Sequence record: PX418924.1
Origin: a phage
Strand: one strand, 5' to 3'
Length of the DNA: 38,505 nt
Positions within the stretch are counted from its first letter, which is position 1. Every line of letters starts with the position of its first letter. The notes under the pieces were generated by a model that saw nothing but the letters and a program-made list of their open reading frames with translations, ran no database searches and was not told where the DNA came from. This document shows positions 1 through 38,505 of the stretch, one piece after another. The translations under genes and the position numbers were made by a program.

Positions 1-571
1 CACTGCCACCACCGAAGGTAGCCAGTTCTACCAGCATCACGGATTCCAGTTGCAGCTTGACGCTTGCGCCCACAGCGGTGTTCCACTTGTAAGGCACCAG
101 AGAGTATTTCACTTTCAGCTTAGAGCCACCACCGATAATCGGAACGTCCTGAATCTTCTTGCCCTTGCTATCGACCACGACCAGATTGATATGTTTGGTC
201 TCTTTGGTCTTCTTGTCTTGGAAAGACGCATAGCATTTGAACTTGAAGGTAGTCGTACCGTCACCGTTATCGAAGAACGGCATGTCGCCCTCGTAAGGTT
301 TCAGTGGTTTCTTGCCACGCTGCGCCTGCGGCGGGTTAGCTTCGAACTCTTCCACGGCAGCAGCATAAGCCTCTTCGTGAGTCTTCACGATTTCATCTAC
401 CATCGCCTGACAGCGCGGGTCTTTATTGGAAAGAGTCAGGTCTACCTTATAGATACCACGAGGGTTGCCGAAGCCACGCTCTTCGTTGCCATAATCCGGC
501 TTACTCAGGTAAGCATACGGCTCAGCAGTGCCAAGACCAGAGGTGTAAATTTTCTTCTTGAAACCAGCCAT
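1..571 (-). CDS. 2.5: ssDNA-binding protein gp2.5, N-terminal part (start codon at 571; gene runs off the window start and continues at the window end)
   Basis: Minus-strand ATG at 571 preceded by GGAG; translation MAGFKKKIYTSGLGTAEPYAYLSKPDYGNEERGFGNPRG closely matches T7 gp2.5 as recalled. Confidence 0.9.
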   Translation of the reverse strand, partial: MAGFKKKIYTSGLGTAEPYAYLSKPDYGNEERGFGNPRGIYKVDLTLSNKDPRCQAMVDEIVKTHEEAYAAAVEEFEANPPQAQRGKKPLKPYEGDMPFFDNGDGTTTFKFKCYASFQDKKTKETKHINLVVVDSKGKKIQDVPIIGGGSKLKVKYSLVPYKWNTAVGASVKLQLESVMLVELATFGGGS

Positions 572-606
572 AATGTTTCTCCTTTGTGGTTAATGATTGG
601 GTTGTT

Positions 607-625
607 CCCTTTAGTGAGGGTAATT
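607..625 (-). promoter_or_regulatory. T3-type phage RNAP promoter (phi2.5)
   Basis: ccctttagtgagggtaatt, reverse complement of the T3 promoter core, immediately upstream of gene 2.5. Confidence 0.85.
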
Positions 626-860
626 AGGCTTTCACTTCTGGACGGATGCGAGTCACTACGAACCCAGCGTCCTCATAATGTTCAGCCTGTAGCGTTGCCT
701 CTTCGAGAGACCGGGCGAATACCGGAACCTCAAAGGACTCGGTGTTGCCTTCTATCGTCAGAAGGTATTTCTGTTCTGAGTACATGCAGCGATTTGCACA
801 GGAGTGGTTCTCCATCCCTACGTCCTTCGCATACTGGCACCCGTTGTTACACTGGCTCAT
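624..860 (-). CDS. 2: gp2-like host RNA polymerase inhibitor (78 aa) with a Cys-rich N-terminal region
   Basis: ATG at 860 with AAGGAGG 7 nt upstream; C-terminal [36 protein letters not shown] resembles T7 gp2; position directly before phi2.5. Confidence 0.65.
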
Positions 861-994
861 TTATTGGCCTCCTTAAAGCGTCGCTCCCACAGCGCGTACA
901 ATTGTTGGTAGGCGTTGGCTGCGGCCTCGTCACCAGCCTCAATAGCTTGGTTCCACTTAGCGGCACACCAATCGCAGCATTCACGAAGCGTCAT
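857..994 (-). CDS. 1.8: gp1.8-like small protein (45 aa)
   Basis: Internal ATG at 994 ([14 protein letters not shown]...) after the gene 1.7 region; the longer ORF to 1090 overlaps gene 1.7; synteny. Confidence 0.5.
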
Positions 995-1472
995 AACACA
1001 GCCCCTTATGTTTGTCAAAGAGTTCCTGATAGAATGCAGCTTTCTTAAGGTCTTTCTCCATCGTTGCCAGTTCGGATTTCTTACCAGCACGCAGGCGGTA
1101 CTTCAAAATATTCCCAAGGCAGTACCCACGGAACGCCTCGACGGTCATTGACCGGGCGATAACCTCAATGGCTTCCACGTTGTCGAACAGCATGTAGTGG
1201 TTCGGATGGGTCACGTCAGACTTGACTTCTGTCTTCGGTGCTTCCACGTTCGGAGTCTTAACGCCAGCTTTAGGCAGCGGAATCAGGTTGTCAGGAAGAA
1301 CCTCAGCGTGCTGAGTACCGAAGCGAACCTTAACGCGACCTGTGTGCGAGTGACCAGTTACCACTCCGCTCATCCCTAAGATGCGCTTGAGGCCACCGCC
1401 GGAGTATCGTACCACAGAGTTAACCGGGAAGCGAGCCTCTAAGTCTGGTTTGTTCCAATGATGTTGCAGCAT
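981..1472 (-). CDS. 1.7: gp1.7 (nucleotide kinase-like), 163 aa
   Basis: C-terminal NHYMLFDNVEAIEVIARSMTVEAFRGYCLGNILKYRLRAGKKSEL matches T7 gp1.7 as recalled; start overlaps the 1.6 stop. Confidence 0.8.
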   Translation of the reverse strand: MLQHHWNKPDLEARFPVNSVVRYSGGGLKRILGMSGVVTGHSHTGRVKVRFGTQHAEVLPDNLIPLPKAGVKTPNVEAPKTEVKSDVTHPNHYMLFDNVEAIEVIARSMTVEAFRGYCLGNILKYRLRAGKKSELATMEKDLKKAAFYQELFDKHKGLCYDAS

Positions 1473-1729
1473 TACAGCACCTCCTTAATCCACTTAACGA
1501 ACAGACGGATGCGAGGCCAGTAAGTGACCACGGCTTCCAGATGTGGACGCTCTTTATTCATAGCCTTTACGAACTCGCCACGAGTAATCAGCAGGTGAAC
1601 GCAAGGCGATAGCGTGGCTACCGAACCAATCAGCGGCAGCTTGGCGTTGCGCTCAGAGGCCAATACGGTCGAGCGGTCTTTACGGCGAACCGAAAAGATA
1701 CCGTTGGATTTGTTGAAATGTAAACGCAT
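1472..1729 (-). CDS. 1.6: gp1.6, 85 aa
   Basis: ORF in the conserved position and of the expected size; ATG at 1729. Confidence 0.7.
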   Translation of the reverse strand: MRLHFNKSNGIFSVRRKDRSTVLASERNAKLPLIGSVATLSPCVHLLITRGEFVKAMNKERPHLEAVVTYWPRIRLFVKWIKEVL

Positions 1730-1741
1730 GATGTTGTCTCC

Positions 1742-1819
1742 TTAACAATCAGGCCAAATGTTGTCGTCGGCAGCCATTAATCCCAGCGTTGCGACGATAG
1801 CGAATAGGATAAGCCACAT
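1742..1819 (-). CDS. small hydrophobic protein (25 aa), gene 1.5 position
   Basis: ATG at 1819 with GGAG upstream; MWLILFAIVATLGLMAADDNIWPDC; directly downstream of phi1.5. Confidence 0.4.
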   Translation of the reverse strand: MWLILFAIVATLGLMAADDNIWPDC

Positions 1820-1830
1820 GGTGTGTGTCT

Positions 1831-1849
1831 CCTGTTAGTGAGGGTTAAT
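1831..1849 (-). promoter_or_regulatory. T3-type phage RNAP promoter (phi1.5)
   Basis: cctgttagtgagggttaat; overlaps the stop of the HNH ORF. Confidence 0.8.
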
Positions 1850-2308
1850 GGCAGCATCTCGCACGGCTATAGCTTCCTCAAGGGTTCCATAGGTTCCGTG
1901 GGATTTGCGCTTGATACGAACGGCAAAACGTCCGGTTCTCTTGTCAAGGGCAATATACTTCTCGCCACTTAAACAATGAGACCGGACGTCAACATTCGAT
2001 AAGTTAACAGCTTGAGTGACACACCGAAGGTTTTCGATACGGTTATCACTAGGGTTCCTGTTGATGTGGTCAATGACCATACCTTCCGGGATTTCACCGT
2101 GGGTCAACATCCAGACCACACGATGTGCCAGCATTTGTTTGCCACCATAAGAGAGAATCCAGTAGCCATCTTTCCGCTTATACCCTAAAGGTTTACCAGA
2201 GGCGGAAACGACTCCCGAAGGAGCCTCCCGGTCTAACTTATACTTTCTCTTGTGGATTGTCCTCAGTTCCTCGGAAGCAGGTGAATGAGGGGTGTCGCAA
2301 TGAGCCAT
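1835..2308 (-). CDS. HNH-AP2 homing-endonuclease-like protein (start uncertain; ORF is open up to 2395)
   Basis: Motifs GYKRKDGYWILSYGGKQMLAHRVVW and DHINRNPSDNRIENLR (HNH) plus C-terminal AP2-like segment; ATG at 2308 preceded by GGAGG; overlaps the ligase 3' end in another frame. Confidence 0.7.
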   Translation of the reverse strand: MAHCDTPHSPASEELRTIHKRKYKLDREAPSGVVSASGKPLGYKRKDGYWILSYGGKQMLAHRVVWMLTHGEIPEGMVIDHINRNPSDNRIENLRCVTQAVNLSNVDVRSHCLSGEKYIALDKRTGRFAVRIKRKSHGTYGTLEEAIAVRDAAINPH

Positions 2309-3284
2309 CAGGTGTTTCCTCCATATATCCAATCTGGCAGGCCCACCCGTTGTAGTAATCCTCGCCATGTTCTTTAACATTCGCGGTAAACTCATCCATC
2401 AATGCGCGAGAGATGTTGTTGGCATCAACCAGACGACCAGTCTCAAGAAGCACAGAGAACCCGATAACTTTACCTTCGTTTGCAAGACCCGGCGTACCCC
2501 AATTGACACCCTGAATAATACCATCGGCTTCGTCATTAGGCTTGCATTTCCACCAGCCAGACTTCTTGCCTCGCTTGTAGATGCCCTGTGGGTCTTTCAC
2601 AATGAGACCCTCGTGACCTTCGGCACGCTTGGCCTCGTACAGTTCACTCAGCGAATCCATGTCGTAGACCTCGTAGGTCTCAGCGATAAGCCACTCGATT
2701 TCCGGGAAGTATTCAACCAGAAGAGAGCGCATGGCTTCCACATGATACGGCATCAGCAGGTTCTGTACATCGTAGTCCTCGCCAGACTCCGCAATGTGAA
2801 TCGGCATGACAGCATACAGGCGCACGCTCAGGCGCTTAGTGTCCAACTCAAAGGCGGTGCGAACCCGTTTAGCTACTCCCACCTTACGTGGCTTGAGCAT
2901 GTCTGGTGTGACCATTACGTTATGGAACTCGGCGTTATCCTTCTTGAGCCACTTGGTACGCAGCAGGCCAGACCCGGTGTTGAAGTCTACACCTTTGACC
3001 ATCAGTTCGCCATCCAGCATGAAGCCATCCGGGAAGATGCAGCGGTCATCGTTCAGTAGTTGCTGCCAGCGCTTATCGAATCCGTTCAGGTGTTCTAGCG
3101 CCGGGATAAACTTGGACACACGGGACAGCCATGCGGCCTCAGCCACGTTGTCAACCACGATGTTACCGCGCACACCATCGTACTTAATGTCCGCAATCAG
3201 GTAGCCGGAGGTCTCCAGCGCCTTCTTAACGGCAGACTCTACGAATGACACAGCTTTGAATGGGTTGGTATTGAAGATGTTCAT
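2238..3284 (-). CDS. 1.3: ATP-dependent DNA ligase gp1.3
   Basis: NPFKAVSFVESAVKKALETSGYLIADIKYDGVRGNI (KxDG adenylation motif) and C-terminal DGSLRHPSFTCFRGTEDNPQEK match T7 ligase as recalled; start taken at the second ATG (3284) with GAGGA upstream. Confidence 0.93.
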   Translation of the reverse strand: MNIFNTNPFKAVSFVESAVKKALETSGYLIADIKYDGVRGNIVVDNVAEAAWLSRVSKFIPALEHLNGFDKRWQQLLNDDRCIFPDGFMLDGELMVKGVDFNTGSGLLRTKWLKKDNAEFHNVMVTPDMLKPRKVGVAKRVRTAFELDTKRLSVRLYAVMPIHIAESGEDYDVQNLLMPYHVEAMRSLLVEYFPEIEWLIAETYEVYDMDSLSELYEAKRAEGHEGLIVKDPQGIYKRGKKSGWWKCKPNDEADGIIQGVNWGTPGLANEGKVIGFSVLLETGRLVDANNISRALMDEFTANVKEHGEDYYNGWACQIGYMEETPDGSLRHPSFTCFRGTEDNPQEKV

Positions 3285-3307
3285 ACGGTTGTTCCTCATT
3301 GGTTGAA

Positions 3308-3356
3308 AGTTAATCAGTTCGAATCACAAAGGCCACTCGTTAAAGTGACCTTGAGG
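3308..3356 (-). promoter_or_regulatory. RNase III-type processing hairpin (R1.3-like)
   Basis: Conserved module atcacaaaggccac...gtgaccttgagg shared with seven other sites in the window. Confidence 0.6.
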
Positions 3357-3361
3357 ATTCT

Positions 3362-3380
3362 CCTGTTAGTGAGGGTTATT
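3362..3380 (-). promoter_or_regulatory. T3-type phage RNAP promoter (phi1.3)
   Basis: cctgttagtgagggttatt upstream of the ligase gene. Confidence 0.8.
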
Positions 3381-3654
3381 ACTTCCAGTGTTTCAAGTCA
3401 CTGTGAACCTTACGGAGCCATGCAGTCTGCGCGTTTATTTGAACATCGCTGTCGCTATGCTCGAAGGTTCTGGATGCCACCGGATGCCCGGAGCGTGTGA
3501 ACACGCGGAGAACCTCACCGGATGACCTGCACATCTTCGCTGGGTTTTCATAGCTGAATGACTCCACCTTCACGGTCACGTCATGGTCTTCCTGTAGACG
3601 CGCTACCGCATCTTTGTAATCGTTCAGGTTGCCGCTATAGATACGTCCCATCAT
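3379..3654 (-). CDS. 1.2: gp1.2-like protein (dGTPase inhibitor in T7)
   Basis: MMGRIYSGNL... N-terminus and ...DLKHWK C-terminus resemble T7 gp1.2; first ATG at 3654 overlaps the 1.1 stop (TAATG). Confidence 0.75.
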   Translation of the reverse strand: MMGRIYSGNLNDYKDAVARLQEDHDVTVKVESFSYENPAKMCRSSGEVLRVFTRSGHPVASRTFEHSDSDVQINAQTAWLRKVHSDLKHWK

Positions 3655-3794
3655 TAATTCCACTCCCGTTTCTGTGAGTTACCGCGCTGCTGCTTGTGGC
3701 GTTTCTTCATGCGGTCACGGCGCTCTTGCCACTGTTCGCCATGCTCATTGACCACTGAATCGCGCTTGGTAAATTTCTCAAAGTTGGTACGCAT
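3654..3794 (-). CDS. 1.1: gp1.1-like small basic protein (46 aa)
   Basis: ATG at 3794 with GAGGT upstream; MRTNFEKFTKR... resembles T7 gp1.1 (MRNFEKMTKR...). Confidence 0.65.
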   Translation of the reverse strand: MRTNFEKFTKRDSVVNEHGEQWQERRDRMKKRHKQQRGNSQKREWN

Positions 3795-3825
3795 AGTATC
3801 TTACCTCATGTTGATGTGTATTGAA

Positions 3826-3866
3826 AGTTAATCACAAAGGCCACCCGCTTGGATGACCTTGAGGCT
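3826..3866 (-). promoter_or_regulatory. RNase III-type processing hairpin (R1.1-like)
   Basis: atcacaaaggccacccgcttggatgaccttgagg, same module as R1.3. Confidence 0.6.
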
Positions 3867-3872
3867 AACTCT

Positions 3873-3891
3873 CCCGTTAGTGAGGGTTAAC
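3873..3891 (-). promoter_or_regulatory. T3-type phage RNAP promoter (phi1.1)
   Basis: cccgttagtgagggttaac. Confidence 0.8.
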
Positions 3892-4159
3892 TGTATGTCC
3901 GTTCGATACGACCACACGTTGAACCTTTCGGGTAGTAGAAGGATTTCGTTTCGTTGTCCTCAGTGGTCTGGAAGATGACCATCCCGGAGGACGTTGAGTA
4001 ACATTCCAACTTCTTGACCACCTTACCGCACGGCCCTAAGCCTAACTTAAATTCAGTCTTGCGGAGGTCATCACTACCGGGCATCCAAGCGTAGAACTTA
4101 ACGGAAGTCAAGCGGTTTAACTTAAAGATGTTCTTAAAGAAAGTCTTAATGTTAATCAT
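3887..4159 (-). CDS. 1.05: gp1.05-like protein (90 aa), function unknown
   Basis: ORF between phi1.05 and the R1.1 hairpin; ATG at 4159. Confidence 0.6.
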   Translation of the reverse strand: MINIKTFFKNIFKLNRLTSVKFYAWMPGSDDLRKTEFKLGLGPCGKVVKKLECYSTSSGMVIFQTTEDNETKSFYYPKGSTCGRIERTYS

Positions 4160-4214
4160 AAATTTAATCTCTTAGTACCTAAAGTGTCTTAAAGTGGGAG
4201 ACCTTAAGTAGTCT

Positions 4215-4233
4215 CCCGTTAGTGAGGGTTAAT
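4215..4233 (-). promoter_or_regulatory. T3-type phage RNAP promoter (phi1.05)
   Basis: cccgttagtgagggttaat just downstream of the gene 1 stop. Confidence 0.8.
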
Positions 4234-4245
4234 GCTAAGTGCTTG

Positions 4246-6900
4246 TTATGCAAAGGCAAAGTCAGACTTGAGAATGTCTTGCAGGTTCAGATTTCCTTTC
4301 TTCGGAAGCGGAGGCATCTTGTCCAGTTGGGTCTCATGTAGCTGGTCTGCAAACTGGTCATAGAAGTCTGCCAGCACATCGTTGTTCTCGTAGGTGAGAA
4401 CCATCGTTTCACGCACAGCCTTAAAGAGCTTACCAGCGTCTGCCGGGATAGTCCCGAAGCTGTCATGGATGAGCGCAAAGGACTCAATGCCATACTTCTC
4501 GTGAGCATAAACGACTGTCATGCGGAGGTGGCTACCGTCCTGTGAGTGAACAAAGTTAGGCGCGATGCCAGACTCCTGCTTGTGTGCGTCAATACCTGAA
4601 TCCTTGAGGGTATTAATCGTCGGTTGCAGACGGAATTGCCCTAAGAAAATCATATCGAGACGCTTCTGGAGTGGCTTTCGGTATTCCTGCCAGACCGGGA
4701 AGCCGTCCGGCGTAGTCCAGTGAACCGCGCAACGGTGGCGCAGAATCTCTTTGGTCTTCTTGTCCTTGACCTCAGCAGCCAGCAGCTTAGCGGCAGACTT
4801 GAGCCAGTTCATCGCCTCAACCGCTGCGACTACGGTCACGCTCACCGCGTCCCAAATCAGCTTAGCCATATAGCCAGCCGCTTGGTTAGGTTGGGTGAAC
4901 ATCAAGCCCTTACCGCTGTCAATCGCAGGCTGAATGGTGTCGTCCAGTACCTGTTGACGGAAGCCGAACTCCTTAGAACCGTAAGCCAGCGTCATGACCG
5001 AACGTTTAGTTACGCTACGGGTTACACCATATGCCAGCCACTGTTGTGCCAGCGTTGAGGTTCCCAGCTTGAGCTTCTCAGAGATTTCCCCGGTGTCCTT
5101 GTCGGTCACGGTAATCATCTCGTTAGGTGTGCCGTTGATTGCATCCTGTTTGAGAATCTCGTTTACTTTCTGTGCAACGATTCCGTAAATGTCCTGCACT
5201 GTTTCGCTTGGCAGCAGGTTAACCGCACGACCGCCTACCTCATCGCGGAGCATCGCGGAGAAGTGCTGGATACCGGAGCAAGACCCATCGAACGCCAGCG
5301 GCAGAGAGCAATTGTAGCTCAGACCGTGGTGCGCAACGCCTGCATACTCGAAGCAGAACGCGAGGAAACAGAATGGTGAATCCTGCTCAGCCCACCAAGT
5401 GTTATTGATTGGGTCTTTAGCGCAAGCCAGAATGTCGTCTACGTGCTTCTCAATGAACGCGATGCGCTCAGGGAAAGGAACCTTATCGACACCCGCACAG
5501 TTCGCACCGTGGATTTTCAGCCAGTAGAAACCTTCCTCACCGATTGGCTTGCCTTTAGCGAGGGTCAGCAGACCTTTCGTCATGTCGTTGCCTTGCGGGT
5601 TGAACATCGGCACAGCGTACACACGACCGCGCCAGTCCATGTTGTAAGGGAACCAGATTGCTTTCTTGTTTGCAAACTTGTTGGCCTGCTCCAGCATGAA
5701 CTCTAAGCTGATACGGCGAGACACTCGTGCCTTGTCCAAGCGGTAGATACCAGCGGCTGCTTTCTTCCACTCCTTGAGTGCTGCCTCGTTGGTGTCAATG
5801 TCGTCCGGCTTGGGCGGTAACTCTTGGCGCTCCAGCGATGGAATGTCTGCGACCGGGCAGTTCTTCCAGTTCACAATCTCATTGACAACCGCAAGAACTT
5901 TCTTGTTGATTTTCCATGCGGTGTTCTGTGCGATGTTGACCGCCTTGTAAACTTCTGGCATGTAAACATCCTCATAGCGCATCAAGCCCTTCTTAGAGTG
6001 AGTGCGAACGAGTGCCAAAGGTCTGCGACCGTTAGCCCAATAGCCGCCACCTGTGATTGATACCCAAGGTTTCGGCGGTACGACACACGGTTGGAACATC
6101 GGAGAGATGCCCGCCAGTGCTCCTGCACGCTTCGCTAACACATCGACGTACTCTTGGGCCAGTTGCAGTGCCTCATGGTCAGAGCCTGCGTTGCCTGCGT
6201 TGTGGCGCTGTAATTCCACCAGACCCGTGGATTCAATCAGCATTTCAATCAGGCGAATCCCTACGTGCATCGTGGTTTCCTTGTCCCAGCTAGACCACGC
6301 CTCGCCTCCCAGCAGCCCGCGACCAATCATGTCTGCCTCAACCACCTGCATAAAGGCTTTCTTGTAGACTTGCCCGTGGCGCTTGTTGAGTTGTTCCTCA
6401 ACGTGCTTCTTGAAGTGCTTCGCTTCGAGGTCACGGATGCGACCGAAACGTGCCTCGTCCTCAATGGCTTTCCCCAGCATACCAGCAGCGGCCTGAATGG
6501 TTGTCATGTTCGTGCTGGTCAGTGACGCAAGGATAACCTTGAGTGTGATAAACGCGGACGCCTCCGGCTTGAGTAACTGGAGTGGTGCATAGGCTACGGG
6601 CTTGCGGCCTTTCTTAGAGGCGTACTCTTCGAGCCACTCAACGATACGTGCTGTTAACTTAGGGAGAAGCGTAGCGAGTAATGGCTTAGCGGCTGCGTTA
6701 TCTGCAATCTCACCAGCTTTCGCTTGACGCTCAAGCATCTTGAGGAAGCGGCGCTCGCCTAGCTCATAAGACTCATGCTCTAAAGCCAATTGTTCACGAG
6801 CCAGTGCGCTACCGTAGTGGTCTGCCAGTGTGTTGAACGGGATAGCAGCCAGTTCGATTTCGGAGAAGTCATTCTTTTCGATAGTTTCGATGATGTTCAT
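4246..6900 (-). CDS. 1: Single-subunit DNA-directed RNA polymerase gp1 (884 aa)
   Basis: Full-length match to T3/T7 RNAP as recalled (MNIIETIEKNDFSEIELAAIPFNTLADHYG ... LQDILKSDFAFA); 884 aa is the T3 length. Confidence 0.98.
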   Translation of the reverse strand: MNIIETIEKNDFSEIELAAIPFNTLADHYGSALAREQLALEHESYELGERRFLKMLERQAKAGEIADNAAAKPLLATLLPKLTARIVEWLEEYASKKGRKPVAYAPLQLLKPEASAFITLKVILASLTSTNMTTIQAAAGMLGKAIEDEARFGRIRDLEAKHFKKHVEEQLNKRHGQVYKKAFMQVVEADMIGRGLLGGEAWSSWDKETTMHVGIRLIEMLIESTGLVELQRHNAGNAGSDHEALQLAQEYVDVLAKRAGALAGISPMFQPCVVPPKPWVSITGGGYWANGRRPLALVRTHSKKGLMRYEDVYMPEVYKAVNIAQNTAWKINKKVLAVVNEIVNWKNCPVADIPSLERQELPPKPDDIDTNEAALKEWKKAAAGIYRLDKARVSRRISLEFMLEQANKFANKKAIWFPYNMDWRGRVYAVPMFNPQGNDMTKGLLTLAKGKPIGEEGFYWLKIHGANCAGVDKVPFPERIAFIEKHVDDILACAKDPINNTWWAEQDSPFCFLAFCFEYAGVAHHGLSYNCSLPLAFDGSCSGIQHFSAMLRDEVGGRAVNLLPSETVQDIYGIVAQKVNEILKQDAINGTPNEMITVTDKDTGEISEKLKLGTSTLAQQWLAYGVTRSVTKRSVMTLAYGSKEFGFRQQVLDDTIQPAIDSGKGLMFTQPNQAAGYMAKLIWDAVSVTVVAAVEAMNWLKSAAKLLAAEVKDKKTKEILRHRCAVHWTTPDGFPVWQEYRKPLQKRLDMIFLGQFRLQPTINTLKDSGIDAHKQESGIAPNFVHSQDGSHLRMTVVYAHEKYGIESFALIHDSFGTIPADAGKLFKAVRETMVLTYENNDVLADFYDQFADQLHETQLDKMPPLPKKGNLNLQDILKSDFAFA

Positions 6901-6919
6901 TGCTTACCTCATTGTGAAT

Positions 6920-6962
6920 AAATCGTTCCTATTCAGGCCACCTCATGATGACCTGTAAGAAA
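6920..6962 (-). promoter_or_regulatory. Possible RNase III-type site (R1-like) between genes 0.7 and 1
   Basis: ttcaggccacctcatgatgacctg shows a degenerate aggccac...gacct module; position matches T7 R1. Confidence 0.35.
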
Positions 6963-6970
6963 AGACTCTA

Positions 6971-8080
6971 TCAGCCTTGTAGACGCTTGTCAAGGTATGC
7001 GTCTATGTGTAATGGTTTGCCCCACTGAATGCGCACCTCGTCGTGCATCATCATTGCCGCAGCAGCGCGGCGCTCCAGTTCTGCAAAGTTTAGGTTATTG
7101 TGGTGCATCCAAGCGTTGCGCCAGTGCTTATCGCCCCACACCATACGCGCCCTAGGCTCATCCCTGCGATTCTGATTGGCGTCCATGCGCATCTTAGCGA
7201 GTACCTTAGCGTTGCGCTTCTCACGTTTAGAGGCCTTTCTGCGCCATTTGGCACGGGCTTTACGTGCTGCCTGAAAGGTTCCGTTAGGGTCACGGCGTGC
7301 CTTGCGTGCCTTACAGCGGTCAATCGCTTCCTGCGCTCTCAGCGCCTCAATCTCAGCGATGAGTTCATCCGGGTCACAGTGGAACTCACCCGGCTTTAAC
7401 TTGTCGTCTGCGCTGAATGATACCGGGTCTGTGATAATCAGGCGTCCCATCTGGTCTTTCATCATGTTCCCGCTATGACAGTCGAACGATGCGATGCCTA
7501 AGAAGAACTTGCGGATATCCTTGCAGGTCTCAATAAAACCCTCGCTTATCGGGTACTCTTCTGCGGTGTCGAAGCAATCCTCCTCAATGATTTCCCGTGC
7601 GGCCTGAAAGTGGTGGCGAATCTTATCGCTTTCACCGTGGCACCAATCGTTAAGCGGTGTCAGATAGTCCAAGACCACCGTGTAGCAGCCTGTATGACGC
7701 TGAATGTCGTACACCGTAGGGATACCCTCACGACCCTGATTCATACGGCAGAATGCAGCATAGGCAGCGCCTGAATCCTCTTTCTTAAAGCCTACCTTGA
7801 TAACCTTGCCCGGTAACAATGCGTGCTCGTATGCTGCGCTAAAGTGACCGTTGCCCAGCTTGACGAAACCAACATCACGCATACGCTCCGCCAGTGTCTG
7901 CCAGTAGTCCATCGACTCCAGACCCCAATTGCCCTTGGCCTGCGTCAGTTCGCCGTCTTGAGTCTCAGCGTTCACGATAGCAGCCGCAAGAGCCACCAGC
8001 ATGGGCTGGCGTTCGTTCAGGCGCTCAATCGGTAGGTTGCGGATAGCTTCGAGTGCGGCTTGTGCTTCGGTGAAAGTCAT
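6971..8080 (-). CDS. 0.7: gp0.7 Ser/Thr protein kinase / host transcription shut-off protein (369 aa)
   Basis: Size, position upstream of gene 1 and kinase-like N-terminal half; ATG at 8080. Confidence 0.85.
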   Translation of the reverse strand: MTFTEAQAALEAIRNLPIERLNERQPMLVALAAAIVNAETQDGELTQAKGNWGLESMDYWQTLAERMRDVGFVKLGNGHFSAAYEHALLPGKVIKVGFKKEDSGAAYAAFCRMNQGREGIPTVYDIQRHTGCYTVVLDYLTPLNDWCHGESDKIRHHFQAAREIIEEDCFDTAEEYPISEGFIETCKDIRKFFLGIASFDCHSGNMMKDQMGRLIITDPVSFSADDKLKPGEFHCDPDELIAEIEALRAQEAIDRCKARKARRDPNGTFQAARKARAKWRRKASKREKRNAKVLAKMRMDANQNRRDEPRARMVWGDKHWRNAWMHHNNLNFAELERRAAAAMMMHDEVRIQWGKPLHIDAYLDKRLQG

Positions 8081-8094
8081 CGTTCAGTGTCCTG

Positions 8095-8220
8095 TTATCT
8101 GTAAGAAGAGTAAAGAGTAAATTCAGCCCATTTGACAGCGCTTGCAGCCTGTCGTGCGGTCATCTTGCGGTGTCTCGTTAAGATGCGTTTGACCTTACGT
8201 TTCGATGCACCATAAGCCAT
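8095..8220 (-). CDS. Possible small basic protein (41 aa)
   Basis: ATG at 8220, MAYGASKRKVKRILTRHRKM...; no clear Shine-Dalgarno; fills the gap before gene 0.7. Confidence 0.25.
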   Translation of the reverse strand: MAYGASKRKVKRILTRHRKMTARQAASAVKWAEFTLYSSYR

Positions 8221-8251
8221 AGCATACAGTGCAATCTTTACGTGCTTTGAG

Positions 8252-8449
8252 TTAGTGCGTAGCAATGTAGAATACTCCTACCTTGTTGGCCTTAAAGCGT
8301 CCGTTACGTTCACGAACCGTAAACCGTGGGATGAATCCCCACTTAAAGTAACTCAGCGTTGCCTTGTGTATTGCCAGACCGCGCTTAAAGTCTCGCATAA
8401 AGTACATAGCGATGCACAGATAGACCAGTGCGATAAAGAGAATCATCAT
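8252..8449 (-). CDS. Small early membrane protein (65 aa)
   Basis: MMILFIALVYLCIAMYF hydrophobic N-terminus; ATGA start/stop overlap with the upstream ORF. Confidence 0.5.
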   Translation of the reverse strand: MMILFIALVYLCIAMYFMRDFKRGLAIHKATLSYFKWGFIPRFTVRERNGRFKANKVGVFYIATH

Positions 8450-8604
8450 GCGTGTTTCACCAGTTCGATAGCCTCGCGGCCTCGCCCTTCTGCGTCCAAG
8501 TGTTCCATGAGTTTAACCATCTTGCGATGATAGCGAGCGGCCTTGCGTGACTCAGAGTACCAGCCAGCGACCGCAAAGAGTGCGATAGTGATAAATATAG
8601 CCAT
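8446..8604 (-). CDS. Small early membrane protein (52 aa)
   Basis: ATG at 8604 with AGGAGG 7 nt upstream; MAIFITIALFAVAGWY transmembrane-like segment. Confidence 0.55.
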   Translation of the reverse strand: MAIFITIALFAVAGWYSESRKAARYHRKMVKLMEHLDAEGRGREAIELVKHA

Positions 8605-8623
8605 TGCTAATCCTCCTGTTATG

Positions 8624-8824
8624 TCAATCATTCCAGCCCGCACATGTTGCTTGGTGTAGCACACAGGCTTGATAATCCTCTTGTGCTAAAATCGGGTTTA
8701 CCCAATGTGTGACCTGTTTACCGTATCGCACAACGTAGGTGCTTCCCATTGACCCGTGGTAATACTCACGCAGTGTTACGGTGCATTGGCCTTCTATTTT
8801 AGATGTTGCCAGTAGTTTACTCAT
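8624..8824 (-). CDS. Small early protein (66 aa), function unknown
   Basis: First ATG (8824) downstream of the R0.5 hairpin; upstream part of the ORF is occupied by the hairpin. Confidence 0.45.
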   Translation of the reverse strand: MSKLLATSKIEGQCTVTLREYYHGSMGSTYVVRYGKQVTHWVNPILAQEDYQACVLHQATCAGWND

Positions 8825-8850
8825 GGTGTTAGTCCTATAGCGTGCTAAGT

Positions 8851-8896
8851 GATAATCATAAAGGCCACACATACAGTGCGACCTTGAGTCTATCAC
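8851..8896 (-). promoter_or_regulatory. RNase III-type processing hairpin (R0.5-like)
   Basis: gataatcataaaggccacacatacagtgcgaccttgagtctatcac immediately after the gene 0.3 stop. Confidence 0.65.
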
Positions 8897-9355
8897 TTAC
8901 TGTACTTGCCAGCGGCGACCGAACTCATCAATCGTGAAGCAGCCTTGCAGCGGTGCGCCTTTGGGAACTTCTTGGAAGCTACCCGGCAGACGTTCAGCCT
9001 TATACCCGTCGATACCTTTAGCGTACACCAGACCAGCCGTGTGAGTCTGTGATTTGTATACCAGTACGCAATCTTGCTCCCACTCATTGCAAGCTAATCG
9101 TGCAACATTGAGTGCCTGCGCCTTGCCCTTGCAGCGTACACGAACCGTTTTTTCCTCAGTCGGTGCGCTTGCGATTGCCTCACGATAGCATCCGGTCAAA
9201 TCGGTTGACTCAACGGAGCCATAAAGACCCGGAAAGGCACGTAAAGTGCTTACCATGTGGCGGTGGCGACTCATGTTCACCTCATCGTCAAGGTTTGAAC
9301 GGAAAGCTGACACCAGTACATAGAAGACGTTAGCAGGCTCTTTAGTGAAAATCAT
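8897..9355 (-). CDS. 0.3: S-adenosyl-L-methionine-cleaving enzyme (T3 SAMase, anti-restriction), 152 aa
   Basis: MIFTKEPANVFYVLVSAFRSNL ... CFTIDEFGRRWQVQ matches T3 gp0.3 as recalled; first gene after the host promoters. Confidence 0.93.
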   Translation of the reverse strand: MIFTKEPANVFYVLVSAFRSNLDDEVNMSRHRHMVSTLRAFPGLYGSVESTDLTGCYREAIASAPTEEKTVRVRCKGKAQALNVARLACNEWEQDCVLVYKSQTHTAGLVYAKGIDGYKAERLPGSFQEVPKGAPLQGCFTIDEFGRRWQVQ

Positions 9356-9386
9356 TTGGTGTTACCTCATGTTAGTTCGTGTTAAG

Positions 9387-9436
9387 TGAATATCATAAAG
9401 GCCACGCTTTTAGTGCGACCTTGAGTTATTCGCTTA
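9387..9436 (-). promoter_or_regulatory. RNase III-type processing hairpin (R0.3-like) in the early leader
   Basis: gaatatcataaaggccacgcttttagtgcgaccttgagttattcgc. Confidence 0.65.
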
Positions 9437-9544
9437 TACATCGGTACACTCAAGAGCTATTATCCAGATTGTTAAAGAGCGTGTCGGTCTGGTTTCGTTA
9501 GACCCTAGCGGCTTTCAGTGTCCCGCCTCACTGTCGTTTCAATG

Positions 9545-9579
9545 TGGTACATAGTACCGTGCTTACTTCATGTTGTCAA
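9545..9579 (-). promoter_or_regulatory. Host sigma70 early promoter (A3-like)
   Basis: Minus strand TTGACA - 17 bp - TACTAT, near-identical to T7 A3 as recalled. Confidence 0.75.
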
Positions 9580-9653
9580 CCATTTTGTTTCGCTTTATGT
9601 GCCGTGGTGCGCTTAAGTCACCTAGAAGACACCGATTTGTGGTTGACGTTATG

Positions 9654-9689
9654 TGGTACATCTTACTGCATGTTACTTCATGTTGTCAA
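9654..9689 (-). promoter_or_regulatory. Host sigma70 early promoter (A2-like)
   Basis: Minus strand TTGACAACATGAAGTAACATGCAGTAAGAT, matches T7 A2 as recalled. Confidence 0.75.
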
Positions 9690-9782
9690 TGCCTGTTTTT
9701 CGTATGACTTATCAGGCTGTCTACTTATCCGGTTGACTCCGGTATCTCAGGGAGTGGCTTTAAGGCCGTTGTCCCGTTGACG

Positions 9783-9818
9783 AGATGAATAATAGCCTTA
9801 AGGGTTACTTAAAGTCAA
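9783..9818 (-). promoter_or_regulatory. Host sigma70 early promoter (A1-like)
   Basis: Minus strand TTGACT - 18 bp - TATTAT. Confidence 0.6.
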
Positions 9819-9875
9819 CCATTAATTTAAATCTTTTTATTAAATCTTTAATTCCCTCTTTAAGTATCCCTTATT

Positions 9876-9894
9876 CCCTTTAGTGAGGGTAATT
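9876..9894 (-). promoter_or_regulatory. T3-type phage RNAP promoter (phiOL, left end)
   Basis: ccctttagtgagggtaatt upstream of A1, followed by an AT-rich stretch. Confidence 0.8.
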
Positions 9895-9974
9895 GAATTG
9901 ACGATAGACACCATAGAGAACTACAGGGCGTCACTACAGGTTAACAGTGGGTCTATCGGTCTGGTTGTCTTTAA

Positions 9975-10470
9975 GATAGTGTCGCTCTTTAGGTAGTGGC
10001 TTTAGGTCTGGTCTTTAGGTGGAGGCTTTAGGGTTTACTTTATGAGGCTAACAGATAGGGACACATAGAGATGTACTATCGAACTGGTACACTAGGACAC
10101 TCCTTAAGCCCTCCTTAAGCCATCCACCACTTTAGGTATTGACTTTAGGAATCACTTTAGGCTATCCTATAGGCCACTTAAGGAGATACCCAAGGTTAAC
10201 CGAAGGTTAAACCCTAGGGGTAGGGCTGGCTTTAGGTGGCTTTAGGAGGGCTATGGGGGGTACTTTGGGTTCTTGAACTGTGAGATACCCATTCAGATTT
10301 TTGTGGTAAATTCTTAAAGGGGCTCTTTAGGCAACCACTTTAGGTAAGACCACACCATAGGTGAGACCATAGGCGCATCCCGAAGGGATAGCTAGGAGAC
10401 ACCAGAATACCCTGTAAGACCATTACGAACTACAGGGCATCTTTAGGTATAACCTTTAGGGTTGGCTCTA
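9975..10470 (-). repeat. Dispersed CCTAAAG heptamer arrays flanking and inside the terminal repeat
   Basis: More than 15 copies of ctttagg on the plus strand (CCTAAAG on the phage strand) at irregular spacing, as in the T7 end regions. Confidence 0.8.
10052..10285 (-). repeat. Terminal direct repeat, single copy in this circular representation; mature left end predicted at 10285
   Basis: Minus strand reads TCTCACAGTTCAAGAACCCAAAGTACCCCCC from 10285, matching the T7/T3 left-end start; inner boundary placed by analogy to T7 (...CCCTATCTGTTA). Confidence 0.5.
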
Positions 10471-10542
10471 CAGGGATGAGTTGGTGTAGTGAAACTATAC
10501 CTACGAATCCCTCAGAGCCGCTTGTCGGTCATCAACAATAAT

Positions 10543-10692
10543 TTAATCCCCACAAGAGAGTATAGAGCAAAAGGCCACTTCCAGTTGACCGAGGTGGTCA
10601 GTAAGACCTGCGTACCCAAGGGCAGCAGTAAGTACCAGAAGAAATCGCCAAGTGACTCTATGACGCAGCAGGGCAATCAGCAAGCGTAACAT
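10543..10692 (-). CDS. 19.5: gp19.5-like small protein (49 aa)
   Basis: ATG at 10692 with AAGGAGGT upstream; 49 aa as for T7 gp19.5; last gene before the right end. Confidence 0.6.
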   Translation of the reverse strand: MLRLLIALLRHRVTWRFLLVLTAALGYAGLTDHLGQLEVAFCSILSCGD

Positions 10693-10836
10693 TGAGCCAC
10701 CTCCTTTCAGTTGCTCTAAGGTAGGGTGATTATACAATGATAATATCACCAATCATAGAGGTAGACTTAAAGTGCATAAAGGGTCATTGCATAACTTGAA
10801 TGACTAACCTATATAGTAGCTTTAAGTCCCCTCTCT

Positions 10837-10855
10837 CCCTTTAGTGAGGGTTAAT
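10837..10855 (-). promoter_or_regulatory. T3-type phage RNAP promoter (phiOR, right end)
   Basis: ccctttagtgagggttaat between genes 19 and 19.5. Confidence 0.8.
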
Positions 10856-10936
10856 GCAAACTAGTTGATTCTTAAGGAATTTCTTAAAGTGACCATCCGT
10901 GGTCTAATTGAATCCTTATGCGCTCAATATGCATAA

Positions 10937-12700
10937 CTACCAATCAATGAACCTGTTACTATTCACATCGTCATCCTCCCAATAGAGTTCCATACCGTCA
11001 ACCATAGAGGTGACTACGTGACCAGCCGAATGGATTGGGTGCTCCATGTGTTCCTCTAAGAACGCCTCAAGCACCTCAGCCTCAACCTTCACGGCGTCCA
11101 GTTCCATCGTAGAGCGTAAGAACTCCACACCCAATGCTAACGCATCAAGTCGGTCATCATGGGCCACAGCGCCCTTCTCACGGGCCATACGGGTCAATTG
11201 GTAGAACAGCGAATAGCGAACGTCATGCTTGCCATCAGCGTCACGGGCAGTCTGGTAGTCCTCACGAATCACCTCGTCACGAATCACAAGGCGGTGCGTA
11301 GAGAGCACAGGCTCCAGCGTATCACAAATGCGTAGTTCCTTCATACCGCGAGCACGAATCTCTTCAAGTTGCGCTGCATGGTGTTTCAGGAGCACAGGGC
11401 TGAATACCTTACCAAACATACCATCCCCGAAGTTACTCTCGAAGACCACTGTCTGAACCTTCCACTGCTTCGCTTTCTTAGCGAGGGACTCAAGGGTCTT
11501 ATCGGAATAACCATCGCGGAACCCGCCAGCTTCCATCAGATAGATGTAGCCATTCAGGGTGAACAACACTGCGTAACCAGTCTCATCCTTACCGCGACCA
11601 CTAGGGTCAATCACGAGGATGCGCTGCTGGTACTGTCCAGTGTTCTGGCTGCACGAATGATAGCTATGAATATCATCACCCTTAAGGCCCACGTTAGGAA
11701 GCTCTTCATTGCGATTCTGACGGTTCGGAAGCCACTGGTAATGCATTGGGGCTTTCTCGAAGTCCAGACCGCACACGATAGCGTCACGGAGGCGTAAGGG
11801 GTACTTCTCGGCATCACTCAGGTTCGGGTTGAGCATGAACTGCAAAGTGAAGCCAGCCTTACCGTATTCCAACTCACGCTCACGCAGGTCTTCCATATCG
11901 AAGCGCACGGGGTCAGTTGGTTGACCTTGGAGCATCTCGAACCCATCGTTGAACTCTTCGCGGAGCATCGGGGCCAGACGGTCGCCATAGTACAAGTCTT
12001 CCTCACGGCTACGCGGATAGAGCGCAGGCCAGATGATTGTGGTGTACCCACGGTTATCTTCGAGTTCCTTGTACAAGGTCATTTCGGTTTGAGGCGTGCC
12101 AAGGTAGATAACGCGAGAAGTCGGCAGTGGTTTCAGAAGCGCAGCAAATTCCTGCACCAGAGTCCACAGCTTCTCACGGGCACCTTGAGTTGCGGAGTTA
12201 GACGGAATCTCAACGTCATCCGCTATGATGATATCAGCACGACTACCAGTCAACTGACCAGTGATACCCACCGACTTCACAGACGGAGAGTGGTCAGGCT
12301 TGGCAGGGCCAACATCGAAACTAATCACAGAGTCACGCTGACCGGGGCGAGGCTTTAGCTCAGCCAAGAAGGGCAGCAGGTCAATGATGTTCTTGATGAA
12401 GATGGAGTTAGCGTCCGCACGTTCTTTGGATGCAGAGACAATCAATATCTTCAACTGAGGGTCACGCCATAGCGTCCACACAACGAACGCACAGGTTATG
12501 AATGACTTACCGATACCACGGAAAGCCTGTAGGATAAACTTCTTGTTGTCTCCGTTAGCCAGACACCGGGCCATATCAATCTGACACTTAGTTGGCGGCG
12601 GGAGAGCCAAAGCCTTCCACAATACGAACAGGAAGGCCACGAAGTCACCCTTAAGCTGCGCGATAATTAGCGCATTACGGTTTGCTTGGGTGTCGCTCAT
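10937..12700 (-). CDS. 19: Terminase large subunit gp19 (587 aa)
   Basis: Size and position; ATPase-like N-terminal region ([11 protein letters not shown]); matches T7 gp19. Confidence 0.93.
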
Positions 12701-13127
12701 TCTGCATCTCCTTAATAGTACGCTGGAGCGCTCTTACGTGAGCATCAGCAGCTTGGGTTATTCCGATAATACGCTTAGCATCTGACTCGTGTAGCTCGGC
12801 TCGACCATTAAACTCGCATCTACCGTTATCTTCTGGTAGTCCGGTAAGGGTTTTGATGCGGACTGACAGCCGCTTATTATTACTACGCAGGTCATTAAGC
12901 ATCCTATCAGTGCTGCCTTCAATGGCTGCAATCTCTTCTTGGTACTCACGGGATACCCGACTGACCTCTGCCTGAGTTGCTGCGGTTGCTTTTGTCTTCG
13001 CAATGTATTCATTTTGGATTACCTCCTTCCAGTTTGCTCTCTCATGGGTTGACCCTAAGTGCCAGCCACCCATAAAGAGTGTCCCGGCGAGTACCCAAGG
13101 GAGTGCGCTGCGTAAAAGTTTTAGCAT
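12675..13127 (-). CDS. 18.5: i-spanin (Rz-like) gp18.5
   Basis: [19 protein letters not shown]-terminal transmembrane segment; ATG at 13127 with GGAGG upstream; contains the embedded 18.7 ORF. Confidence 0.75.
12758..13012 (-). CDS. 18.7: o-spanin (Rz1-like lipoprotein) gp18.7, embedded in gene 18.5 in another frame
   Basis: Lipobox-like [16 protein letters not shown]; 84 aa, same size and arrangement as T7 18.7. Confidence 0.7.
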   Translation of the reverse strand: MNTLRRQKQPQQLRQRSVGYPVSTKKRLQPLKAALIGCLMTCVVIISGCQSASKPLPDYQKITVDASLMVEPSYTSQMLSVLSE

Positions 13128-13169
13128 AACACCTCCCATCAATTTTCAGATTTCACGTAGATGCACCAA

Positions 13170-13222
13170 ATAACATCCATAAAGGCTCCCCGCGTGGAGA
13201 ACCTTGAGTATGTCACTTACTG
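13170..13222 (-). promoter_or_regulatory. RNase III-type processing hairpin (R18.5-like)
   Basis: catccataaaggctccccgcgtggagaaccttgagtatgtcac. Confidence 0.6.
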
Positions 13223-13483
13223 TAGCGTGATAGTCTCATCGTCCGTCAGACCATTAGGGCCGACCACTTTGTTGTAGTCTTCCAGACCAGCCGCGAGACC
13301 TCCAAGGATGTTCTCATCCGGGGTCAGCTTACTGATTTGGAACTTATGGCGGTCTAACAGTTTGCCGATTGCGTTGTAAAGCTGCGGAGTTCGGCGTTCC
13401 TCGCTCTGGAGGTCAGCAAGCATACGCTGTGCCATCTCCGTGTCCAGCATCTCCAGCAGCTTGATTAAAGTCTTGTCGCTCAT
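13217..13483 (-). CDS. 18: Terminase small subunit / DNA maturation protein gp18 (88 aa)
   Basis: Size and position between holin and spanin genes. Confidence 0.8.
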   Translation of the reverse strand: MSDKTLIKLLEMLDTEMAQRMLADLQSEERRTPQLYNAIGKLLDRHKFQISKLTPDENILGGLAAGLEDYNKVVGPNGLTDDETITLQ

Positions 13484-13486
13484 AGG

Positions 13487-13690
13487 TTACTCCTTATTTG
13501 CACGTTTCCAGTCAATCATCTTATCGACTACCTTGGCACCAATCTGAACCACTGTGTAGGCGATAGCTGCAACGTAGAACCATTCGTTTAACGATAGTCC
13601 CCAAAAGAGTCGGGCCGCACCATCAGCGACCCCTGTGCCAACAATCGGCGCAGCCTTAACGACCTCGTTATTGAAGTCAAAAGATAACAT
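13487..13690 (-). CDS. 17.5: Class II holin gp17.5 (67 aa)
   Basis: 67 aa with one hydrophobic segment, directly after the tail fibre gene. Confidence 0.8.
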   Translation of the reverse strand: MLSFDFNNEVVKAAPIVGTGVADGAARLFWGLSLNEWFYVAAIAYTVVQIGAKVVDKMIDWKRANKE

Positions 13691-13701
13691 TCTTGTTCTC
13701 C

Positions 13702-15399
13702 TTATGTTGTGCCGTCCTCTGGCTTTGTTGATTGTCCTTCGAGTTCTTTAACGCGTTGACGCAGTGCCTGCATCTCAGTGATTACGTCAGCAAGCAACGC
13801 CCTGTCGTTGGTATTCAAAAGACTACCTTCTGCGGTGGTCGTGAGGTATGTGTACAGCGGGTCAATCGTGTCAAGCTGTTGGGCCAGCCACCCACGTTTA
13901 CGTTCCCCGGTGGCAATCTCTGTGTATTCCACTATGCCAATTGCGTCAATACGCTCACCAGCACCATCAAGAGGTTTAGTGATATCATCCTTGATTCTAA
14001 TATCAGAACCTGAGGTCATCACATCACCAAGTGGTGTAGATATTTTACCATTGGAGAATAGCTGCCAGTTAGTATCCTTGCTATAACCATTGAGGTTAAG
14101 GATTATCGCGTGGTCTGTACCAACGTGCTCCTGAATATACATACCACAGTACGCACCAAGTGGATCATTCTTAGCACCACGGCCCCGAAGCTGTGAGCGA
14201 ACTGCCACAGAATTGAGGTATTGGCCAAGATATGGATTAGGTGGCGCATCCACATATGCGATGACATCACCCTTAGCTCGCGTTGGCCCTGTAAAGTCAA
14301 ACCTGTTGGTATCTGTAATAACAAAACCAGCACGTAAGGTGGATGAAGTACCAGACACACGGTAGTTCTCGAAGTGCATGCCCCCTGCATCATCCATATA
14401 AATCCTGTTGGCATAGTTCACTCCATTCATGGTCTTATCTTGGTATAGCCCATTGTGGTTCAGTATTGATACTCTACCGTCTCCTTTAATGGTGAAGTCA
14501 CCCTTCATGACAACATCGTTACCGTTGACTGAATCAATAGCAGCAGCAAAGTCATTCATGTTAGTCAGCTTAGTAGCCTCCTCAGAAGCCTTAGCAGCGC
14601 TCGATGCAGCGTTAGTCTCAGAGGTCTTAGCGTTAGTCTCAGAGGACTTAGCGTTAGTCTCAGAGGTCTTTGCATTCCCCTCAGACGTACTTGCGGCGGC
14701 GGCACTCTTGGAGGCCTTCCGTGAGTAGTGATACGCAGAGAACTCGCTACCCTGAACCGGAGAGTCCTCTGCACGCTGCGCCCATTGATGCGCGTTGTTC
14801 TCGGAGGTCTTTGCGTTGTCCTCAGAGGTCTTAGCGTTGGTCTCTGAGGTCTTAGCGTTGGTCTCTGAGGTCTTAGCAGCGGCCTGAGAGGTAGCAGCGG
14901 CGTTCTTAGAGTTCAGGGCAGACTCGTTCCACCGAGTGACTTGACCTAAAGTGATAGCATCACCGAGGTCAACACCATCAGCTACGTTTATGATACGACG
15001 ACCACGAGCATCAAGGTTGCCATCATTGTTCACACCAATGGTATCAGCCGTTAAGTCACGAGCCTCTTCTGCAACGTGAAGGGTTTGAACCTGAGAGATG
15101 TTCAGGTCGTATGCCCGAAGGATTGAACCATCGGTGAAGTCAACCAGCCTATCGGTAGCTGAGGTAAATCGACGGATTTCAATCATGTTATAACCGTCCG
15201 CTGCCCCCCACGCTCTCGTTGTGGAGATTGTGGTCTTAGTCGCAAAACGATAGTCTTGATTCAAGATGAGTTCCTTTCGGTCAACACCGATAAGGGTCAC
15301 TCTGACGAACTTACGCGCTAGATACTCGAACGGAATATTAAAGTCCGTAGTGGAGCCATCCAGCGGGTAAGTCATCACGGTCTTAATAGTTGTAGCCAT
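13702..15399 (-). CDS. 17: Tail fibre protein gp17 (565 aa)
   Basis: MATTIKTVMTYPLDGSTTDFNIPFEYLARKF matches the T7 gp17 N-terminus; start at 15399 with GGAGGT 4 nt upstream. Confidence 0.93.
   Translation of the reverse strand: MATTIKTVMTYPLDGSTTDFNIPFEYLARKFVRVTLIGVDRKELILNQDYRFATKTTISTTRAWGAADGYNMIEIRRFTSATDRLVDFTDGSILRAYDLNISQVQTLHVAEEARDLTADTIGVNNDGNLDARGRRIINVADGVDLGDAITLGQVTRWNESALNSKNAAATSQAAAKTSETNAKTSETNAKTSEDNAKTSENNAHQWAQRAEDSPVQGSEFSAYHYSRKASKSAAAASTSEGNAKTSETNAKSSETNAKTSETNAASSAAKASEEATKLTNMNDFAAAIDSVNGNDVVMKGDFTIKGDGRVSILNHNGLYQDKTMNGVNYANRIYMDDAGGMHFENYRVSGTSSTLRAGFVITDTNRFDFTGPTRAKGDVIAYVDAPPNPYLGQYLNSVAVRSQLRGRGAKNDPLGAYCGMYIQEHVGTDHAIILNLNGYSKDTNWQLFSNGKISTPLGDVMTSGSDIRIKDDITKPLDGAGERIDAIGIVEYTEIATGERKRGWLAQQLDTIDPLYTYLTTTAEGSLLNTNDRALLADVITEMQALRQRVKELEGQSTKPEDGTT
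14600..14885 (-). repeat. Imperfect 21-bp tandem repeats inside gene 17
   Basis: gcgttagtctcagaggtcttagc units in two clusters, encoding AKTSETN-type heptad repeats. Confidence 0.85.
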
Positions 15400-15455
15400 G
15401 TGACCTCCTTTGTAAATTAGCATTAAGAGAGAAGAGGCCAGAATGTGACCTCTCT

Positions 15456-15475
15456 CCCTTTAGTGAGGGTTTATT
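15456..15475 (-). promoter_or_regulatory. T3-type phage RNAP promoter (phi17)
   Basis: ccctttagtgagggtttatt overlapping the gene 16 stop. Confidence 0.8.
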
Positions 15476-18400
15476 GTTTCTTCGGCGTCTCCTTTATGCG
15501 AATACCGTTGGCCTCGTAGATTTTCATAATGAGTTGCTGTGATAGCGGGTCATTAGGAATCAACTCACGAGAGGTGTTGAAGAGTCCTGTACGGAACTCC
15601 AGAGCGGTAGCCTTGTTCGGAGAAGACAGCAGGGAAGCGGCATTAATAGCTGTTGCACCCACAGAGCCAACAAAACCTAAACCCGGAACCTGCTCACCAA
15701 TTGCACCTGCGATAGTTGAAGCCACCTGTCTACCTGTAACTGCCTTGTTAGGGTCGCGCTTCTCGGACTCTTTAGGGAGCACCGTAGAGCGGGTGTACTT
15801 ATAGGTATCGCTACCAACCATACCAGCGAACATGTCGTAGATACTCAATGGTGAGCCTAAGTGTGAACTACGAGAGATTGACGCATGAGCAATCATCTTA
15901 GGGTCAAGGGCGTTCTTAAGGTACTCCTTACGTTTGTGCTCCTGTAGACTTGCAGCCTTAAGGTGCGCCTGCCCAACGTAGTAACCACCAGCTAGACCCA
16001 AAGAGATGATGTGAGTCAACGCTTGGTCTAACGCTCGGTTGTTCTTCGTTGCCTCGTAGAAGCTACGGACAAACCGGGAGTTCAGGGACTTGATGACGAA
16101 GTTCTTAAACTGCATCACCATCTTAACTCCAGCACCGTATGCCTTGGCATCCTGTGAGGAAACCTTATGTGGGCGAAGTATAGTCTCATCAGCCACCTTG
16201 TCAGCCAGACGCCACAAGTCCATTGAGCGTGGGTCGTTAGCGAAAGCCTGTTTGTCACGAATGGTGAACTTACCGTCTTCTCCACGAGTCGCATAGTCTC
16301 TGAACAACTGCTTGATTCCATTCCACTGCTCAGGGCTGATAGAGGCAGACTTAAGGTAGTTTGCCTTACCGAACTTAGAGGCTTTCCCAGCAAGGGCCGC
16401 TCCAGCCACATCCCCAAGAACACCCTGACGGGCAGCATCAAGAATGTAGTTTGATGTTCCGTTTAGGAGCATTGTCCAAGGAGAGCGTGCAGCCAACTCT
16501 TGAGTACCGAAACGAATCGTACCGACCACATTGGCAACCGCAGCGCTGGTGTCCGTAGACTCCCGAAGGCGGCGCACATGGTCTTCACGTCCCGGACGGA
16601 TTAGCTGGTCTAGTTCCTTACCGAACACCATTCCGTGTATCTCCTTAATCTCGGAGGCACGCAGCGGTTTCCCACGGTTGACCCAATCGTTAATCATAGG
16701 GATGCCATGAGTTATCGCAGAGACGTTACCTTTAGCCAGCATACCAGCGATTTCAGTAATGTTCTGTGCCCCCATGTAGGCGTTCTTAGCGAAGAACGTA
16801 AGGTCATTGACGGAGCGCAGGGCTGTGCCCCAAGCGCCTTCCGGGTTCCTACGGGCACGACCAGTTAGAATCTTCACGGTGTCCTTGAGGGCTTCCACTT
16901 CACCTTTCAGTGTGCCGTTACCCTCTGACTGCTTATCCAGCGCCATGATTTCATCTTTCAGGTCTTTAGTCGTCTTACCGGAACCGCCCATGATTGCCAC
17001 GTCACCATCCACTCGTCGGTCGTATGCAGGCAGAATTTCAGCCATGTCATAGGTACGGAGGTCATTCACAGAGAATGTATTACCATCAGGGAGAGTCACC
17101 GCCATGTCACTGTCGAACATGTTACGGGCTTCCAAGAAGTTGTTGTTCTCGATTCCCACCAGACCCTCAATATTATCCTCAATGACAGAGGATGCAGAGA
17201 ACTGGTCAGTGTGTGAAATACCATACGCCTTATCCATCGCGTGCTTCTGCACCATCTCCGGCGTAACTTCCTGCACGGATTTGAGACCATTGAGTTCCAT
17301 CAGGTACTCATCGACCCTCGCCTTGACTTCTGGACGAGCACGATAAGACGTCAACCATGACTCCGCGATTGCTCGTTGCAAGCCATCATTACCGTAACGT
17401 TTAACCATCTCAATCTTGATAGCGCGGTCGTATACGTTTGGCACGTAGGTTCCCTTGTGGCGTGAGCCGGGGAAGATACTGACCGCCTTGGTGTTGCCGA
17501 AGATTGATGGGTTCTCCATGATTTCACGTTTGAGGTCAAAGTGCTGCTTGAGGATGTTCATCACGTTCCGCTCACCCTTTGTCAGGTTTGCTTGAAGCTC
17601 AGGTCGCTCAATCGCTAATGCTGCACGCTTGTAGATTTCCTGTCGGATTTCCTTACGGCTCATTGTGGCCCCACCAGTTGAGAACTCAGGGTCTTTCATT
17701 GCAGTACGCACAGCATCATAAAGCTGATTGTAGGTGCGCTGATTGTTCGCGTGGAGTCGCTCCTTAATGTCAGAAGCAGTCGCACCGAACTTACCATTAG
17801 AGCCTGATTCCATCCCTGTTGGAGAACGCACAAGGTCACTCGCAATGGAGCGAACAGTCGGGTTCTCAGAGCGGAGAGTCTTCAAGCCAATCTCAGTGAA
17901 ACCACTCAAAGAGATACCACGAGCGGCACGCTCAGGGTTGACCGCCTCGAACTCGCTAAGAGTCTGAGGGTTCAGTGGGTTGGTGTCGCTCAGGATTTGA
18001 CCTTGAGGCAACACAACGGCACCCGGCTCGGTCTCCAGAGGTGAATACTCAACGCCAGCGTGCTCACGGTCGAACACACGGTTCTCGCTAGGCATACGGG
18101 TCAGGTCTTCACCACCAGAGTTCAGAGCGGTCTCACGGGCTTCCAATCGGTGAGCCATAGGGGCGAAGTCATTAACAACCTCAGTACCACGGGAACGGCG
18201 AATACCAGCGGCGATAGCGTCACTGATTGCACTCATCCCGGCACCGAACATCAGACCGCCTAAAGCAGCATCAGCATAGTGGGCTTCACCACCAGCGATT
18301 GATGTACGGATACCCTCAGAGGCGACAGCGAGGCCAGCACTTTGAGTACCCACAATGAAAGCCTTGTTAACCACCTTGAGACCTTTCCCGGCTACGCCTA

Positions 18401-19433
18401 CTAGCGGCACGTAACTCAGCGGGTCTACACCAGCACCGACGATACCAGCAGTAAGTTTGGCACCAACACCAGCATCGGCAGACCGCGCGTCCATCTCGTA
18501 GTTGTCATTCGCCATCTTAATGAGGGCGTCCAGATTCTCAGGAGAGCCTCCAGTGACTACGTTGATGTACGCGGGGTTCTTCACTTCCTTACGGATACGC
18601 TCTAACTCTTCTGGAGTCCACGTATGGCTGTTCCAGCGAGTCGGCGTAATGGTGTCCTTGAATAAATCAAAACCGTCATCACTACGAGCGGCACGAAAAG
18701 CCACACCCAATACGGAGTTGTGAAGTTCTGCACTTGTGGCATCTCCGATTCCGAAGAAGGTTGAACGAGAATTAAACTCGTCCAGCGTTGTTCCAGTCTT
18801 TTCCCAAAAGTCCTTAGCATAAGGCACGTTAGGTGCTTTCTGCTCTTTACCCTCCACTTTGAATCCAGTTGACTCCGGCAGGTCAGTGCCTACCGTCTGC
18901 TTCTTCCCGATTCCAGCAAATGCATCCCCCGATGGAATGCCCTTAGCCTTTGGGGTGATACCGCCGAACGCCTCCAAGTCACCCTTGCGAGGACTGTTAG
19001 CTACGTCCATCAGGTTACGCATATAGTTACGACCTTCCTCAGAGATTGAAGCCCAATCGCCTTTGTCATAAGCCTGTATCTGTGGAGCACCGTTGCGCCC
19101 CTCGCCCTGATTATACGCCAAGGCAGCTTTGAGTTCATCCCCATCGTACTTCCGAATGAGGTCACTCAGGTGACGAGCGGCTGCATCCACAGCCAACTCA
19201 GGGTTGTAGCGGTCATCGTCATCACCGTCAGTAACCTTTAGGCCAAGCGCAGTGGCTGTACCTTTGGTGAACTGCATGAGACCCTTCGGGCCAGTTGGGG
19301 ATTTGGCCTTTGGATTAAAGCTGGATTCGTTGAATGCTAATTTACGAAGCAGGTCATAGGAGACCCCATGATTGTCTGCCGCTTTTTGAAATAACCCATC
19401 GAACTCGCTAGGTTTGTTCTTATCGTAGCTCAT
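15471..19433 (-). CDS. 16: Internal virion protein gp16 (1320 aa) with N-terminal lytic transglycosylase-like domain
   Basis: Size and position; N-terminal ...FNESSFNPKAKSPTGPKGLMQFTKGTA... transglycosylase signature. Confidence 0.93.
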   Translation of the reverse strand: MSYDKNKPSEFDGLFQKAADNHGVSYDLLRKLAFNESSFNPKAKSPTGPKGLMQFTKGTATALGLKVTDGDDDDRYNPELAVDAAARHLSDLIRKYDGDELKAALAYNQGEGRNGAPQIQAYDKGDWASISEEGRNYMRNLMDVANSPRKGDLEAFGGITPKAKGIPSGDAFAGIGKKQTVGTDLPESTGFKVEGKEQKAPNVPYAKDFWEKTGTTLDEFNSRSTFFGIGDATSAELHNSVLGVAFRAARSDDGFDLFKDTITPTRWNSHTWTPEELERIRKEVKNPAYINVVTGGSPENLDALIKMANDNYEMDARSADAGVGAKLTAGIVGAGVDPLSYVPLVGVAGKGLKVVNKAFIVGTQSAGLAVASEGIRTSIAGGEAHYADAALGGLMFGAGMSAISDAIAAGIRRSRGTEVVNDFAPMAHRLEARETALNSGGEDLTRMPSENRVFDREHAGVEYSPLETEPGAVVLPQGQILSDTNPLNPQTLSEFEAVNPERAARGISLSGFTEIGLKTLRSENPTVRSIASDLVRSPTGMESGSNGKFGATASDIKERLHANNQRTYNQLYDAVRTAMKDPEFSTGGATMSRKEIRQEIYKRAALAIERPELQANLTKGERNVMNILKQHFDLKREIMENPSIFGNTKAVSIFPGSRHKGTYVPNVYDRAIKIEMVKRYGNDGLQRAIAESWLTSYRARPEVKARVDEYLMELNGLKSVQEVTPEMVQKHAMDKAYGISHTDQFSASSVIEDNIEGLVGIENNNFLEARNMFDSDMAVTLPDGNTFSVNDLRTYDMAEILPAYDRRVDGDVAIMGGSGKTTKDLKDEIMALDKQSEGNGTLKGEVEALKDTVKILTGRARRNPEGAWGTALRSVNDLTFFAKNAYMGAQNITEIAGMLAKGNVSAITHGIPMINDWVNRGKPLRASEIKEIHGMVFGKELDQLIRPGREDHVRRLRESTDTSAAVANVVGTIRFGTQELAARSPWTMLLNGTSNYILDAARQGVLGDVAGAALAGKASKFGKANYLKSASISPEQWNGIKQLFRDYATRGEDGKFTIRDKQAFANDPRSMDLWRLADKVADETILRPHKVSSQDAKAYGAGVKMVMQFKNFVIKSLNSRFVRSFYEATKNNRALDQALTHIISLGLAGGYYVGQAHLKAASLQEHKRKEYLKNALDPKMIAHASISRSSHLGSPLSIYDMFAGMVGSDTYKYTRSTVLPKESEKRDPNKAVTGRQVASTIAGAIGEQVPGLGFVGSVGATAINAASLLSSPNKATALEFRTGLFNTSRELIPNDPLSQQLIMKIYEANGIRIKETPKKQ

Positions 19434-19451
19434 GGAGCCTCCTTATCACTG

Positions 19452-21695
19452 TTAGTCTTCTTTACGTCCATAGATGTACTTCGGAGTCTTCTTCCGTTTC
19501 TCTTGGACACGTTTACGAGCTTCTTCACGCGCCTGTGTTGCACGGCTTATTGGGGCACGCTTGTTGGCCTCTTTGAGAGCTTTCTCCCGTGCTGCCTCAG
19601 CTTGCATCTGAGCGGTACGCTGGTACTCACGCTGGAGCAACTCTTGGTCATACCGAATGCGAACCTGTCCGGTTGTGTCCATCAGGTAGATTGAATCACC
19701 TTGCTGGTACACCGACAGTTGCTTGTTGGTAATCCAAGGGTTAGCCTCTGTGATTCCCTTAATGGCTTCGTCCAGAATGTTCTTCCCTTGCTCCCACGAC
19801 TTAGGGTCATCCGAAACAGTCAGGATGTTCTTCGGTAGGACGCCGTAGGTATCACCCTCAACATCGCTACTGGAGAACGTGGTCGTCGAATCAGAGAGGA
19901 ACTTTGCGACCTGTTCAGTTGCCATGTCAGGGTTCCCTGTCCGGTACTTCACGGAATCATAAATCTTCCGGGCATACCCTTGGACACTCGAAGGCATGTA
20001 CTTGATTTGAGGATTCGTTGAATCGTTCATCATAGCAGCCCACGCTCGGTCATCCTCAAACTGCATCTCCTTGGTCTTCTGTGCGCGGGCCTTATCAGCG
20101 TCGATAAGAACCTGCGTGTCGATACCTTGGTTATCCAACATGTCCATCGTCAGGAACAACTCGGCCTTGTCAGGATACAGAGAGGCAATCAGGTCAGGGT
20201 CAGTGTTGCGGATGCGACGAAGGTTGTCCAGCGCTGGTGTGCTCTCAGGCATCTTGCCGTTAATCACCGCAGCCTGCCATTCGTTTCCAGCATCAGTAAT
20301 CATCTCACCAAACGCTGCACGGAAAGCACCCTCCTTGGAGTCTGCCCGCAGGTAGTCCAATTTCAGTTTGTCTTTCTGTTCTGGCGTTAAGTCCATCGCT
20401 TCGATTTCCGCTAACTTCTGGTTCGCGTAGTTTACCATATCGCTATGTGTAAACTCACCAGTGTTCTCGTTGGTCGGCATGTCCTTATAGTTGGTCGAGA
20501 CGTATTCACCGTTGAGGCGCTTCTGGAACTGCTTGTCGATGACCAGAGATTTATTCAGGGTCTTCTGTTGCTTGTCCATCAGCTTGGCTGTCTCAGCCTG
20601 TTCCTGCTTGAAGCGGGTGCGCATCTGTTCCTGTGCGGAAATAAGCCACTCACGCTCAGGAGTCATCTCTTCACCCGGCTGAATCTTATCGAGTTCTGCC
20701 TTGATACCTTGAAGAGTCTCCCAACCTTTACCAGTGTCCGCTTGGTTAAGCGCTGAGTTAATATCCAGTCGGAACTTCTCGGTTAACTTCGCGTTGTTCT
20801 GGAATTGAGTGTGCTGTGCCTTAATCATCATTGCCTGCCACTGCTCATCACCCATCAGTTCACGATAGGTAGTCGTAGCGCCATTTAGAGTTACCTTGCG
20901 GTTCTCAATGTTCTGCAAGAAGGCGGCACCACCCGGACGCTGTAGCACATCATTCAGGGACGAAGAGATAACCTGTTGAGCCTGATTGTCAGTCATCCCC
21001 GTCACCAAGGAGTTGTCGATGTAGTTCTGGAAGAACTCACCGGACTCAGGACGAGACAGTAGGTCAGGGTCGGACAGGACACCATTGAGTTCAACCTTCG
21101 AGTTCAGGATTGCACCCTTCTGCGCTTGGTCACTCAGGAAGGTATCATGTGCCCCATACAAAGCAATATTACGCTCGGTGATGTTCGCATTGAAACCCTT
21201 CTGGTACTCCTCGTCCATCTCGTTGATACCGAATTGCTCAGCGAACGACTTCGAGTGCTCCTGTAGGCGTGAGTGACGATACTGCTCCATCTCTTCACGA
21301 GTACGGAAGCGACCCTCTTTGATGGCCTGTTGAACCTCATCGTCAACGAGGAACGCAGCGTTACGCCCGGTCTTGAACTTCAAGGCTTGCATTGCGTATG
21401 GGTCATCCTGATACAGCAGTGTGCCATTCTGGATAGCCTGTCGGCGCTGCTCAGGGGTCAGCTTACGGATAATCTCGTTGGAGCGCTCATCGGCTCGTTG
21501 CTTATCACGTTCCTCTTTCGCCATGTACATATCGGCACCAGCCTTAGCGAATCGACCTAGGGAGTCCAGAAGACTCGCTCTTGGTTGTTCAGCCTGAATG
21601 GTTGCTGCCCGGTAGTCCATACCTTTGACGCCCCGGAGTCGTTCCATACCGGGAGTCGCCATGTTGCCTAAAACACTATTTAGTTTACTAGCCAT
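19452..21695 (-). CDS. 15: Internal virion protein gp15 (747 aa)
   Basis: 747 aa and synteny with T7 gp15. Confidence 0.9.
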   Translation of the reverse strand: MASKLNSVLGNMATPGMERLRGVKGMDYRAATIQAEQPRASLLDSLGRFAKAGADMYMAKEERDKQRADERSNEIIRKLTPEQRRQAIQNGTLLYQDDPYAMQALKFKTGRNAAFLVDDEVQQAIKEGRFRTREEMEQYRHSRLQEHSKSFAEQFGINEMDEEYQKGFNANITERNIALYGAHDTFLSDQAQKGAILNSKVELNGVLSDPDLLSRPESGEFFQNYIDNSLVTGMTDNQAQQVISSSLNDVLQRPGGAAFLQNIENRKVTLNGATTTYRELMGDEQWQAMMIKAQHTQFQNNAKLTEKFRLDINSALNQADTGKGWETLQGIKAELDKIQPGEEMTPEREWLISAQEQMRTRFKQEQAETAKLMDKQQKTLNKSLVIDKQFQKRLNGEYVSTNYKDMPTNENTGEFTHSDMVNYANQKLAEIEAMDLTPEQKDKLKLDYLRADSKEGAFRAAFGEMITDAGNEWQAAVINGKMPESTPALDNLRRIRNTDPDLIASLYPDKAELFLTMDMLDNQGIDTQVLIDADKARAQKTKEMQFEDDRAWAAMMNDSTNPQIKYMPSSVQGYARKIYDSVKYRTGNPDMATEQVAKFLSDSTTTFSSSDVEGDTYGVLPKNILTVSDDPKSWEQGKNILDEAIKGITEANPWITNKQLSVYQQGDSIYLMDTTGQVRIRYDQELLQREYQRTAQMQAEAAREKALKEANKRAPISRATQAREEARKRVQEKRKKTPKYIYGRKED

Positions 21696-21697
21696 TA

Positions 21698-22291
21698 TTA
21701 CCTCCCGGTCTTGGTTCCTTTGGCGGCACTGATAGGTGCTGCTTGGTTTCCACCTTTCTTGTCAAATCCACCAGCCGCATATTGACTTGCAGCTTCCTGA
21801 CCCATAATGGACAGAGGGTCTAGTACACGCATCAGACCAGACTTACCCTTGGCCTCGCTCTTGTACATTGCATCGACTTGACTTGCTGTTGACTGAGTGC
21901 GTCCCAACTGTTGCGCAAAGATACTCGCGTAGTCTCGACGGTAGTTCTCGGTGACGCTATTTGCCTCCCGAATGTAGTTGCCCTCTTCGATACGCTTGAT
22001 GCGCTTCATGGATTCGCCTTCTAGCATACTCTCGCCGATAGCTGCGCGGATTGTTCCCATAGCCTGTACCTTCTGCATGTTACGTGTAGTCAACTCAGAG
22101 GATGCAGCTTCAAGGGCGTCACGTTGTTCCAGCGAGGCGTTGGCATTCTGGATATTCATCTCTTTGACCATCTCCATTGCCTGTCTGCGTCCAGCTTCGG
22201 TCTGTGCCACTCGCGCCTTGTCGGCACTGTTCTGGCTACTCAGAGCTTGGGCACCCATCATGGCAATAGGAATCGCTGCCATCCAGCACAT
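21698..22291 (-). CDS. 14: Internal virion protein gp14 (197 aa)
   Basis: Size and synteny. Confidence 0.85.
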   Translation of the reverse strand: MCWMAAIPIAMMGAQALSSQNSADKARVAQTEAGRRQAMEMVKEMNIQNANASLEQRDALEAASSELTTRNMQKVQAMGTIRAAIGESMLEGESMKRIKRIEEGNYIREANSVTENYRRDYASIFAQQLGRTQSTASQVDAMYKSEAKGKSGLMRVLDPLSIMGQEAASQYAAGGFDKKGGNQAAPISAAKGTKTGR

Positions 22292-22293
22292 AG

Positions 22294-22704
22294 TTACCTC
22301 CTACTGATAGTGAATAATTGGAATTGACCATCAGCGGTAAACTCATTATGGAATACCGCGCCTATGGTCTTTAGGAAACGAATGTGTGACTTATTGCCTA
22401 CCCAAACGAAATTCCAAATGGACTCGTACTGGCTCAGCATCATATCACGATATTCAATGATAAGTCTACGAAACTCTAAGCGCTCCCTCAAGGTAAATAG
22501 TGGAACGTACTTAGAGGTAAGGAACCACACTCGGTCTCCCTGATTGCCACCGATTGCCAACACAGCGCCATCACTGAGCATTGCCACAGTGTTCTCATCA
22601 GGAATTACTTTAGGTTCGACACCCAATGCCTCAGCTTCCAGAATGTCCTCTATGGACGGCTGAAAGTTGTCAGCGTGGTTTTGTAAACACTTTGTAATGT
22701 ACAT
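22294..22704 (-). CDS. 13: Internal virion / assembly protein gp13 (136 aa)
   Basis: Size and synteny; phi13 directly upstream. Confidence 0.8.
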   Translation of the reverse strand: MYITKCLQNHADNFQPSIEDILEAEALGVEPKVIPDENTVAMLSDGAVLAIGGNQGDRVWFLTSKYVPLFTLRERLEFRRLIIEYRDMMLSQYESIWNFVWVGNKSHIRFLKTIGAVFHNEFTADGQFQLFTISRR

Positions 22705-22736
22705 AATGCTTTAACCCCTCGTATCTATTAGTGTCT

Positions 22737-22756
22737 CCCTTTAGTGAGGGTTAATT
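22737..22756 (-). promoter_or_regulatory. T3-type phage RNAP promoter (phi13)
   Basis: ccctttagtgagggttaatt. Confidence 0.85.
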
Positions 22757-22776
22757 CACCGCAGGGAGACTTTAAG

Positions 22777-25182
22777 TTAAATGCCAGAAGAACGACGAAG
22801 GTAGTTCCCCTCCCAGCCACACCCAATGATGTTCAGTGGAGTTGATGCATCTGACTCGATAGTTACTATGTTCGCCTGCGCATTACCAACCACCGGGAAG
22901 CGGTACTGCCCTGTTCCAATGTTCGACCTGCCAACACGCAGATTGTCAGAACCCAAACGAGCGCCAGCCATCGTGTAGATGAACTCACGGGACAGGTTGT
23001 TAACACGGATGGTGAACGCTCCAGAGTCCTCATAGTTTACCCATGCACGCCGAAGCTGTAAGCGACCAATATCCTCGGTAGCCGTCGAGCCGTCCTCAGC
23101 AGTCTTCTTAATGAGGAACTTCGAGAACGTATACGTGAACGGGATGTTGAACCCAATGTAGACTACTTGTCCCTCTTGGTTCCCATCGAGTCTCAATATT
23201 GGGTCGCTACTCCACCCGTTGACTGGCGGGTCTATCTCTACAATCTTCCCATCAGGAAAGACCACCGAAACCATACCCTTAGTGAAGTTCATCCCGTAAA
23301 TCGCTGAGAGGCTTATTGACGTCTGGTAGGTATCATCATTGTACGTCCCAGCAGGGATGGTGTATTCCCTCTTGGCGTCGATGTATAATCTGTAAGGCTC
23401 TCCCGGAATGTCTATGGAGTTCTTCGTGAAGTGTAAGCGTCCCATCCACACAGCATGTTCATTGCCCATCAATACAGTCATTGTTGAGTTTATCACATGT
23501 GCTGCAAACACCGTAACGTTGTCCCCAAAGTCCCAATGAGACCACGACTGCTGCCTGATTTCCTCCTCAATATATAGGAACTTATAGATATACACTCGGT
23601 TCGGCGCACCGCTCGTAAGGATAGCCACGAAGTTCTCAGCGGTTGTACCCGATATACTGAATACCCCATTCGGTATGTAGTTCGGAACGTGAGCCGTCAT
23701 ATCCTCTGCGTTCTTCACAGAGCTTACATCCTGTACCGCATAATATCGGTTAATGGATGTGAAGGAAGAGCGAGGTGACGCAAAGTATACATTACGCCCA
23801 ACACCGTGTGGTCGTGCCCTGTCTTGCACATCAAACTGAGTCGTAAGGTTCAACTCTACGGAGCGACTCGAAAGGATACCAGAAGCTGTCAGAACGAACT
23901 GCGCTTGGTCAGACCATAGGAGTAACTCTTCGGAGAACGGAACGGCATACTTCAAGGTTGACACCCGGTTGTGGCTAACCGCAACGTCGATTGGGTCATC
24001 GTCGGAGTAGTTTGACACGGATGCCGGGAAGAAGTTGAAGTATTTCGAGGTGCGAGACAAGATGATGTTCTCCCCACTAAGGAAGCCCAAACGGTTACGG
24101 AAGAAGAAAATATCGTTGATTGTCTGTCCGGTAAACGATGGGTATGGGTTGGTTGTATCATCGCCCACAGTACGAGCACCCCACTCAAGGTACTTGAAGT
24201 CAAAGTTCCCGTCAGAAGCACGTACCAGCGCCCAAGGCATCGTGTGGTAGTGCAGGTGAGTCCTCGTGTTCCAGCCGATTGTTTCTACCCATACCTTACG
24301 GTTGAGGTCGAACCTAACGTAATACTGGTCGGCAGTCTTTGAGGTGTCGCCTACAATCTTCACAATGTACCCATCTGGAGCGTTAATAGGCAACTTCTGG
24401 AACGACTGAGTGTAGTGGGTTACAGGGTTGATTAGCTGGTCTGCGTAACCATCCTTAGTCTGTAGTCCCCAAACGTTATCGTTATTTGGCGCAAGGATAT
24501 GGATGAATCCGGGGCCAACGTTGAAGCGCCACTTATTCGGGTCTTGCTCGTTGTTTGGATTCCCAAGGTTGTTCCTCAACTGAGCCGCCAGCTTCTCAGC
24601 GATGGCCTGACCGTCAACCTCATTGACGTGTGCTGGTTGTGAGCCGTCTGGTAGTTGAATAGCAGCACGCTCAGCCCCGTTGAACTCGATTGAGAGTCTA
24701 CGCCCATATTGCCCACCACGAACATTAATCAGCGCATCGCCTTGGTCTTTAAAGCCCGGAAGGTTGACCGATTGGTCGTTACTCTGCACAACCACCTTGC
24801 GGTTAGTCACAAAGGTATAGTCTGCCACAGTTACCATCCGAAGGTCTTCCCGTGGGTTAGCTGTGCGCACATAAGAGCGGTCTCCTCGTACTAGATACTC
24901 CTTACCATCGAGGTCGAACACCTTAATGTCTTCACCAGTGAACACGACGAAATACTGCTCGAACTCATCACGGTTGATAAGATGCACGTAAGGTTGCGCA
25001 CCCACATACCCAGCAGCGCCAAGGGTCTTAAGGTGGATCATCGGTGGGCGCTTCTGGAGACCCTCGGACTCAGAAGACCAACCGTTAATCTGCACGCTAC
25101 CTTGTTCAGCGAACCGGAGAATATCTGGCTGTTGGCTGATACCACCCTTGAGGTTTTTGATTGATTGGCTAATGAGAGCCAT
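22777..25182 (-). CDS. 12: Tail tubular protein B gp12 (801 aa)
   Basis: Size and synteny. Confidence 0.93.
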   Translation of the reverse strand: MALISQSIKNLKGGISQQPDILRFAEQGSVQINGWSSESEGLQKRPPMIHLKTLGAAGYVGAQPYVHLINRDEFEQYFVVFTGEDIKVFDLDGKEYLVRGDRSYVRTANPREDLRMVTVADYTFVTNRKVVVQSNDQSVNLPGFKDQGDALINVRGGQYGRRLSIEFNGAERAAIQLPDGSQPAHVNEVDGQAIAEKLAAQLRNNLGNPNNEQDPNKWRFNVGPGFIHILAPNNDNVWGLQTKDGYADQLINPVTHYTQSFQKLPINAPDGYIVKIVGDTSKTADQYYVRFDLNRKVWVETIGWNTRTHLHYHTMPWALVRASDGNFDFKYLEWGARTVGDDTTNPYPSFTGQTINDIFFFRNRLGFLSGENIILSRTSKYFNFFPASVSNYSDDDPIDVAVSHNRVSTLKYAVPFSEELLLWSDQAQFVLTASGILSSRSVELNLTTQFDVQDRARPHGVGRNVYFASPRSSFTSINRYYAVQDVSSVKNAEDMTAHVPNYIPNGVFSISGTTAENFVAILTSGAPNRVYIYKFLYIEEEIRQQSWSHWDFGDNVTVFAAHVINSTMTVLMGNEHAVWMGRLHFTKNSIDIPGEPYRLYIDAKREYTIPAGTYNDDTYQTSISLSAIYGMNFTKGMVSVVFPDGKIVEIDPPVNGWSSDPILRLDGNQEGQVVYIGFNIPFTYTFSKFLIKKTAEDGSTATEDIGRLQLRRAWVNYEDSGAFTIRVNNLSREFIYTMAGARLGSDNLRVGRSNIGTGQYRFPVVGNAQANIVTIESDASTPLNIIGCGWEGNYLRRSSGI

Positions 25183-25197
25183 AGAGCCTCCTTATGA

Positions 25198-25788
25198 TTA
25201 GCGGTTAAGTAGACCAGAGGTGAATGCGTCACCATCCAGCATGTTGTAGTTACCGTAGTCTAGCTCGTACTCGAAGCACGCACGCCACGCTTCCTGCTCC
25301 TCTTCCTGCAACACTCCGTCTACCTCCGGCGCACCGAAGAAGCGGTTATTGAACTGACGGGAAGCCTTGGTAACGATGTAGTTTCGGAAGCACTCTGGCA
25401 TCTCGTCGAACTCTCTCAGACGAATCAGGTTGACCTGAACACCAGAAGGGAATCTGTCGGTCTTCGCAGAGCGGTCATAGAGATAGCCACCACGGTTGAT
25501 ATATTGGGTCTGACCGCTGGTTGCCATTACGGACAGGTAGTCAGAGCTAAATGGAATCATGCCAGAGAACGCATCCGGCAGAAGAGTCACACCTTCCTCA
25601 ATATTGAATGTCCATCCTCGTGATTGAATCTGTCGGTTAATCTTATTGAGTACACGTCGAGCATTCGCAACGTCAGCATTAGCATCACCCTCAAGGGTTG
25701 ATACTGGTGGCTCACCGATGGAAGCCAGAATGTCGTTGACGGCTGATAGCTCTTCTGCGGTCTCAATGTTCATCTCATAAGAGCGCAT
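25198..25788 (-). CDS. 11: Tail tubular protein A gp11 (196 aa)
   Basis: 196 aa as in T7; ATG with GGAGGT upstream. Confidence 0.93.
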
Positions 25789-25798
25789 GATGTTACCT

Positions 25799-25817
25799 CC
25801 TGTTAGTGAGGGTTTAA
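25799..25817 (-). promoter_or_regulatory. Variant T3-type promoter (phi11-like)
   Basis: cctgttagtgagggtttaa between the terminator and gene 11. Confidence 0.6.
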
Positions 25818-25820
25818 AGC

Positions 25821-25860
25821 AAAAAACCCCTCAGATACCCTCAGAGGGCACCCAAGGGGT
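25821..25860 (-). terminator. T-phi-like intrinsic terminator after gene 10
   Basis: Transcript reads CCCCUUGGGUGCCCUCUGAGGGUAUCUGAGGGGUUUUUUG: GC-rich hairpin followed by U6. Confidence 0.75.
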
Positions 25861-25900
25861 TCATAAAGTAATGAAGGAAAGTAAATCCCCGGTAAAGACC

Positions 25901-27216
25901 TTAGCCTTCTACGGGAGGCTCTACTGCTTTCACAGTGACCTTGCAGACAGCCATCAGGCCATTCACAGTAGTCGCAGTGATGTCAGCGGAGCCAGCGCCC
26001 ACAGCAGTTACAGTACCAGAGGCATCGACCGTGGCAATCTTCGCATTGGAAGACGTAAAGGTCACTGTCTGTACCGCATCAGCCGGAGTTACCGTAGAAG
26101 TCAGGGCTTTAGAAGCCCCAACGTCTAAGCTCATAGTCTTCTGACTAAGAGTAACTCCAGTGGGGTCGGGAATTACTCCGACACCTTTGGGAGAACGATA
26201 GCGCCAGCAGCTTCTGGACGCAGACCACCGTGACCCATCGCGTACTTAGCGATAATCTGGTCAGCCTGATAGTTCGCACGACGAGCGCGCTCCAGAGCCA
26301 AGTCTTTCAGCTTGACCGTACCAACCGCAGAGCGGTGCTGGAACAGGCCCACAACGTTATCCAGAGCAACCTTAACGGTAGTGCTGGAAGTCGCCGGGAA
26401 AGCGTGCTTCTGGTCGGCCGGGGAATCCTCACGGGTATCACCAGCGCCACCAGCGGTCAGGTGCGGAACCTCAACCACTTCGAAGCCCATCACGTTACGG
26501 ATAGTACCACGCTCAGGGTCAATCAGTGCCTGATAGTTTGCAGCGTTCGGCATCAGAGCAGCCAGAATCGCGGAGTAGTTATCAGGAGTGGTGTAGAAAG
26601 TACGGTCAGCAGCCGGAACGTAGTTCTTGGTCAGAGCCGCACGAGCAACGGTCAACTGAGCGATAATCGCTTTACCCAGCTCAACCGGGTCAGTCAGGTC
26701 GCCAGAGGTCGGCTTAACCAGAGTCAGTACGGTAGGCTTACCGAGACCCTCGATGTTCTCATTGGAGGCGTCCGGCAGGTTAACCAGACCAGCCAGTTCA
26801 GCCAGTACAGCACCGTCCGCCGCCATCGCAAGAGATTCACCCAACTGTGCGGTGTACTCAGCGCGAACGTCGTAGTGGTTCATCGCGTCCTCAATGTCGT
26901 AAATCAGAACGTCCGCAGTCAGCAGGCCATCAATGTGGATTACCTTCTCGGTGTGTTTGATATCCTTACGTTTGTCATCGAGGTTCTCACCCGGTTTCAG
27001 GTAAGCAGCTTTGGTGCGACCAATCACAGGGAACTGTGCGGACTTACCAGAAGCGATAGAGCGCAGCATGTGACGAGGCATGGTCACGGAGGTGCGAGCG
27101 AAAGCCGTCAGGACTTCACCGCCGAACACTTTCAGGAACAGCGCCAATTTGTCCGCTGCGGACTGACCCTTACCCTGATTAGTACCAATTTGCTGTCCGC
27201 CTTGAATGTTAGCCAT
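25901..27216 (-). CDS. 10B: Minor capsid protein 10B made by programmed -1 frameshift from 10A (about 438 aa)
   Basis: Slippery heptamer CCCAAAG at 26185-26191, 12 nt before the 10A stop; the -1 frame stays open to 25901. Confidence 0.7.
26173..27216 (-). CDS. 10A: Major capsid protein 10A (347 aa)
   Basis: Strong RBS TAAGGAG; size and position; follows phi10. Confidence 0.95.
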   Translation of the reverse strand: MANIQGGQQIGTNQGKGQSAADKLALFLKVFGGEVLTAFARTSVTMPRHMLRSIASGKSAQFPVIGRTKAAYLKPGENLDDKRKDIKHTEKVIHIDGLLTADVLIYDIEDAMNHYDVRAEYTAQLGESLAMAADGAVLAELAGLVNLPDASNENIEGLGKPTVLTLVKPTSGDLTDPVELGKAIIAQLTVARAALTKNYVPAADRTFYTTPDNYSAILAALMPNAANYQALIDPERGTIRNVMGFEVVEVPHLTAGGAGDTREDSPADQKHAFPATSSTTVKVALDNVVGLFQHRSAVGTVKLKDLALERARRANYQADQIIAKYAMGHGGLRPEAAGAIVLPKVSE

Positions 27217-27354
27217 GTTGAATCTCCTTATGTTGATTTAAAGAAAAGTTTGGTTACTACTTGAATCGAGTTGGTTCTCAATGTTTCACCTACGGGAGTG
27301 ACCACAAAGTTCTGTGCTCAGGTGATTCAACCATTGTAGTCATCTATGGTCTCT

Positions 27355-27374
27355 CCCTTTAGTGAGGGTTAATT
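27355..27374 (-). promoter_or_regulatory. T3-type phage RNAP promoter (phi10)
   Basis: ccctttagtgagggttaatt. Confidence 0.85.
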
Positions 27375-28305
27375 AGAAACTGGAGTCGATAACCTTCTGT
27401 TCTACCATTTGACGGTAGGCAACATCACTACGGTAACGCGGGTCACTCATAGCTTTAATCATCTCAGCCTGATTCGTAAAGCCCTCTTTCTGACGAGCTA
27501 CAGGTTTAACCGGAGTAGCACGCTTGGTCACACTACGGTTGGCAGGCTTACCGAATTTCTTCGTGTAACTCTCACCAGCCAGATTGATAATCGCTTTGAT
27601 AGTCGCCAAGTCTCGGTTCATCATGGCAGCCTCAAGGGACTCAGCCGCAGCCGGGTTGGTTGCTTCAAGGTGCGTATGGATTGCGCTAAAGCGCTCCTTA
27701 CCGCCAGCAAAGGCAACTACCTGATTGACGTACTGGTCTACAAGGGCTTCCTGACCGGAGATGTAGGAGTCCACAAAGGCACGACTATAGCCAGCAGCTT
27801 CGAGTTCCGCGTAGGATTTCTCAGAGATACCATCGGCTTCGTACTCTTCGTAGATGCGAGTCACAGACTCTGCGCTCAGTCCACGCTCAACGGCCTGCTC
27901 GACCATCGCCTGAAAGCCTTCTTCGTGCTGACCTAATTGTTCAGTCACTTGGCTCAGCTCTTCTGGAGTGTCACCCAGCGGCTCAAACTCAGCGGCTTCA
28001 CCTTCGGTCTCCACCTCAGCGTTATCGCTACCAGTGTCGAACTCGGCTTCACTACCATCTTCACTGATACGAACCTGAATGCGGCCCTCATCATCCTCGC
28101 CCTCAGCGAATGGGTCTTCACCAGCCGCATAAGGGTCATCGTTATGAGAACTCGGTTCCTCGCTAAGTACGATTGCATCATCGCCATCACGGGCAGCAAC
28201 ATCGAGACTCAGCATATTCTGTTCGTGTTCAGTAGGTGTGCTTCCGGTCATTACCGCGTTGTTCACACCGAAGGACGCATAAACGTCTGCATTAGATTCA
28301 GCCAT
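27373..28305 (-). CDS. 9: Capsid scaffolding protein gp9 (310 aa)
   Basis: Acidic protein of the expected size between portal and capsid genes. Confidence 0.9.
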   Translation of the reverse strand: MAESNADVYASFGVNNAVMTGSTPTEHEQNMLSLDVAARDGDDAIVLSEEPSSHNDDPYAAGEDPFAEGEDDEGRIQVRISEDGSEAEFDTGSDNAEVETEGEAAEFEPLGDTPEELSQVTEQLGQHEEGFQAMVEQAVERGLSAESVTRIYEEYEADGISEKSYAELEAAGYSRAFVDSYISGQEALVDQYVNQVVAFAGGKERFSAIHTHLEATNPAAAESLEAAMMNRDLATIKAIINLAGESYTKKFGKPANRSVTKRATPVKPVARQKEGFTNQAEMIKAMSDPRYRSDVAYRQMVEQKVIDSSF

Positions 28306-28389
28306 TGTTAAATCTCCTAAGTTGTTAAAGATAAAGGGAAACCAAAGGACTCCAACCTTTAGTCATCGCTCATTTCAAAGATGAGGTCT

Positions 28390-28408
28390 CCCTTTAGTGA
28401 GGGTTATT
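28390..28408 (-). promoter_or_regulatory. T3-type phage RNAP promoter (phi9)
   Basis: ccctttagtgagggttatt. Confidence 0.85.
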
Positions 28409-30014
28409 AGGTGGCGTCTAGGCCAGCCTGTGCTGCTGCACCCTGCATAGCTTCTGGACTTGAGGTAGCCAAAGCACCAACACCAGCACCACCAGCAGCC
28501 GCAGCGTTCTCGATACCTGTTTGGGCCGCATCCTGCATCATCAGTGCTTGCTTCTGCTCGTCCGTCAGTAGGATACCAGAAGTATCAATACCAATGGCGT
28601 TAGCAATTCGCAGCTTAATGACAGCAAGGTTAATGTCCGGGTCTCCCTGCATAGGAGCCAGAGCAGCCCAAGCGGAGATACAGCGCTCCAGCTTATCGAG
28701 GTCTTGACCACGACCGATTGCTTCCAGACCTGTGCTGATAGTTGGCTCAACGGCTTCTTTCGGTAACTCAGGAATCTGCGAGGTTGCTTGGAGTTGCTTC
28801 AAGAGCACACGAACCAGAGGCAATTGCAGTTCTTGAGACAGAATCGAATAGACGCCACCAAGCGTATCTTCCAGTTCTGACGCAACGTATCGAATCTCTT
28901 CGGCGGTCACACGTTCACCTGTGCGCTGTACCGCAGAGTTCAACATAAAGGCATACGATAAGCGTGCTTCTATCTGGTCACTCACAGCTTTCGCTACGGT
29001 AAAGTCAGCTTGCTTCTCCAGTTGAAGGAAGTCAATGTCTTCTCGACGACCGGGAACGAAGTCACCAGTCTGAGCTTTGGTTAATCTACGGGGCTGCGTA
29101 ATGCCAGCCGGGTTAACCAGACCGATGACCTTCGCACTAATCATGCTCATCTTAACGATAGCCTCTTGGAGATTCTCAAGCGACCTTAAGTCACCTAAGT
29201 ATTCTTCACAGTAGGAGCGACCGTAAGACTCGCCATCAATGCGAACCATGCGAACCGGAATGTAGGGCATAGCGTCAGTCGGATACGTGGCATCGGAGCC
29301 ATCAATCTCAACGTCCTCTACTTCCTCGTACTTGAGGTAATCGCCGGACTCTTCATCGAGATACACATGGGTGTACACATCGACCATTTCGTCCATCTTC
29401 TTCTCACCGCCAGCTTTCTCTACCGCAGACCGAACGTCTTCCGGGAGAGCACCAAAGGCTATCTGGTCACGAGTGACAATCTGTAACACATTGCCGTATG
29501 CGTCTCTTTGGACAACATAAGAAGACAATCTGTACAGCTTCATCGGATTGTAGCTACCTTCGGGTTCCGGTAAGTAAAGCAGTGCATTACCTGCCACGAT
29601 CAACTGCTTGAGGCACTCAAAGAGCGTCACACGGTAGCTGTTGGATTCGATATAGTTCATGATAATACGCTCAACCATAGACAGACCTTCGTCCACCTTA
29701 GCGAGTCCATCAGGGTCTCCAACAAGCTGCTTCGCCTCATATTCACTAATGGTCAGCTTCATCCACGACTGCATCGGGAATAGTGCCAGCATTAATTTAG
29801 AGGCCAGATTGTTAAGACCCCGCGCACCTACAGCCTGCCACGGAGTCGTGTAGTCGGTAGATTCGTTATCGGACTCCTTCGGGAACAAGGACGGAATGGT
29901 GTATTGCGCACAGTTTTCCGCACGAGTCTCATAGGCTCTACGGTCGTTCGTTAGGCGGTCATAGGTAGCTTTAGCACCGTCTTCACCCAATCCTGTACGT
30001 TTTGAATCAGCCAT
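28407..30014 (-). CDS. 8: Portal (head-tail connector) protein gp8 (535 aa)
   Basis: Size and synteny with T7 gp8. Confidence 0.93.
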   Translation of the reverse strand: MADSKRTGLGEDGAKATYDRLTNDRRAYETRAENCAQYTIPSLFPKESDNESTDYTTPWQAVGARGLNNLASKLMLALFPMQSWMKLTISEYEAKQLVGDPDGLAKVDEGLSMVERIIMNYIESNSYRVTLFECLKQLIVAGNALLYLPEPEGSYNPMKLYRLSSYVVQRDAYGNVLQIVTRDQIAFGALPEDVRSAVEKAGGEKKMDEMVDVYTHVYLDEESGDYLKYEEVEDVEIDGSDATYPTDAMPYIPVRMVRIDGESYGRSYCEEYLGDLRSLENLQEAIVKMSMISAKVIGLVNPAGITQPRRLTKAQTGDFVPGRREDIDFLQLEKQADFTVAKAVSDQIEARLSYAFMLNSAVQRTGERVTAEEIRYVASELEDTLGGVYSILSQELQLPLVRVLLKQLQATSQIPELPKEAVEPTISTGLEAIGRGQDLDKLERCISAWAALAPMQGDPDINLAVIKLRIANAIGIDTSGILLTDEQKQALMMQDAAQTGIENAAAAGGAGVGALATSSPEAMQGAAAQAGLDAT

Positions 30015-30024
30015 TCAGTCCTCC

Positions 30025-30345
30025 TTAGATGTTAATGCCACCGCCGGAGCTACGGGCTACACTCAGCGACTTCTTACCGCCAGCGCGTGCTTTCTTACGT
30101 GCGCTTTCGGTTTGAGCCTCATCCTCACCCTCAGCCTTATCCTGTTCAGGTACGTCTACAATCTGTGCTGGAGGTGGCGCAGTCACTACTGGTGCTGGAG
30201 CCTCTTGTTGGATAATCTCCTGCTTACCTGCACCCAGCGCACCGCCAACGACTTTACCGACTTCCTTACCAGCCTTCTCGACTGGTCTGCTAACTTCCTT
30301 CACAACTTTCTTAACGGCTTTCTTGATTTTCTTGAAGAATCCCAT
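30025..30345 (-). CDS. 7.3: gp7.3-like virion protein (106 aa)
   Basis: Lys/Ala-rich protein directly upstream of the portal gene. Confidence 0.75.
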   Translation of the reverse strand: MGFFKKIKKAVKKVVKEVSRPVEKAGKEVGKVVGGALGAGKQEIIQQEAPAPVVTAPPPAQIVDVPEQDKAEGEDEAQTESARKKARAGGKKSLSVARSSGGGINI

Positions 30346-30371
30346 AATGTGTCCCCTATGTTATGTCACAG

Positions 30372-30623
30372 TTACCCAAACGCCTTGGAGCGAATGGAGG
30401 ATTTACTCTTGTTCTTGGCTGCGTTGTCATCCAGCTTTACCTTAAGACTGCTCTTACCGCTGCTCTGTGTGGTTGGAACCTCAGAGGAAGACACGCTGGT
30501 GTCCTCATCGTCATCGCCTCCCCATACCACAGATTTCGGTGGCTCAGTCAAAGGTGCTGGTTCGGCAGCGCGAATCTGGTTAGTGTCCATCTTAGGGACT
30601 TTCACCTTCGGTTTCCAGCACAT
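30372..30623 (-). CDS. 6.7: gp6.7-like virion protein (83 aa)
   Basis: Size and synteny. Confidence 0.75.
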   Translation of the reverse strand: MCWKPKVKVPKMDTNQIRAAEPAPLTEPPKSVVWGGDDDEDTSVSSSEVPTTQSSGKSSLKVKLDDNAAKNKSKSSIRSKAFG

Positions 30624-30627
30624 ATAA

Positions 30628-30873
30628 TTACTCCTGTCTCAGTTGCTCTTTACGCACCTCAATCTCATCAAGTGTTCGAGAGGCAAGGTACAGACCATGC
30701 ATCACGCCCGCAATGAAAGACTCAGAGTATCCAGCGGCGCGTAGCGCACGGTACTCCCCGGACTCCATCACATAGGTCTGATTGAAGCGCACCTGTAGAT
30801 ACTCTTTAGCTGCACGAGGCATACTAGGAATATCATCGGGATGAGTTAAAACATGATTAATTGGTTGTAACAT
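30628..30873 (-). CDS. 6.5: gp6.5 (81 aa), function unknown
   Basis: Size and synteny; follows phi6.5. Confidence 0.75.
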   Translation of the reverse strand: MLQPINHVLTHPDDIPSMPRAAKEYLQVRFNQTYVMESGEYRALRAAGYSESFIAGVMHGLYLASRTLDEIEVRKEQLRQE

Positions 30874-30897
30874 AATTTCACCTCTTAAGGTTAAGTC

Positions 30898-30968
30898 TTA
30901 AAGTAATAATCATAAAGGCTCCCTCTTCCCTTTAGTGAGGGTTAATACAGAGAGCCTTGAGTTTATCA
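30898..30968 (-). promoter_or_regulatory. RNase III-type hairpin (R6.5-like) with phi6.5 inside its loop region
   Basis: aatcataaaggctccc ... gagccttgagtttatcac flanking the promoter. Confidence 0.6.
30928..30946 (-). promoter_or_regulatory. T3-type phage RNAP promoter (phi6.5)
   Basis: ccctttagtgagggttaat. Confidence 0.85.
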
Positions 30969-31079
30969 CTTAATCTCGGAGTCTCGCTTCACGTCTCGGA
31001 CTATGAGAGTGAACATCCAGAGACCTCGCGCCAGCATACCTACCAGCACAGCGATGGTTATGTACTTTGTGGCGTCCAT
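30966..31079 (-). CDS. 6.3: gp6.3-like small protein (37 aa)
   Basis: [37 protein letters not shown]; 37 aa as in T7 6.3; start overlaps the gene 6 end. Confidence 0.5.
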
Positions 31080-31972
31080 AGGTAAATCTCCTTGTCAATG
31101 TAATTGTATTCCTCGAAGCGAAGAATGCGAGCCATCTGGCCTTGCTTGATGATTTCCTGCTCGGTCATCCCAGCTTTGGCACCAATGGATTTAATGCAGT
31201 CCCACAGCGTCTCAGTCGCATCAGGAGCACGCTTCACCCACTTGGTTACTGTCTGCCCCTTGTTCTTACCAGACTTCAACACGGACTCTACAGGCTCCAC
31301 AATGAACGGGTCATTCAGGAAACCTTCTGCCGTATCGCCCCAGCCGGGAATCCCGGAGTAGCCATCAGTCATATCACCCTTGATGGTCTGGAAGAGATGC
31401 CACCAATCAGCGGTCTCTTTGGTCTGTGTCAAGATGTTGCCAGTGGTACACCACAGGAAGTCAACGTCCGGGATAGTCTTGAAGTCCTTGTCACAGGAGA
31501 CCAACACAGCCTTCTTGAAGCCGAAGACCTCGTGACCAGACCCAATGATGCCCATAACGTCATCACCTTCCAGCATGTCCTCTTTGATGTGAATGAACTC
31601 ATCGCGCTCCCACAGCTTCGCTAAGAAGTCACGGTAGCCCACAGGTTTACGGGTCGCCTTACGGTTCTCCTTATAGGTCTCATCAACCAGTACCTTACGC
31701 CAGTTAACATCATCGGTAAACGCCAGAACTACCGTAGCATCACGCCACGCCTTCTTGCGGGTTCGGTATGATTCGATTGCAGAATCGAGAATGCTCCGTG
31801 CCTTGGCGTGGTCACACTCAAGAGTCCAAATGTCGTCTCCCCAATCCGTCTCAACTTCGGCAGCAGCCATTGACTGATATACCAACCAGTCACCATCCAT
31901 GACCAGCACTCCCTTCTCCACAGGCTTACCTTCACGCATCTCCGCGAAGTCTTTCAATGTGATTAGGCTCAT
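31058..31972 (-). CDS. 6: 5'-3' exonuclease gp6 (304 aa)
   Basis: [12 protein letters not shown]..., [51 protein letters not shown] match T7 gp6 as recalled. Confidence 0.95.
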
Positions 31973-32151
31973 TCGTCATCCTCCCCGTAAACCATTTCGA
32001 CTGCATCAGAGTATCCGTCCCAATTATCCACACCACACGCCTTAAGCGCATTCAGGAACTCTAGGTCTTTCTCCAGCTTATCAATGTACGCGCTAACATC
32101 GTTCCACGCATCACGGGTCATCGTTACGGTGTCACTCTTAGGCATAATCAT
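31969..32151 (-). CDS. 5.9: gp5.9-like protein (RecBCD inhibitor in T7), about 60 aa
   Basis: Position between 5.7 and 6; start taken at the ATG overlapping the 5.7 stop (ATGA); acidic C-terminus. Confidence 0.5.
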   Translation of the reverse strand: MIMPKSDTVTMTRDAWNDVSAYIDKLEKDLEFLNALKACGVDNWDGYSDAVEMVYGEDDE

Positions 32152-32357
32152 ACGCAACCTCCCATTCGTTTCAGGAAGCGCACACCAGAGGCTGTGACCT
32201 CCCATGCTCCACCATTGCGACCACCTACAGTCAAACAGCTAATGTGTCCACGAGAAGCGGCCTCAGCTACGAGAGCCGCATTGTTTCGCACATAGTTCGA
32301 CTGAAAGGACTTAGGGCAGCCTTTGATAGCCGCCAGCACTTTCAGGTATTCACTCAT
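32148..32357 (-). CDS. 5.7: gp5.7 (69 aa)
   Basis: MSEYLKVLAAIKGCPKSFQSNYVRNNAALVAEAASRGHISCLT... near-identical to T7 gp5.7 as recalled. Confidence 0.85.
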   Translation of the reverse strand: MSEYLKVLAAIKGCPKSFQSNYVRNNAALVAEAASRGHISCLTVGGRNGGAWEVTASGVRFLKRMGGCV

Positions 32358-32656
32358 TAGAACACCTCCCGTACAGTAGCGGGAGACAGCTTGAAGCTAT
32401 CCTTATCGGCATACTCTTCGTGCATATCTTTGATTGCCTCACGGAAAGACGTTCGCACAAGGAAGGCCATCAGCCCCTCCATGCCATACGTCAGGAACTG
32501 GACAATCATCTCTTTTTGTTTACCAGTGGGGACAATAGCGCCTGAGCCAACCTGCTTACACAGGTGCAGAATGTCTTTCTCCAAGATTGCCTGAACGTCA
32601 GATGCCATCTTAGCGGTAACGTCGAATGACACTTTAAATTTCTTGGTCATAGCCAT
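32357..32656 (-). CDS. 5.5: gp5.5 (99 aa; H-NS-binding protein in T7)
   Basis: MAMTKKFKVSFDVTAKMASDVQAILEKD... near-identical to T7 gp5.5 as recalled. Confidence 0.88.
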   Translation of the reverse strand: MAMTKKFKVSFDVTAKMASDVQAILEKDILHLCKQVGSGAIVPTGKQKEMIVQFLTYGMEGLMAFLVRTSFREAIKDMHEEYADKDSFKLSPATVREVF

Positions 32657-32675
32657 AATAATTTCTCCTATAGAA

Positions 32676-34790
32676 TTAGTGGCAGACAGCCCAGTTCGGC
32701 CCCATCTTACCCTCGGTATCTAAACGACAACGGAAAGCCCAATGCTCTCCGACCCAACGCATAGCTTCCTGCGCGGTGTCAATAACAATCTGAGCGATGT
32801 GCTCGGTACGGCAGGCCACCTGAATCTCATCATGAACCCAAGCCATGTACGCAAAGTCACCATCCCAGCCGTGCTTCAAGCCTTTCTCAATGAGCATCTC
32901 TTCGGTCTTGATAATCCACAGCTTACAAATCAGAGCACCAGCAGACTGCAACAATGTGTTGAGCGCTGCGTGTGGAGACCTGACGTGAACCTTGCGACCA
33001 TCCAGACCCTTAATCCAACGGCGTTTCCACTGGACTTTCTGCTCACCGCCAATCCAAGCGGAAGACTTAACGAGAGACTGCTGGATAGCTTCTCGTAGCG
33101 CTGCAATCGCCGGGGTGTTCTCTAAGAATTTCTTCTTGAGTTCCTTCCCGCGCTCCTTCCCGGCCCCAACAATCTGACCAATCTTCTCATCTCCTGCTCC
33201 GTAAAGGAACCCGTAAATGAAGGTCTTGGCGTTGTCTCGCGTTGGGAGTTCCGCAGCGTTCTGGTTCTTGGTGTGAATGTCACCATTGAGAATCTCATTC
33301 GCATACTCTCCGTTGTCGAAGCGAGCCATGAAGTGTGCCAGACAGCGCAACTCTAAGCCACTGGCGTCTATCCCCGCTTGCACCCACGGCTTGCCAGTAA
33401 TCCCATCCAAATGATGTTCAGCACCAAAAGCGCTACGACACTGCTCCCCGTAAGGAGAACGAACGCCGGGTACTTGTGCAAGGTTTGGGAAACTATGAGT
33501 AGCACGACCAGTAACTGCACCGTTAGGGTTAACGGCTCCATGAATCTTACCATCGTCTTGAACATAACGTAACCACGCTTTGTCTCCTTCCGCCGCCTGA
33601 CCGATACGCTTCTGTATCATCAGGTACTCTTTAATCAAGTCAATGCACGCCTGCTTCTCAGGGTCATCCACTCGTACATGCTCCAAGACCTCATCGTCCA
33701 CCACAGGCGCACCCTTCTCGGTGAACTTCTCAGGCACCCATCCGGCCTCCTGTAGTTTCTTCTGAATGTGGTCACGGCTACTTGGCTTGAACGTAACGAA
33801 CTCGACCGGAGTGTACGGAGCACCCTCCATGTAATCCCTCGTGTCCAAGTCGCAAGGTTCAAGACCTTCGCGCTGTGCCTTATTACGAGGCTTCTTGTAC
33901 ACGCCACCCTGTTTCGGATAGACCACGCGAGGATAACTCGGCAGCGGCTTGCCTGTCCGTGGGTGCTTGAAGAGTTCCTTACCACCTTTCGGTTGATACC
34001 ACGAGCCAAACGTTTCGGTTAACTTTCGCAGAAGTTCGGCGCGTTTCGCTGCCAGTTCTACATAAAGTTCCTCAATGGCCTGTGTGTTGAACGGGAAGCC
34101 GTTACGCTCCTGCTTCGCTAACAGCCACGCTGCACGATGTTCAATATCCACAGACTCACCAGCTTCACGCCAGAATAAATCCGCATCGTACTTCGTGAAG
34201 TCCATACCAGCAGGGAAGTAGTGGAGGTCTGTAAGGAATTTCTCTAAGAGCTTGACAGTGACAACAACGTCTTGAACGTTATACGCCATCATCGGCTCGT
34301 TGAATGAAACCCACTCAGCACCGTCAACATATTCTTCGCCCTGCTCTTCCAGCATCGCCTTGAAGTCGTCCTTGTATTCACCTTTCATCTCGCCCAAGCG
34401 ATAACCCCATGCCTCAAGAGCGTGAGACCCGAAGCGACGACCGGGTAGTTTCCCGGAACGAAGAAGCCCCATGTCTGTGTCTTTAAGGTTCGCATGAAGT
34501 AAACGCGAGAGTACCAATGTGTCAATACAATTCTCACGGGGTAACTTGAAGTCACGATTGAGTTGCAGCTTTGCGAGTTTCTCTAAAGCCGGAACGTCAT
34601 ACTTGTGACCGTTATGGAAAACAATAAGCCCACCTCGCTTCACCTCGGCTTCCAGCGCATCCAGATACGCCCCGAAGTCGCCCGGACGATAACTATGATA
34701 CTCACCATCACGGTAGTCATAGATAACGCCACAGTGAAACTTGGTGACTTTCTCTAAGAGGTTGTTGGCCTCAATGTCACTTACGAGCAT
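32676..34790 (-). CDS. 5: DNA polymerase gp5 (704 aa)
   Basis: 704 aa as in T7; MLVSDIEANNLL N-terminus with exonuclease motif and family A polymerase C-terminal region. Confidence 0.97.
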   Translation of the reverse strand: MLVSDIEANNLLEKVTKFHCGVIYDYRDGEYHSYRPGDFGAYLDALEAEVKRGGLIVFHNGHKYDVPALEKLAKLQLNRDFKLPRENCIDTLVLSRLLHANLKDTDMGLLRSGKLPGRRFGSHALEAWGYRLGEMKGEYKDDFKAMLEEQGEEYVDGAEWVSFNEPMMAYNVQDVVVTVKLLEKFLTDLHYFPAGMDFTKYDADLFWREAGESVDIEHRAAWLLAKQERNGFPFNTQAIEELYVELAAKRAELLRKLTETFGSWYQPKGGKELFKHPRTGKPLPSYPRVVYPKQGGVYKKPRNKAQREGLEPCDLDTRDYMEGAPYTPVEFVTFKPSSRDHIQKKLQEAGWVPEKFTEKGAPVVDDEVLEHVRVDDPEKQACIDLIKEYLMIQKRIGQAAEGDKAWLRYVQDDGKIHGAVNPNGAVTGRATHSFPNLAQVPGVRSPYGEQCRSAFGAEHHLDGITGKPWVQAGIDASGLELRCLAHFMARFDNGEYANEILNGDIHTKNQNAAELPTRDNAKTFIYGFLYGAGDEKIGQIVGAGKERGKELKKKFLENTPAIAALREAIQQSLVKSSAWIGGEQKVQWKRRWIKGLDGRKVHVRSPHAALNTLLQSAGALICKLWIIKTEEMLIEKGLKHGWDGDFAYMAWVHDEIQVACRTEHIAQIVIDTAQEAMRWVGEHWAFRCRLDTEGKMGPNWAVCH

Positions 34791-34811
34791 AATGCCCTCC
34801 TTTCATTTCAG

Positions 34812-34862
34812 GATAAATGATAATCATAAAGGCCACCCTTGGGCGACCTTGAGTTTATCACT
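34812..34862 (-). promoter_or_regulatory. RNase III-type processing hairpin (R4.7-like)
   Basis: gataatcataaaggccacccttgggcgaccttgagtttatcac. Confidence 0.65.
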
Positions 34863-35142
34863 TCTCGATAATCTCTTGCATACCAGCGCCGAACTCTACC
34901 AGACGCTCACGGTTATCACCGACCACCTTGTCAGCAGCCATAGTCAGGGCACCCATCAGGCGGCCTACCTGCTTGTCAGTCAAGGTCATGCGTTGAGTGT
35001 GTGCTTTCGGAGACTTGTGGTCTTTCCAGCGGTAGACCATCGTTACCTTCTCACCGCGCACATTGATGTGTACTCGACGAGCGAACTGGTCAGCGGTGTC
35101 CGGCAGACGGATGGTGTTAGCGTGAGTGATTGACTTGCTCAT
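34858..35142 (-). CDS. 4.5: gp4.5-like protein (94 aa)
   Basis: ATG at 35142 with TAAGGAG upstream; synteny. Confidence 0.7.
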   Translation of the reverse strand: MSKSITHANTIRLPDTADQFARRVHINVRGEKVTMVYRWKDHKSPKAHTQRMTLTDKQVGRLMGALTMAADKVVGDNRERLVEFGAGMQEIIEK

Positions 35143-35152
35143 GGTGTGCTCC

Positions 35153-35365
35153 TTACTCAAAGAATTTGCTCATGGACTGTGCTTTGGCTGCAATCGCTGC
35201 CGACTTGTGGATGCCACTAACAGCCGCATCGGATTTCTCGCGGGACTGTTTCGCCAACTCAATGGCTCGCTGTGAATCAGCTTTGGCCTTCTTGTCCAGC
35301 TTCTTGGCTTCGATGAAATACAGTTTAACTACCAGCTTACCTAAAGCGTTAATGAATTTAAACAT
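35153..35365 (-). CDS. 4.3: gp4.3-like protein (70 aa)
   Basis: 70 aa as in T7 4.3; follows phi4.3. Confidence 0.7.
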   Translation of the reverse strand: MFKFINALGKLVVKLYFIEAKKLDKKAKADSQRAIELAKQSREKSDAAVSGIHKSAAIAAKAQSMSKFFE

Positions 35366-35392
35366 GATGTGTCTCCTATGGTTTGAGGTTGT

Positions 35393-35411
35393 TCCCGTTA
35401 GTGAGGGTTAA
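35393..35411 (-). promoter_or_regulatory. T3-type phage RNAP promoter (phi4.3)
   Basis: cccgttagtgagggttaat. Confidence 0.8.
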
Positions 35412-37176
<1,765 letters not shown>

Positions 37177-37211
37177 TCAATAGTGCGAACAAAGGGACAA
37201 CGTTATGTCAT

Positions 37212-37231
37212 CCCTTTAGTGAGTGTTAATT
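37212..37231 (-). promoter_or_regulatory. Variant T3-type promoter upstream of gene 4
   Basis: ccctttagtgagTgttaatt, one substitution in the conserved core; overlaps the stop of the 35-aa ORF. Confidence 0.55.
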
Positions 37232-37337
37232 ATTCCTCGGTGTGTTCCTCAGCCTTGATTGGGTCTTTGCACTGACACTGACGTGACGGTACACGACTCT
37301 TCAACGGCTTATCACAGCGAATACAAATCATCCTCAT
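37230..37337 (-). CDS. Small Cys-rich protein (35 aa), gene 3.7 position
   Basis: MRMICIRCDKPLKSRVPSRQCQCKDPIKAEEHTEE; CxxC...CxC pattern; between lysozyme and primase genes. Confidence 0.45.
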   Translation of the reverse strand: MRMICIRCDKPLKSRVPSRQCQCKDPIKAEEHTEE

Positions 37338-37341
37338 GGTA

Positions 37342-37797
37342 TCACCCTCGGTCAGATGTAACCAGTTCGTTCTTCTCCCACCAGCGCTTCAAGTCGAAGG
37401 ACGGGCAGGCTTTGGGTGCAACGTCATGGTGAGCACGAAGGATTGAACCCTCATACTTCGCCAGCAGTGTGACCAGCAGACTACGCAGCGCTTGCATTTG
37501 CGCAGGTGTAAAGTTGGCGTCGAACTTGCCTTTATCATCAATCCCACCCACGAGGCATACGCCTACGGAGTTGTGGTTGTAACCTTTCACGTGGGAACCT
37601 ACAGCCAGTTCATCGCGGCCTGCTTCCACAGTTCCATCACGCTTGATGATGAAGTGATATCCTACGTCTAACCAGCCCTGCTCTTTGTGCCACTGACGAA
37701 TCTCACGAACGCCAATGTTCTGGCTTGGCTTGGTTGCTGAGCAATGCACAAAGATTGCCTCCGTGGTTGCTCGTGGTTTGAATTGAACTTTAGCCAT
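37342..37797 (-). CDS. 3.5: Lysozyme / N-acetylmuramoyl-L-alanine amidase gp3.5 (151 aa)
   Basis: 151 aa as in T7 lysozyme; conserved FVHCSAT... amidase region. Confidence 0.95.
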   Translation of the reverse strand: MAKVQFKPRATTEAIFVHCSATKPSQNIGVREIRQWHKEQGWLDVGYHFIIKRDGTVEAGRDELAVGSHVKGYNHNSVGVCLVGGIDDKGKFDANFTPAQMQALRSLLVTLLAKYEGSILRAHHDVAPKACPSFDLKRWWEKNELVTSDRG

Positions 37798-38251
37798 TTT
37801 TCTTTACTCCTTTCTTAGTCTTAAATTTATCGAACGGAACCTCCTTCTTGGGTTCTTTGAGCCACGCCACTGGTATCAGCTTGTCAGCAAACAGAATGCC
37901 ATGCTTCTCGCACCACTCACCGTAGCTTGTTGGACTACCCTTGTAGAGCTTTGAGCGGCTGCTTGAGAAGACCAAGCGAATGTCCAGTTCGGGGTGTTGC
38001 TCACGAATCAAAAGGTGTTTCTTGCGGTCATCGGAATCCCACAGCCCTTTGGTCTCAATGAAGATGCCATTAGGTAGCAGGAAGTCTGGAGTGTATAAGT
38101 GGTCACTCGCAGGGATGACGTAAGGGATTCGCCAAAGTTCATAGTCGAACTTAATGCCCTTACTCTCAAGCTGCTTTGAGACTTTATCTTCTAGGCCGGA
38201 GCGGAAAGCCCCGACCTTGCGTACACCTCGCGCAGCGTATGCGCCAGCCAT
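37790..38251 (-). CDS. 3: Endonuclease I (Holliday-junction resolvase) gp3 (153 aa)
   Basis: KVGAFRSGLEDKVSKQLESKGIKF...PDFLLPNGIFIETKGLW...LLIREQHPELDIRLVF matches T7 endonuclease I as recalled. Confidence 0.95.
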   Translation of the reverse strand: MAGAYAARGVRKVGAFRSGLEDKVSKQLESKGIKFDYELWRIPYVIPASDHLYTPDFLLPNGIFIETKGLWDSDDRKKHLLIREQHPELDIRLVFSSSRSKLYKGSPTSYGEWCEKHGILFADKLIPVAWLKEPKKEVPFDKFKTKKGVKKNG

Positions 38252-38505
38252 TAGAAGTCCTCGTCGTCATCCGGGGTTTCTTCGTGCTCGTCTTCCTGCC
38301 ACTCCTGCTCATCGCGGGACTGACGGGATTCACTCGCAGTGTAACCTCCATCTTCGACTTCATCGGCCCACTCATCTTCACTGCCACCACCGAAGGTAGC
38401 CAGTTCTACCAGCATCACGGATTCCAGTTGCAGCTTGACGCTTGCGCCCACAGCGGTGTTCCACTTGTAAGGCACCAGAGAGTATTTCACTTTCAGCTTA
38501 GAGCC
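38251..38505 (-). CDS. 2.5: ssDNA-binding protein gp2.5, C-terminal part (upstream portion lies at the window start; 38379-38505 duplicates 1-127)
   Basis: ...KYSLVPYKWNTAVGASVKLQLESVMLVELATFGGG plus acidic tail ending DDDEDF, as in T7 gp2.5. Confidence 0.9.
   Translation of the reverse strand, partial: GSKLKVKYSLVPYKWNTAVGASVKLQLESVMLVELATFGGGSEDEWADEVEDGGYTASESRQSRDEQEWQEDEHEETPDDDEDF

Follow-up and report, generated by a model that had tools for sequence, protein, structure and literature searches.

A gene lying between the DNA ligase gene and promoter phi1.5 of a T3-like phage is best read as an HNH(N)-AP2 homing endonuclease gene of the free-standing kind, orthologous to phiYeO3-12 gene 1.45, and we put the probability of this reading, including the homing cycle and expression proposed here, at roughly 80%. 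According to this proposal the HNH and ligase genes would be co-transcribed; neither a promoter nor a recognisable terminator separates them. Translation would begin at ATG 2308, with the GGAGG provided by ligase codons, and would pass the ligase stop and a hairpin at the position of the early terminator TE before ending in the phi1.5 promoter. The predicted 157-residue product combines an I-HmuI-like His-Me finger core with a C-terminal AP2-type DNA-binding domain. In a mixed infection the enzyme would nick or cut the allele lacking the gene near the ligase/TE/phi1.5 junction, and repair from the HNH-bearing genome would copy in the gene and, with it, some 350 nt from the 3' part of the ligase gene. 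From this point on, we refer to the whole stretch of DNA analysed (record PX418924.1, 38,505 nucleotides) as the window.

The locus and the predicted protein

The window is a T3-like (Teetrevirus) genome, reverse-complemented and circularly permuted, whose ends share a 127-nt repeat that is an assembly artefact. It contains 12 T3-type promoters, all on the minus strand, where none is expected by chance. The features of the locus are collected in Table 1. The 186-residue ORF reported by the first-pass annotation is present along with the motifs quoted for it, and its stop, described there as abutting phi1.5, is a TAA (1837-1835) that falls inside the promoter. The same annotation had remarked on the small interval between genes 5 and 5.5, and T3 gene 5.3 (about 310 nt) is indeed missing there. 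Its argument that the insert roughly explains the excess of this genome over the length of T3 does not hold, as the gain of about 340 nt at the HNH locus must be set against the loss of gene 5.3, further indels elsewhere and the end repeat.

Table 1. Positions of features at the ligase-HNH locus of the window
Feature	Position	Strand	Remarks
ATP-dependent DNA ligase gene (gene 1.3)	2238..3284	-	Pfam DNA_ligase_A_M and DNA_ligase_C; annotated as ligase in all relatives
Ligase 3' third co-varying with HNH gene presence	2238..2589	-	Putative co-conversion tract or immune allele
Full ORF	1835..2395	-	186 aa
GGAGG ribosome-binding site	2318..2322	-	9 nt upstream of ATG 2308; within ligase codons Met-Glu-Glu
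Predicted HNH(N)-AP2 endonuclease gene	1835..2308	-	157 aa plus stop; preferred reading; phiYeO3-12 gene 1.45 orthologue
Overlap of HNH ORF (aa 1-24) with ligase 3' end, different frames	2238..2308	-	71 nt
Ligase stop codon	2240-2238	-
Hairpin GGCUCC-UUCG-GGAGUC inside ORF	2210..2225	-	Encodes A-P-S-G-V; at T3 TE position
Internal in-frame ATG (aa 59)	2132..2134	-	Start in several GenBank records (99 aa); rejected
HNH_3 catalytic core (aa 60-102: HRVVW...DHINRNPSDNRIENLR...N)	2003..2131	-	Pfam E=1.9e-21
AP2-like DNA-binding domain (aa about 117-154; three strands and a helix)	1847..1960	-	AF2; Pfam matches of homologues
T3-type promoter phi1.5	1828..1850	-	Holds last five HNH codons and stop

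The product matches Pfam HNH_3 (PF13392) at 75.5-75.9 bits against a cut-off of 24.8 (E about 2e-21) and the PHROG family phrog_99, 'HNH endonuclease', at E=4.6e-45, while an NCBIfam profile search of the protein returned no match. D80, H81, N93, L94 and R95 do not vary across 35 homologues, and N102 and N105 hardly do; the catalytic Asp-His, the structural Asn and the metal-binding Asn are all conserved. An AF2 model (pLDDT 89.9) places strands at residues 77-81 and 94-98 and a helix at 99-105, a predicted beta-beta-alpha-metal fold. The top PDB match by Foldseek is I-HmuI (1u3e, E=8e-5), which the family profile also matches, at E=3.3e-10.

Evidence for the AP2 fold is weak from the single sequence, which reaches only 15.2 bits against the Pfam AP2 (PF00847) cut-off of 33.3 (E=0.028), but the fold is well supported at the level of the family. 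Pfam AP2 is matched by 24 of the 35 aligned homologues (best E=8e-10), and the family profile finds the plant AP2/ERF structures WRI1 (E=3.7e-10), TEM1 (9.5e-6), ERF096 and AtERF1. In the AF2 model this part forms strands at 119-122, 127-132 and 135-140 followed by a helix at 143-154, and Foldseek superposes it on the WRI1 AP2 domain with an rmsd of 2.0 Å over 50 columns (probability 0.87). These results support an HNH(N)-AP2 homing-endonuclease-like product, presumably an active nuclease. They agree with the identification in the first-pass annotation, for which a profile search gave E=2.4e-21 with HNH_3 and the AP2 matches come at family level.

Start codon and selection

The in-frame upstream start candidates are ATG 2395, 2380, 2368 and 2308 and TTG 2332. 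The first-pass annotation had listed the four ATG codons, correctly placing them inside the ligase gene with GGAGG upstream of 2308, but had missed the TTG. Its statement that no start lies between the ligase stop and the N-terminal motif was borne out: the HNH frame holds no ATG, GTG or TTG from the ligase stop to the GYKRKDGYW motif, and the in-frame ATG 2134 comes directly 3' of it.

ATG 2308 is in a frame other than that of the ligase gene, whose end it precedes by 70 nt. An ATG occurs at this -70 position in 16 of 16 diverged HNH-bearing lineages as opposed to 32 of 72 HNH-less ligases (Fisher p=1.6e-5, the lineages not being independent). The GGAGG is found in 15 of the 16 lineages but also in 63 of the 72 HNH-less ligase genes, which implies that the ligase gene supplies the ribosome-binding site. 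T3-like phages without the gene have GGAAG and GAC in place of GGAGG and ATG. The idea that both elements were made by synonymous ligase changes in carriers only was rejected on these same HNH-less counts, which include T7. Only the 16/16 conservation of the -70 ATG in carriers stays informative among the ligase comparisons, and ATG 2308 is the best-supported candidate start.

Downstream of the ligase stop, dN/dS is 0.05-0.47, with values of 0.16-0.47 for residues 25-59 and 0.05-0.09 for residues 60-152 (the latter from two comparisons with unsaturated synonymous change). In the 71-nt overlap, by contrast, dN/dS in the HNH frame is about 1 (0.45-3.3), and third positions of ligase codons are no better conserved in carriers (pairwise difference 0.470, against 0.424). 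Dual-coding constraint in the overlap was rejected on these grounds, and the overlap is therefore taken as a start site plus leader rather than a sequence-constrained domain. Because the first 24 residues show no constraint in the HNH frame, the start call depends, indirectly, on conservation of the ATG and on the selection downstream of it. It is further supported by distant members of the family, whose N-terminal helix and YDPxxG motif align with residues 10-33.

Three other accounts of the reading frame were weighed. Several records (GP-5, Patroon and ZCEA1) annotate a 99-residue protein from the internal ATG 2134, the open frame upstream being then fortuitous. This codon is the first canonical start past the ligase stop, has GGTGG 7 nt upstream and stands just ahead of the Pfam HNH_3 match. 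Nevertheless, translation from it is very improbable as the true reading, since the ATG is missing in JeanTinguely, Ebrios, KP32, KMI1, KKP3708 and others, and KQM is replaced by KHV, KHI, KHL or KHQ in lineages other than that of the window. Moreover, the 35 codons upstream are under selection (the 0.16-0.47 noted above), the GYKRKDGYW and PSG motifs encoded there are found family-wide, and AF2 models residues 11-59 within the fold at block-mean pLDDT of 84-96.

A decaying pseudogene, which lost its own start on insertion beside the ligase gene, would explain why no start codon separates the conserved motif from the ligase stop, and remnants are known in other phages. It is scarcely credible for a frame that is intact, retains its catalytic residues, evolves at a dN/dS well under 1 and keeps a conserved upstream ATG and GGAGG site.

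Finally, there is next to no chance that ribosomes shift to the +1 frame close to the ligase stop and so produce a ligase-HNH fusion. The HNH frame is +1 relative to the ligase and open for 161 nt within it, yet this stretch is bounded by a TGA that conserved ligase codons fix, no slippery or shift-prone motif was seen, and an independent conserved ATG with GGAGG is the simpler account of expression.

Distribution, the replaced flank and the early terminator

Among roughly 59 records with at least 90% identity in the ligase region, about 12 carry the block, which is missing in T3, 6996, Keithsmous, AP5 and many others of that set. Its absence from canonical T3 is as the first-pass annotation had supposed. 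Diverged homologues (40-86% amino acid identity) overlap the ligase 3' end at the same site in at least seven Studiervirinae genera, among them Teetrevirus, Teseptimavirus, Przondovirus (KP32 gene 9), Kayfunavirus (CLB_P1 '1.45'), Berlinvirus and Ningirsuvirus, as well as in Erwinia phages vB_EamP-L1 and pEp_SNUABM_11, and every one of them begins at the -70 position of the ligase gene. A scan of IMG/VR with the HNH clade profile added one ligase-adjacent member, L097, the other matches being distant HNH genes in unrelated contexts. Remnants occur as well: L019 and L023 have an internal deletion, and L029 is degenerate.

Comparison with close relatives reveals that the ligase flank is replaced along with the gene. 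Identity to an HNH-less relative, 98-100% as far as about 2590, is about 78% in the 3' end of the ligase gene and 98% again from the phi1.5 promoter. To illustrate, the window and the HNH-less phage 6996 have 2 mismatches in 2900-2590 but 78 in 2589-2241. The edges, an abrupt drop near 2589 on the left and the phi1.5 promoter at 1850 on the right, were taken from pairwise alignments, as MAFFT alignment with T3 misplaced T3 sequence across the insert. Over 2600..1801 the carriers are 96-100% identical to each other. Over 2400-2201 the window is 86-89% identical to HNH-bearing phages of other genera but 73-76% identical to an HNH-less phage of its own genus. The HNH block itself is 98.4-100% identical between phages whose flanks are in parts 81-95% identical. 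From these alignments, window positions of about 2589..1851 look like a mobile block of roughly 740 bp, in which the gene appears to travel with the last third of the ligase gene.

Patchy presence in near-identical phages, together with the replaced flank, fits a mobile element. Of the first-pass suggestion of a mobile insertion at an unusual site, mobility thus stands, but the site is not unusual, being shared with phiYeO3-12 and the genera listed above. The replaced ligase block could also be the product of ordinary modular recombination between phages, without endonuclease-driven conversion. Likewise, the old association with the ligase gene, in homologues of 40% amino acid identity at the same site, also fits a retained, useful gene. 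Rather than purely homing for its own sake, such a gene might help the phage to fight co-infecting relatives or supply a nuclease for DNA metabolism. Homologues that diverged keep their full length as well as their position, and the core is under the strong purifying selection described above. That the gene is kept for such use is nonetheless unlikely, given that it is missing from most close relatives, that deleted and decayed copies are known, and that the block is nearly identical in phages that are otherwise diverged, a sign of recent horizontal spread. Phage competition and homing are compatible, and neither rules out the other.

A terminator scan over 1400-3400 of the window found nothing, although the same scan detects TE in T3, and no TE-like sequence was found anywhere in the window. 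Judged by these searches, the canonical early terminator TE is missing from the window lineage. The hairpin at 2225..2210, which is without a T-rich tail, has a fold z-score of only -0.67. Its pairs are retained in 86.5% of cells across 16 lineages (1/500 shuffles). These pair counts are suggestive of a functional TE, although the compensatory changes come from a single clade; the phiYeO3-12 record labels the same hairpin 'putative TE'. In the L026, EamP-L1 and SNUABM_11 lineage, a full terminator-like hairpin with a T-run and compensatory stem changes lies inside the ORF, and the terminator scan reports a TE-like site within the ORF of L026. W2B, PVN09, P483 and PE3-1 have a TE-like terminator downstream of the HNH gene.

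It is conceivable, if rather doubtful, that the endonuclease gene overprints the early/middle boundary and that the hairpin is kept both as codons and as RNA structure, an attenuated TE; the in-ORF hairpin of the L026 lineage would fit such overprinting. Host-polymerase transcripts would then mostly end within the nuclease gene, the full enzyme would be encoded solely by phage-polymerase read-through transcripts, and the early/middle switch would be altered in carriers. The loss of a recognisable TE in carriers poses a small question on early transcription and may be relevant to T3-like phages that are engineered or used in therapy.

Comparison with known systems

HNN/HNH-AP2 genes form an established class among the homing endonuclease genes of phages, with a history of gain followed by decay (PMC2248197). 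Phages commonly carry genes of this type, and the present one already appears in the phiYeO3-12 record; the homing endonuclease reading brings little that is conceptually new. A literature search for gene 1.45 returned nothing relevant, with no report of activity, target or homing. The value is chiefly in annotation: comparisons place the start at an ATG inside the ligase gene, whereas many GenBank records shorten the gene (to 99 residues, or 63-118 in other genera) or omit it. In addition, the ligase 3' tract of roughly 350 nt is a concrete place to seek the putative cleavage site.

By sequence and position, the gene is evidently one already catalogued, as the orthologue of gene 1.45 in the Yersinia phage phiYeO3-12 (AJ251805 / NC_001271; 'homologous to HNH endonuclease'). 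The two occupy the same slot between gene 1.3 and phi1.5 and share the 157-residue reading, the -70 start, the hairpin and the stop within the promoter, with 99.7% nucleotide and 99.4% amino acid identity (one difference, K/R). The phage backbones differ, the whole 1.9-kb region being 93% identical. KP32 gene 9, CLB_P1 gene 1.45, JeanTinguely bas64_0017, Ebrios gp09 and the genes of vB_EamP-L1 and PVN09 belong to the same clade, with the same -70 start and domain order. Among these ligase-adjacent genes of the Studiervirinae, the C-terminal end is fitted to each phage's own promoter or terminator.

Likeness to I-HmuI (PDB 1u3e), the nicking HNH homing endonuclease of Bacillus phage SPO1 and the best match by both structure and profile, extends over residues 29-122 or so, with 37% identity over 89 columns, and both have a His-Me finger with an H-N-N catalytic pattern. 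I-HmuI, however, is intron-encoded and has a helix-turn-helix C-terminal domain, whereas the window gene is free-standing and ends in an AP2-type domain. The HNN/HNH-AP2 endonucleases of Xp10, OP1, Xop411, RB16, RB43 and other phages have the same two-domain architecture and the boxes HR..W, DNR and NLR (PMC2248197, PMC2993671), and they show the same pattern of gain and decay, with truncated remnants. Genes of the Xp10 type are described as scattered, without conserved flanks, while the clade of the window gene keeps to one site, the 3' end of the ligase gene, which also contains its start region.

Identity and distribution of the gene after the ligase

The window holds a T3-like (Teetrevirus) genome in reverse complement and circularly permuted, and all its genes and all 12 T3-type promoters lie on the minus strand; the closest records in the phage collection are about 97% identical to it, and none is identical. 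An exact 127 nt repeat at both ends (1-127 and 38379-38505) looks like an assembler overlap artefact, and the true unique length, with the terminal repeat in single copy, looks to be 38,378 nt.

Features of the window around the HNH gene
Feature	Coordinates	Strand	Remark
RNA polymerase gene	6900..4246	-	
Ligase gene (gene 1.3)	3284..2238	-	stop codon 2240-2238
HNH ORF	1835..2395	-	stop 1837-1835, inside phi1.5 promoter
Hairpin in place of TE	2225..2210		inside HNH ORF
phi1.5 promoter	1850..1828	-	

The HNH ORF, including its stop within the promoter, is confirmed as the first-pass annotation described it, and the identity proposed there, an HNH-AP2 homing-endonuclease-like gene, is borne out by profiles and a structural model. 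Pfam HNH_3 is matched far over cut-off (E = 2.4e-21); the AP2 match of this ORF alone is under cut-off (E = 0.028), and AP2 is matched by 24 of 35 aligned homologues. The N-terminal two-thirds of a profile of the family finds I-HmuI (E = 3.3e-10), while the C-terminal third finds plant AP2/ERF structures, WRI1 (3.7e-10) followed by TEM1, ERF096 and AtERF1. The AlphaFold model (pLDDT 89.9) has a beta-beta-alpha core and a C-terminal domain of three strands and a helix; its top PDB match is I-HmuI, and the WRI1 AP2 domain superposes on it at 2.0 Å over 50 columns. Residues D80, H81, N93, L94 and R95 are invariant in the homologue alignment, and N102 nearly so. The PHROG family phrog_34032 (a 70-aa 'endonuclease') matches aa 1-37 only (window 2198-2308; E = 1.8e-12), and truncated or remnant ORFs of the gene were probably its source.

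In megablast, phiYeO3-12 carries the equivalent gene in the same position. This is gene 1.45, annotated 'homologous to HNH endonuclease', with 157 aa, a start inside the ligase gene and a product 99.4% identical to that of the window. The gene is already known and annotated; the present comparison adds support for its start codon, sets limits to the mobile block, and records the lack of a canonical early terminator (TE). By megablast, the gene also lies at the same place in LL2, GP-5, Patroon, ZCEA1, ViciousJeremy, VAC1, ESh7 and mtp4, and VSG32 matches the HNH block alone. Megablast of the region and annotated records show it missing from most other close relatives and from T3, as had been supposed. 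The claim that the insertion site is unusual is refuted, since homologues (DNA 70-79%, protein 40-86%) directly follow ligase in Teseptimavirus (JeanTinguely, Ebrios, PVN09), Przondovirus (KP32 gene 9, KMI1, KKP3708), Kayfunavirus (PE3-1, CLB_P1 '1.45', RDN8.1), Berlinvirus (P483), Ningirsuvirus (W2B) and Erwinia phages (vB_EamP-L1, pEp_SNUABM_11). Of the 96 tblastn hits at E <= 1e-20, an even sample of 60 records was examined, and in most of these the match overlaps the annotated ligase. Besides its 1.45-type gene, Klebsiella phage Patroon has another HNH endonuclease gene of a different kind, located between gene 1.2 and ligase (348-764 of its locus).

The argument that the insert explains the excess of genome length over T3 fails, given the absence of T3 gene 5.3 and other indels. 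Gene 5.3 (306 nt, in the DNA polymerase/gene 5.5 interval) is missing at about 32672-32675, so that relative to T3 one small gene is gained and another lost. In the early region, about 380 nt at 8434-8850 lack a T3 counterpart (T3 1406-1445) and hold small minus-strand ORFs, such as an 83-aa ORF beginning MSKLLATSKIEG.

Translation start

As first reported, there is no in-frame ATG, GTG or TTG from the ligase stop to the GYKRKDGYW motif. Candidate starts further upstream are 2395, 2380, 2368, TTG 2332 and 2308, the last with GGAGG 9 nt upstream; the next in-frame ATG, 2134, is just past the motif and is not conserved among lineages. An ATG stands exactly 70 nt before the ligase gene end in all 16 diverged HNH+ lineages examined, with GGAGG upstream in 15. 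The GGAGG, supplied by ligase Met-Glu-Glu codons, is as common in HNH-less ligases (63/72). The -70 ATG, which requires Asp codon GAT rather than GAC, occurs in only 32 of those 72 (Fisher p = 1.6e-5, the lineages not being independent).

Nei-Gojobori comparisons of the window with eleven lineages (157-aa numbering) give dN/dS of about 1 (0.45-3.3), hence no HNH-frame constraint, for aa 1-24, which overlap ligase; 0.16-0.47, or purifying selection, for aa 25-59; and 0.05-0.09 for aa 60-152, where only two comparisons were estimable and synonymous sites were saturated in the others. This purifying selection indicates that the codons from the ligase stop to ATG 2134 are translated. Within the overlap, no added constraint could be seen at ligase third positions, and residues 1-24 look to be a leader that takes its sequence from ligase. 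Distant relatives start 10-14 residues before the (Y/F)K(L)D..PSG motif, aligned with aa 23-33 of the product.

Judged from sequence conservation, the correct product is the one of 157 aa. The 99-aa version (GP-5, Patroon, ZCEA1) is an annotation error, ATG 2134 being unconserved and the upstream codons constrained; so are the still shorter products called in other genera (63-118 aa) and the lack of any annotation in W2B, SNUABM_11 and several Klebsiella phages. GenBank calls are inconsistent (157 aa, 99 aa, 63-118 aa or unannotated in loci L003, L004, L008, L014 and L175-L180), and the conserved ATG inside ligase is often missed. In HNH-less phage 6996 (about 1392-1530 of its locus), the same alternative frame has no stop between the 3' end of ligase and the promoter TAA, TE included, and a 1-nt difference breaks it in T3; its openness in 6996 is judged to be chance.

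The early terminator

T3, 6996, Keithsmous, AP5 and T7 have a canonical TE between ligase and the next promoter. In its place the window has a GGCUCC-UUCG-GGAGUC hairpin, which encodes A-P-S-G-V and lacks a T-rich tail. A simple scan of 1400-3400 found no terminator; the identical scan picks up TE in T3 and, in the L026 lineage, a TE-like terminator within the ORF. No TE-like sequence was found across the whole window. For its composition, the hairpin region folds in an ordinary way (z = -0.67); over 16 lineages, its six pairs remain intact in 86.5% of cells, with compensatory changes all from one clade. In W2B, PVN09, P483 and PE3-1 the HNH stop is instead followed by a TE-like hairpin, so that terminator and nuclease gene do not come in the same order in every lineage. 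In Dickeya phage W2B (about 1050-1100 of its locus), a complete TE hairpin has the HNH stop codon in its loop. Carriers of the window lineage may lack efficient early termination.

The probable mobile block

From 3300 to 2601 the window is 98-100% identical to the HNH-less Teetrevirus 6996; mismatches number 2 in 2900-2590 and then 78 in 2589-2241 (22%), and identity is back to 98% at the phi1.5 promoter. The interval from ligase stop to promoter is replaced, and measures 387 nt, versus 47-48 nt, with TE, in T3 and 6996. Over 2600..1801, carriers share 96-100% identity with the window, compared with values down to 81-88% elsewhere in ligase and genes 1.6-1.7; at 2400-2201 carriers of other genera reach 86-89%, versus 73-76% for 6996. 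A homing endonuclease gene with a co-conversion tract on one side, or with a flank immune to cleavage, usually leaves such a pattern, which does not by itself establish homing. Remnants also occur after ligase: two KP32-like loci (L019 and L023, both 1966-2080) retain the 5' hairpin and roughly 20 codons at the 3' end but not the part between, and a T7-promoter phage (L029, 1966-2140) has a degenerate gene.

The HNH gene would be transcribed together with ligase and translated from the start internal to it, giving an I-HmuI-like nuclease that the AP2 domain would tether to DNA. By analogy with characterised free-standing phage endonucleases, the enzyme may cut or nick the empty allele near the ligase/TE/phi1.5 junction, and recombinational repair may then copy in the HNH gene and the 3' third of ligase. 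Among free-standing phage homing endonuclease genes, those for HNN/HNH-AP2 enzymes form a recognised class, gained and then decaying (PMC2248197, PMC2993671).

Follow-up and report, generated by a model that had tools for sequence, protein, structure and literature searches.

Four small early genes between the anti-restriction gene 0.3 and the kinase gene 0.7 of a T3-like phage

Are the short open reading frames that lie between the SAMase gene 0.3 and the kinase gene 0.7 of a T3-like phage real genes, and what might their products do in the infected cell? The question is raised by a Teetrevirus genome (sequence record PX418924.1), whose whole analysed stretch of 38,505 nucleotides, in reverse orientation, is here termed the window. 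Its region 8095-8824 contains four small ORFs, all on the minus strand (Table 1), where an earlier note on this DNA had listed ORFs of 66, 52, 65 and possibly 41 aa; each was recovered on that strand and at the coordinates then given. ORF1 and ORF2 are separated by 19 nt, the stop codon of ORF2 and the start codon of ORF3 overlap as ATGA at 8446-8449, and ORF3 and ORF4 overlap by 14 nt, with ORF4 in the +1 frame of gp0.6. The ATGA coupling that had been claimed for adjacent pairs therefore holds for ORF2/ORF3, the sole overlap of this kind in the cluster, but not for the other pairs. The reading somewhat favoured here is that of four separately translated class-I (early) accessory genes, with the proposed expression scheme, cassette exchange and takeover roles as small binders that are set out below.

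Table 1. Positions of the ORFs, flanking genes and candidate signals in the window
Feature	Position	Strand	Details
Gene 0.7, protein kinase	6971-8080	minus	369 aa; 91-98% identical to T3/phiSG-JL2 gp0.7; right boundary
ORF4 = gp0.65	8095-8265	minus	TTG, 56 aa; alternative 41-aa ATG form 8095-8220
ORF3 = T3-type gp0.6	8252-8449	minus	ATG, 65 aa
gp0.6/gp0.65 junction	8252-8290	minus	SD-like AAGGTAGGAG, downstream gene start codon, gp0.6 stop
ORF2	8446-8604	minus	ATG, 52 aa
ORF1 = gp0.45	8624-8824	minus	ATG, 66 aa
Gene 0.3, SAM-cleaving anti-restriction enzyme	8897-9355	minus	152 aa; 97-98% identical to T3/phiSG-JL2 gene 0.3 product; left boundary
RNase III-type hairpin, 0.3/0.45 spacer	8825-8896	minus	-24.8 kcal/mol, z = -3.0, 0/200 shuffles as stable
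Hairpin after kinase gene (R1 RNase III site equivalent)	6895-6970	minus	-22.5 kcal/mol, z = -2.7; R1 annotated here in T3, phiSG-JL2
Sigma-70-type host promoter (one of three A1-A3 equivalents)	9818-9789	minus	TTGACT/TATTAT; 10/12 matches
Sigma-70-type host promoter (one of three A1-A3 equivalents)	9689-9660	minus	TTGACA/TAAGAT; 10/12 matches
Sigma-70-type host promoter (one of three A1-A3 equivalents)	9579-9551	minus	TTGACA/TACTAT; 10/12 matches

Identity, conservation and proposed expression of the four genes

Identities were assigned from BLASTP comparisons with the proteins of T3, phiSG-JL2 and T7, from PHROG matches (E = 1e-25 to 1e-45) and from the GenBank annotation of T3, phiSG-JL2, Patroon and ViciousJeremy. 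ORF1 is identical to phiSG-JL2 gp0.45 at 65/66 residues and matches phrog_6500 over its full length (1-66/66, E = 1e-44). The gp0.45 proteins of phiYeO3-12 and phiSG-JL2, also of 66 aa and 97-98% identical to ORF1, likewise follow an RNase III hairpin, and no difference from ORF1 was noted. ORF2 matches phrog_25811, again over its full length (1-52/52, E = 2e-39), and its family occurs in 46 phage records (41 at ≥86% identity and 5 at ~40%), where it is deposited as 'hypothetical protein'; the 40%-identical homologue, carried by the Teseptimavirus phages JeanTinguely, SYGE1 and Bas103, has the motif LDAEGRGxEAxE in common with ORF2. ORF3 is 91% identical to T3 gp0.6 and a full-length match to phrog_2385 (E = 9e-30). 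The T3 gene 0.6 protein (NP_523298), also a 65-aa member of this family and likewise placed before gp0.65 and the kinase, differs from ORF3 at a few residues of the N-terminal anchor and in nothing of substance. All four genes are thus already catalogued or annotated in related phages and belong to known families, and the earlier description of the cluster as uncharacterised stands in the sense that the libraries searched and the literature found attach no function to any of the four. Homology to characterised T3 0.4-0.65 proteins had been named as grounds for giving up that description; the homology is there (gp0.45, gp0.6 and gp0.65) but the known roles are not.

The four ORFs are real, conserved small early genes, beyond what chance would give. 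In tblastn searches of deposited phage genomes, ORF1 was found in 155, ORF2 in 46, ORF4 in 177 and ORF3 in at least 574, these carriers of T3-type gp0.6 being sequenced Studiervirinae and mostly Klebsiella phages. Comparison with relatives gave dN/dS values of 0.05-0.28 for ORF1, 0.07-0.30 for ORF3 and 0.07-0.22 for ORF4, against about 1-4 in shifted control frames, and none for ORF2 because substitutions among its close relatives are too few. Purifying selection thus acts on ORF1, ORF3 and ORF4, and for ORF2 there is the distant homologue in Teseptimavirus phages. It might still be argued that the ORFs are not made as proteins and that this stretch serves the kinase mRNA as an untranslated or regulatory leader, given that the ORFs are short and that ORF2 or ORF4 is omitted in several annotations (phiSG-JL2; SH1/SH2). 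However, the frame-specific purifying selection effectively refutes such a leader, to which the intactness of the frames even among proteins that are 57-80% identical, a distance that saturates synonymous sites, the presence of Shine-Dalgarno (SD) sequences and coupled starts, and the lack of any Rfam match at a permissive threshold over 6800-10400 are added, leaving it a negligible probability.

Upstream of the cluster and on the same strand lie three putative host promoters of the sigma-70 type (Table 1), of which A2 and A3 are annotated in T3 and phiSG-JL2 at equivalent relative position; no terminator or T3-type phage promoter was found between them and the small ORFs, and within the cluster no phage promoter was detected either. 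These signals agree with the claimed transcription from A1-A3. The hairpin in the 0.3/0.45 spacer is the equivalent of R0.45 in phiSG-JL2 and R0.5 in T3, an RNase III site being annotated there in both, and its core, T[AT]TGATTATCA, sits before different cassettes in other phages. The strong AGGAGG site that had been pointed out was confirmed 7 nt before the ATG of ORF2 (acAGGAGGattagcaATG).

A scheme of expression can be proposed from these signals together with T3/T7 annotation. Host RNA polymerase would transcribe all four small genes from A1-A3, and RNase III would probably cut at two hairpins, one upstream of gp0.45 and one downstream of gene 0.7, giving a 0.45-0.7 message. On this message ORF2 would be translated from its strong AGGAGG site, translation of gp0.6 would be coupled to that of ORF2 via the ATGA overlap, and gp0.65 would initiate independently at a UUG codon that lies 14 nt ahead of the gp0.6 stop and is served by an SD sequence within gp0.6.

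Start of gp0.65 and the junction with gp0.6

ORF4 and T3 gp0.65, a protein annotated 'UUG start codon', are 98% identical, and in its 56-aa form ORF4 matches phrog_10380 end to end (1-55/55, E = 1e-34). The T3 protein (NP_523299) is identical to ORF4 at 52/53 aligned residues and has the same UUG start and 14-nt overlap with gp0.6, the difference being one extra Ser near the C-terminus, whereas most members of phrog_10380 differ from ORF4 in starting at an ATG one codon upstream. The TTG at 8265 is preceded at 9 nt by aaGGtAGGAG, and no SD sequence was found before the ATG of the 41-aa form. ORF4 is therefore probably best read as a protein of 56 aa initiated at UUG, with the 41-aa call a truncation; the ORF that the earlier note had flagged as possible exists, but the longer form is the better supported.

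The overlap with gp0.6 admits a second model, in which ORF4 is the C-terminal half of a fusion, gp0.6B, that arises through programmed frameshifting (+1 or -2) by ribosomes approaching the end of gp0.6. A joined CDS 0.6B is annotated in the records of phiSG-JL2 and T7 (there as 'possible'), and phiYeO3-12 lists '0.6B'. The +1 frame of the overlap would suit such a shift, as would the absence of an ATG at the junction in the window and T3 and the SD-like AGGAG just upstream. The +1 frameshift site of prfB likewise has an SD-like element just upstream. However, in T3 the gene is annotated as separate with its own UUG start, most gene callers report 56 aa for ORF4, and in 25/26 database homologues of gp0.65 the first residue is an M encoded by an ATG at the junction, one codon upstream of the TTG. 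In this +1 frame an ATG is present in most relatives and in T7, its place being taken in the window by TTG with an SD sequence. Moreover, the +1 frame of the window has a TAG stop codon four codons upstream of the TTG, and a shift would therefore be confined to GAG UAU UCU ACA / GGA GUA UUC UAC AUU GCU ACG CAC UAA; by inspection, 0/9 zero-frame codons between that TAG and the gp0.6 stop allow cognate P-site +1 re-pairing.

The junction sequence itself (AAyAArGTnGG...TTCTAyrTnGCnACnCAyTrA) can be followed, conserved, from the window as far as T7, and what comes after it varies: it may be a basic product of the 0.65 type, one of the T7 type, a hydrophobic peptide, a protein of 302 aa or directly the kinase. 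That the same junction precedes unrelated cargo, including a kinase with its own start, again speaks against the fusion, which is judged decidedly unlikely, and gp0.65 looks independently initiated on this sequence evidence. Homology of gp0.65 to the tail of T7 0.6B was considered and rejected (hhalign probability < 4%). The names 'gp0.6B' and 'gp0.65' designate one locus under two models.

ORF2, T3-type gp0.6 and the inner membrane

Two of the four products had been described as membrane proteins, and this was assessed with the classical 19-residue hydropathy criterion (threshold 1.6). ORF3, whose N-terminus is the hydrophobic stretch MMILFIALVYLCIAMYF, clearly passes (KD19 = 2.17), whereas ORF2, with the stretch MAIFITIALFAVAGWY at its N-terminus, is borderline (KD19 1.46), making the description sound for the former and probable, not certain, for the latter. 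ORF2 is probably an N-terminal membrane anchor followed by a charged helical tail. Since its hydrophobic run extends over only 16-17 residues and its KD19 stays below the threshold, the segment may instead be a peripheral or oligomerisation helix. A 61-aa form of ORF2 from an upstream ATG (8631), which would have a canonical 22-residue helix, was rejected, and the 52-aa start is supported, because homology in L030 begins only at the SD sequence and ATG.

ORF2 occupies the slot of T7 gene 0.5. Similarly to ORF2, the product of that gene (NP_041956) is a small hydrophobic peptide (KD19 2.18) encoded after an RNase III-type hairpin, with a stop codon that overlaps the start of gene 0.6. However, T7 gp0.5 is hydrophobic along all 47 aa, unlike ORF2 with its one short N-terminal run and charged 35-residue tail, and BLASTP gave no alignment of the two at E ≤ 100 in a tiny database.

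ORF3 is predicted from its sequence to consist of a clear N-terminal membrane anchor and a basic, near-invariant C-terminal domain. The gp0.6 family is represented by 117 database clusters. In its column statistics, residues 1-17 are hydrophobic yet variable (mean KD 2.30; 1.70 bits), the 15 residues after the anchor contain 4-6 K+R, and residues 41-65 are near-invariant, with an entropy of 0.20 bits. ORF3 has every invariant column of the family, including the C-terminal motif PRFTVRxxNGRFKANKVGxFYxATH. When 1.84 billion representatives were searched exhaustively with the family profile, only 11 clusters came back, all short and clearly of the gp0.6 family, with no distant relatives among them. 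Two matches from a scan of genome contigs were dismissed as artefacts, one on a 749-bp scaffold and the other on a GC-discontinuous chimeric contig.

In T7, Gp0.6 is reported to target MreB, and Gp0.4 targets FtsZ (PMC5624674, PMC6965359). Sharing gene number and position with T7 Gp0.6 (gp0.6A), T3-type gp0.6 might be its functional equivalent, a membrane-tethered MreB inhibitor. MreB is membrane-associated, which would fit an anchored inhibitor, and the last 20 residues of the two proteins are 45% identical, both ending in TH before the stop codon. However, the alignment covers only residues 46-65 of the T3-type protein and residues 34-53 of T7 gp0.6A, and the homology is limited to the last ~11-20 residues and to the DNA junction that encodes them, a conserved recombination junction; the N-terminal ~40 residues are unrelated, and T7 gp0.6A has neither a membrane anchor nor any hydrophobic segment (KD17 0.24). 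In many T7-type gp0.6A proteins the sequence stops at ...KINKI, so that the shared tail is missing altogether, tblastn with the T3-type protein gave no match in the T7 early-region locus L005, and ORF2 can precede either type of 0.6. The MreB-inhibitor role is not transferable to T3-type gp0.6, because only this C-terminal stretch is common to both, and such an equivalence is considered highly doubtful. The T3-type and T7-type 'gp0.6' are different proteins and, more generally, T7 proteins bearing the same gene numbers are not homologues of the window proteins.

Cassette exchange and proposed roles in host takeover

Each of the four genes is found with or without the others, beside kinases that are 35-98% identical, and T3 itself has neither gp0.45 nor ORF2. 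Genome comparison shows the genes to be dispensable cassettes that, judging by their distribution, move independently of one another within the Studiervirinae. The exchange takes place at conserved joints: the RNase III hairpin, the ATGATG junction of ORF2 with 0.6, and the junction between 0.6 and 0.65. An obligate pairing of ORF2 with gp0.6 was considered and rejected, the upstream neighbours of gp0.6 being many and ORF2 being able to precede a T7-type gp0.6A.

Searches for function were uniformly uninformative. Pfam, NCBIfam and PADLOC gave no significant match for any of the four proteins, profile searches of PDB sequences returned chance matches only (e.g. glucocorticoid receptor, E = 0.03), fold matches of the small proteins were generic, and the one paper found to list the four genes assigns them no function. 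The 'RNA polymerase sigma factor' label in Pectobacterium phage Q19 is attached to a different gene upstream, which is unrelated.

We infer that each of the four small proteins may bind a component of the host stoichiometrically during takeover, a mechanistic reading that rests on composition, conservation pattern and analogy. The gp0.6 protein, which has RDFKRG behind its anchor and no charge in front of it, would insert N-out/C-in and expose its near-invariant basic domain of ~48 residues on the cytoplasmic side of the inner membrane, where ORF2 may act as a second peptide composed of an anchor and a helical hairpin. A mechanism of this type can be likened to that of Gp11 of the S. aureus phage PhiNM1, a small membrane protein that targets MurG and DivIC (PMC11237401). 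Gp11 is also an early product, although phage and host are unrelated to those considered here and the likeness is one of analogy only. Together with T7 Gp0.4 and Gp0.6, it offers a precedent for small early products that act on the cytoskeleton or the envelope. For gp0.45, a soluble protein with a net charge of 0, the AF2 model (pLDDT 84.7; confident in only 2/5 AF2 runs) shows four strands together with a helix at the C-terminus, and a soluble binder with a sheet-plus-helix fold is envisaged. A candidate comparison for this fold is the AP2/integrase arm-type DNA-binding domain, in which a sheet of three strands packs against a helix. The AF2 model of gp0.65, with a net charge of +13, consists of three helices (pLDDT 87.6) in a tri-helical arrangement as in helix-turn-helix (HTH) DNA-binding proteins, and the protein may bind nucleic acid or an acidic host protein; no match to a curated HTH family was found in Pfam/NCBIfam at E ≤ 0.01, and the PDB profile search stayed at chance level.

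Some or all of these genes could instead be anti-defence or inter-phage competition factors, acting by inhibition of a specific bacterial immune system or, for the two membrane peptides, by keeping the DNA of superinfecting phage out of the cell. They follow an anti-restriction gene directly and so lie in the part of the phage DNA that enters the cell first, and they are accessory, patchy and freely shuffled, a distribution equally expected of anti-defence genes; their loss from laboratory T3 would also be in keeping with such a role. However, no match to known anti-defence or defence families was obtained, the fold matches carry no specific signal, and the gp0.6 C-terminus is very strongly conserved from one host genus to another, as is gp0.45 among its family members (all ≥67% identical), a pattern atypical for arms-race proteins, so that an anti-defence role seems rather unlikely.

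Binding of host components during takeover thus remains the preferred reading. The invariance of the gp0.6 C-terminus spans phages of Klebsiella, Escherichia, Yersinia, Pectobacterium and Erwinia and would therefore point to a conserved housekeeping membrane target (envelope synthesis, cell shape or division) and not to a variable defence system. More tentatively, gp0.6 might represent an unrecognised class of membrane-tethered takeover effector, in which the basic 25-residue motif PRFTVRERNGRFKANKVGVFYIATH binds a conserved enterobacterial target associated with the inner membrane, the upstream hydrophobic peptides (ORF2, T7 gp0.5 and others) serve as interchangeable partners, and the RNase III hairpin and the two gene junctions act as dedicated recombination joints for early cassettes; this is put forward as a less likely possibility.

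The analysis clarifies the naming of this region, in which two gp0.6 types, the gp0.6B/gp0.65 synonymy and the 41-aa call have coexisted. These small genes are among the first expressed in infections of the T3 or KP32 type, and they are found in hundreds of phages under development against Klebsiella and other Enterobacterales. Identifying the target of gp0.6 could uncover a new means of disabling a membrane process conserved in bacteria, comparable to the action of T7 Gp0.4 on FtsZ and of T7 Gp0.6 on MreB.

Four catalogued genes between the SAMase and the kinase

The window is a T3-like (Teetrevirus) genome in reverse, which places its early genes on the minus strand. The best DNA matches to 6900-9400 are Teetrevirus phages of Klebsiella, Shigella, Serratia and Salmonella (96-97% identity), with no identical record among them. 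The T3 RNA-polymerase promoter consensus is matched eleven times between 1828 and 37231, always on the minus strand (chance expectation 0); taken with an early region at 6.9-10.9 kb, this shows that the window is a reverse-complemented, circularly permuted genome copy. The small ORFs, the hydrophobic peptides and the AGGAGG site described in an earlier note were all found between genes 0.3 and 0.7. The ATGA coupling it ascribed to adjacent pairs holds for one overlap (8446-8449), but not for ORF3/ORF4 (14-nt overlap) or ORF1/ORF2 (19-nt gap).

Features of the early region, in window positions
Feature	Position	Strand	Remarks
Phage promoter, phiOL equivalent	10834-10856		nearest upstream of the region
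Three sigma-70-type promoters	9551-9818	-	10/12 matches each; T3 and phiSG-JL2 annotate A2, A3 there
Gene 0.3, SAM-cleaving enzyme (SAMase)	8897-9355	-	flanks the four ORFs
Hairpin in 72-nt spacer before ORF1	8825-8896	-	-24.8 kcal/mol, z = -3.0
ORF1 (gp0.45)	8624-8824	-	ATG start, 66 aa
ORF2	8446-8604	-	ATG start, 52 aa
ORF3 (gp0.6)	8252-8449	-	ATG start, 65 aa
ORF4 (gp0.65)	8095-8265	-	TTG start, 56 aa; 41 aa if from ATG at 8220
Gene 0.7, kinase	6971-8080	-	other flank of the four ORFs
Second hairpin, 3' of kinase gene			-22.5 kcal/mol, z = -2.7

Judged by sequence, the four ORFs are genes already catalogued as gp0.45, gp0.6, gp0.65 and a recurrent hypothetical protein, their products being 97-100% identical to deposited proteins. 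ORF1 shares 65 of 66 residues with phiSG-JL2 gp0.45, and its identity to the phiYeO3-12 "putative 0.45 protein" is 97%. T3 supplies the counterparts of ORF3 ("gene 0.6 protein", 91% identity) and ORF4 ("gene 0.65 protein", 98% identity, with "UUG start codon" stated in the record). Patroon, ViciousJeremy, SH1/SH2 and other relatives list ORF2 as a hypothetical protein, and in phiSG-JL2 its frame is intact, though unannotated. The Teseptimavirus phages JeanTinguely, SYGE1 and Bas103 carry an ORF2 homologue at 40% identity, with the motif LDAEGRGxEAxE in common. Over its full length each ORF matches a single PHROG family, all four families being marked "unknown function". By tblastn against 50,697 phage records, gp0.6 was found in 574, gp0.65 in 177, gp0.45 in 155 and ORF2 in 46. 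Loss of the reading frames in close relatives had been named as evidence against these genes; the frames are kept, and pairwise Nei-Gojobori dN/dS across related loci (ORF1 0.05-0.28, ORF3 0.07-0.30, ORF4 0.07-0.22) resembles that of the SAMase and kinase and lies well below shifted-frame controls from the same alignments (about 1-4). ORF2 is left out of this comparison because its close relatives carry too few substitutions.

The proposed transcription from A1-A3 agrees with three sigma-70-type promoters upstream on the same strand and no minus-strand terminator in the region; from these promoters to the 3' end of the kinase gene there is no T3-type phage promoter. Both hairpin positions are RNase III sites in the T3 and phiSG-JL2 annotation. 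We infer one processed early mRNA common to the four ORFs and the kinase. Gene identities and expression architecture together are close to certain.

The gp0.6/gp0.65 junction

In phiSG-JL2 and T7 the frame equivalent to ORF4 is annotated as a joined "gp0.6B", implying a +1 frameshift from gp0.6A. Comparison of about 24 distinct relatives makes such a fusion improbable. The junction DNA AAyAArGTnGG...TTCTAyrTnGCnACnCAyTrA is kept from the window to T7, and in most relatives and T7 a +1-frame ATG lies 14-17 nt before the gp0.6 stop; 25 of 26 gp0.65 homologues in a large protein database start with the M it encodes, most being called at 56 aa. In the T3 lineage TAT GTT has become TAC ATT, so that this ATG is lost and the adjacent TTG left; in the window aaGGtAGGAG lies 9 nt upstream of the TTG. 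A TAG closes the +1 frame of the window four codons before the TTG, and by inspection none of the nine remaining zero-frame codons allows +1 tRNA re-pairing. The cargo 3' of the junction is moreover unrelated from phage to phage: a T7-type basic protein after T3-type gp0.6 (locus L014), a 25-residue hydrophobic peptide, a 302-aa protein or the kinase itself. The conserved ATG, the Shine-Dalgarno site, the closed frame and the varied cargo make independent, coupled initiation the more economical reading, and ORF4 is probably 56 aa from UUG. The possible 41-aa ORF of the earlier note lies in a real frame, but its ATG has no Shine-Dalgarno site, whereas the TTG form has one.

Several relatives show rearrangements here. 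Four T7 relatives (L042, L028, L014, L044) carry an intact 72-aa ORF, M[TL][EQ][RL]TDxLKKGY...LS, from the junction ATG inside 0.6A to the kinase Shine-Dalgarno site; in laboratory T7 (NC_001604, locus L005, 1380-1580) a 1-nt deletion (CAAGG-ACAAG versus TAAGGCCCAAG) alters its C-terminal half, so that 'possible gene 0.6B' of T7 may be an independent gene in frameshifted form. Three loci have unusual cargo after the gp0.6 junction: L021 (2680-3545) carries the 302-aa protein, in L035 (1758-2870) the junction frame runs on unbroken into that of the kinase, and in L025 (1760-1984) a deletion has fused some 15 N-terminal residues of a gp0.65-like protein to the last ~55 of the kinase. P0019, a 95-aa gp0.65 homologue of Klebsiella phage SH-Kp 152410, has a 39-residue N-terminal extension resembling the small gene upstream of gp0.6 in KP32-like phages joined to the 3' end of gp0.6 read in the +1 frame; either a deletion has fused the two or the gene call extends too far. 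Its precomputed Pfam tag, PF26807, was not reproduced by a local Pfam scan.

Cassette exchange and the T7 proteins of the same number

Each gene is found with or without the other three, beside kinases 35-98% identical and beside either SAMase or Ocr. T3 itself lacks gp0.45 and ORF2, which are thus dispensable, at least for sequenced T3 isolates. Upstream of gp0.6 stand ORF2, a T7 gp0.5-type peptide, another small hydrophobic peptide, gp0.45, SAMase or others, and ORF2 can be followed by T7-type gp0.6A via the identical GGTGAAACACGC-ATGATGA junction. The core of the RNase III hairpin, T[AT]TGATTATCA (window 8825-8896, minus strand; loci L028-L065), stands directly before gp0.45 in 20 loci, T7 gp0.5-type in about 17 and ORF2-type in 5, and also Ocr, SAMase, 94-aa and 147-aa proteins and others. 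Such varied neighbours across shared hairpin and junctions suggest that cassettes are exchanged at three conserved joints, the hairpin perhaps doubling as one.

T7 proteins bearing the same gene numbers are not homologues of the window proteins. T3-type gp0.6 and T7 gp0.6A share only their last ~11-20 residues, encoded by the conserved junction; several T7-type gp0.6A proteins end before even this tail, and T7 gp0.6A lacks a hydrophobic segment. The reported inhibition of MreB by T7 Gp0.6, cited in PMC5624674 and PMC6965359, is therefore not transferable by homology. The gp0.65 and T7 "0.6B tail" families (hhalign probability <4%) have in common only the junction-encoded M-x-x-R-T-D/N. ORF2 shows no sequence similarity to T7 gp0.5, although both fill the same slot, after the hairpin and with a stop overlapping the gene 0.6 start.

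Predicted proteins and possible roles

Across 61 diverse family members, gp0.6 residues 1-17 are hydrophobic (mean KD 2.30) and variable (1.70 bits), residues 18-40 intermediate (0.93 bits) and residues 41-65 almost invariant (0.20 bits); no charge precedes the hydrophobic run and RDFKRG follows it. This pattern is the signature of a predicted N-out/C-in anchor with a constrained basic (+9) cytoplasmic domain. In ORF2 an N-terminal run of 16-17 hydrophobic residues (KD15 2.74) is followed by six K+R within 15 residues and a charged tail. Of the two membrane proteins claimed earlier, gp0.6 has a clear predicted anchor and ORF2 is borderline (KD19 1.46, threshold 1.6). The predicted gp0.45 fold has four strands and a C-terminal helix (pLDDT 84.7, only two of five models confident); it has clear structural relatives (ten best: TM 0.64-0.79, 22-39% identity) among uncharacterised ~60-aa proteins from phages of Bordetella and Pseudomonas, Klebsiella jumbo phages and others. 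No function is assigned from these features.

An exhaustive profile search of 1.84 billion representatives returned no distant gp0.6 relatives, only 11 clusters of 32-93 aa. In phiSG-JL2, gp0.6A (L001, 1601-1840) has 79 aa rather than 65 through an in-frame 14-residue tandem duplication, KRGLAIHKATLSYF, in the juxtamembrane segment, which evidently tolerates insertion. Two bacterial assemblies contain gp0.6-like sequence that is 86% identical to enterobacterial phages at the nucleotide level, Mangrovicoccus ximenensis (L067, NZ_QBKZ01000003.1, locus 4001-4180) and a 749-bp scaffold of Flammeovirga aprica (L066). L067 was rejected as a bacterial homologue: the gp0.6-like stretch breaks off at the very point where GC rises from about 40% to about 65%, which marks the contig as chimeric or contaminated.

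Made in the first minutes of infection, these proteins would be small stoichiometric binders of host components. Takeover at the membrane by gp0.6 and ORF2 is a tentative proposal, somewhat short of an even chance. Precedents are T7 Gp0.4 acting on FtsZ and T7 Gp0.6 reported to act on MreB (the two sources named above), and the PhiNM1 membrane protein Gp11 acting on MurG/DivIC (PMC11237401). The early location and patchy distribution of the four genes would equally suit anti-defence or exclusion; however, the gp0.6 cytoplasmic domain is near-invariant across phages of Klebsiella, Escherichia, Yersinia, Pectobacterium, Erwinia and Serratia, which favours a conserved housekeeping component at the inner membrane as the putative target over a variable defence system, and we give an anti-defence or exclusion role a smaller but appreciable probability. 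The cautious interpretation first placed on these ORFs is upheld. The locus contains nothing of a new kind.

Follow-up and report, generated by a model that had tools for sequence, protein, structure and literature searches.

In-frame 21-bp repeat arrays in the predicted coiled-coil shaft of a T3-like tail fibre gene and their variation among relatives

Collagen-like (Gly-X-Y) repeat tracts in the receptor-binding protein genes of dairy streptococcal and lactococcal phages, as well as the coiled-coil stalks of variable length in trimeric autotransporter adhesins, share short in-frame repeats, a trimeric fibrous segment, a variable number of repeats and use as recombination points at which receptor-binding modules are swapped. 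Their repeat chemistry (collagen triple helix and hydrophobic-core stalks, respectively) differs from that of the phage tail fibre analyzed here, and we know of no report of a total length being kept by offsetting changes in either system; some homologues of this fibre do match the Pfam family YadA_stalk (PF05662). In the gp17 tail fibre of phage T7, the proximal region was described as a triple helical coiled coil based on AFM, AlphaFold and MD in a paper that also refers to this region as structurally unresolved and reports that the fibres of free virions rest back against the capsid (bioRxiv 10.1101/2025.10.22.683886). In the depolymerase DpK2 of Klebsiella phage RAD2, cryo-EM revealed that the part preceding residue 191 forms an extended triple helical bundle, seen at low resolution and without an atomic model (PMC8552709). 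A T3/T7 hybrid arose by a crossover at codon 167 of gene 17 via 8 nt of identity (PMC3276506). For the locus analyzed in this study, we consider it quite probable as a whole that the heptads encoded by two repeat arrays form a coiled-coil shaft, that units are gained and lost, that the arrays act as crossover points and that the total is held at 120 residues.

The fibre gene of the window (i.e., the whole 38,505-nt stretch of phage DNA analyzed, record PX418924.1) is a T7/T3-type gp17 (Autographiviridae, Studiervirinae) of a Teetrevirus genome, whose backbone shares 96–97.5% identity with Teetrevirus (T3-like) phages across 23 kb. It occupies positions 13702..15399 on the minus strand and encodes 565 aa beginning with MATTIK, as established from the ORF list, PF03906, PHROG tail-fibre families and alignment with T7 gp17 PDB entries. 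The match to PF03906 (Phage_T7_tail; 196 bits vs. a cut-off of 25.2, E 3e-58), which spans residues 9–163 of the 573-aa ORF, places the N-terminal tail-attachment domain at aa 1–155 (14935..15399, minus strand), a domain also matched by N-terminal fragments of T7 gp17 (PDB 8e4g and 8dsp). The T7 gp17 PDB chains align residue by residue with aa 1–314 of the fibre protein (HMMER, E 5e-88). The alignment stops at aa 314, and T7 gp17 gave no region matching the C-terminal Peptidase_S74 intramolecular chaperone domain of the window fibre (13858..14007, minus strand; PF13884, 25.7 bits vs. a cut-off of 22, E 1.4e-5), which belongs to the same gene as the arrays and lies outside the repeat feature. 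The synteny is that of gp17, with gp16 upstream and holin (17.5) and gp18 downstream, and the flanking ORFs (1320-aa gp16-like, 67-aa and 88-aa) follow the order annotated in ten relatives. Translation probably starts at the ATG at 15399 (MATTIK) and not at the upstream ATG at 15423 chosen by the ORF finder: a Shine-Dalgarno sequence AAGGAGG, deduced from the codons of MLIYKGGHM, precedes 15399, and the equivalent ATG (MATTIK or MANVIK) is the start in all annotated homologues. The 8 codons added by the longest ORF are probably not translated. Two overlapping ORFs, one on the plus strand (14429–14728) and one in a minus frame (14565–14774), were rejected as by-products of the repeats, their translations being repetitive (LVSE/LRL) and lying within a well-supported gene.

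The initial annotation of this DNA had pointed to two clusters of near-identical 21-bp units encoding heptads in the fibre gene, and both the clusters and the heptads are confirmed. Tandem Repeats Finder (TRF) yielded period-21 arrays at 14608–14670 (3.0 copies, 95% matches, score 119) and at 14792–14877 (4.1 copies, 90% matches, score 130; extendable to 14892 at 85%), as compared to a highest score of 59 (mean of the maxima 41) in 100 dinucleotide-preserving shuffles of the window; none of the remaining TRF arrays in the 38.5-kb window scored above 51. The quoted unit, gcgttagtctcagaggtcttagc, is present at 14609–14631, and a repeat search assigned both arrays to a single family of 7 members spaced 21 nt apart. 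With the gene running on the minus strand, the C-proximal array is the one with the lower coordinates. Based on TRF and codon listing, the N-proximal array A (aa 175–203; 14791..14877, minus strand) is composed of four 21-bp units (AKTSETN, AKTSETN, AKTSEDN and AKTSENN) plus one Ala, with a degenerate unit AATSQAA directly N-terminal to it, and the C-proximal array B (aa 238–264; 14608..14688, minus strand) reads TSEGN AKTSETN AKSSETN AKTSETN A. Both arrays are in frame with gp17, and the heptads quoted earlier occur exactly in the minus-strand translation at aa 175–202 and 238–264. The arrays are genuine in-frame, head-to-tail tandem duplications beyond chance. Over the heptads no Pfam repeat family (e.g., Phage_fiber_2, PF03406) matched even at E ≤ 1; literature searches gave only unrelated words for heptad peptide strings (KTSETN, SETNAK, among others) and no relevant result on the copy number of tandem heptad repeats in tail fibres.

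Heptads of the AKTSET(N) type would build much of two alpha-helical segments of the proximal shaft, which by homology with T7 gp17 would be a parallel triple coiled coil. Shaft helix 1 (aa 151–212; 14764..14949, minus strand), supported by AF2 secondary structure at a pLDDT of about 70–79 and by the entropy at positions a and d, holds array A; shaft helix 2 (aa 222–287; 14539..14736, minus strand), supported by a pLDDT of about 69–87 and by entropy, holds array B and has the conserved KLTNMNDFA junction at its end. Both helices (H151–212 and H222–287) are continuous in the AF2 model, with pLDDT mostly at 70–87, the model being that of a monomer and of moderate confidence (mean pLDDT 67, pTM 0.29). 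The heptad register is unbroken from V154 to W206 and then from A222 to I288, with position a occupied by V154 and by A161 through A203 in helix 1 and by A222 through A271, L278 and A285 in helix 2, and position d by W157 and by S164 through W206 in helix 1 and by Y225, S232 through S267, E274 and M281 in helix 2. Column entropy in 62 sequences is 0.54–0.90 bits at a and d vs. 1.54–2.15 bits at b, c and f; position a is Ala in 68–71% and position d is Ser in 52–61% with W, Y, M and I in addition, and near the end of helix 2 residues A271, E274, A275, K277, L278 and N282 are invariant in relatives. The a/d core is made of Ala and Ser with bulky residues at the segment ends only, i.e., small, polar and atypical for a stable coiled coil, but in keeping with the homologous rods of T7 and DpK2; V154, W157, W206, Y225, L278 and M281 appear to clamp the segments at their ends.

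The shaft location proposed in the initial annotation holds, since the arrays both fall within the AF2 helices 151–212 and 222–287 and align to T7 gp17 residues ~160–290 (i.e., the proximal coiled-coil half-fibre), the likeness of the T7 gp17 PDB entries to the shaft arrays being at the sequence level only. The two fibres have the same heptad register, Ala at position a and a shaft ending at a KLxNxN junction, with the Ala/Ser of the window heptads aligned to the Ala/Phe of the T7 heptads (xAxxFxN and variants). T7 gp17 differs in that its heptads are not encoded by tandem DNA repeats and carry Phe, Tyr or Trp at position d instead of Ser, and its shaft, measured between the same anchors, is 108 aa long and lacks the break-forming 5-residue insertion of the window fibre. 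Nearly the same heptads (AKTSEDN AKSSENA AKNSEVA, residues 128–178) are found in DpK2 (PDB 7LZJ; also 7VYV and 7VZ3), where AKTSEDNAKSSENAAKNSE (PDB 7LZJ) falls in the extended triple helical bundle part, whereas this protein is of the beta-helix tailspike class, has about 3 heptads only and shows no break motif in the aligned part. An identical AKxSExN consensus, in tandem and with Ala/Ser-rich interruptions, was also found in IMG/VR contigs of unrelated phages (30–215 kb; L031, L036, L053 and L066), although their tail-fibre-like ORFs have far longer arrays (at least 10 units), no T7-type N-terminal domain and no counterpart of the WAxxxEDxPVxGxE[FY]SAYHYS break of the window fibre. By homology to T7 gp17, the shaft would probably be a trimeric coiled coil. 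Very unlikely, in our estimate, is a flexible and largely disordered low-complexity spacer rich in Ser, Thr, Asn and Ala, in which the 7-residue period would be a by-product of 21-bp duplication. Such a spacer would fit the polar, low-complexity composition, the Ala/Ser (not Leu/Ile) core and the moderate AF2 confidence, as well as the ability of the T7 proximal region to unwind in AFM (bioRxiv 10.1101/2025.10.22.683886); nevertheless, the strict a/d conservation runs on into the flanking bulky core residues, the heptads align in register with the T7 Ala/Phe heptads, natural indels are all whole heptads, the AF2 helices are continuous, and the homologous T7 and DpK2 segments look like triple helical rods.

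The two helices of the putative coiled-coil shaft are separated by a non-helical break at aa 213–221 (SPVQGSEFS; 14737..14763, minus strand), where AF2 predicts no helix and pLDDT falls below 50 at 213–219. The break lies within a conserved motif, QWAQRAEDSPVQGSEFSAYHYS (aa 205–226; 14722–14787, minus strand), which is kept in 68 relatives, and corresponds to a 5-residue insertion relative to the uninterrupted T7 gp17 heptads (a gap in the HMMER alignment); the register shift across it is likewise 5 residues (68 mod 7). Beta-layers of trimeric coiled coils arise from 2 or 6 residues inserted into the heptad pattern (PMC4786415). A reading of the break as a beta-layer (alpha/beta coiled coil) was rejected because the insertion is of 5 residues, not 2 or 6; moreover, Pro and Gly are present and AF2 gives a 9-residue non-helical stretch.

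Comparison across relatives, as the initial annotation had proposed, shows that repeat number does differ. The alleles compared for array A are at least 93% identical, with identical flanking codons, yet Poynor has 3 units there, the window, F1M1C and P0001 have 4, and ECA2 has 5; in array B, relatives carry 2 to 4 AK[TS]SE[TN]N units. Without exception, the shaft length classes are whole multiples of 7 residues apart. Since a unit is exactly one heptad, its gain or loss would leave the coiled-coil register undisturbed and change the shaft by about 1 nm, and variants of this kind exist and are viable. Units within a genome are identical at the DNA level (e.g., four of the five array A units in ECA2 are fully identical 21-mers, and the fifth deviates only in its last codons), which implies that these events are recent. 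Gain and loss would proceed via replication slippage or unequal recombination, and we infer slippage as the mutational mechanism.

Recombination at the repeats, also anticipated in the initial annotation, is evidenced in the window itself by a foreign patch bounded by the two arrays. This patch of 167 nt (gene nt 576–742, aa 192–247; 14658..14824, minus strand), delimited by 143 informative sites and mismatch bins, is of the NL_ZS_3/GP-5 type and sits in an otherwise F1M1C/ECA2-type allele, with one breakpoint inside array A and the other inside array B. NL_ZS_3-type states are found at 23 of the 24 informative sites in the patch, and F1M1C-type states at 71/74 and 36/37 sites in the flanks. 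Where alleles are otherwise diverged, the arrays still offer short runs of identical DNA and on that account act as crossover points. In the T3/T7 laboratory hybrid, too, the distal fibre was exchanged by recombination at the shaft start via a very short identical stretch, except that the crossover is just upstream of the array A position and tandem repeats are not involved. Megablast homology to many relatives stops at query nt 516, 603, 815 and 878; these end points fit module boundaries at the arrays and are weak evidence, because divergence and low-complexity filtering also end alignments.

That fibre length could vary between isolates, as suggested at the outset, stands as far as the 3-, 4- and 5-unit alleles are concerned, but it does not extend to free drift. 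In 57 of the 68 break-bearing relatives (84%), the shaft is exactly 120 residues long (W157 to K277), this sample being composed mainly of the best 120 of ~1,650 protein homologues plus nine phage records. The 120-residue shafts are partitioned around the break in four ways (34/65, 41/58, 48/51 and 55/44) in sequence-distinct families, including highly diverged ones (Patroon-type, CT02-type, ENN-type and P0059) that are all at 120, while uncompensated totals of 106, 113 and 127 are rare tip variants. Were the two segments to vary in length independently, a total of 120 would be expected in 37%, as calculated from class counts with kinship ignored. Two IMG/VR scans for break-bearing shafts contributed only two new members, both 48/21/51, so that the length statistic rests mainly on the 120 best matches and nine records; the remaining IMG/VR matches were mostly T7-type shafts (108 aa), phiYeO3-12-type shafts (125 aa) and unrelated fibres.

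The window architecture, 48/21/51, is the modal one, seen in 27 independent sequences, which bears on whether its unit number was set wrongly by short-read collapse or expansion of the repeats. We regard such an assembly artefact as highly improbable. Tandem repeats are indeed a known assembly hazard, and in the Logan contig L011 (encoding P0003) array A is joined straight to array B with 68 aa, or 204 nt, deleted, which could be an assembly collapse. Nevertheless, the arrays span only 63–100 bp each, below the typical read length, and their units are not all identical within each array and are therefore individually placeable.

Over longer times the total would be held at 120, each loss of a unit being matched by a gain across the break. 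Such offsetting of gains by losses argues that length is constrained and not free, from which we infer selection on shaft length; a possible reason is the need of T7-group fibres to fold back against the capsid. Some of this seeming compensation may stem from mechanism and not from selection, because one out-of-register double crossover between the two arrays shifts the break by one heptad while leaving the total unchanged. A constant total produced by mechanism instead of selection, via double crossover or gene conversion between arrays A and B when these pair with a uniform 21-bp offset, is in our view a rather unlikely account, if one to be taken seriously. Both arrays share a period and nearly the same unit, the window contains a conversion patch from array A to array B, and GlastosBack/F2M1C (41/58) and the very similar NL_ZS_3/GP-5 (48/51) differ by one unit per side. 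However, single-array slippage also occurs (Poynor, ECA2, P0027 and P0037) and without selection would widen the length distribution, and out-of-register pairing accounts for individual shifts but not for long-term constancy at 120 in diverged families. Mechanistic length neutrality can also act together with selection.

Unlikely too, and more so than a mechanistic constancy, is an adaptive length-tuning (contingency) locus, at which rapid shifts in shaft length or break position would adapt the fibre to the surface layers of different hosts (e.g., LPS or capsule thickness) and copy number would be a host-range determinant. The DNA-identical units would be in line with this, as would uncompensated variants from different hosts with nearly the same distal domains (113 aa in Poynor from Klebsiella and 127 aa in ECA2 from E. 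coli vs. 120 aa in F1M1C from Pantoea). On the other hand, these hosts are isolation hosts given in records and not tested host ranges, 84% of relatives are at exactly 120 aa with 106, 113 and 127 being rare tip variants, and in-frame units do not allow on/off switching as in classical contingency loci. Selection for a constant total could be extended, tentatively and with slightly better prospects than the purely mechanistic account, to a shaft that is a molecular ruler of interchangeable heptads: slippage and recombination would move the break (a possible hinge) in 1-nm steps, with W157–K277 kept at 120 by selection (e.g., for docking of the folded-back fibre on the capsid), so that the break position and not the fibre length would be tunable.

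Overall, the repeat region is nothing unusual in a T3-like tail fibre, and the label "coiled-coil shaft, heptad repeats" suffices for it. In short-read assemblies of gp17-type genes, the unit number and array-to-array deletions of the P0003 kind warrant checking. The arrays are natural, register-preserving sites for the exchange of shaft segments and distal receptor-binding modules and, therefore, sensible junctions for chimeric fibres; the addition and removal of heptads in nature, with the total usually back at 120, suggests that a certain length is required, which should be heeded when fibres are designed.

Both arrays of 21-bp repeats lie in frame within the minus-strand ORF 13702-15423, the tail fibre gene gp17: with the ATG at 15399 as start, residues 1-155 match the T7 tail-fibre attachment domain PF03906 (Pfam, E 3e-58), its PHROGs matches are to tail-fibre families only, T7 gp17 PDB chains align to residues 1-314 (E 5e-88), and the neighbouring ORFs follow the order gp16 - gp17 - holin - gp18, as annotated in ten relatives. 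An ORF finder places the start at ATG 15423 (MLIYKGGHM...), and codons 15399-15423 hold the Shine-Dalgarno AAGGAGG for the 15399 start; since homologues start at the equivalent of this latter ATG, after AAGGAGG, the eight codons by which the longest ORF extends further upstream are probably untranslated (residues are numbered here from MATTIK). TRF detects the minus-strand gp17 arrays at 14608-14670 (3.0 copies, 95% matches, score 119) and 14792-14877 (4.1 copies, 90% matches, score 130; at lower identity this array reaches 14892), while the remaining scores are at most 51 anywhere else in the 38.5-kb window and the maximum in 100 dinucleotide-preserving shuffles is 59. A repeat search of the window placed all units of both arrays in one family with 21-nt spacing. 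The two clusters noted in the initial annotation are thus confirmed, its repeat unit was located at 14609-14631, and the peptides quoted there are the minus-strand translation: AKTSETN, AKTSETN, AKTSEDN and AKTSENN (aa 175-202) in the N-proximal array A (14791-14877), and TSEGN, AKTSETN, AKSSETN, AKTSETN and A (aa 238-264) in the C-proximal array B (14608-14688).

The conserved motif QWAQRAEDSPVQGSEFSAYHYS lies between the arrays. An AlphaFold2 monomer model (62 homologues) predicts helices at aa 151-212 and 222-287 (pLDDT mostly 70-87), separated by a low-confidence, non-helical break at aa 213-221. With the Ala of AKTSETN in heptad position a, the register runs continuously from V154 to W206 and then from A222 to I288. 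In the 62-sequence alignment, position a is 68-71% Ala and position d 52-61% Ser (otherwise W/Y/M/I), and entropy is lowest at a and d (0.5-0.9 bits) and highest at b, c and f (1.5-2.2 bits), a pattern of conservation that marks a coiled-coil core. Predicted helices and a/d conservation in the repeat region therefore fit a coiled coil, and the proposed location in the gp17 shaft is supported by PF03906, the T7 gp17 alignment and the coverage of both arrays by the helices. A disordered low-complexity spacer is an unlikely reading of this region, given the a/d conservation, the predicted helices, indels of whole heptads and rod-like homologues.

The T7 proximal half-fibre, as yet without an atomic structure, is a triple helical coiled coil by AFM, and AlphaFold and MD predict likewise (bioRxiv 10.1101/2025.10.22.683886). 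In the HMMER alignment, the Ala and Phe of the T7 gp17 xAxxFxN heptads face the Ala and Ser of the window's protein. Five residues are absent from T7 exactly at the break. By coiled-coil theory, a 5-residue insertion is hard to fit in helical form (PMC4786415); the one in the window, with Pro and Gly among its residues, is predicted to be looped out. A beta-layer at the break was ruled out, as it needs 2 or 6 inserted residues rather than 5. In two gp17-like shafts (L093 and L094; IMG/VR 3300030000_000206 and 3300030003_000046), the break motif W..ED.VVSGGLYSSYHYSRK occurs twice, at a distance of about 60 residues, so this module can itself undergo duplication.

A profile search of the window's gp17 matched no Pfam family covering the heptad repeat. 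DpK2, the depolymerase of Klebsiella phage RAD2 (PDB 7LZJ), carries nearly identical heptads (AKTSEDNAKSSENAAKNSE) at residues 128-178; N-terminal to its residue 191, cryo-EM revealed an "extended triple helical bundle" that was left unmodelled (PMC8552709). An IMG/VR scan also found AKxSExN heptads, in arrays of at least 10 units, on unrelated viral contigs of 30-215 kb, where they lie in fibre-like ORFs; because of these occurrences, the heptad is regarded as a widespread phage-fibre building block. Its broad spread is illustrated by a 972-aa fibre-like ORF of unrelated large phages (IMG/VR contigs L066 and L067, 215 and 105 kb), with several blocks of identical KTSETNA heptads split by Ala/Ser-rich stretches and a globular insert.

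At its C-terminus, gp17 carries a Peptidase_S74 intramolecular chaperone domain (aa 465-514; 13858-14007, minus strand; PF13884, 25.7 bits vs. a cut-off of 22) preceded by SGSDIRIKDD, which suggests that the C-terminal ~95 residues would be cut off after trimer assembly. The domain is common to many Teetrevirus homologues; the T7 gp17 alignment ends at aa 314. In Pantoea phage F1M1C, the annotation shows a 523-aa gp17 and a separate 66-aa hypothetical ORF downstream (record L003, 2597-2819), compared with one unbroken 565-aa gene in the window; this split may reflect a frameshift or truncation in the chaperone region.

Teetrevirus genomes (including PoeticCupcake, Seera and phiYe-F10) are 96-97.5% identical to the window over 23 kb outside the fibre gene. 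The nearest fibre alleles (Poynor, ECA2, F1M1C) are only 93-95% identical in DNA, and the backbone is closer to phages other than their carriers; therefore, by sequence comparison, the fibre gene is a distinct mosaic allele. The nearest protein among the best 120 of ~1,650 homologues (P0001, 94% identity) is encoded on a 39,039-nt contig and carries the NCBI label of a phage tail fibre protein from Brucella melitensis; this complete T3-like genome within a Brucella assembly seems to be contaminating phage DNA, not a phage of Brucella. In T7/T3 genomes, short CCTAAAG repeats adjoin the terminal repeats. The window holds 23 CTTTAGG heptamers (vs. 3.6 expected by chance over its whole length), 13 of them clustered at 9987-10460 (plus strand) in a way that resembles those repeats. 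The window's assembly is probably circularly permuted and reverse-complemented, the physical genome ends lying near this cluster.

The window, F1M1C and NL_ZS_3 share the same shaft architecture, which allowed a base-by-base comparison with 143 informative sites. The window agrees with F1M1C at 71/74 sites in gene nt 189-575, with NL_ZS_3 at 23/24 in nt 576-742, and again with F1M1C at 36/37 after nt 743. The foreign patch (14658-14824, minus strand) therefore spans the break and has one end inside each array, bearing out the suggestion that the repeats are prone to recombination. A T3/T7 laboratory hybrid with a crossover at gene 17 codon 167 via only 8 nt of identity (PMC3276506) provides an experimental precedent for short-identity exchange in the shaft region.

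Copy number proved variable between isolates, as had been anticipated: among alleles at least 93% identical, with identical codons flanking array A, this array has three units in Poynor, four in the window, F1M1C and P0001, and five in ECA2. ECA2 has four copies of one 21-mer plus a fifth unit that departs from it in its last codons only, which points to recent duplication. Further relatives differ in array B or the adjoining AASQQA unit, and all length differences among 68 relatives with the break motif are multiples of seven residues. An assembly error in the window's unit number is unlikely, since typical reads are longer than the arrays, one unit can be told from another and the window's architecture is the modal one. 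A Logan contig (SRR24079949; L011, 950-2413) encodes a 487-aa gp17 (P0003) 95% identical to the window's, with array A fused straight to array B and without the 68 intervening residues, the break among them; this may be a genuine recombinant between the arrays or a collapse in assembly.

The predicted variation in fibre length is seen, with the qualification that total length is mostly conserved. Shafts of 106, 113 and 127 residues (W157 to K277) exist as rare, uncompensated tip variants, but in 57 of the 68 relatives with the break the shaft measures exactly 120, partitioned around the 21-residue break motif as 48/51 (n=27), 41/58 (n=24), 34/65 (n=5) or 55/44 (n=1). These partitions are spread over clearly different sequence families (Patroon-type, CT02-type, ENN/ETN-type, P0057 and P0059), and a shift separates even very close relatives (48/51 in NL_ZS_3 and GP-5 vs. 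41/58 in GlastosBack and F2M1C). The 120-residue total is observed in 84%, vs. ~37% expected with independent segments (counts uncorrected for shared ancestry). Other gp17 clades have fixed shaft lengths of their own (108 in 11 T7-type loci, 125 in the phiYeO3-12 type). Such a strong modal length disfavours an adaptive length-tuning locus. If arrays A and B paired with a uniform 21-bp offset in register, a double crossover between them would shift the break by one heptad in one length-neutral step and would explain single shifts, but it leaves unexplained why single-array slippage never broadened the lengths over time. Stabilising selection on rod length, plausibly for fold-back and docking of the fibre on the capsid, would also account for the constant total, and both could apply; T7 fibres of free virions are folded back onto the capsid (bioRxiv 10.1101/2025.10.22.683886).

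Overall, the feature is of a known kind, a T7-group tail fibre shaft with coiled-coil heptad repeats, and the allele that carries it is a new mosaic one; what may be new is the offsetting gain and loss of heptads, by which the shaft stays at 120 residues as the helix break shifts.

What the first reader, a model, noticed from the sequence alone, without database searches (positions are those of the whole stretch)
25901..26191. Programmed -1 frameshift in the capsid gene appends an extension with Ig-like character
The heptamer CCCAAAG (minus strand, 26185-26191) fits the X_XXY_YYZ slippery pattern 12 nt before the 10A stop, and the -1 frame is open for about 95 more codons (GVGVIPDPTGVTLSQKTMSLDVGASKALTSTVTPADAVQTVTFTSSNAKIATVDASGTVTAVGAGSADITATTVNGLMAVCKVTVKAVEPPVEG). 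The alternating Thr/Val/Ala beta-strand-like pattern resembles bacterial Ig-like (Big_2-type) domains, which other phages add to structural proteins by frameshifting. The T7 10B extension I recall is shorter.
Basis: partly seen in the sequence, partly recalled or inferred. Interest (0 to 1): 0.5.

Follow-up and report, generated by a model that had tools for sequence, protein, structure and literature searches.

The report
T3-type capsid frameshift adding Ig domain

Summary
The window is a T3-like podovirus (Teetrevirus) read on its minus strand. Gene 10A (27216..26173, 347 aa, Pfam Gp10A-like E=3e-111) ends CTC CCA AAG GTG TCG GAG TAA. The heptamer C_CCA_AAG (26191..26185) is in the right phase. 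It is the only slippery motif in the 73-nt stretch where a -1 shift could join the two frames. The -1 frame then runs 94 codons (26185..25901) and is a Pfam Big_2 domain (E=7.6e-16, 58 bits).

Several results show this frame is translated as a fusion. It is under purifying selection (dN/dS 0.16-0.23 against the T3 allele). It has no promoter or Shine-Dalgarno of its own. Its domain starts upstream of the only internal ATG.

The same slip site plus 42 nt downstream is identical in T3. There the frameshift to gp10B is annotated (X17255, NC_003298) and described as Ig-like in the literature (PMC5009743, PMC3276506). Klebsiella phage Patroon (98% identical) annotates this very product.

Beyond that, the window carries a second Big_2 allele (64% identical to T3's), and most GenBank relatives mis-annotate it as a separate 77-aa ORF. 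A conserved 11-bp hairpin 5 nt downstream is a plausible but unproven stimulator.

Verdict: real, supported, already known, low interest.

The parts
27352..27374 (-). T3-type late promoter phi10, driving the gene 10 mRNA
   Evidence: AATTAACCCTCACTAAAGGGAGA is read. The core matched at 27370..27353 as one of 12 T3-promoter copies on the minus strand, with 0 expected by chance.
26173..27216 (-). Gene 10A, the major capsid protein (347 aa, 36.9 kDa), 0 frame, stop TAA at 26175..26173
   Evidence: ORF. Pfam Gp10A-like E=3.4e-111. T7 gp10A capsid structures match at E=1.8e-171. Mass.
26173..26245 (-). Overlap of the 0 and -1 frames, the only place where a -1 shift can fuse them (73 nt)
   Evidence: The upstream -1-frame stop TAA lies at 26248..26246. 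CCCAAAG is the only phased slippery motif inside this stretch.
26185..26191 (-). Slippery heptamer C_CCA_AAG (Pro343-Lys344). After the shift the tRNAs re-pair on CCC_AAA and the G at 26185 is read again.
   Evidence: Identical in T3 and 9 other T3-like loci. C_CCA_AAG is listed as highly shift-prone in E. coli in PMC5009743.
25901..26185 (-). gp10B-specific extension in the -1 frame: 94 codons plus TAA (25903..25901). The fusion gp10B is 438 aa, 45.7 kDa.
   Evidence: Translation, mass. dN/dS 0.16-0.23 against the T3 allele, with 57 of 101 differences at third codon positions.
25958..26161 (-). Big_2 (bacterial Ig-like, group 2) domain, extension residues 9-76
   Evidence: Pfam PF02368 E=7.6e-16, profile positions 3-72 of 79. 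PDB Big_2 chains match over extension residues 5-88.
26148..26179 (-). Candidate stimulatory hairpin: GGAGUAAUUCC / GGAGUUACUCU, 11 bp, 10-nt loop, 5-nt spacer after the heptamer. The 10A stop codon lies in its 5' arm.
   Evidence: It forms once the first 5-6 nt after the heptamer are held single-stranded. The 45-nt segment folds at -15.8 kcal/mol, z=-3.3. 95% of cells are paired in 10 distinct sequences from two genera, with one compensatory pair, but the shuffle control is not significant. This role is inferred, not shown.
26165..26182 (-). Competing small hairpin GUCGG/CCGAC, only 2 nt after the heptamer. Probably not the stimulator.
   Evidence: It is part of the MFE fold. Its middle pair is broken in 6 of 10 sequences, and it sits too close to the slip site.
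25901..26134 (-). The 77-aa ATG ORF that most GenBank relatives annotate as a separate gene ('hypothetical', 'minor capsid', 'major tail protein', 'structural protein with Ig domain'). It is the tail of the 10B extension.
   Evidence: ORF. Annotations. No Shine-Dalgarno upstream (ttagtcagaagact ATG).
25824..25862 (-). Tphi, the major rho-independent terminator for the phage RNA polymerase, downstream of the extension
   Evidence: 18-bp stem followed by a T run. It aligns with the annotated T3 and Patroon terminators.
25796..25818 (-). Promoter phi11, followed by the gene 11 start (ATG 25788)
   Evidence: Promoter core matched at 25814..25797. T3 annotation, ORF.

Best explanation
This is gene 10 of a T3-like phage, decoded in two ways.

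Most ribosomes read CTC CCA AAG GTG TCG GAG and stop, giving the major capsid protein gp10A (347 aa). A minority slip back one base while tRNA-Pro and tRNA-Lys occupy C_CCA_AAG. The tRNAs re-pair on CCC_AAA, and the ribosome continues in the -1 frame for 94 codons. The product, gp10B (438 aa, 45.7 kDa), is the capsid protein through Lys344 followed by a short linker (GVGVIPDP) and one Big_2 Ig-like domain.

gp10B co-assembles with gp10A. The virion therefore carries a sub-stoichiometric set of Ig-like domains at the exposed C-terminus, on the outside of the shell.

Basis of each step:
- Shown from sequence and comparison: the phase of the site, the open frame, the Big_2 identity, coding-type selection in the -1 frame, the absence of independent expression signals, and identity of the site with T3.
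- Taken from literature on T3: gp10B is made by -1 frameshifting, is found in particles and is dispensable.
- Inferred: the shift is helped by the weak AAG pairing of E. coli-type tRNA-Lys and probably by an 11-bp hairpin 5 nt downstream.
- Inferred: the displayed domain acts as a weak, accessory adhesin for surface carbohydrates.
For: Site and frame:
- The heptamer is phased and 9 nt from the stop, and the -1 frame is open for 94 codons.
- It is the only slippery motif in the 73-nt overlap of the two frames.

The extension is an Ig-like domain:
- Pfam Big_2 at E=7.6e-16, PHROG 215, and solved Big_2 chains at E=3.8e-11.

The -1 frame is coding:
- Against the T3 allele (64% aa identity), dN/dS is 0.16-0.23 and third-position changes dominate, 57 against 22 and 22.
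- In L008, two substitutions just after the site are synonymous in the -1 frame but create an early stop in the 0 frame.

It is a fusion, not a separate gene:
- The Big_2 match starts at extension residue 9, but the only ATG is residue 18 and lacks a Shine-Dalgarno.
- The peptide from the slip site onward, GVGVIPDPTGVTLSQKT, is conserved in Teetrevirus. Pifdecavirus has GVSVPDPTGVTLSQKT.
- PPpW-4 has no Met at that position.
- No phage promoter lies between the 10A stop and the extension, and Tphi lies after it.

Precedent:
- T3 has the identical site plus the identical 42 nt that follow.
- T3 records annotate 10B as a -1 frameshift, as does Patroon, a 98% identical phage.
- PMC3276506 states that T3 particles contain gp10A and gp10B and that gp10B is dispensable.
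- PMC5009743 states that the T3 extension is Ig-like, is made by -1 frameshifting, and that C_CCA_AAG is highly shift-prone in E. coli.

Hairpin.
Against: - No protein data exist for this particular allele. The one proteomic paper on a close relative analysed SH1, which lacks the extension, and not SH2 (PMC4925675).
- Frameshift efficiency is unknown.
- The hairpin's conservation does not beat the shuffle control (42 of 500 shuffles reach the observed covariation). The hairpin was also derived from one of the aligned sequences. One metagenomic variant (L009) lacks its 5' arm altogether.
- The single-sequence AlphaFold model was all-beta but of low confidence (pLDDT 46.7). The Ig fold therefore rests on sequence homology rather than on a model.
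- The adhesin role is an analogy with other phage Ig-like domains. It was not tested for T3-like phages in anything I could read.
Confidence: 0.93

Rival explanations
1. The Ig-like ORF is an independent small gene. It is translated from its own ATG at 26134 into a free 77-aa protein, a separate 'minor capsid' or decoration protein, as most GenBank records of relatives annotate it.
For: An ATG-initiated 77-aa ORF exists at 26134..25901. Many records annotate it that way. The SH2 paper lists it with the 'RBS' TCAGAAGACtATG. The public protein collection holds it only as 54-77-aa ORF calls.
Against: - The 20 nt upstream of the ATG have no Shine-Dalgarno, whereas genes 10A and 11 have AAGGAG and AGGAGG.
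- The ATG lies inside the Big_2 domain. The Pfam and PDB matches start at extension residues 5-9 and the Met is residue 18, so a free protein would lack the first strand.
- The 17 codons between the slip site and the ATG are conserved at the protein level across two genera, with changes synonymous in the -1 frame.
- The Met is absent in PPpW-4.
- In T3 the same arrangement gives a fusion protein.
Confidence: 0.04
2. The long form is made by RNA polymerase slippage, that is, insertion or deletion of an A at the AAA run, rather than by ribosomal frameshifting.
For: The fusion protein sequence would be nearly indistinguishable, and nothing computed here excludes this directly.
Against: The homopolymer is only three A's (CCCAAAG). 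By established knowledge, productive transcriptional slippage needs runs of about 7-9 identical bases. The motif also has the exact tandem-slippage phase X_XXY_YYZ, and that phase is conserved. Phase would not matter for polymerase slippage.
Confidence: 0.01
3. The open -1 frame is a decaying remnant. The slip site no longer works, or works only at noise level, and the domain has no role.
For: gp10B is dispensable in T7 and T3 (PMC3276506). Some close relatives have no Ig domain at all: SH1, and VAC1, which has a T7-type extension instead.
Against: There is strong purifying selection in the -1 frame (dN/dS 0.16-0.23). The frame is intact in every relative examined. At least 40 GenBank phages carry this allele at 90% aa identity or more. 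The slip site is invariant among them.
Confidence: 0.02

Closest known systems
Bacteriophage T3 gene 10A/10B (-1 programmed ribosomal frameshift; GenBank X17255, NC_003298)
   Same: Same gene, same genus, the same heptamer C_CCA_AAG at the same codons, and an identical 42 nt downstream. The 10A tail is the same (VSE*). The architecture is the same: capsid protein, GVGVIPDP linker, then one Big_2 domain, followed by Tphi.
   Different: The Big_2 domain is a different allele. It is 64% identical in protein and about 60% in DNA after the first 18 codons, and 94 rather than 89 residues long, with a C-terminal VEPPVEG tail. The 3' UTR before Tphi is about 110 nt shorter.
Klebsiella phage Patroon MK608335 and about 40 other Teetrevirus isolates (GlastosBack, phiYe-F10, KNP3, SH2, E-3 and others)
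   Same: 97-98.4% nucleotide identity over gene 10 and the extension, and the same Big_2 allele at 93-99% aa identity. Patroon annotates the joined 'Frame shift product'.
   Different: The window has Met where all the relatives read here have Thr, at extension residue 78. Most of these records annotate only the 54-77-aa ORF, under assorted names.
Bacteriophage T7 gene 10A/10B frameshift
   Same: Homologous capsid gene. A -1 shift within the last few codons yields a minor capsid protein with a C-terminal extension that is displayed on the shell.
   Different: T7-type relatives use G_GUU_UUC, one codon upstream. They add a 43-57-aa extension (..LTPQQKAARTRAANKA..) that gives no Pfam hit and is not Ig-like (PMC5009743).
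Ig-like domains added by frameshifting to other phage structural proteins (Lactobacillus phage A2 head protein, Listeria phages A118/A500/PSA), and Big_2 domains fused in-frame to tail and decoration proteins
   Same: The same domain family is appended to the C-terminus of a major structural protein, giving two products from one gene (PMC5009743). tblastn finds this Big_2 type on major tail, head and decoration proteins of 297 phage records.
   Different: The carrier proteins, hosts and slip sites are unrelated, and some of these shifts are +1. The similarity lies in the added module and the strategy. The genes are not homologous.

Membership tests
T3/T7-type gene 10 -1 programmed frameshift (gp10A/gp10B) | The carrier gene is a Gp10A-like (HK97-fold) major capsid gene of a T7-like phage | tested here: met
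   Pfam Gp10A-like E=3.4e-111. T7 capsid structures match at E=1.8e-171. T3 promoters and gene order are present.
T3/T7-type gene 10 -1 programmed frameshift (gp10A/gp10B) | A slippery sequence, phased for tandem -1 slippage, within the last codons of 10A | tested here: met
   C_CCA_AAG at codons 343-344 of 347. It is the only such motif in the 73-nt overlap and is identical to the T3 site.
T3/T7-type gene 10 -1 programmed frameshift (gp10A/gp10B) | A -1 ORF that overlaps the 3' end of 10A, extends past its stop and ends before Tphi, with no expression signals of its own | tested here: met
   94 codons, 26185..25901. Tphi is at 25862..25824. No promoter and no Shine-Dalgarno.
T3/T7-type gene 10 -1 programmed frameshift (gp10A/gp10B) | The site and the extension are conserved in relatives, with coding-type selection in the -1 frame | tested here: met
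   10 T3-like loci share the site. dN/dS is 0.16-0.23. The Big_2 extension is also present in Pifdecavirus, Phutvirus and Troedvirus.
T3/T7-type gene 10 -1 programmed frameshift (gp10A/gp10B) | The longer protein is actually made and incorporated into virions | not testable with these tools
   Reported for T3 in PMC3276506 and annotated in X17255. I found no proteomics for this allele.
T3/T7-type gene 10 -1 programmed frameshift (gp10A/gp10B) | A cis-acting stimulator (downstream structure or upstream SD-like element) | tested here: inconclusive
   An 11-bp hairpin with a 5-nt spacer is 95% paired across 10 sequences and has one compensatory pair, but it is not significant against shuffles. 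Reading the 34 nt upstream of the heptamer shows no SD-like element.
Pfam Big_2 (PF02368), bacterial Ig-like domain group 2 | Score above the family's gathering threshold over most of the profile | tested here: met
   58.3 bits against a cutoff of 22.8, profile positions 3-72 of 79.
Pfam Big_2 (PF02368), bacterial Ig-like domain group 2 | Beta-sandwich (Ig-like) three-dimensional fold | tested here: inconclusive
   The single-sequence AlphaFold2 model has 7 strands and no helix, but pLDDT is only 46.7. Indirect support comes from sequence matches to solved Big_2 domains (9cuy, 7z47, 6n1a, intimin).
T7-type 10B extension | Short (about 45-57 aa) extension with the conserved ..LTP(Q/A)QKAA.TRA.NKA.. 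motif, reached from G_GUU_UUC | tested here: not met
   The window has C_CCA_AAG and a 94-aa Big_2 domain. The T7-type motif is absent.

The most novel reading that the evidence does not exclude
Two readings that are not in the literature I could read remain open.

(a) The T3-type shift may be boosted by the 11-bp hairpin GGAGUAAUUCC/GGAGUUACUCU, 5 nt downstream, whose 5' arm contains the 10A stop codon. The hairpin is kept in Teetrevirus and, in altered sequence, in Pseudomonas Pifdecavirus.

(b) The slip site may serve Studiervirinae as a fixed docking point behind which display modules are swapped by recombination. The modules seen are two Big_2 alleles, a T7-type helix, a double Big_2, and Big_2 plus a GDSL esterase. 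On this reading the window's allele would be a distinct binding specificity rather than a mere sequence variant.
Probability: 0.35. Interest if true: 0.3.

Novelty: already known. Interest (0 to 1): 0.1.

Why it matters
The biology is not new. T3 gp10B and its Ig-like extension are an established example of programmed frameshifting.

The practical value is for annotation. In most deposited genomes of this phage group the extension is called a separate small gene and named inconsistently ('hypothetical protein', 'major tail protein', 'minor capsid protein', 'structural protein with Ig domain'). It should instead be joined to gene 10 at C_CCA_AAG.

For phage engineering and therapy it is useful to know that these Klebsiella, Enterobacter and Yersinia phages naturally display a Big_2 domain on a subset of capsid subunits. 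This affects surface or mucus adherence and immunogenicity, and it offers a ready-made low-copy display site.

Tried and rejected
- **Structure prediction.** A single-sequence AlphaFold2 run on the extension gave pLDDT 46.7. That is too poor for a fold search, so none was run.
- **Alignment for a better model.** A homologue search returned only four near-identical 54-77-aa ORF calls.
- **The MFE hairpin right after the slip site** (GUCGG/CCGAC). I rejected it as the stimulator because it starts only 2 nt after the heptamer and its middle pair is broken in 6 of 10 natural variants.
- **The large multi-branch structure 24 nt downstream** (z=-3.6). It is not shared with T3 and lies too far away. 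Its GC-rich inner hairpin (26127..26095) recurs in T3 with some compensatory changes. However, it overlaps conserved Gly-Ala...Ala-Leu codons and sits about 60 nt from the site, so I treat it as unexplained rather than functional.
- **An upstream SD-like stimulator of the dnaX type.** None is visible in the 34 nt before the heptamer.
- **Heptamer frequency as evidence.** CCCAAAG is not over-represented in the window; only its position matters.
- **Original T7/T3 and A2 frameshifting papers** (PMC209055, PMC328964, PMC355979). They are not held, so statements about T3 rest on the review, on a later T3 paper and on GenBank annotation.

Full report
**What is there**

The window is a nearly complete T3-like podovirus genome lying on the minus strand. 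Twelve copies of the T3 RNA polymerase promoter core (AACCCTCACTAA[A/C][A/G]GGAG) occur on that strand, where none is expected by chance. Gene order and the nearest GenBank relatives (Teetrevirus, 97-98.4% nucleotide identity) agree.

The ORF 27216..26173 encodes a 347-aa protein that matches Pfam Gp10A-like at E=3.4e-111. It also matches solved T7 capsid protein structures at E=1.8e-171. It is preceded by promoter phi10 (27374..27352) and a strong Shine-Dalgarno, AAGGAG.

**Checking the observation**

The gene ends ...GTT CTC CCA AAG GTG TCG GAG TAA. CCCAAAG sits at 26191..26185 in the X_XXY_YYZ phase, and nine nucleotides separate it from the TAA at 26175..26173. The 0 frame beyond its stop is closed repeatedly.

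The heptamer as a bare word is not enriched, with 7 copies against 4.6 expected. Its position is what matters:
- Among eight phased heptamers in long ORFs of the coding strand, it is the only one near a stop that leads into a long frame running past that stop. One other lies inside a spurious embedded ORF.
- The -1 frame is closed by a TAA at 26248..26246, so the two frames overlap for only 73 nt. CCCAAAG is the only slippery heptamer or tetramer in phase in that stretch.

The fusion would be 438 aa and 45.7 kDa, against 36.9 kDa for 10A.

**What the extension is**

It matches Pfam Big_2 (PF02368) at E=7.6e-16 and 58.3 bits, against a cutoff of 22.8, over profile positions 3-72 of 79. It also matches PHROG 215, 'structural protein with Ig domain', at E=5e-26. 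In the PDB it matches Big_2-containing chains, including a phage short tail fibre, a surface protein, a carbohydrate-binding protein and intimin, down to E=3.8e-11 over residues 5-88.

A single-sequence AlphaFold2 model was all-beta with seven strands but of low confidence (pLDDT 46.7). I do not rely on it. A homologue search gave too few sequences for a better alignment.

**Evidence that the frame is translated as a fusion**

1. Selection. The window allele and the T3 allele are 64% identical in protein. In the -1 frame, 57 of 101 nucleotide differences fall at third codon positions, and dN/dS is 0.23 overall and 0.16 in the diverged part.
2. Immediately after the slip site, variant L008 carries GTC GGA changed to GTA GGG. 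The changes are silent in the -1 frame but create a premature stop in the 0 frame.
3. The Big_2 match begins at extension residue 9. The only ATG, at 26134, is residue 18. Its upstream 20 nt (ttactcttagtcagaagact) lack a Shine-Dalgarno, unlike genes 10A and 11.
4. The peptide between the slip site and that ATG is conserved: GVGVIPDPTGVTLSQKT in Teetrevirus and GVSVPDPTGVTLSQKT in Pseudomonas Pifdecavirus. The Met is missing in Phutvirus PPpW-4.
5. No phage promoter lies between the 10A stop and the extension. The major terminator Tphi (25862..25824) follows it, so the extension is part of the gene 10 mRNA.

**Comparison with what is known**

The slip site and the 42 nt after it are identical in phage T3. 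Beyond that point the two Big_2 alleles diverge.

- T3's records annotate gp10B as a -1 frameshift product: X17255 'frameshift at 19084' and the RefSeq NC_003298 joined CDS.
- A T3/T7 paper states that the -1 frameshift produces gp10B in wild-type T3, that gp10B is 86 residues longer than gp10A, that particles contain both forms, and that gp10B is dispensable (PMC3276506).
- The Atkins et al. review states that the T3 coat extension made by -1 frameshifting is an Ig-like domain whereas T7's is not. It also lists C_CCA_AAG among highly shift-prone heptamers in E. coli (PMC5009743).
- Klebsiella phage Patroon, 98.1% identical here, annotates the same joined 'Frame shift product'.

The finding is therefore correct and already known.

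**Additional results**

First, the window carries a second Big_2 allele that is widespread. More than 40 GenBank phages of Klebsiella, Enterobacter, Yersinia, Citrobacter, Serratia, Pantoea and other hosts carry it at 90% aa identity or more. In most records it is annotated as a free 54-77-aa ORF under assorted names, including 'major tail protein'.

Second, the extension behind the gene 10 slip site is modular across Studiervirinae.

| Group | Slip site | Extension |
|---|---|---|
| Teetrevirus, window type | C_CCA_AAG | one Big_2, 94 aa |
| Teetrevirus, T3 type | C_CCA_AAG | one Big_2, 89 aa |
| Teetrevirus VAC1 | G_CCA_AAG | T7-type, about 50 aa |
| Teetrevirus NL_ZS_3 (hybrid) | G_CCA_AAG | window-type Big_2 |
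| Pifdecavirus | N_GAA_AAG or C_GCA_AAG | one or two Big_2, or Big_2 plus other domains |
| Phutvirus PPpW-4 | C_ACA_AAG | Big_2 |
| Troedvirus phi15 | G_GTT_TTC (T7-type) | Big_2 |

Sources for the table are.

Third, on the mechanism. The MFE hairpin right after the site (GUCGG/CCGAC) starts only 2 nt downstream, and 6 of 10 natural variants break it.

If the first 5-6 nt after the heptamer are kept single-stranded, as they would be in a ribosome sitting on the site, an alternative 11-bp hairpin forms. This is GGAGUAAUUCC/GGAGUUACUCU at 26179..26148, with a canonical 5-nt spacer. The 45-nt segment holding it folds at -15.8 kcal/mol, z=-3.3.

Across 10 distinct sequences from two genera, 95% of its cells are paired. 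One pair changes on both sides (A-U to C-G) and five change on one side with pairing kept. Slid registers give 36-50% paired. The shuffle control is not significant, however (42 of 500), and the structure was derived from one of the aligned sequences. A metagenomic variant (L009) lacks the 5' arm and instead has a UGA directly after the heptamer. I therefore rate the hairpin as a reasonable candidate, not a demonstrated stimulator.

**Function**

By analogy with T7 display technology and with the engineered K1F gene 10b fusions (PMC13370021), the C-terminus of gp10B is on the capsid exterior. Frameshifting limits the fusion to a subset of subunits.

Big_2 domains of this type decorate tail, head and decoration proteins of many phages. 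They are generally thought to give weak carbohydrate or mucus adhesion (discussed in 10.1101/810705, and PMC5009743). For this phage that role is an inference only.

**Rivals**

- Independent initiation at ATG 26134 is contradicted by points 2-4 above.
- Transcriptional slippage is unlikely on a run of three A's, and it would not need the conserved phase.
- A decaying remnant is contradicted by the selection data and by intact frames in every relative examined.

**Verdict**

It is an already known system, T3 gp10A/gp10B. Interest is low, apart from the annotation fix and the untested stimulator.

Noticed in passing
L094 / L098 (Pseudomonas phage vB_PpuP-Kanksi PP496424.1, record 23300..24732): The -1 frame after gene 10 (ATC GAA AAG GCG TAA) encodes Big_2 followed by a GDSL/SGNH hydrolase domain. 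Pfam Lipase_GDSL_2 scores E=9.6e-10, 39.7 bits against a cutoff of 32.9, and the motifs GDSL and GTND are present. If it is expressed like T3 gp10B, this would be a capsid-displayed esterase made by frameshifting. GenBank calls it a separate 457-aa 'structural protein with Ig domain', and its ATG truncates the Big_2 domain.
   Followed up: partly
L011-L064 (37 of 80 IMG/VR T7-like capsid loci), -1 frame after GGTTTTC: A conserved 96-aa extension (..SVNTFSAR..YEVQTVAI.GDSLKV..TLYFKGIAVGETLVTVSF..KLVVTN) follows the T7-type slip site. It looks beta-rich but has no Pfam hit, so it may be another Ig-like display domain.
   Followed up: partly
L085 (VAC1), L089 (NL_ZS_3), L004 (T3) compared with window 26191..25901: Within one genus the module behind the slip site is exchanged: window-type Big_2, T3-type Big_2 (64% identical), or a T7-type ~50-aa helical extension. 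NL_ZS_3 is a hybrid with the VAC1-like G_CCA_AAG ACTTCGG junction joined to the window-type Big_2. G_CCA_AAG is not a perfect X_XXY_YYZ heptamer.
   Followed up: partly
L009 (IMG/VR fragment), L008, L090 (Sekstaphage-1), L091 (Emp27): These are natural variants around the site. L009 has a deletion that places UGA directly after CCCAAAG and removes the 5' arm of the candidate hairpin. L008, L090 and L091 have a C-to-A change at +5 that makes an early UAG in frame 0, shortening 10A by two residues, while staying silent in the -1 frame.
   Followed up: partly
window 26127..26095 (-): A GC-rich hairpin lies inside the Big_2 coding region, about 60 nt after the slip site (GUUGGGGCUUC UAA AGCCCUGAC). 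It recurs in the diverged T3 allele with some changes on both sides of pairs. It overlaps the conserved Gly-Ala-Ser-x-Ala-Leu codons and is probably too far away to act on frameshifting.
   Followed up: partly
window 25952..25950 (-), extension residue 78: The window has Met (ATG) in ..TVNGLMAVCK.., where every window-type relative read here has Thr (ACG). It is a private substitution in the last strands of the Big_2 domain.
   Followed up: no
GenBank relatives of window 26134..25901: The same 77-aa ORF is named 'hypothetical protein', 'minor capsid protein', 'major tail protein', 'cell adhesion domain-containing protein' or 'structural protein with Ig domain' in different records. One record (NL_ZS_3) instead calls an ORF on the opposite strand. 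Of the records inspected here, only T3, T7M, ChM-G5, Patroon and phiIBB-PF7A appear to carry two overlapping capsid CDSs or an annotated join.
   Followed up: partly
window, whole length, minus strand: Twelve T3-type promoter cores lie on the minus strand (1829..35409), so the window is essentially a whole Teetrevirus genome in reverse orientation.
   Followed up: no
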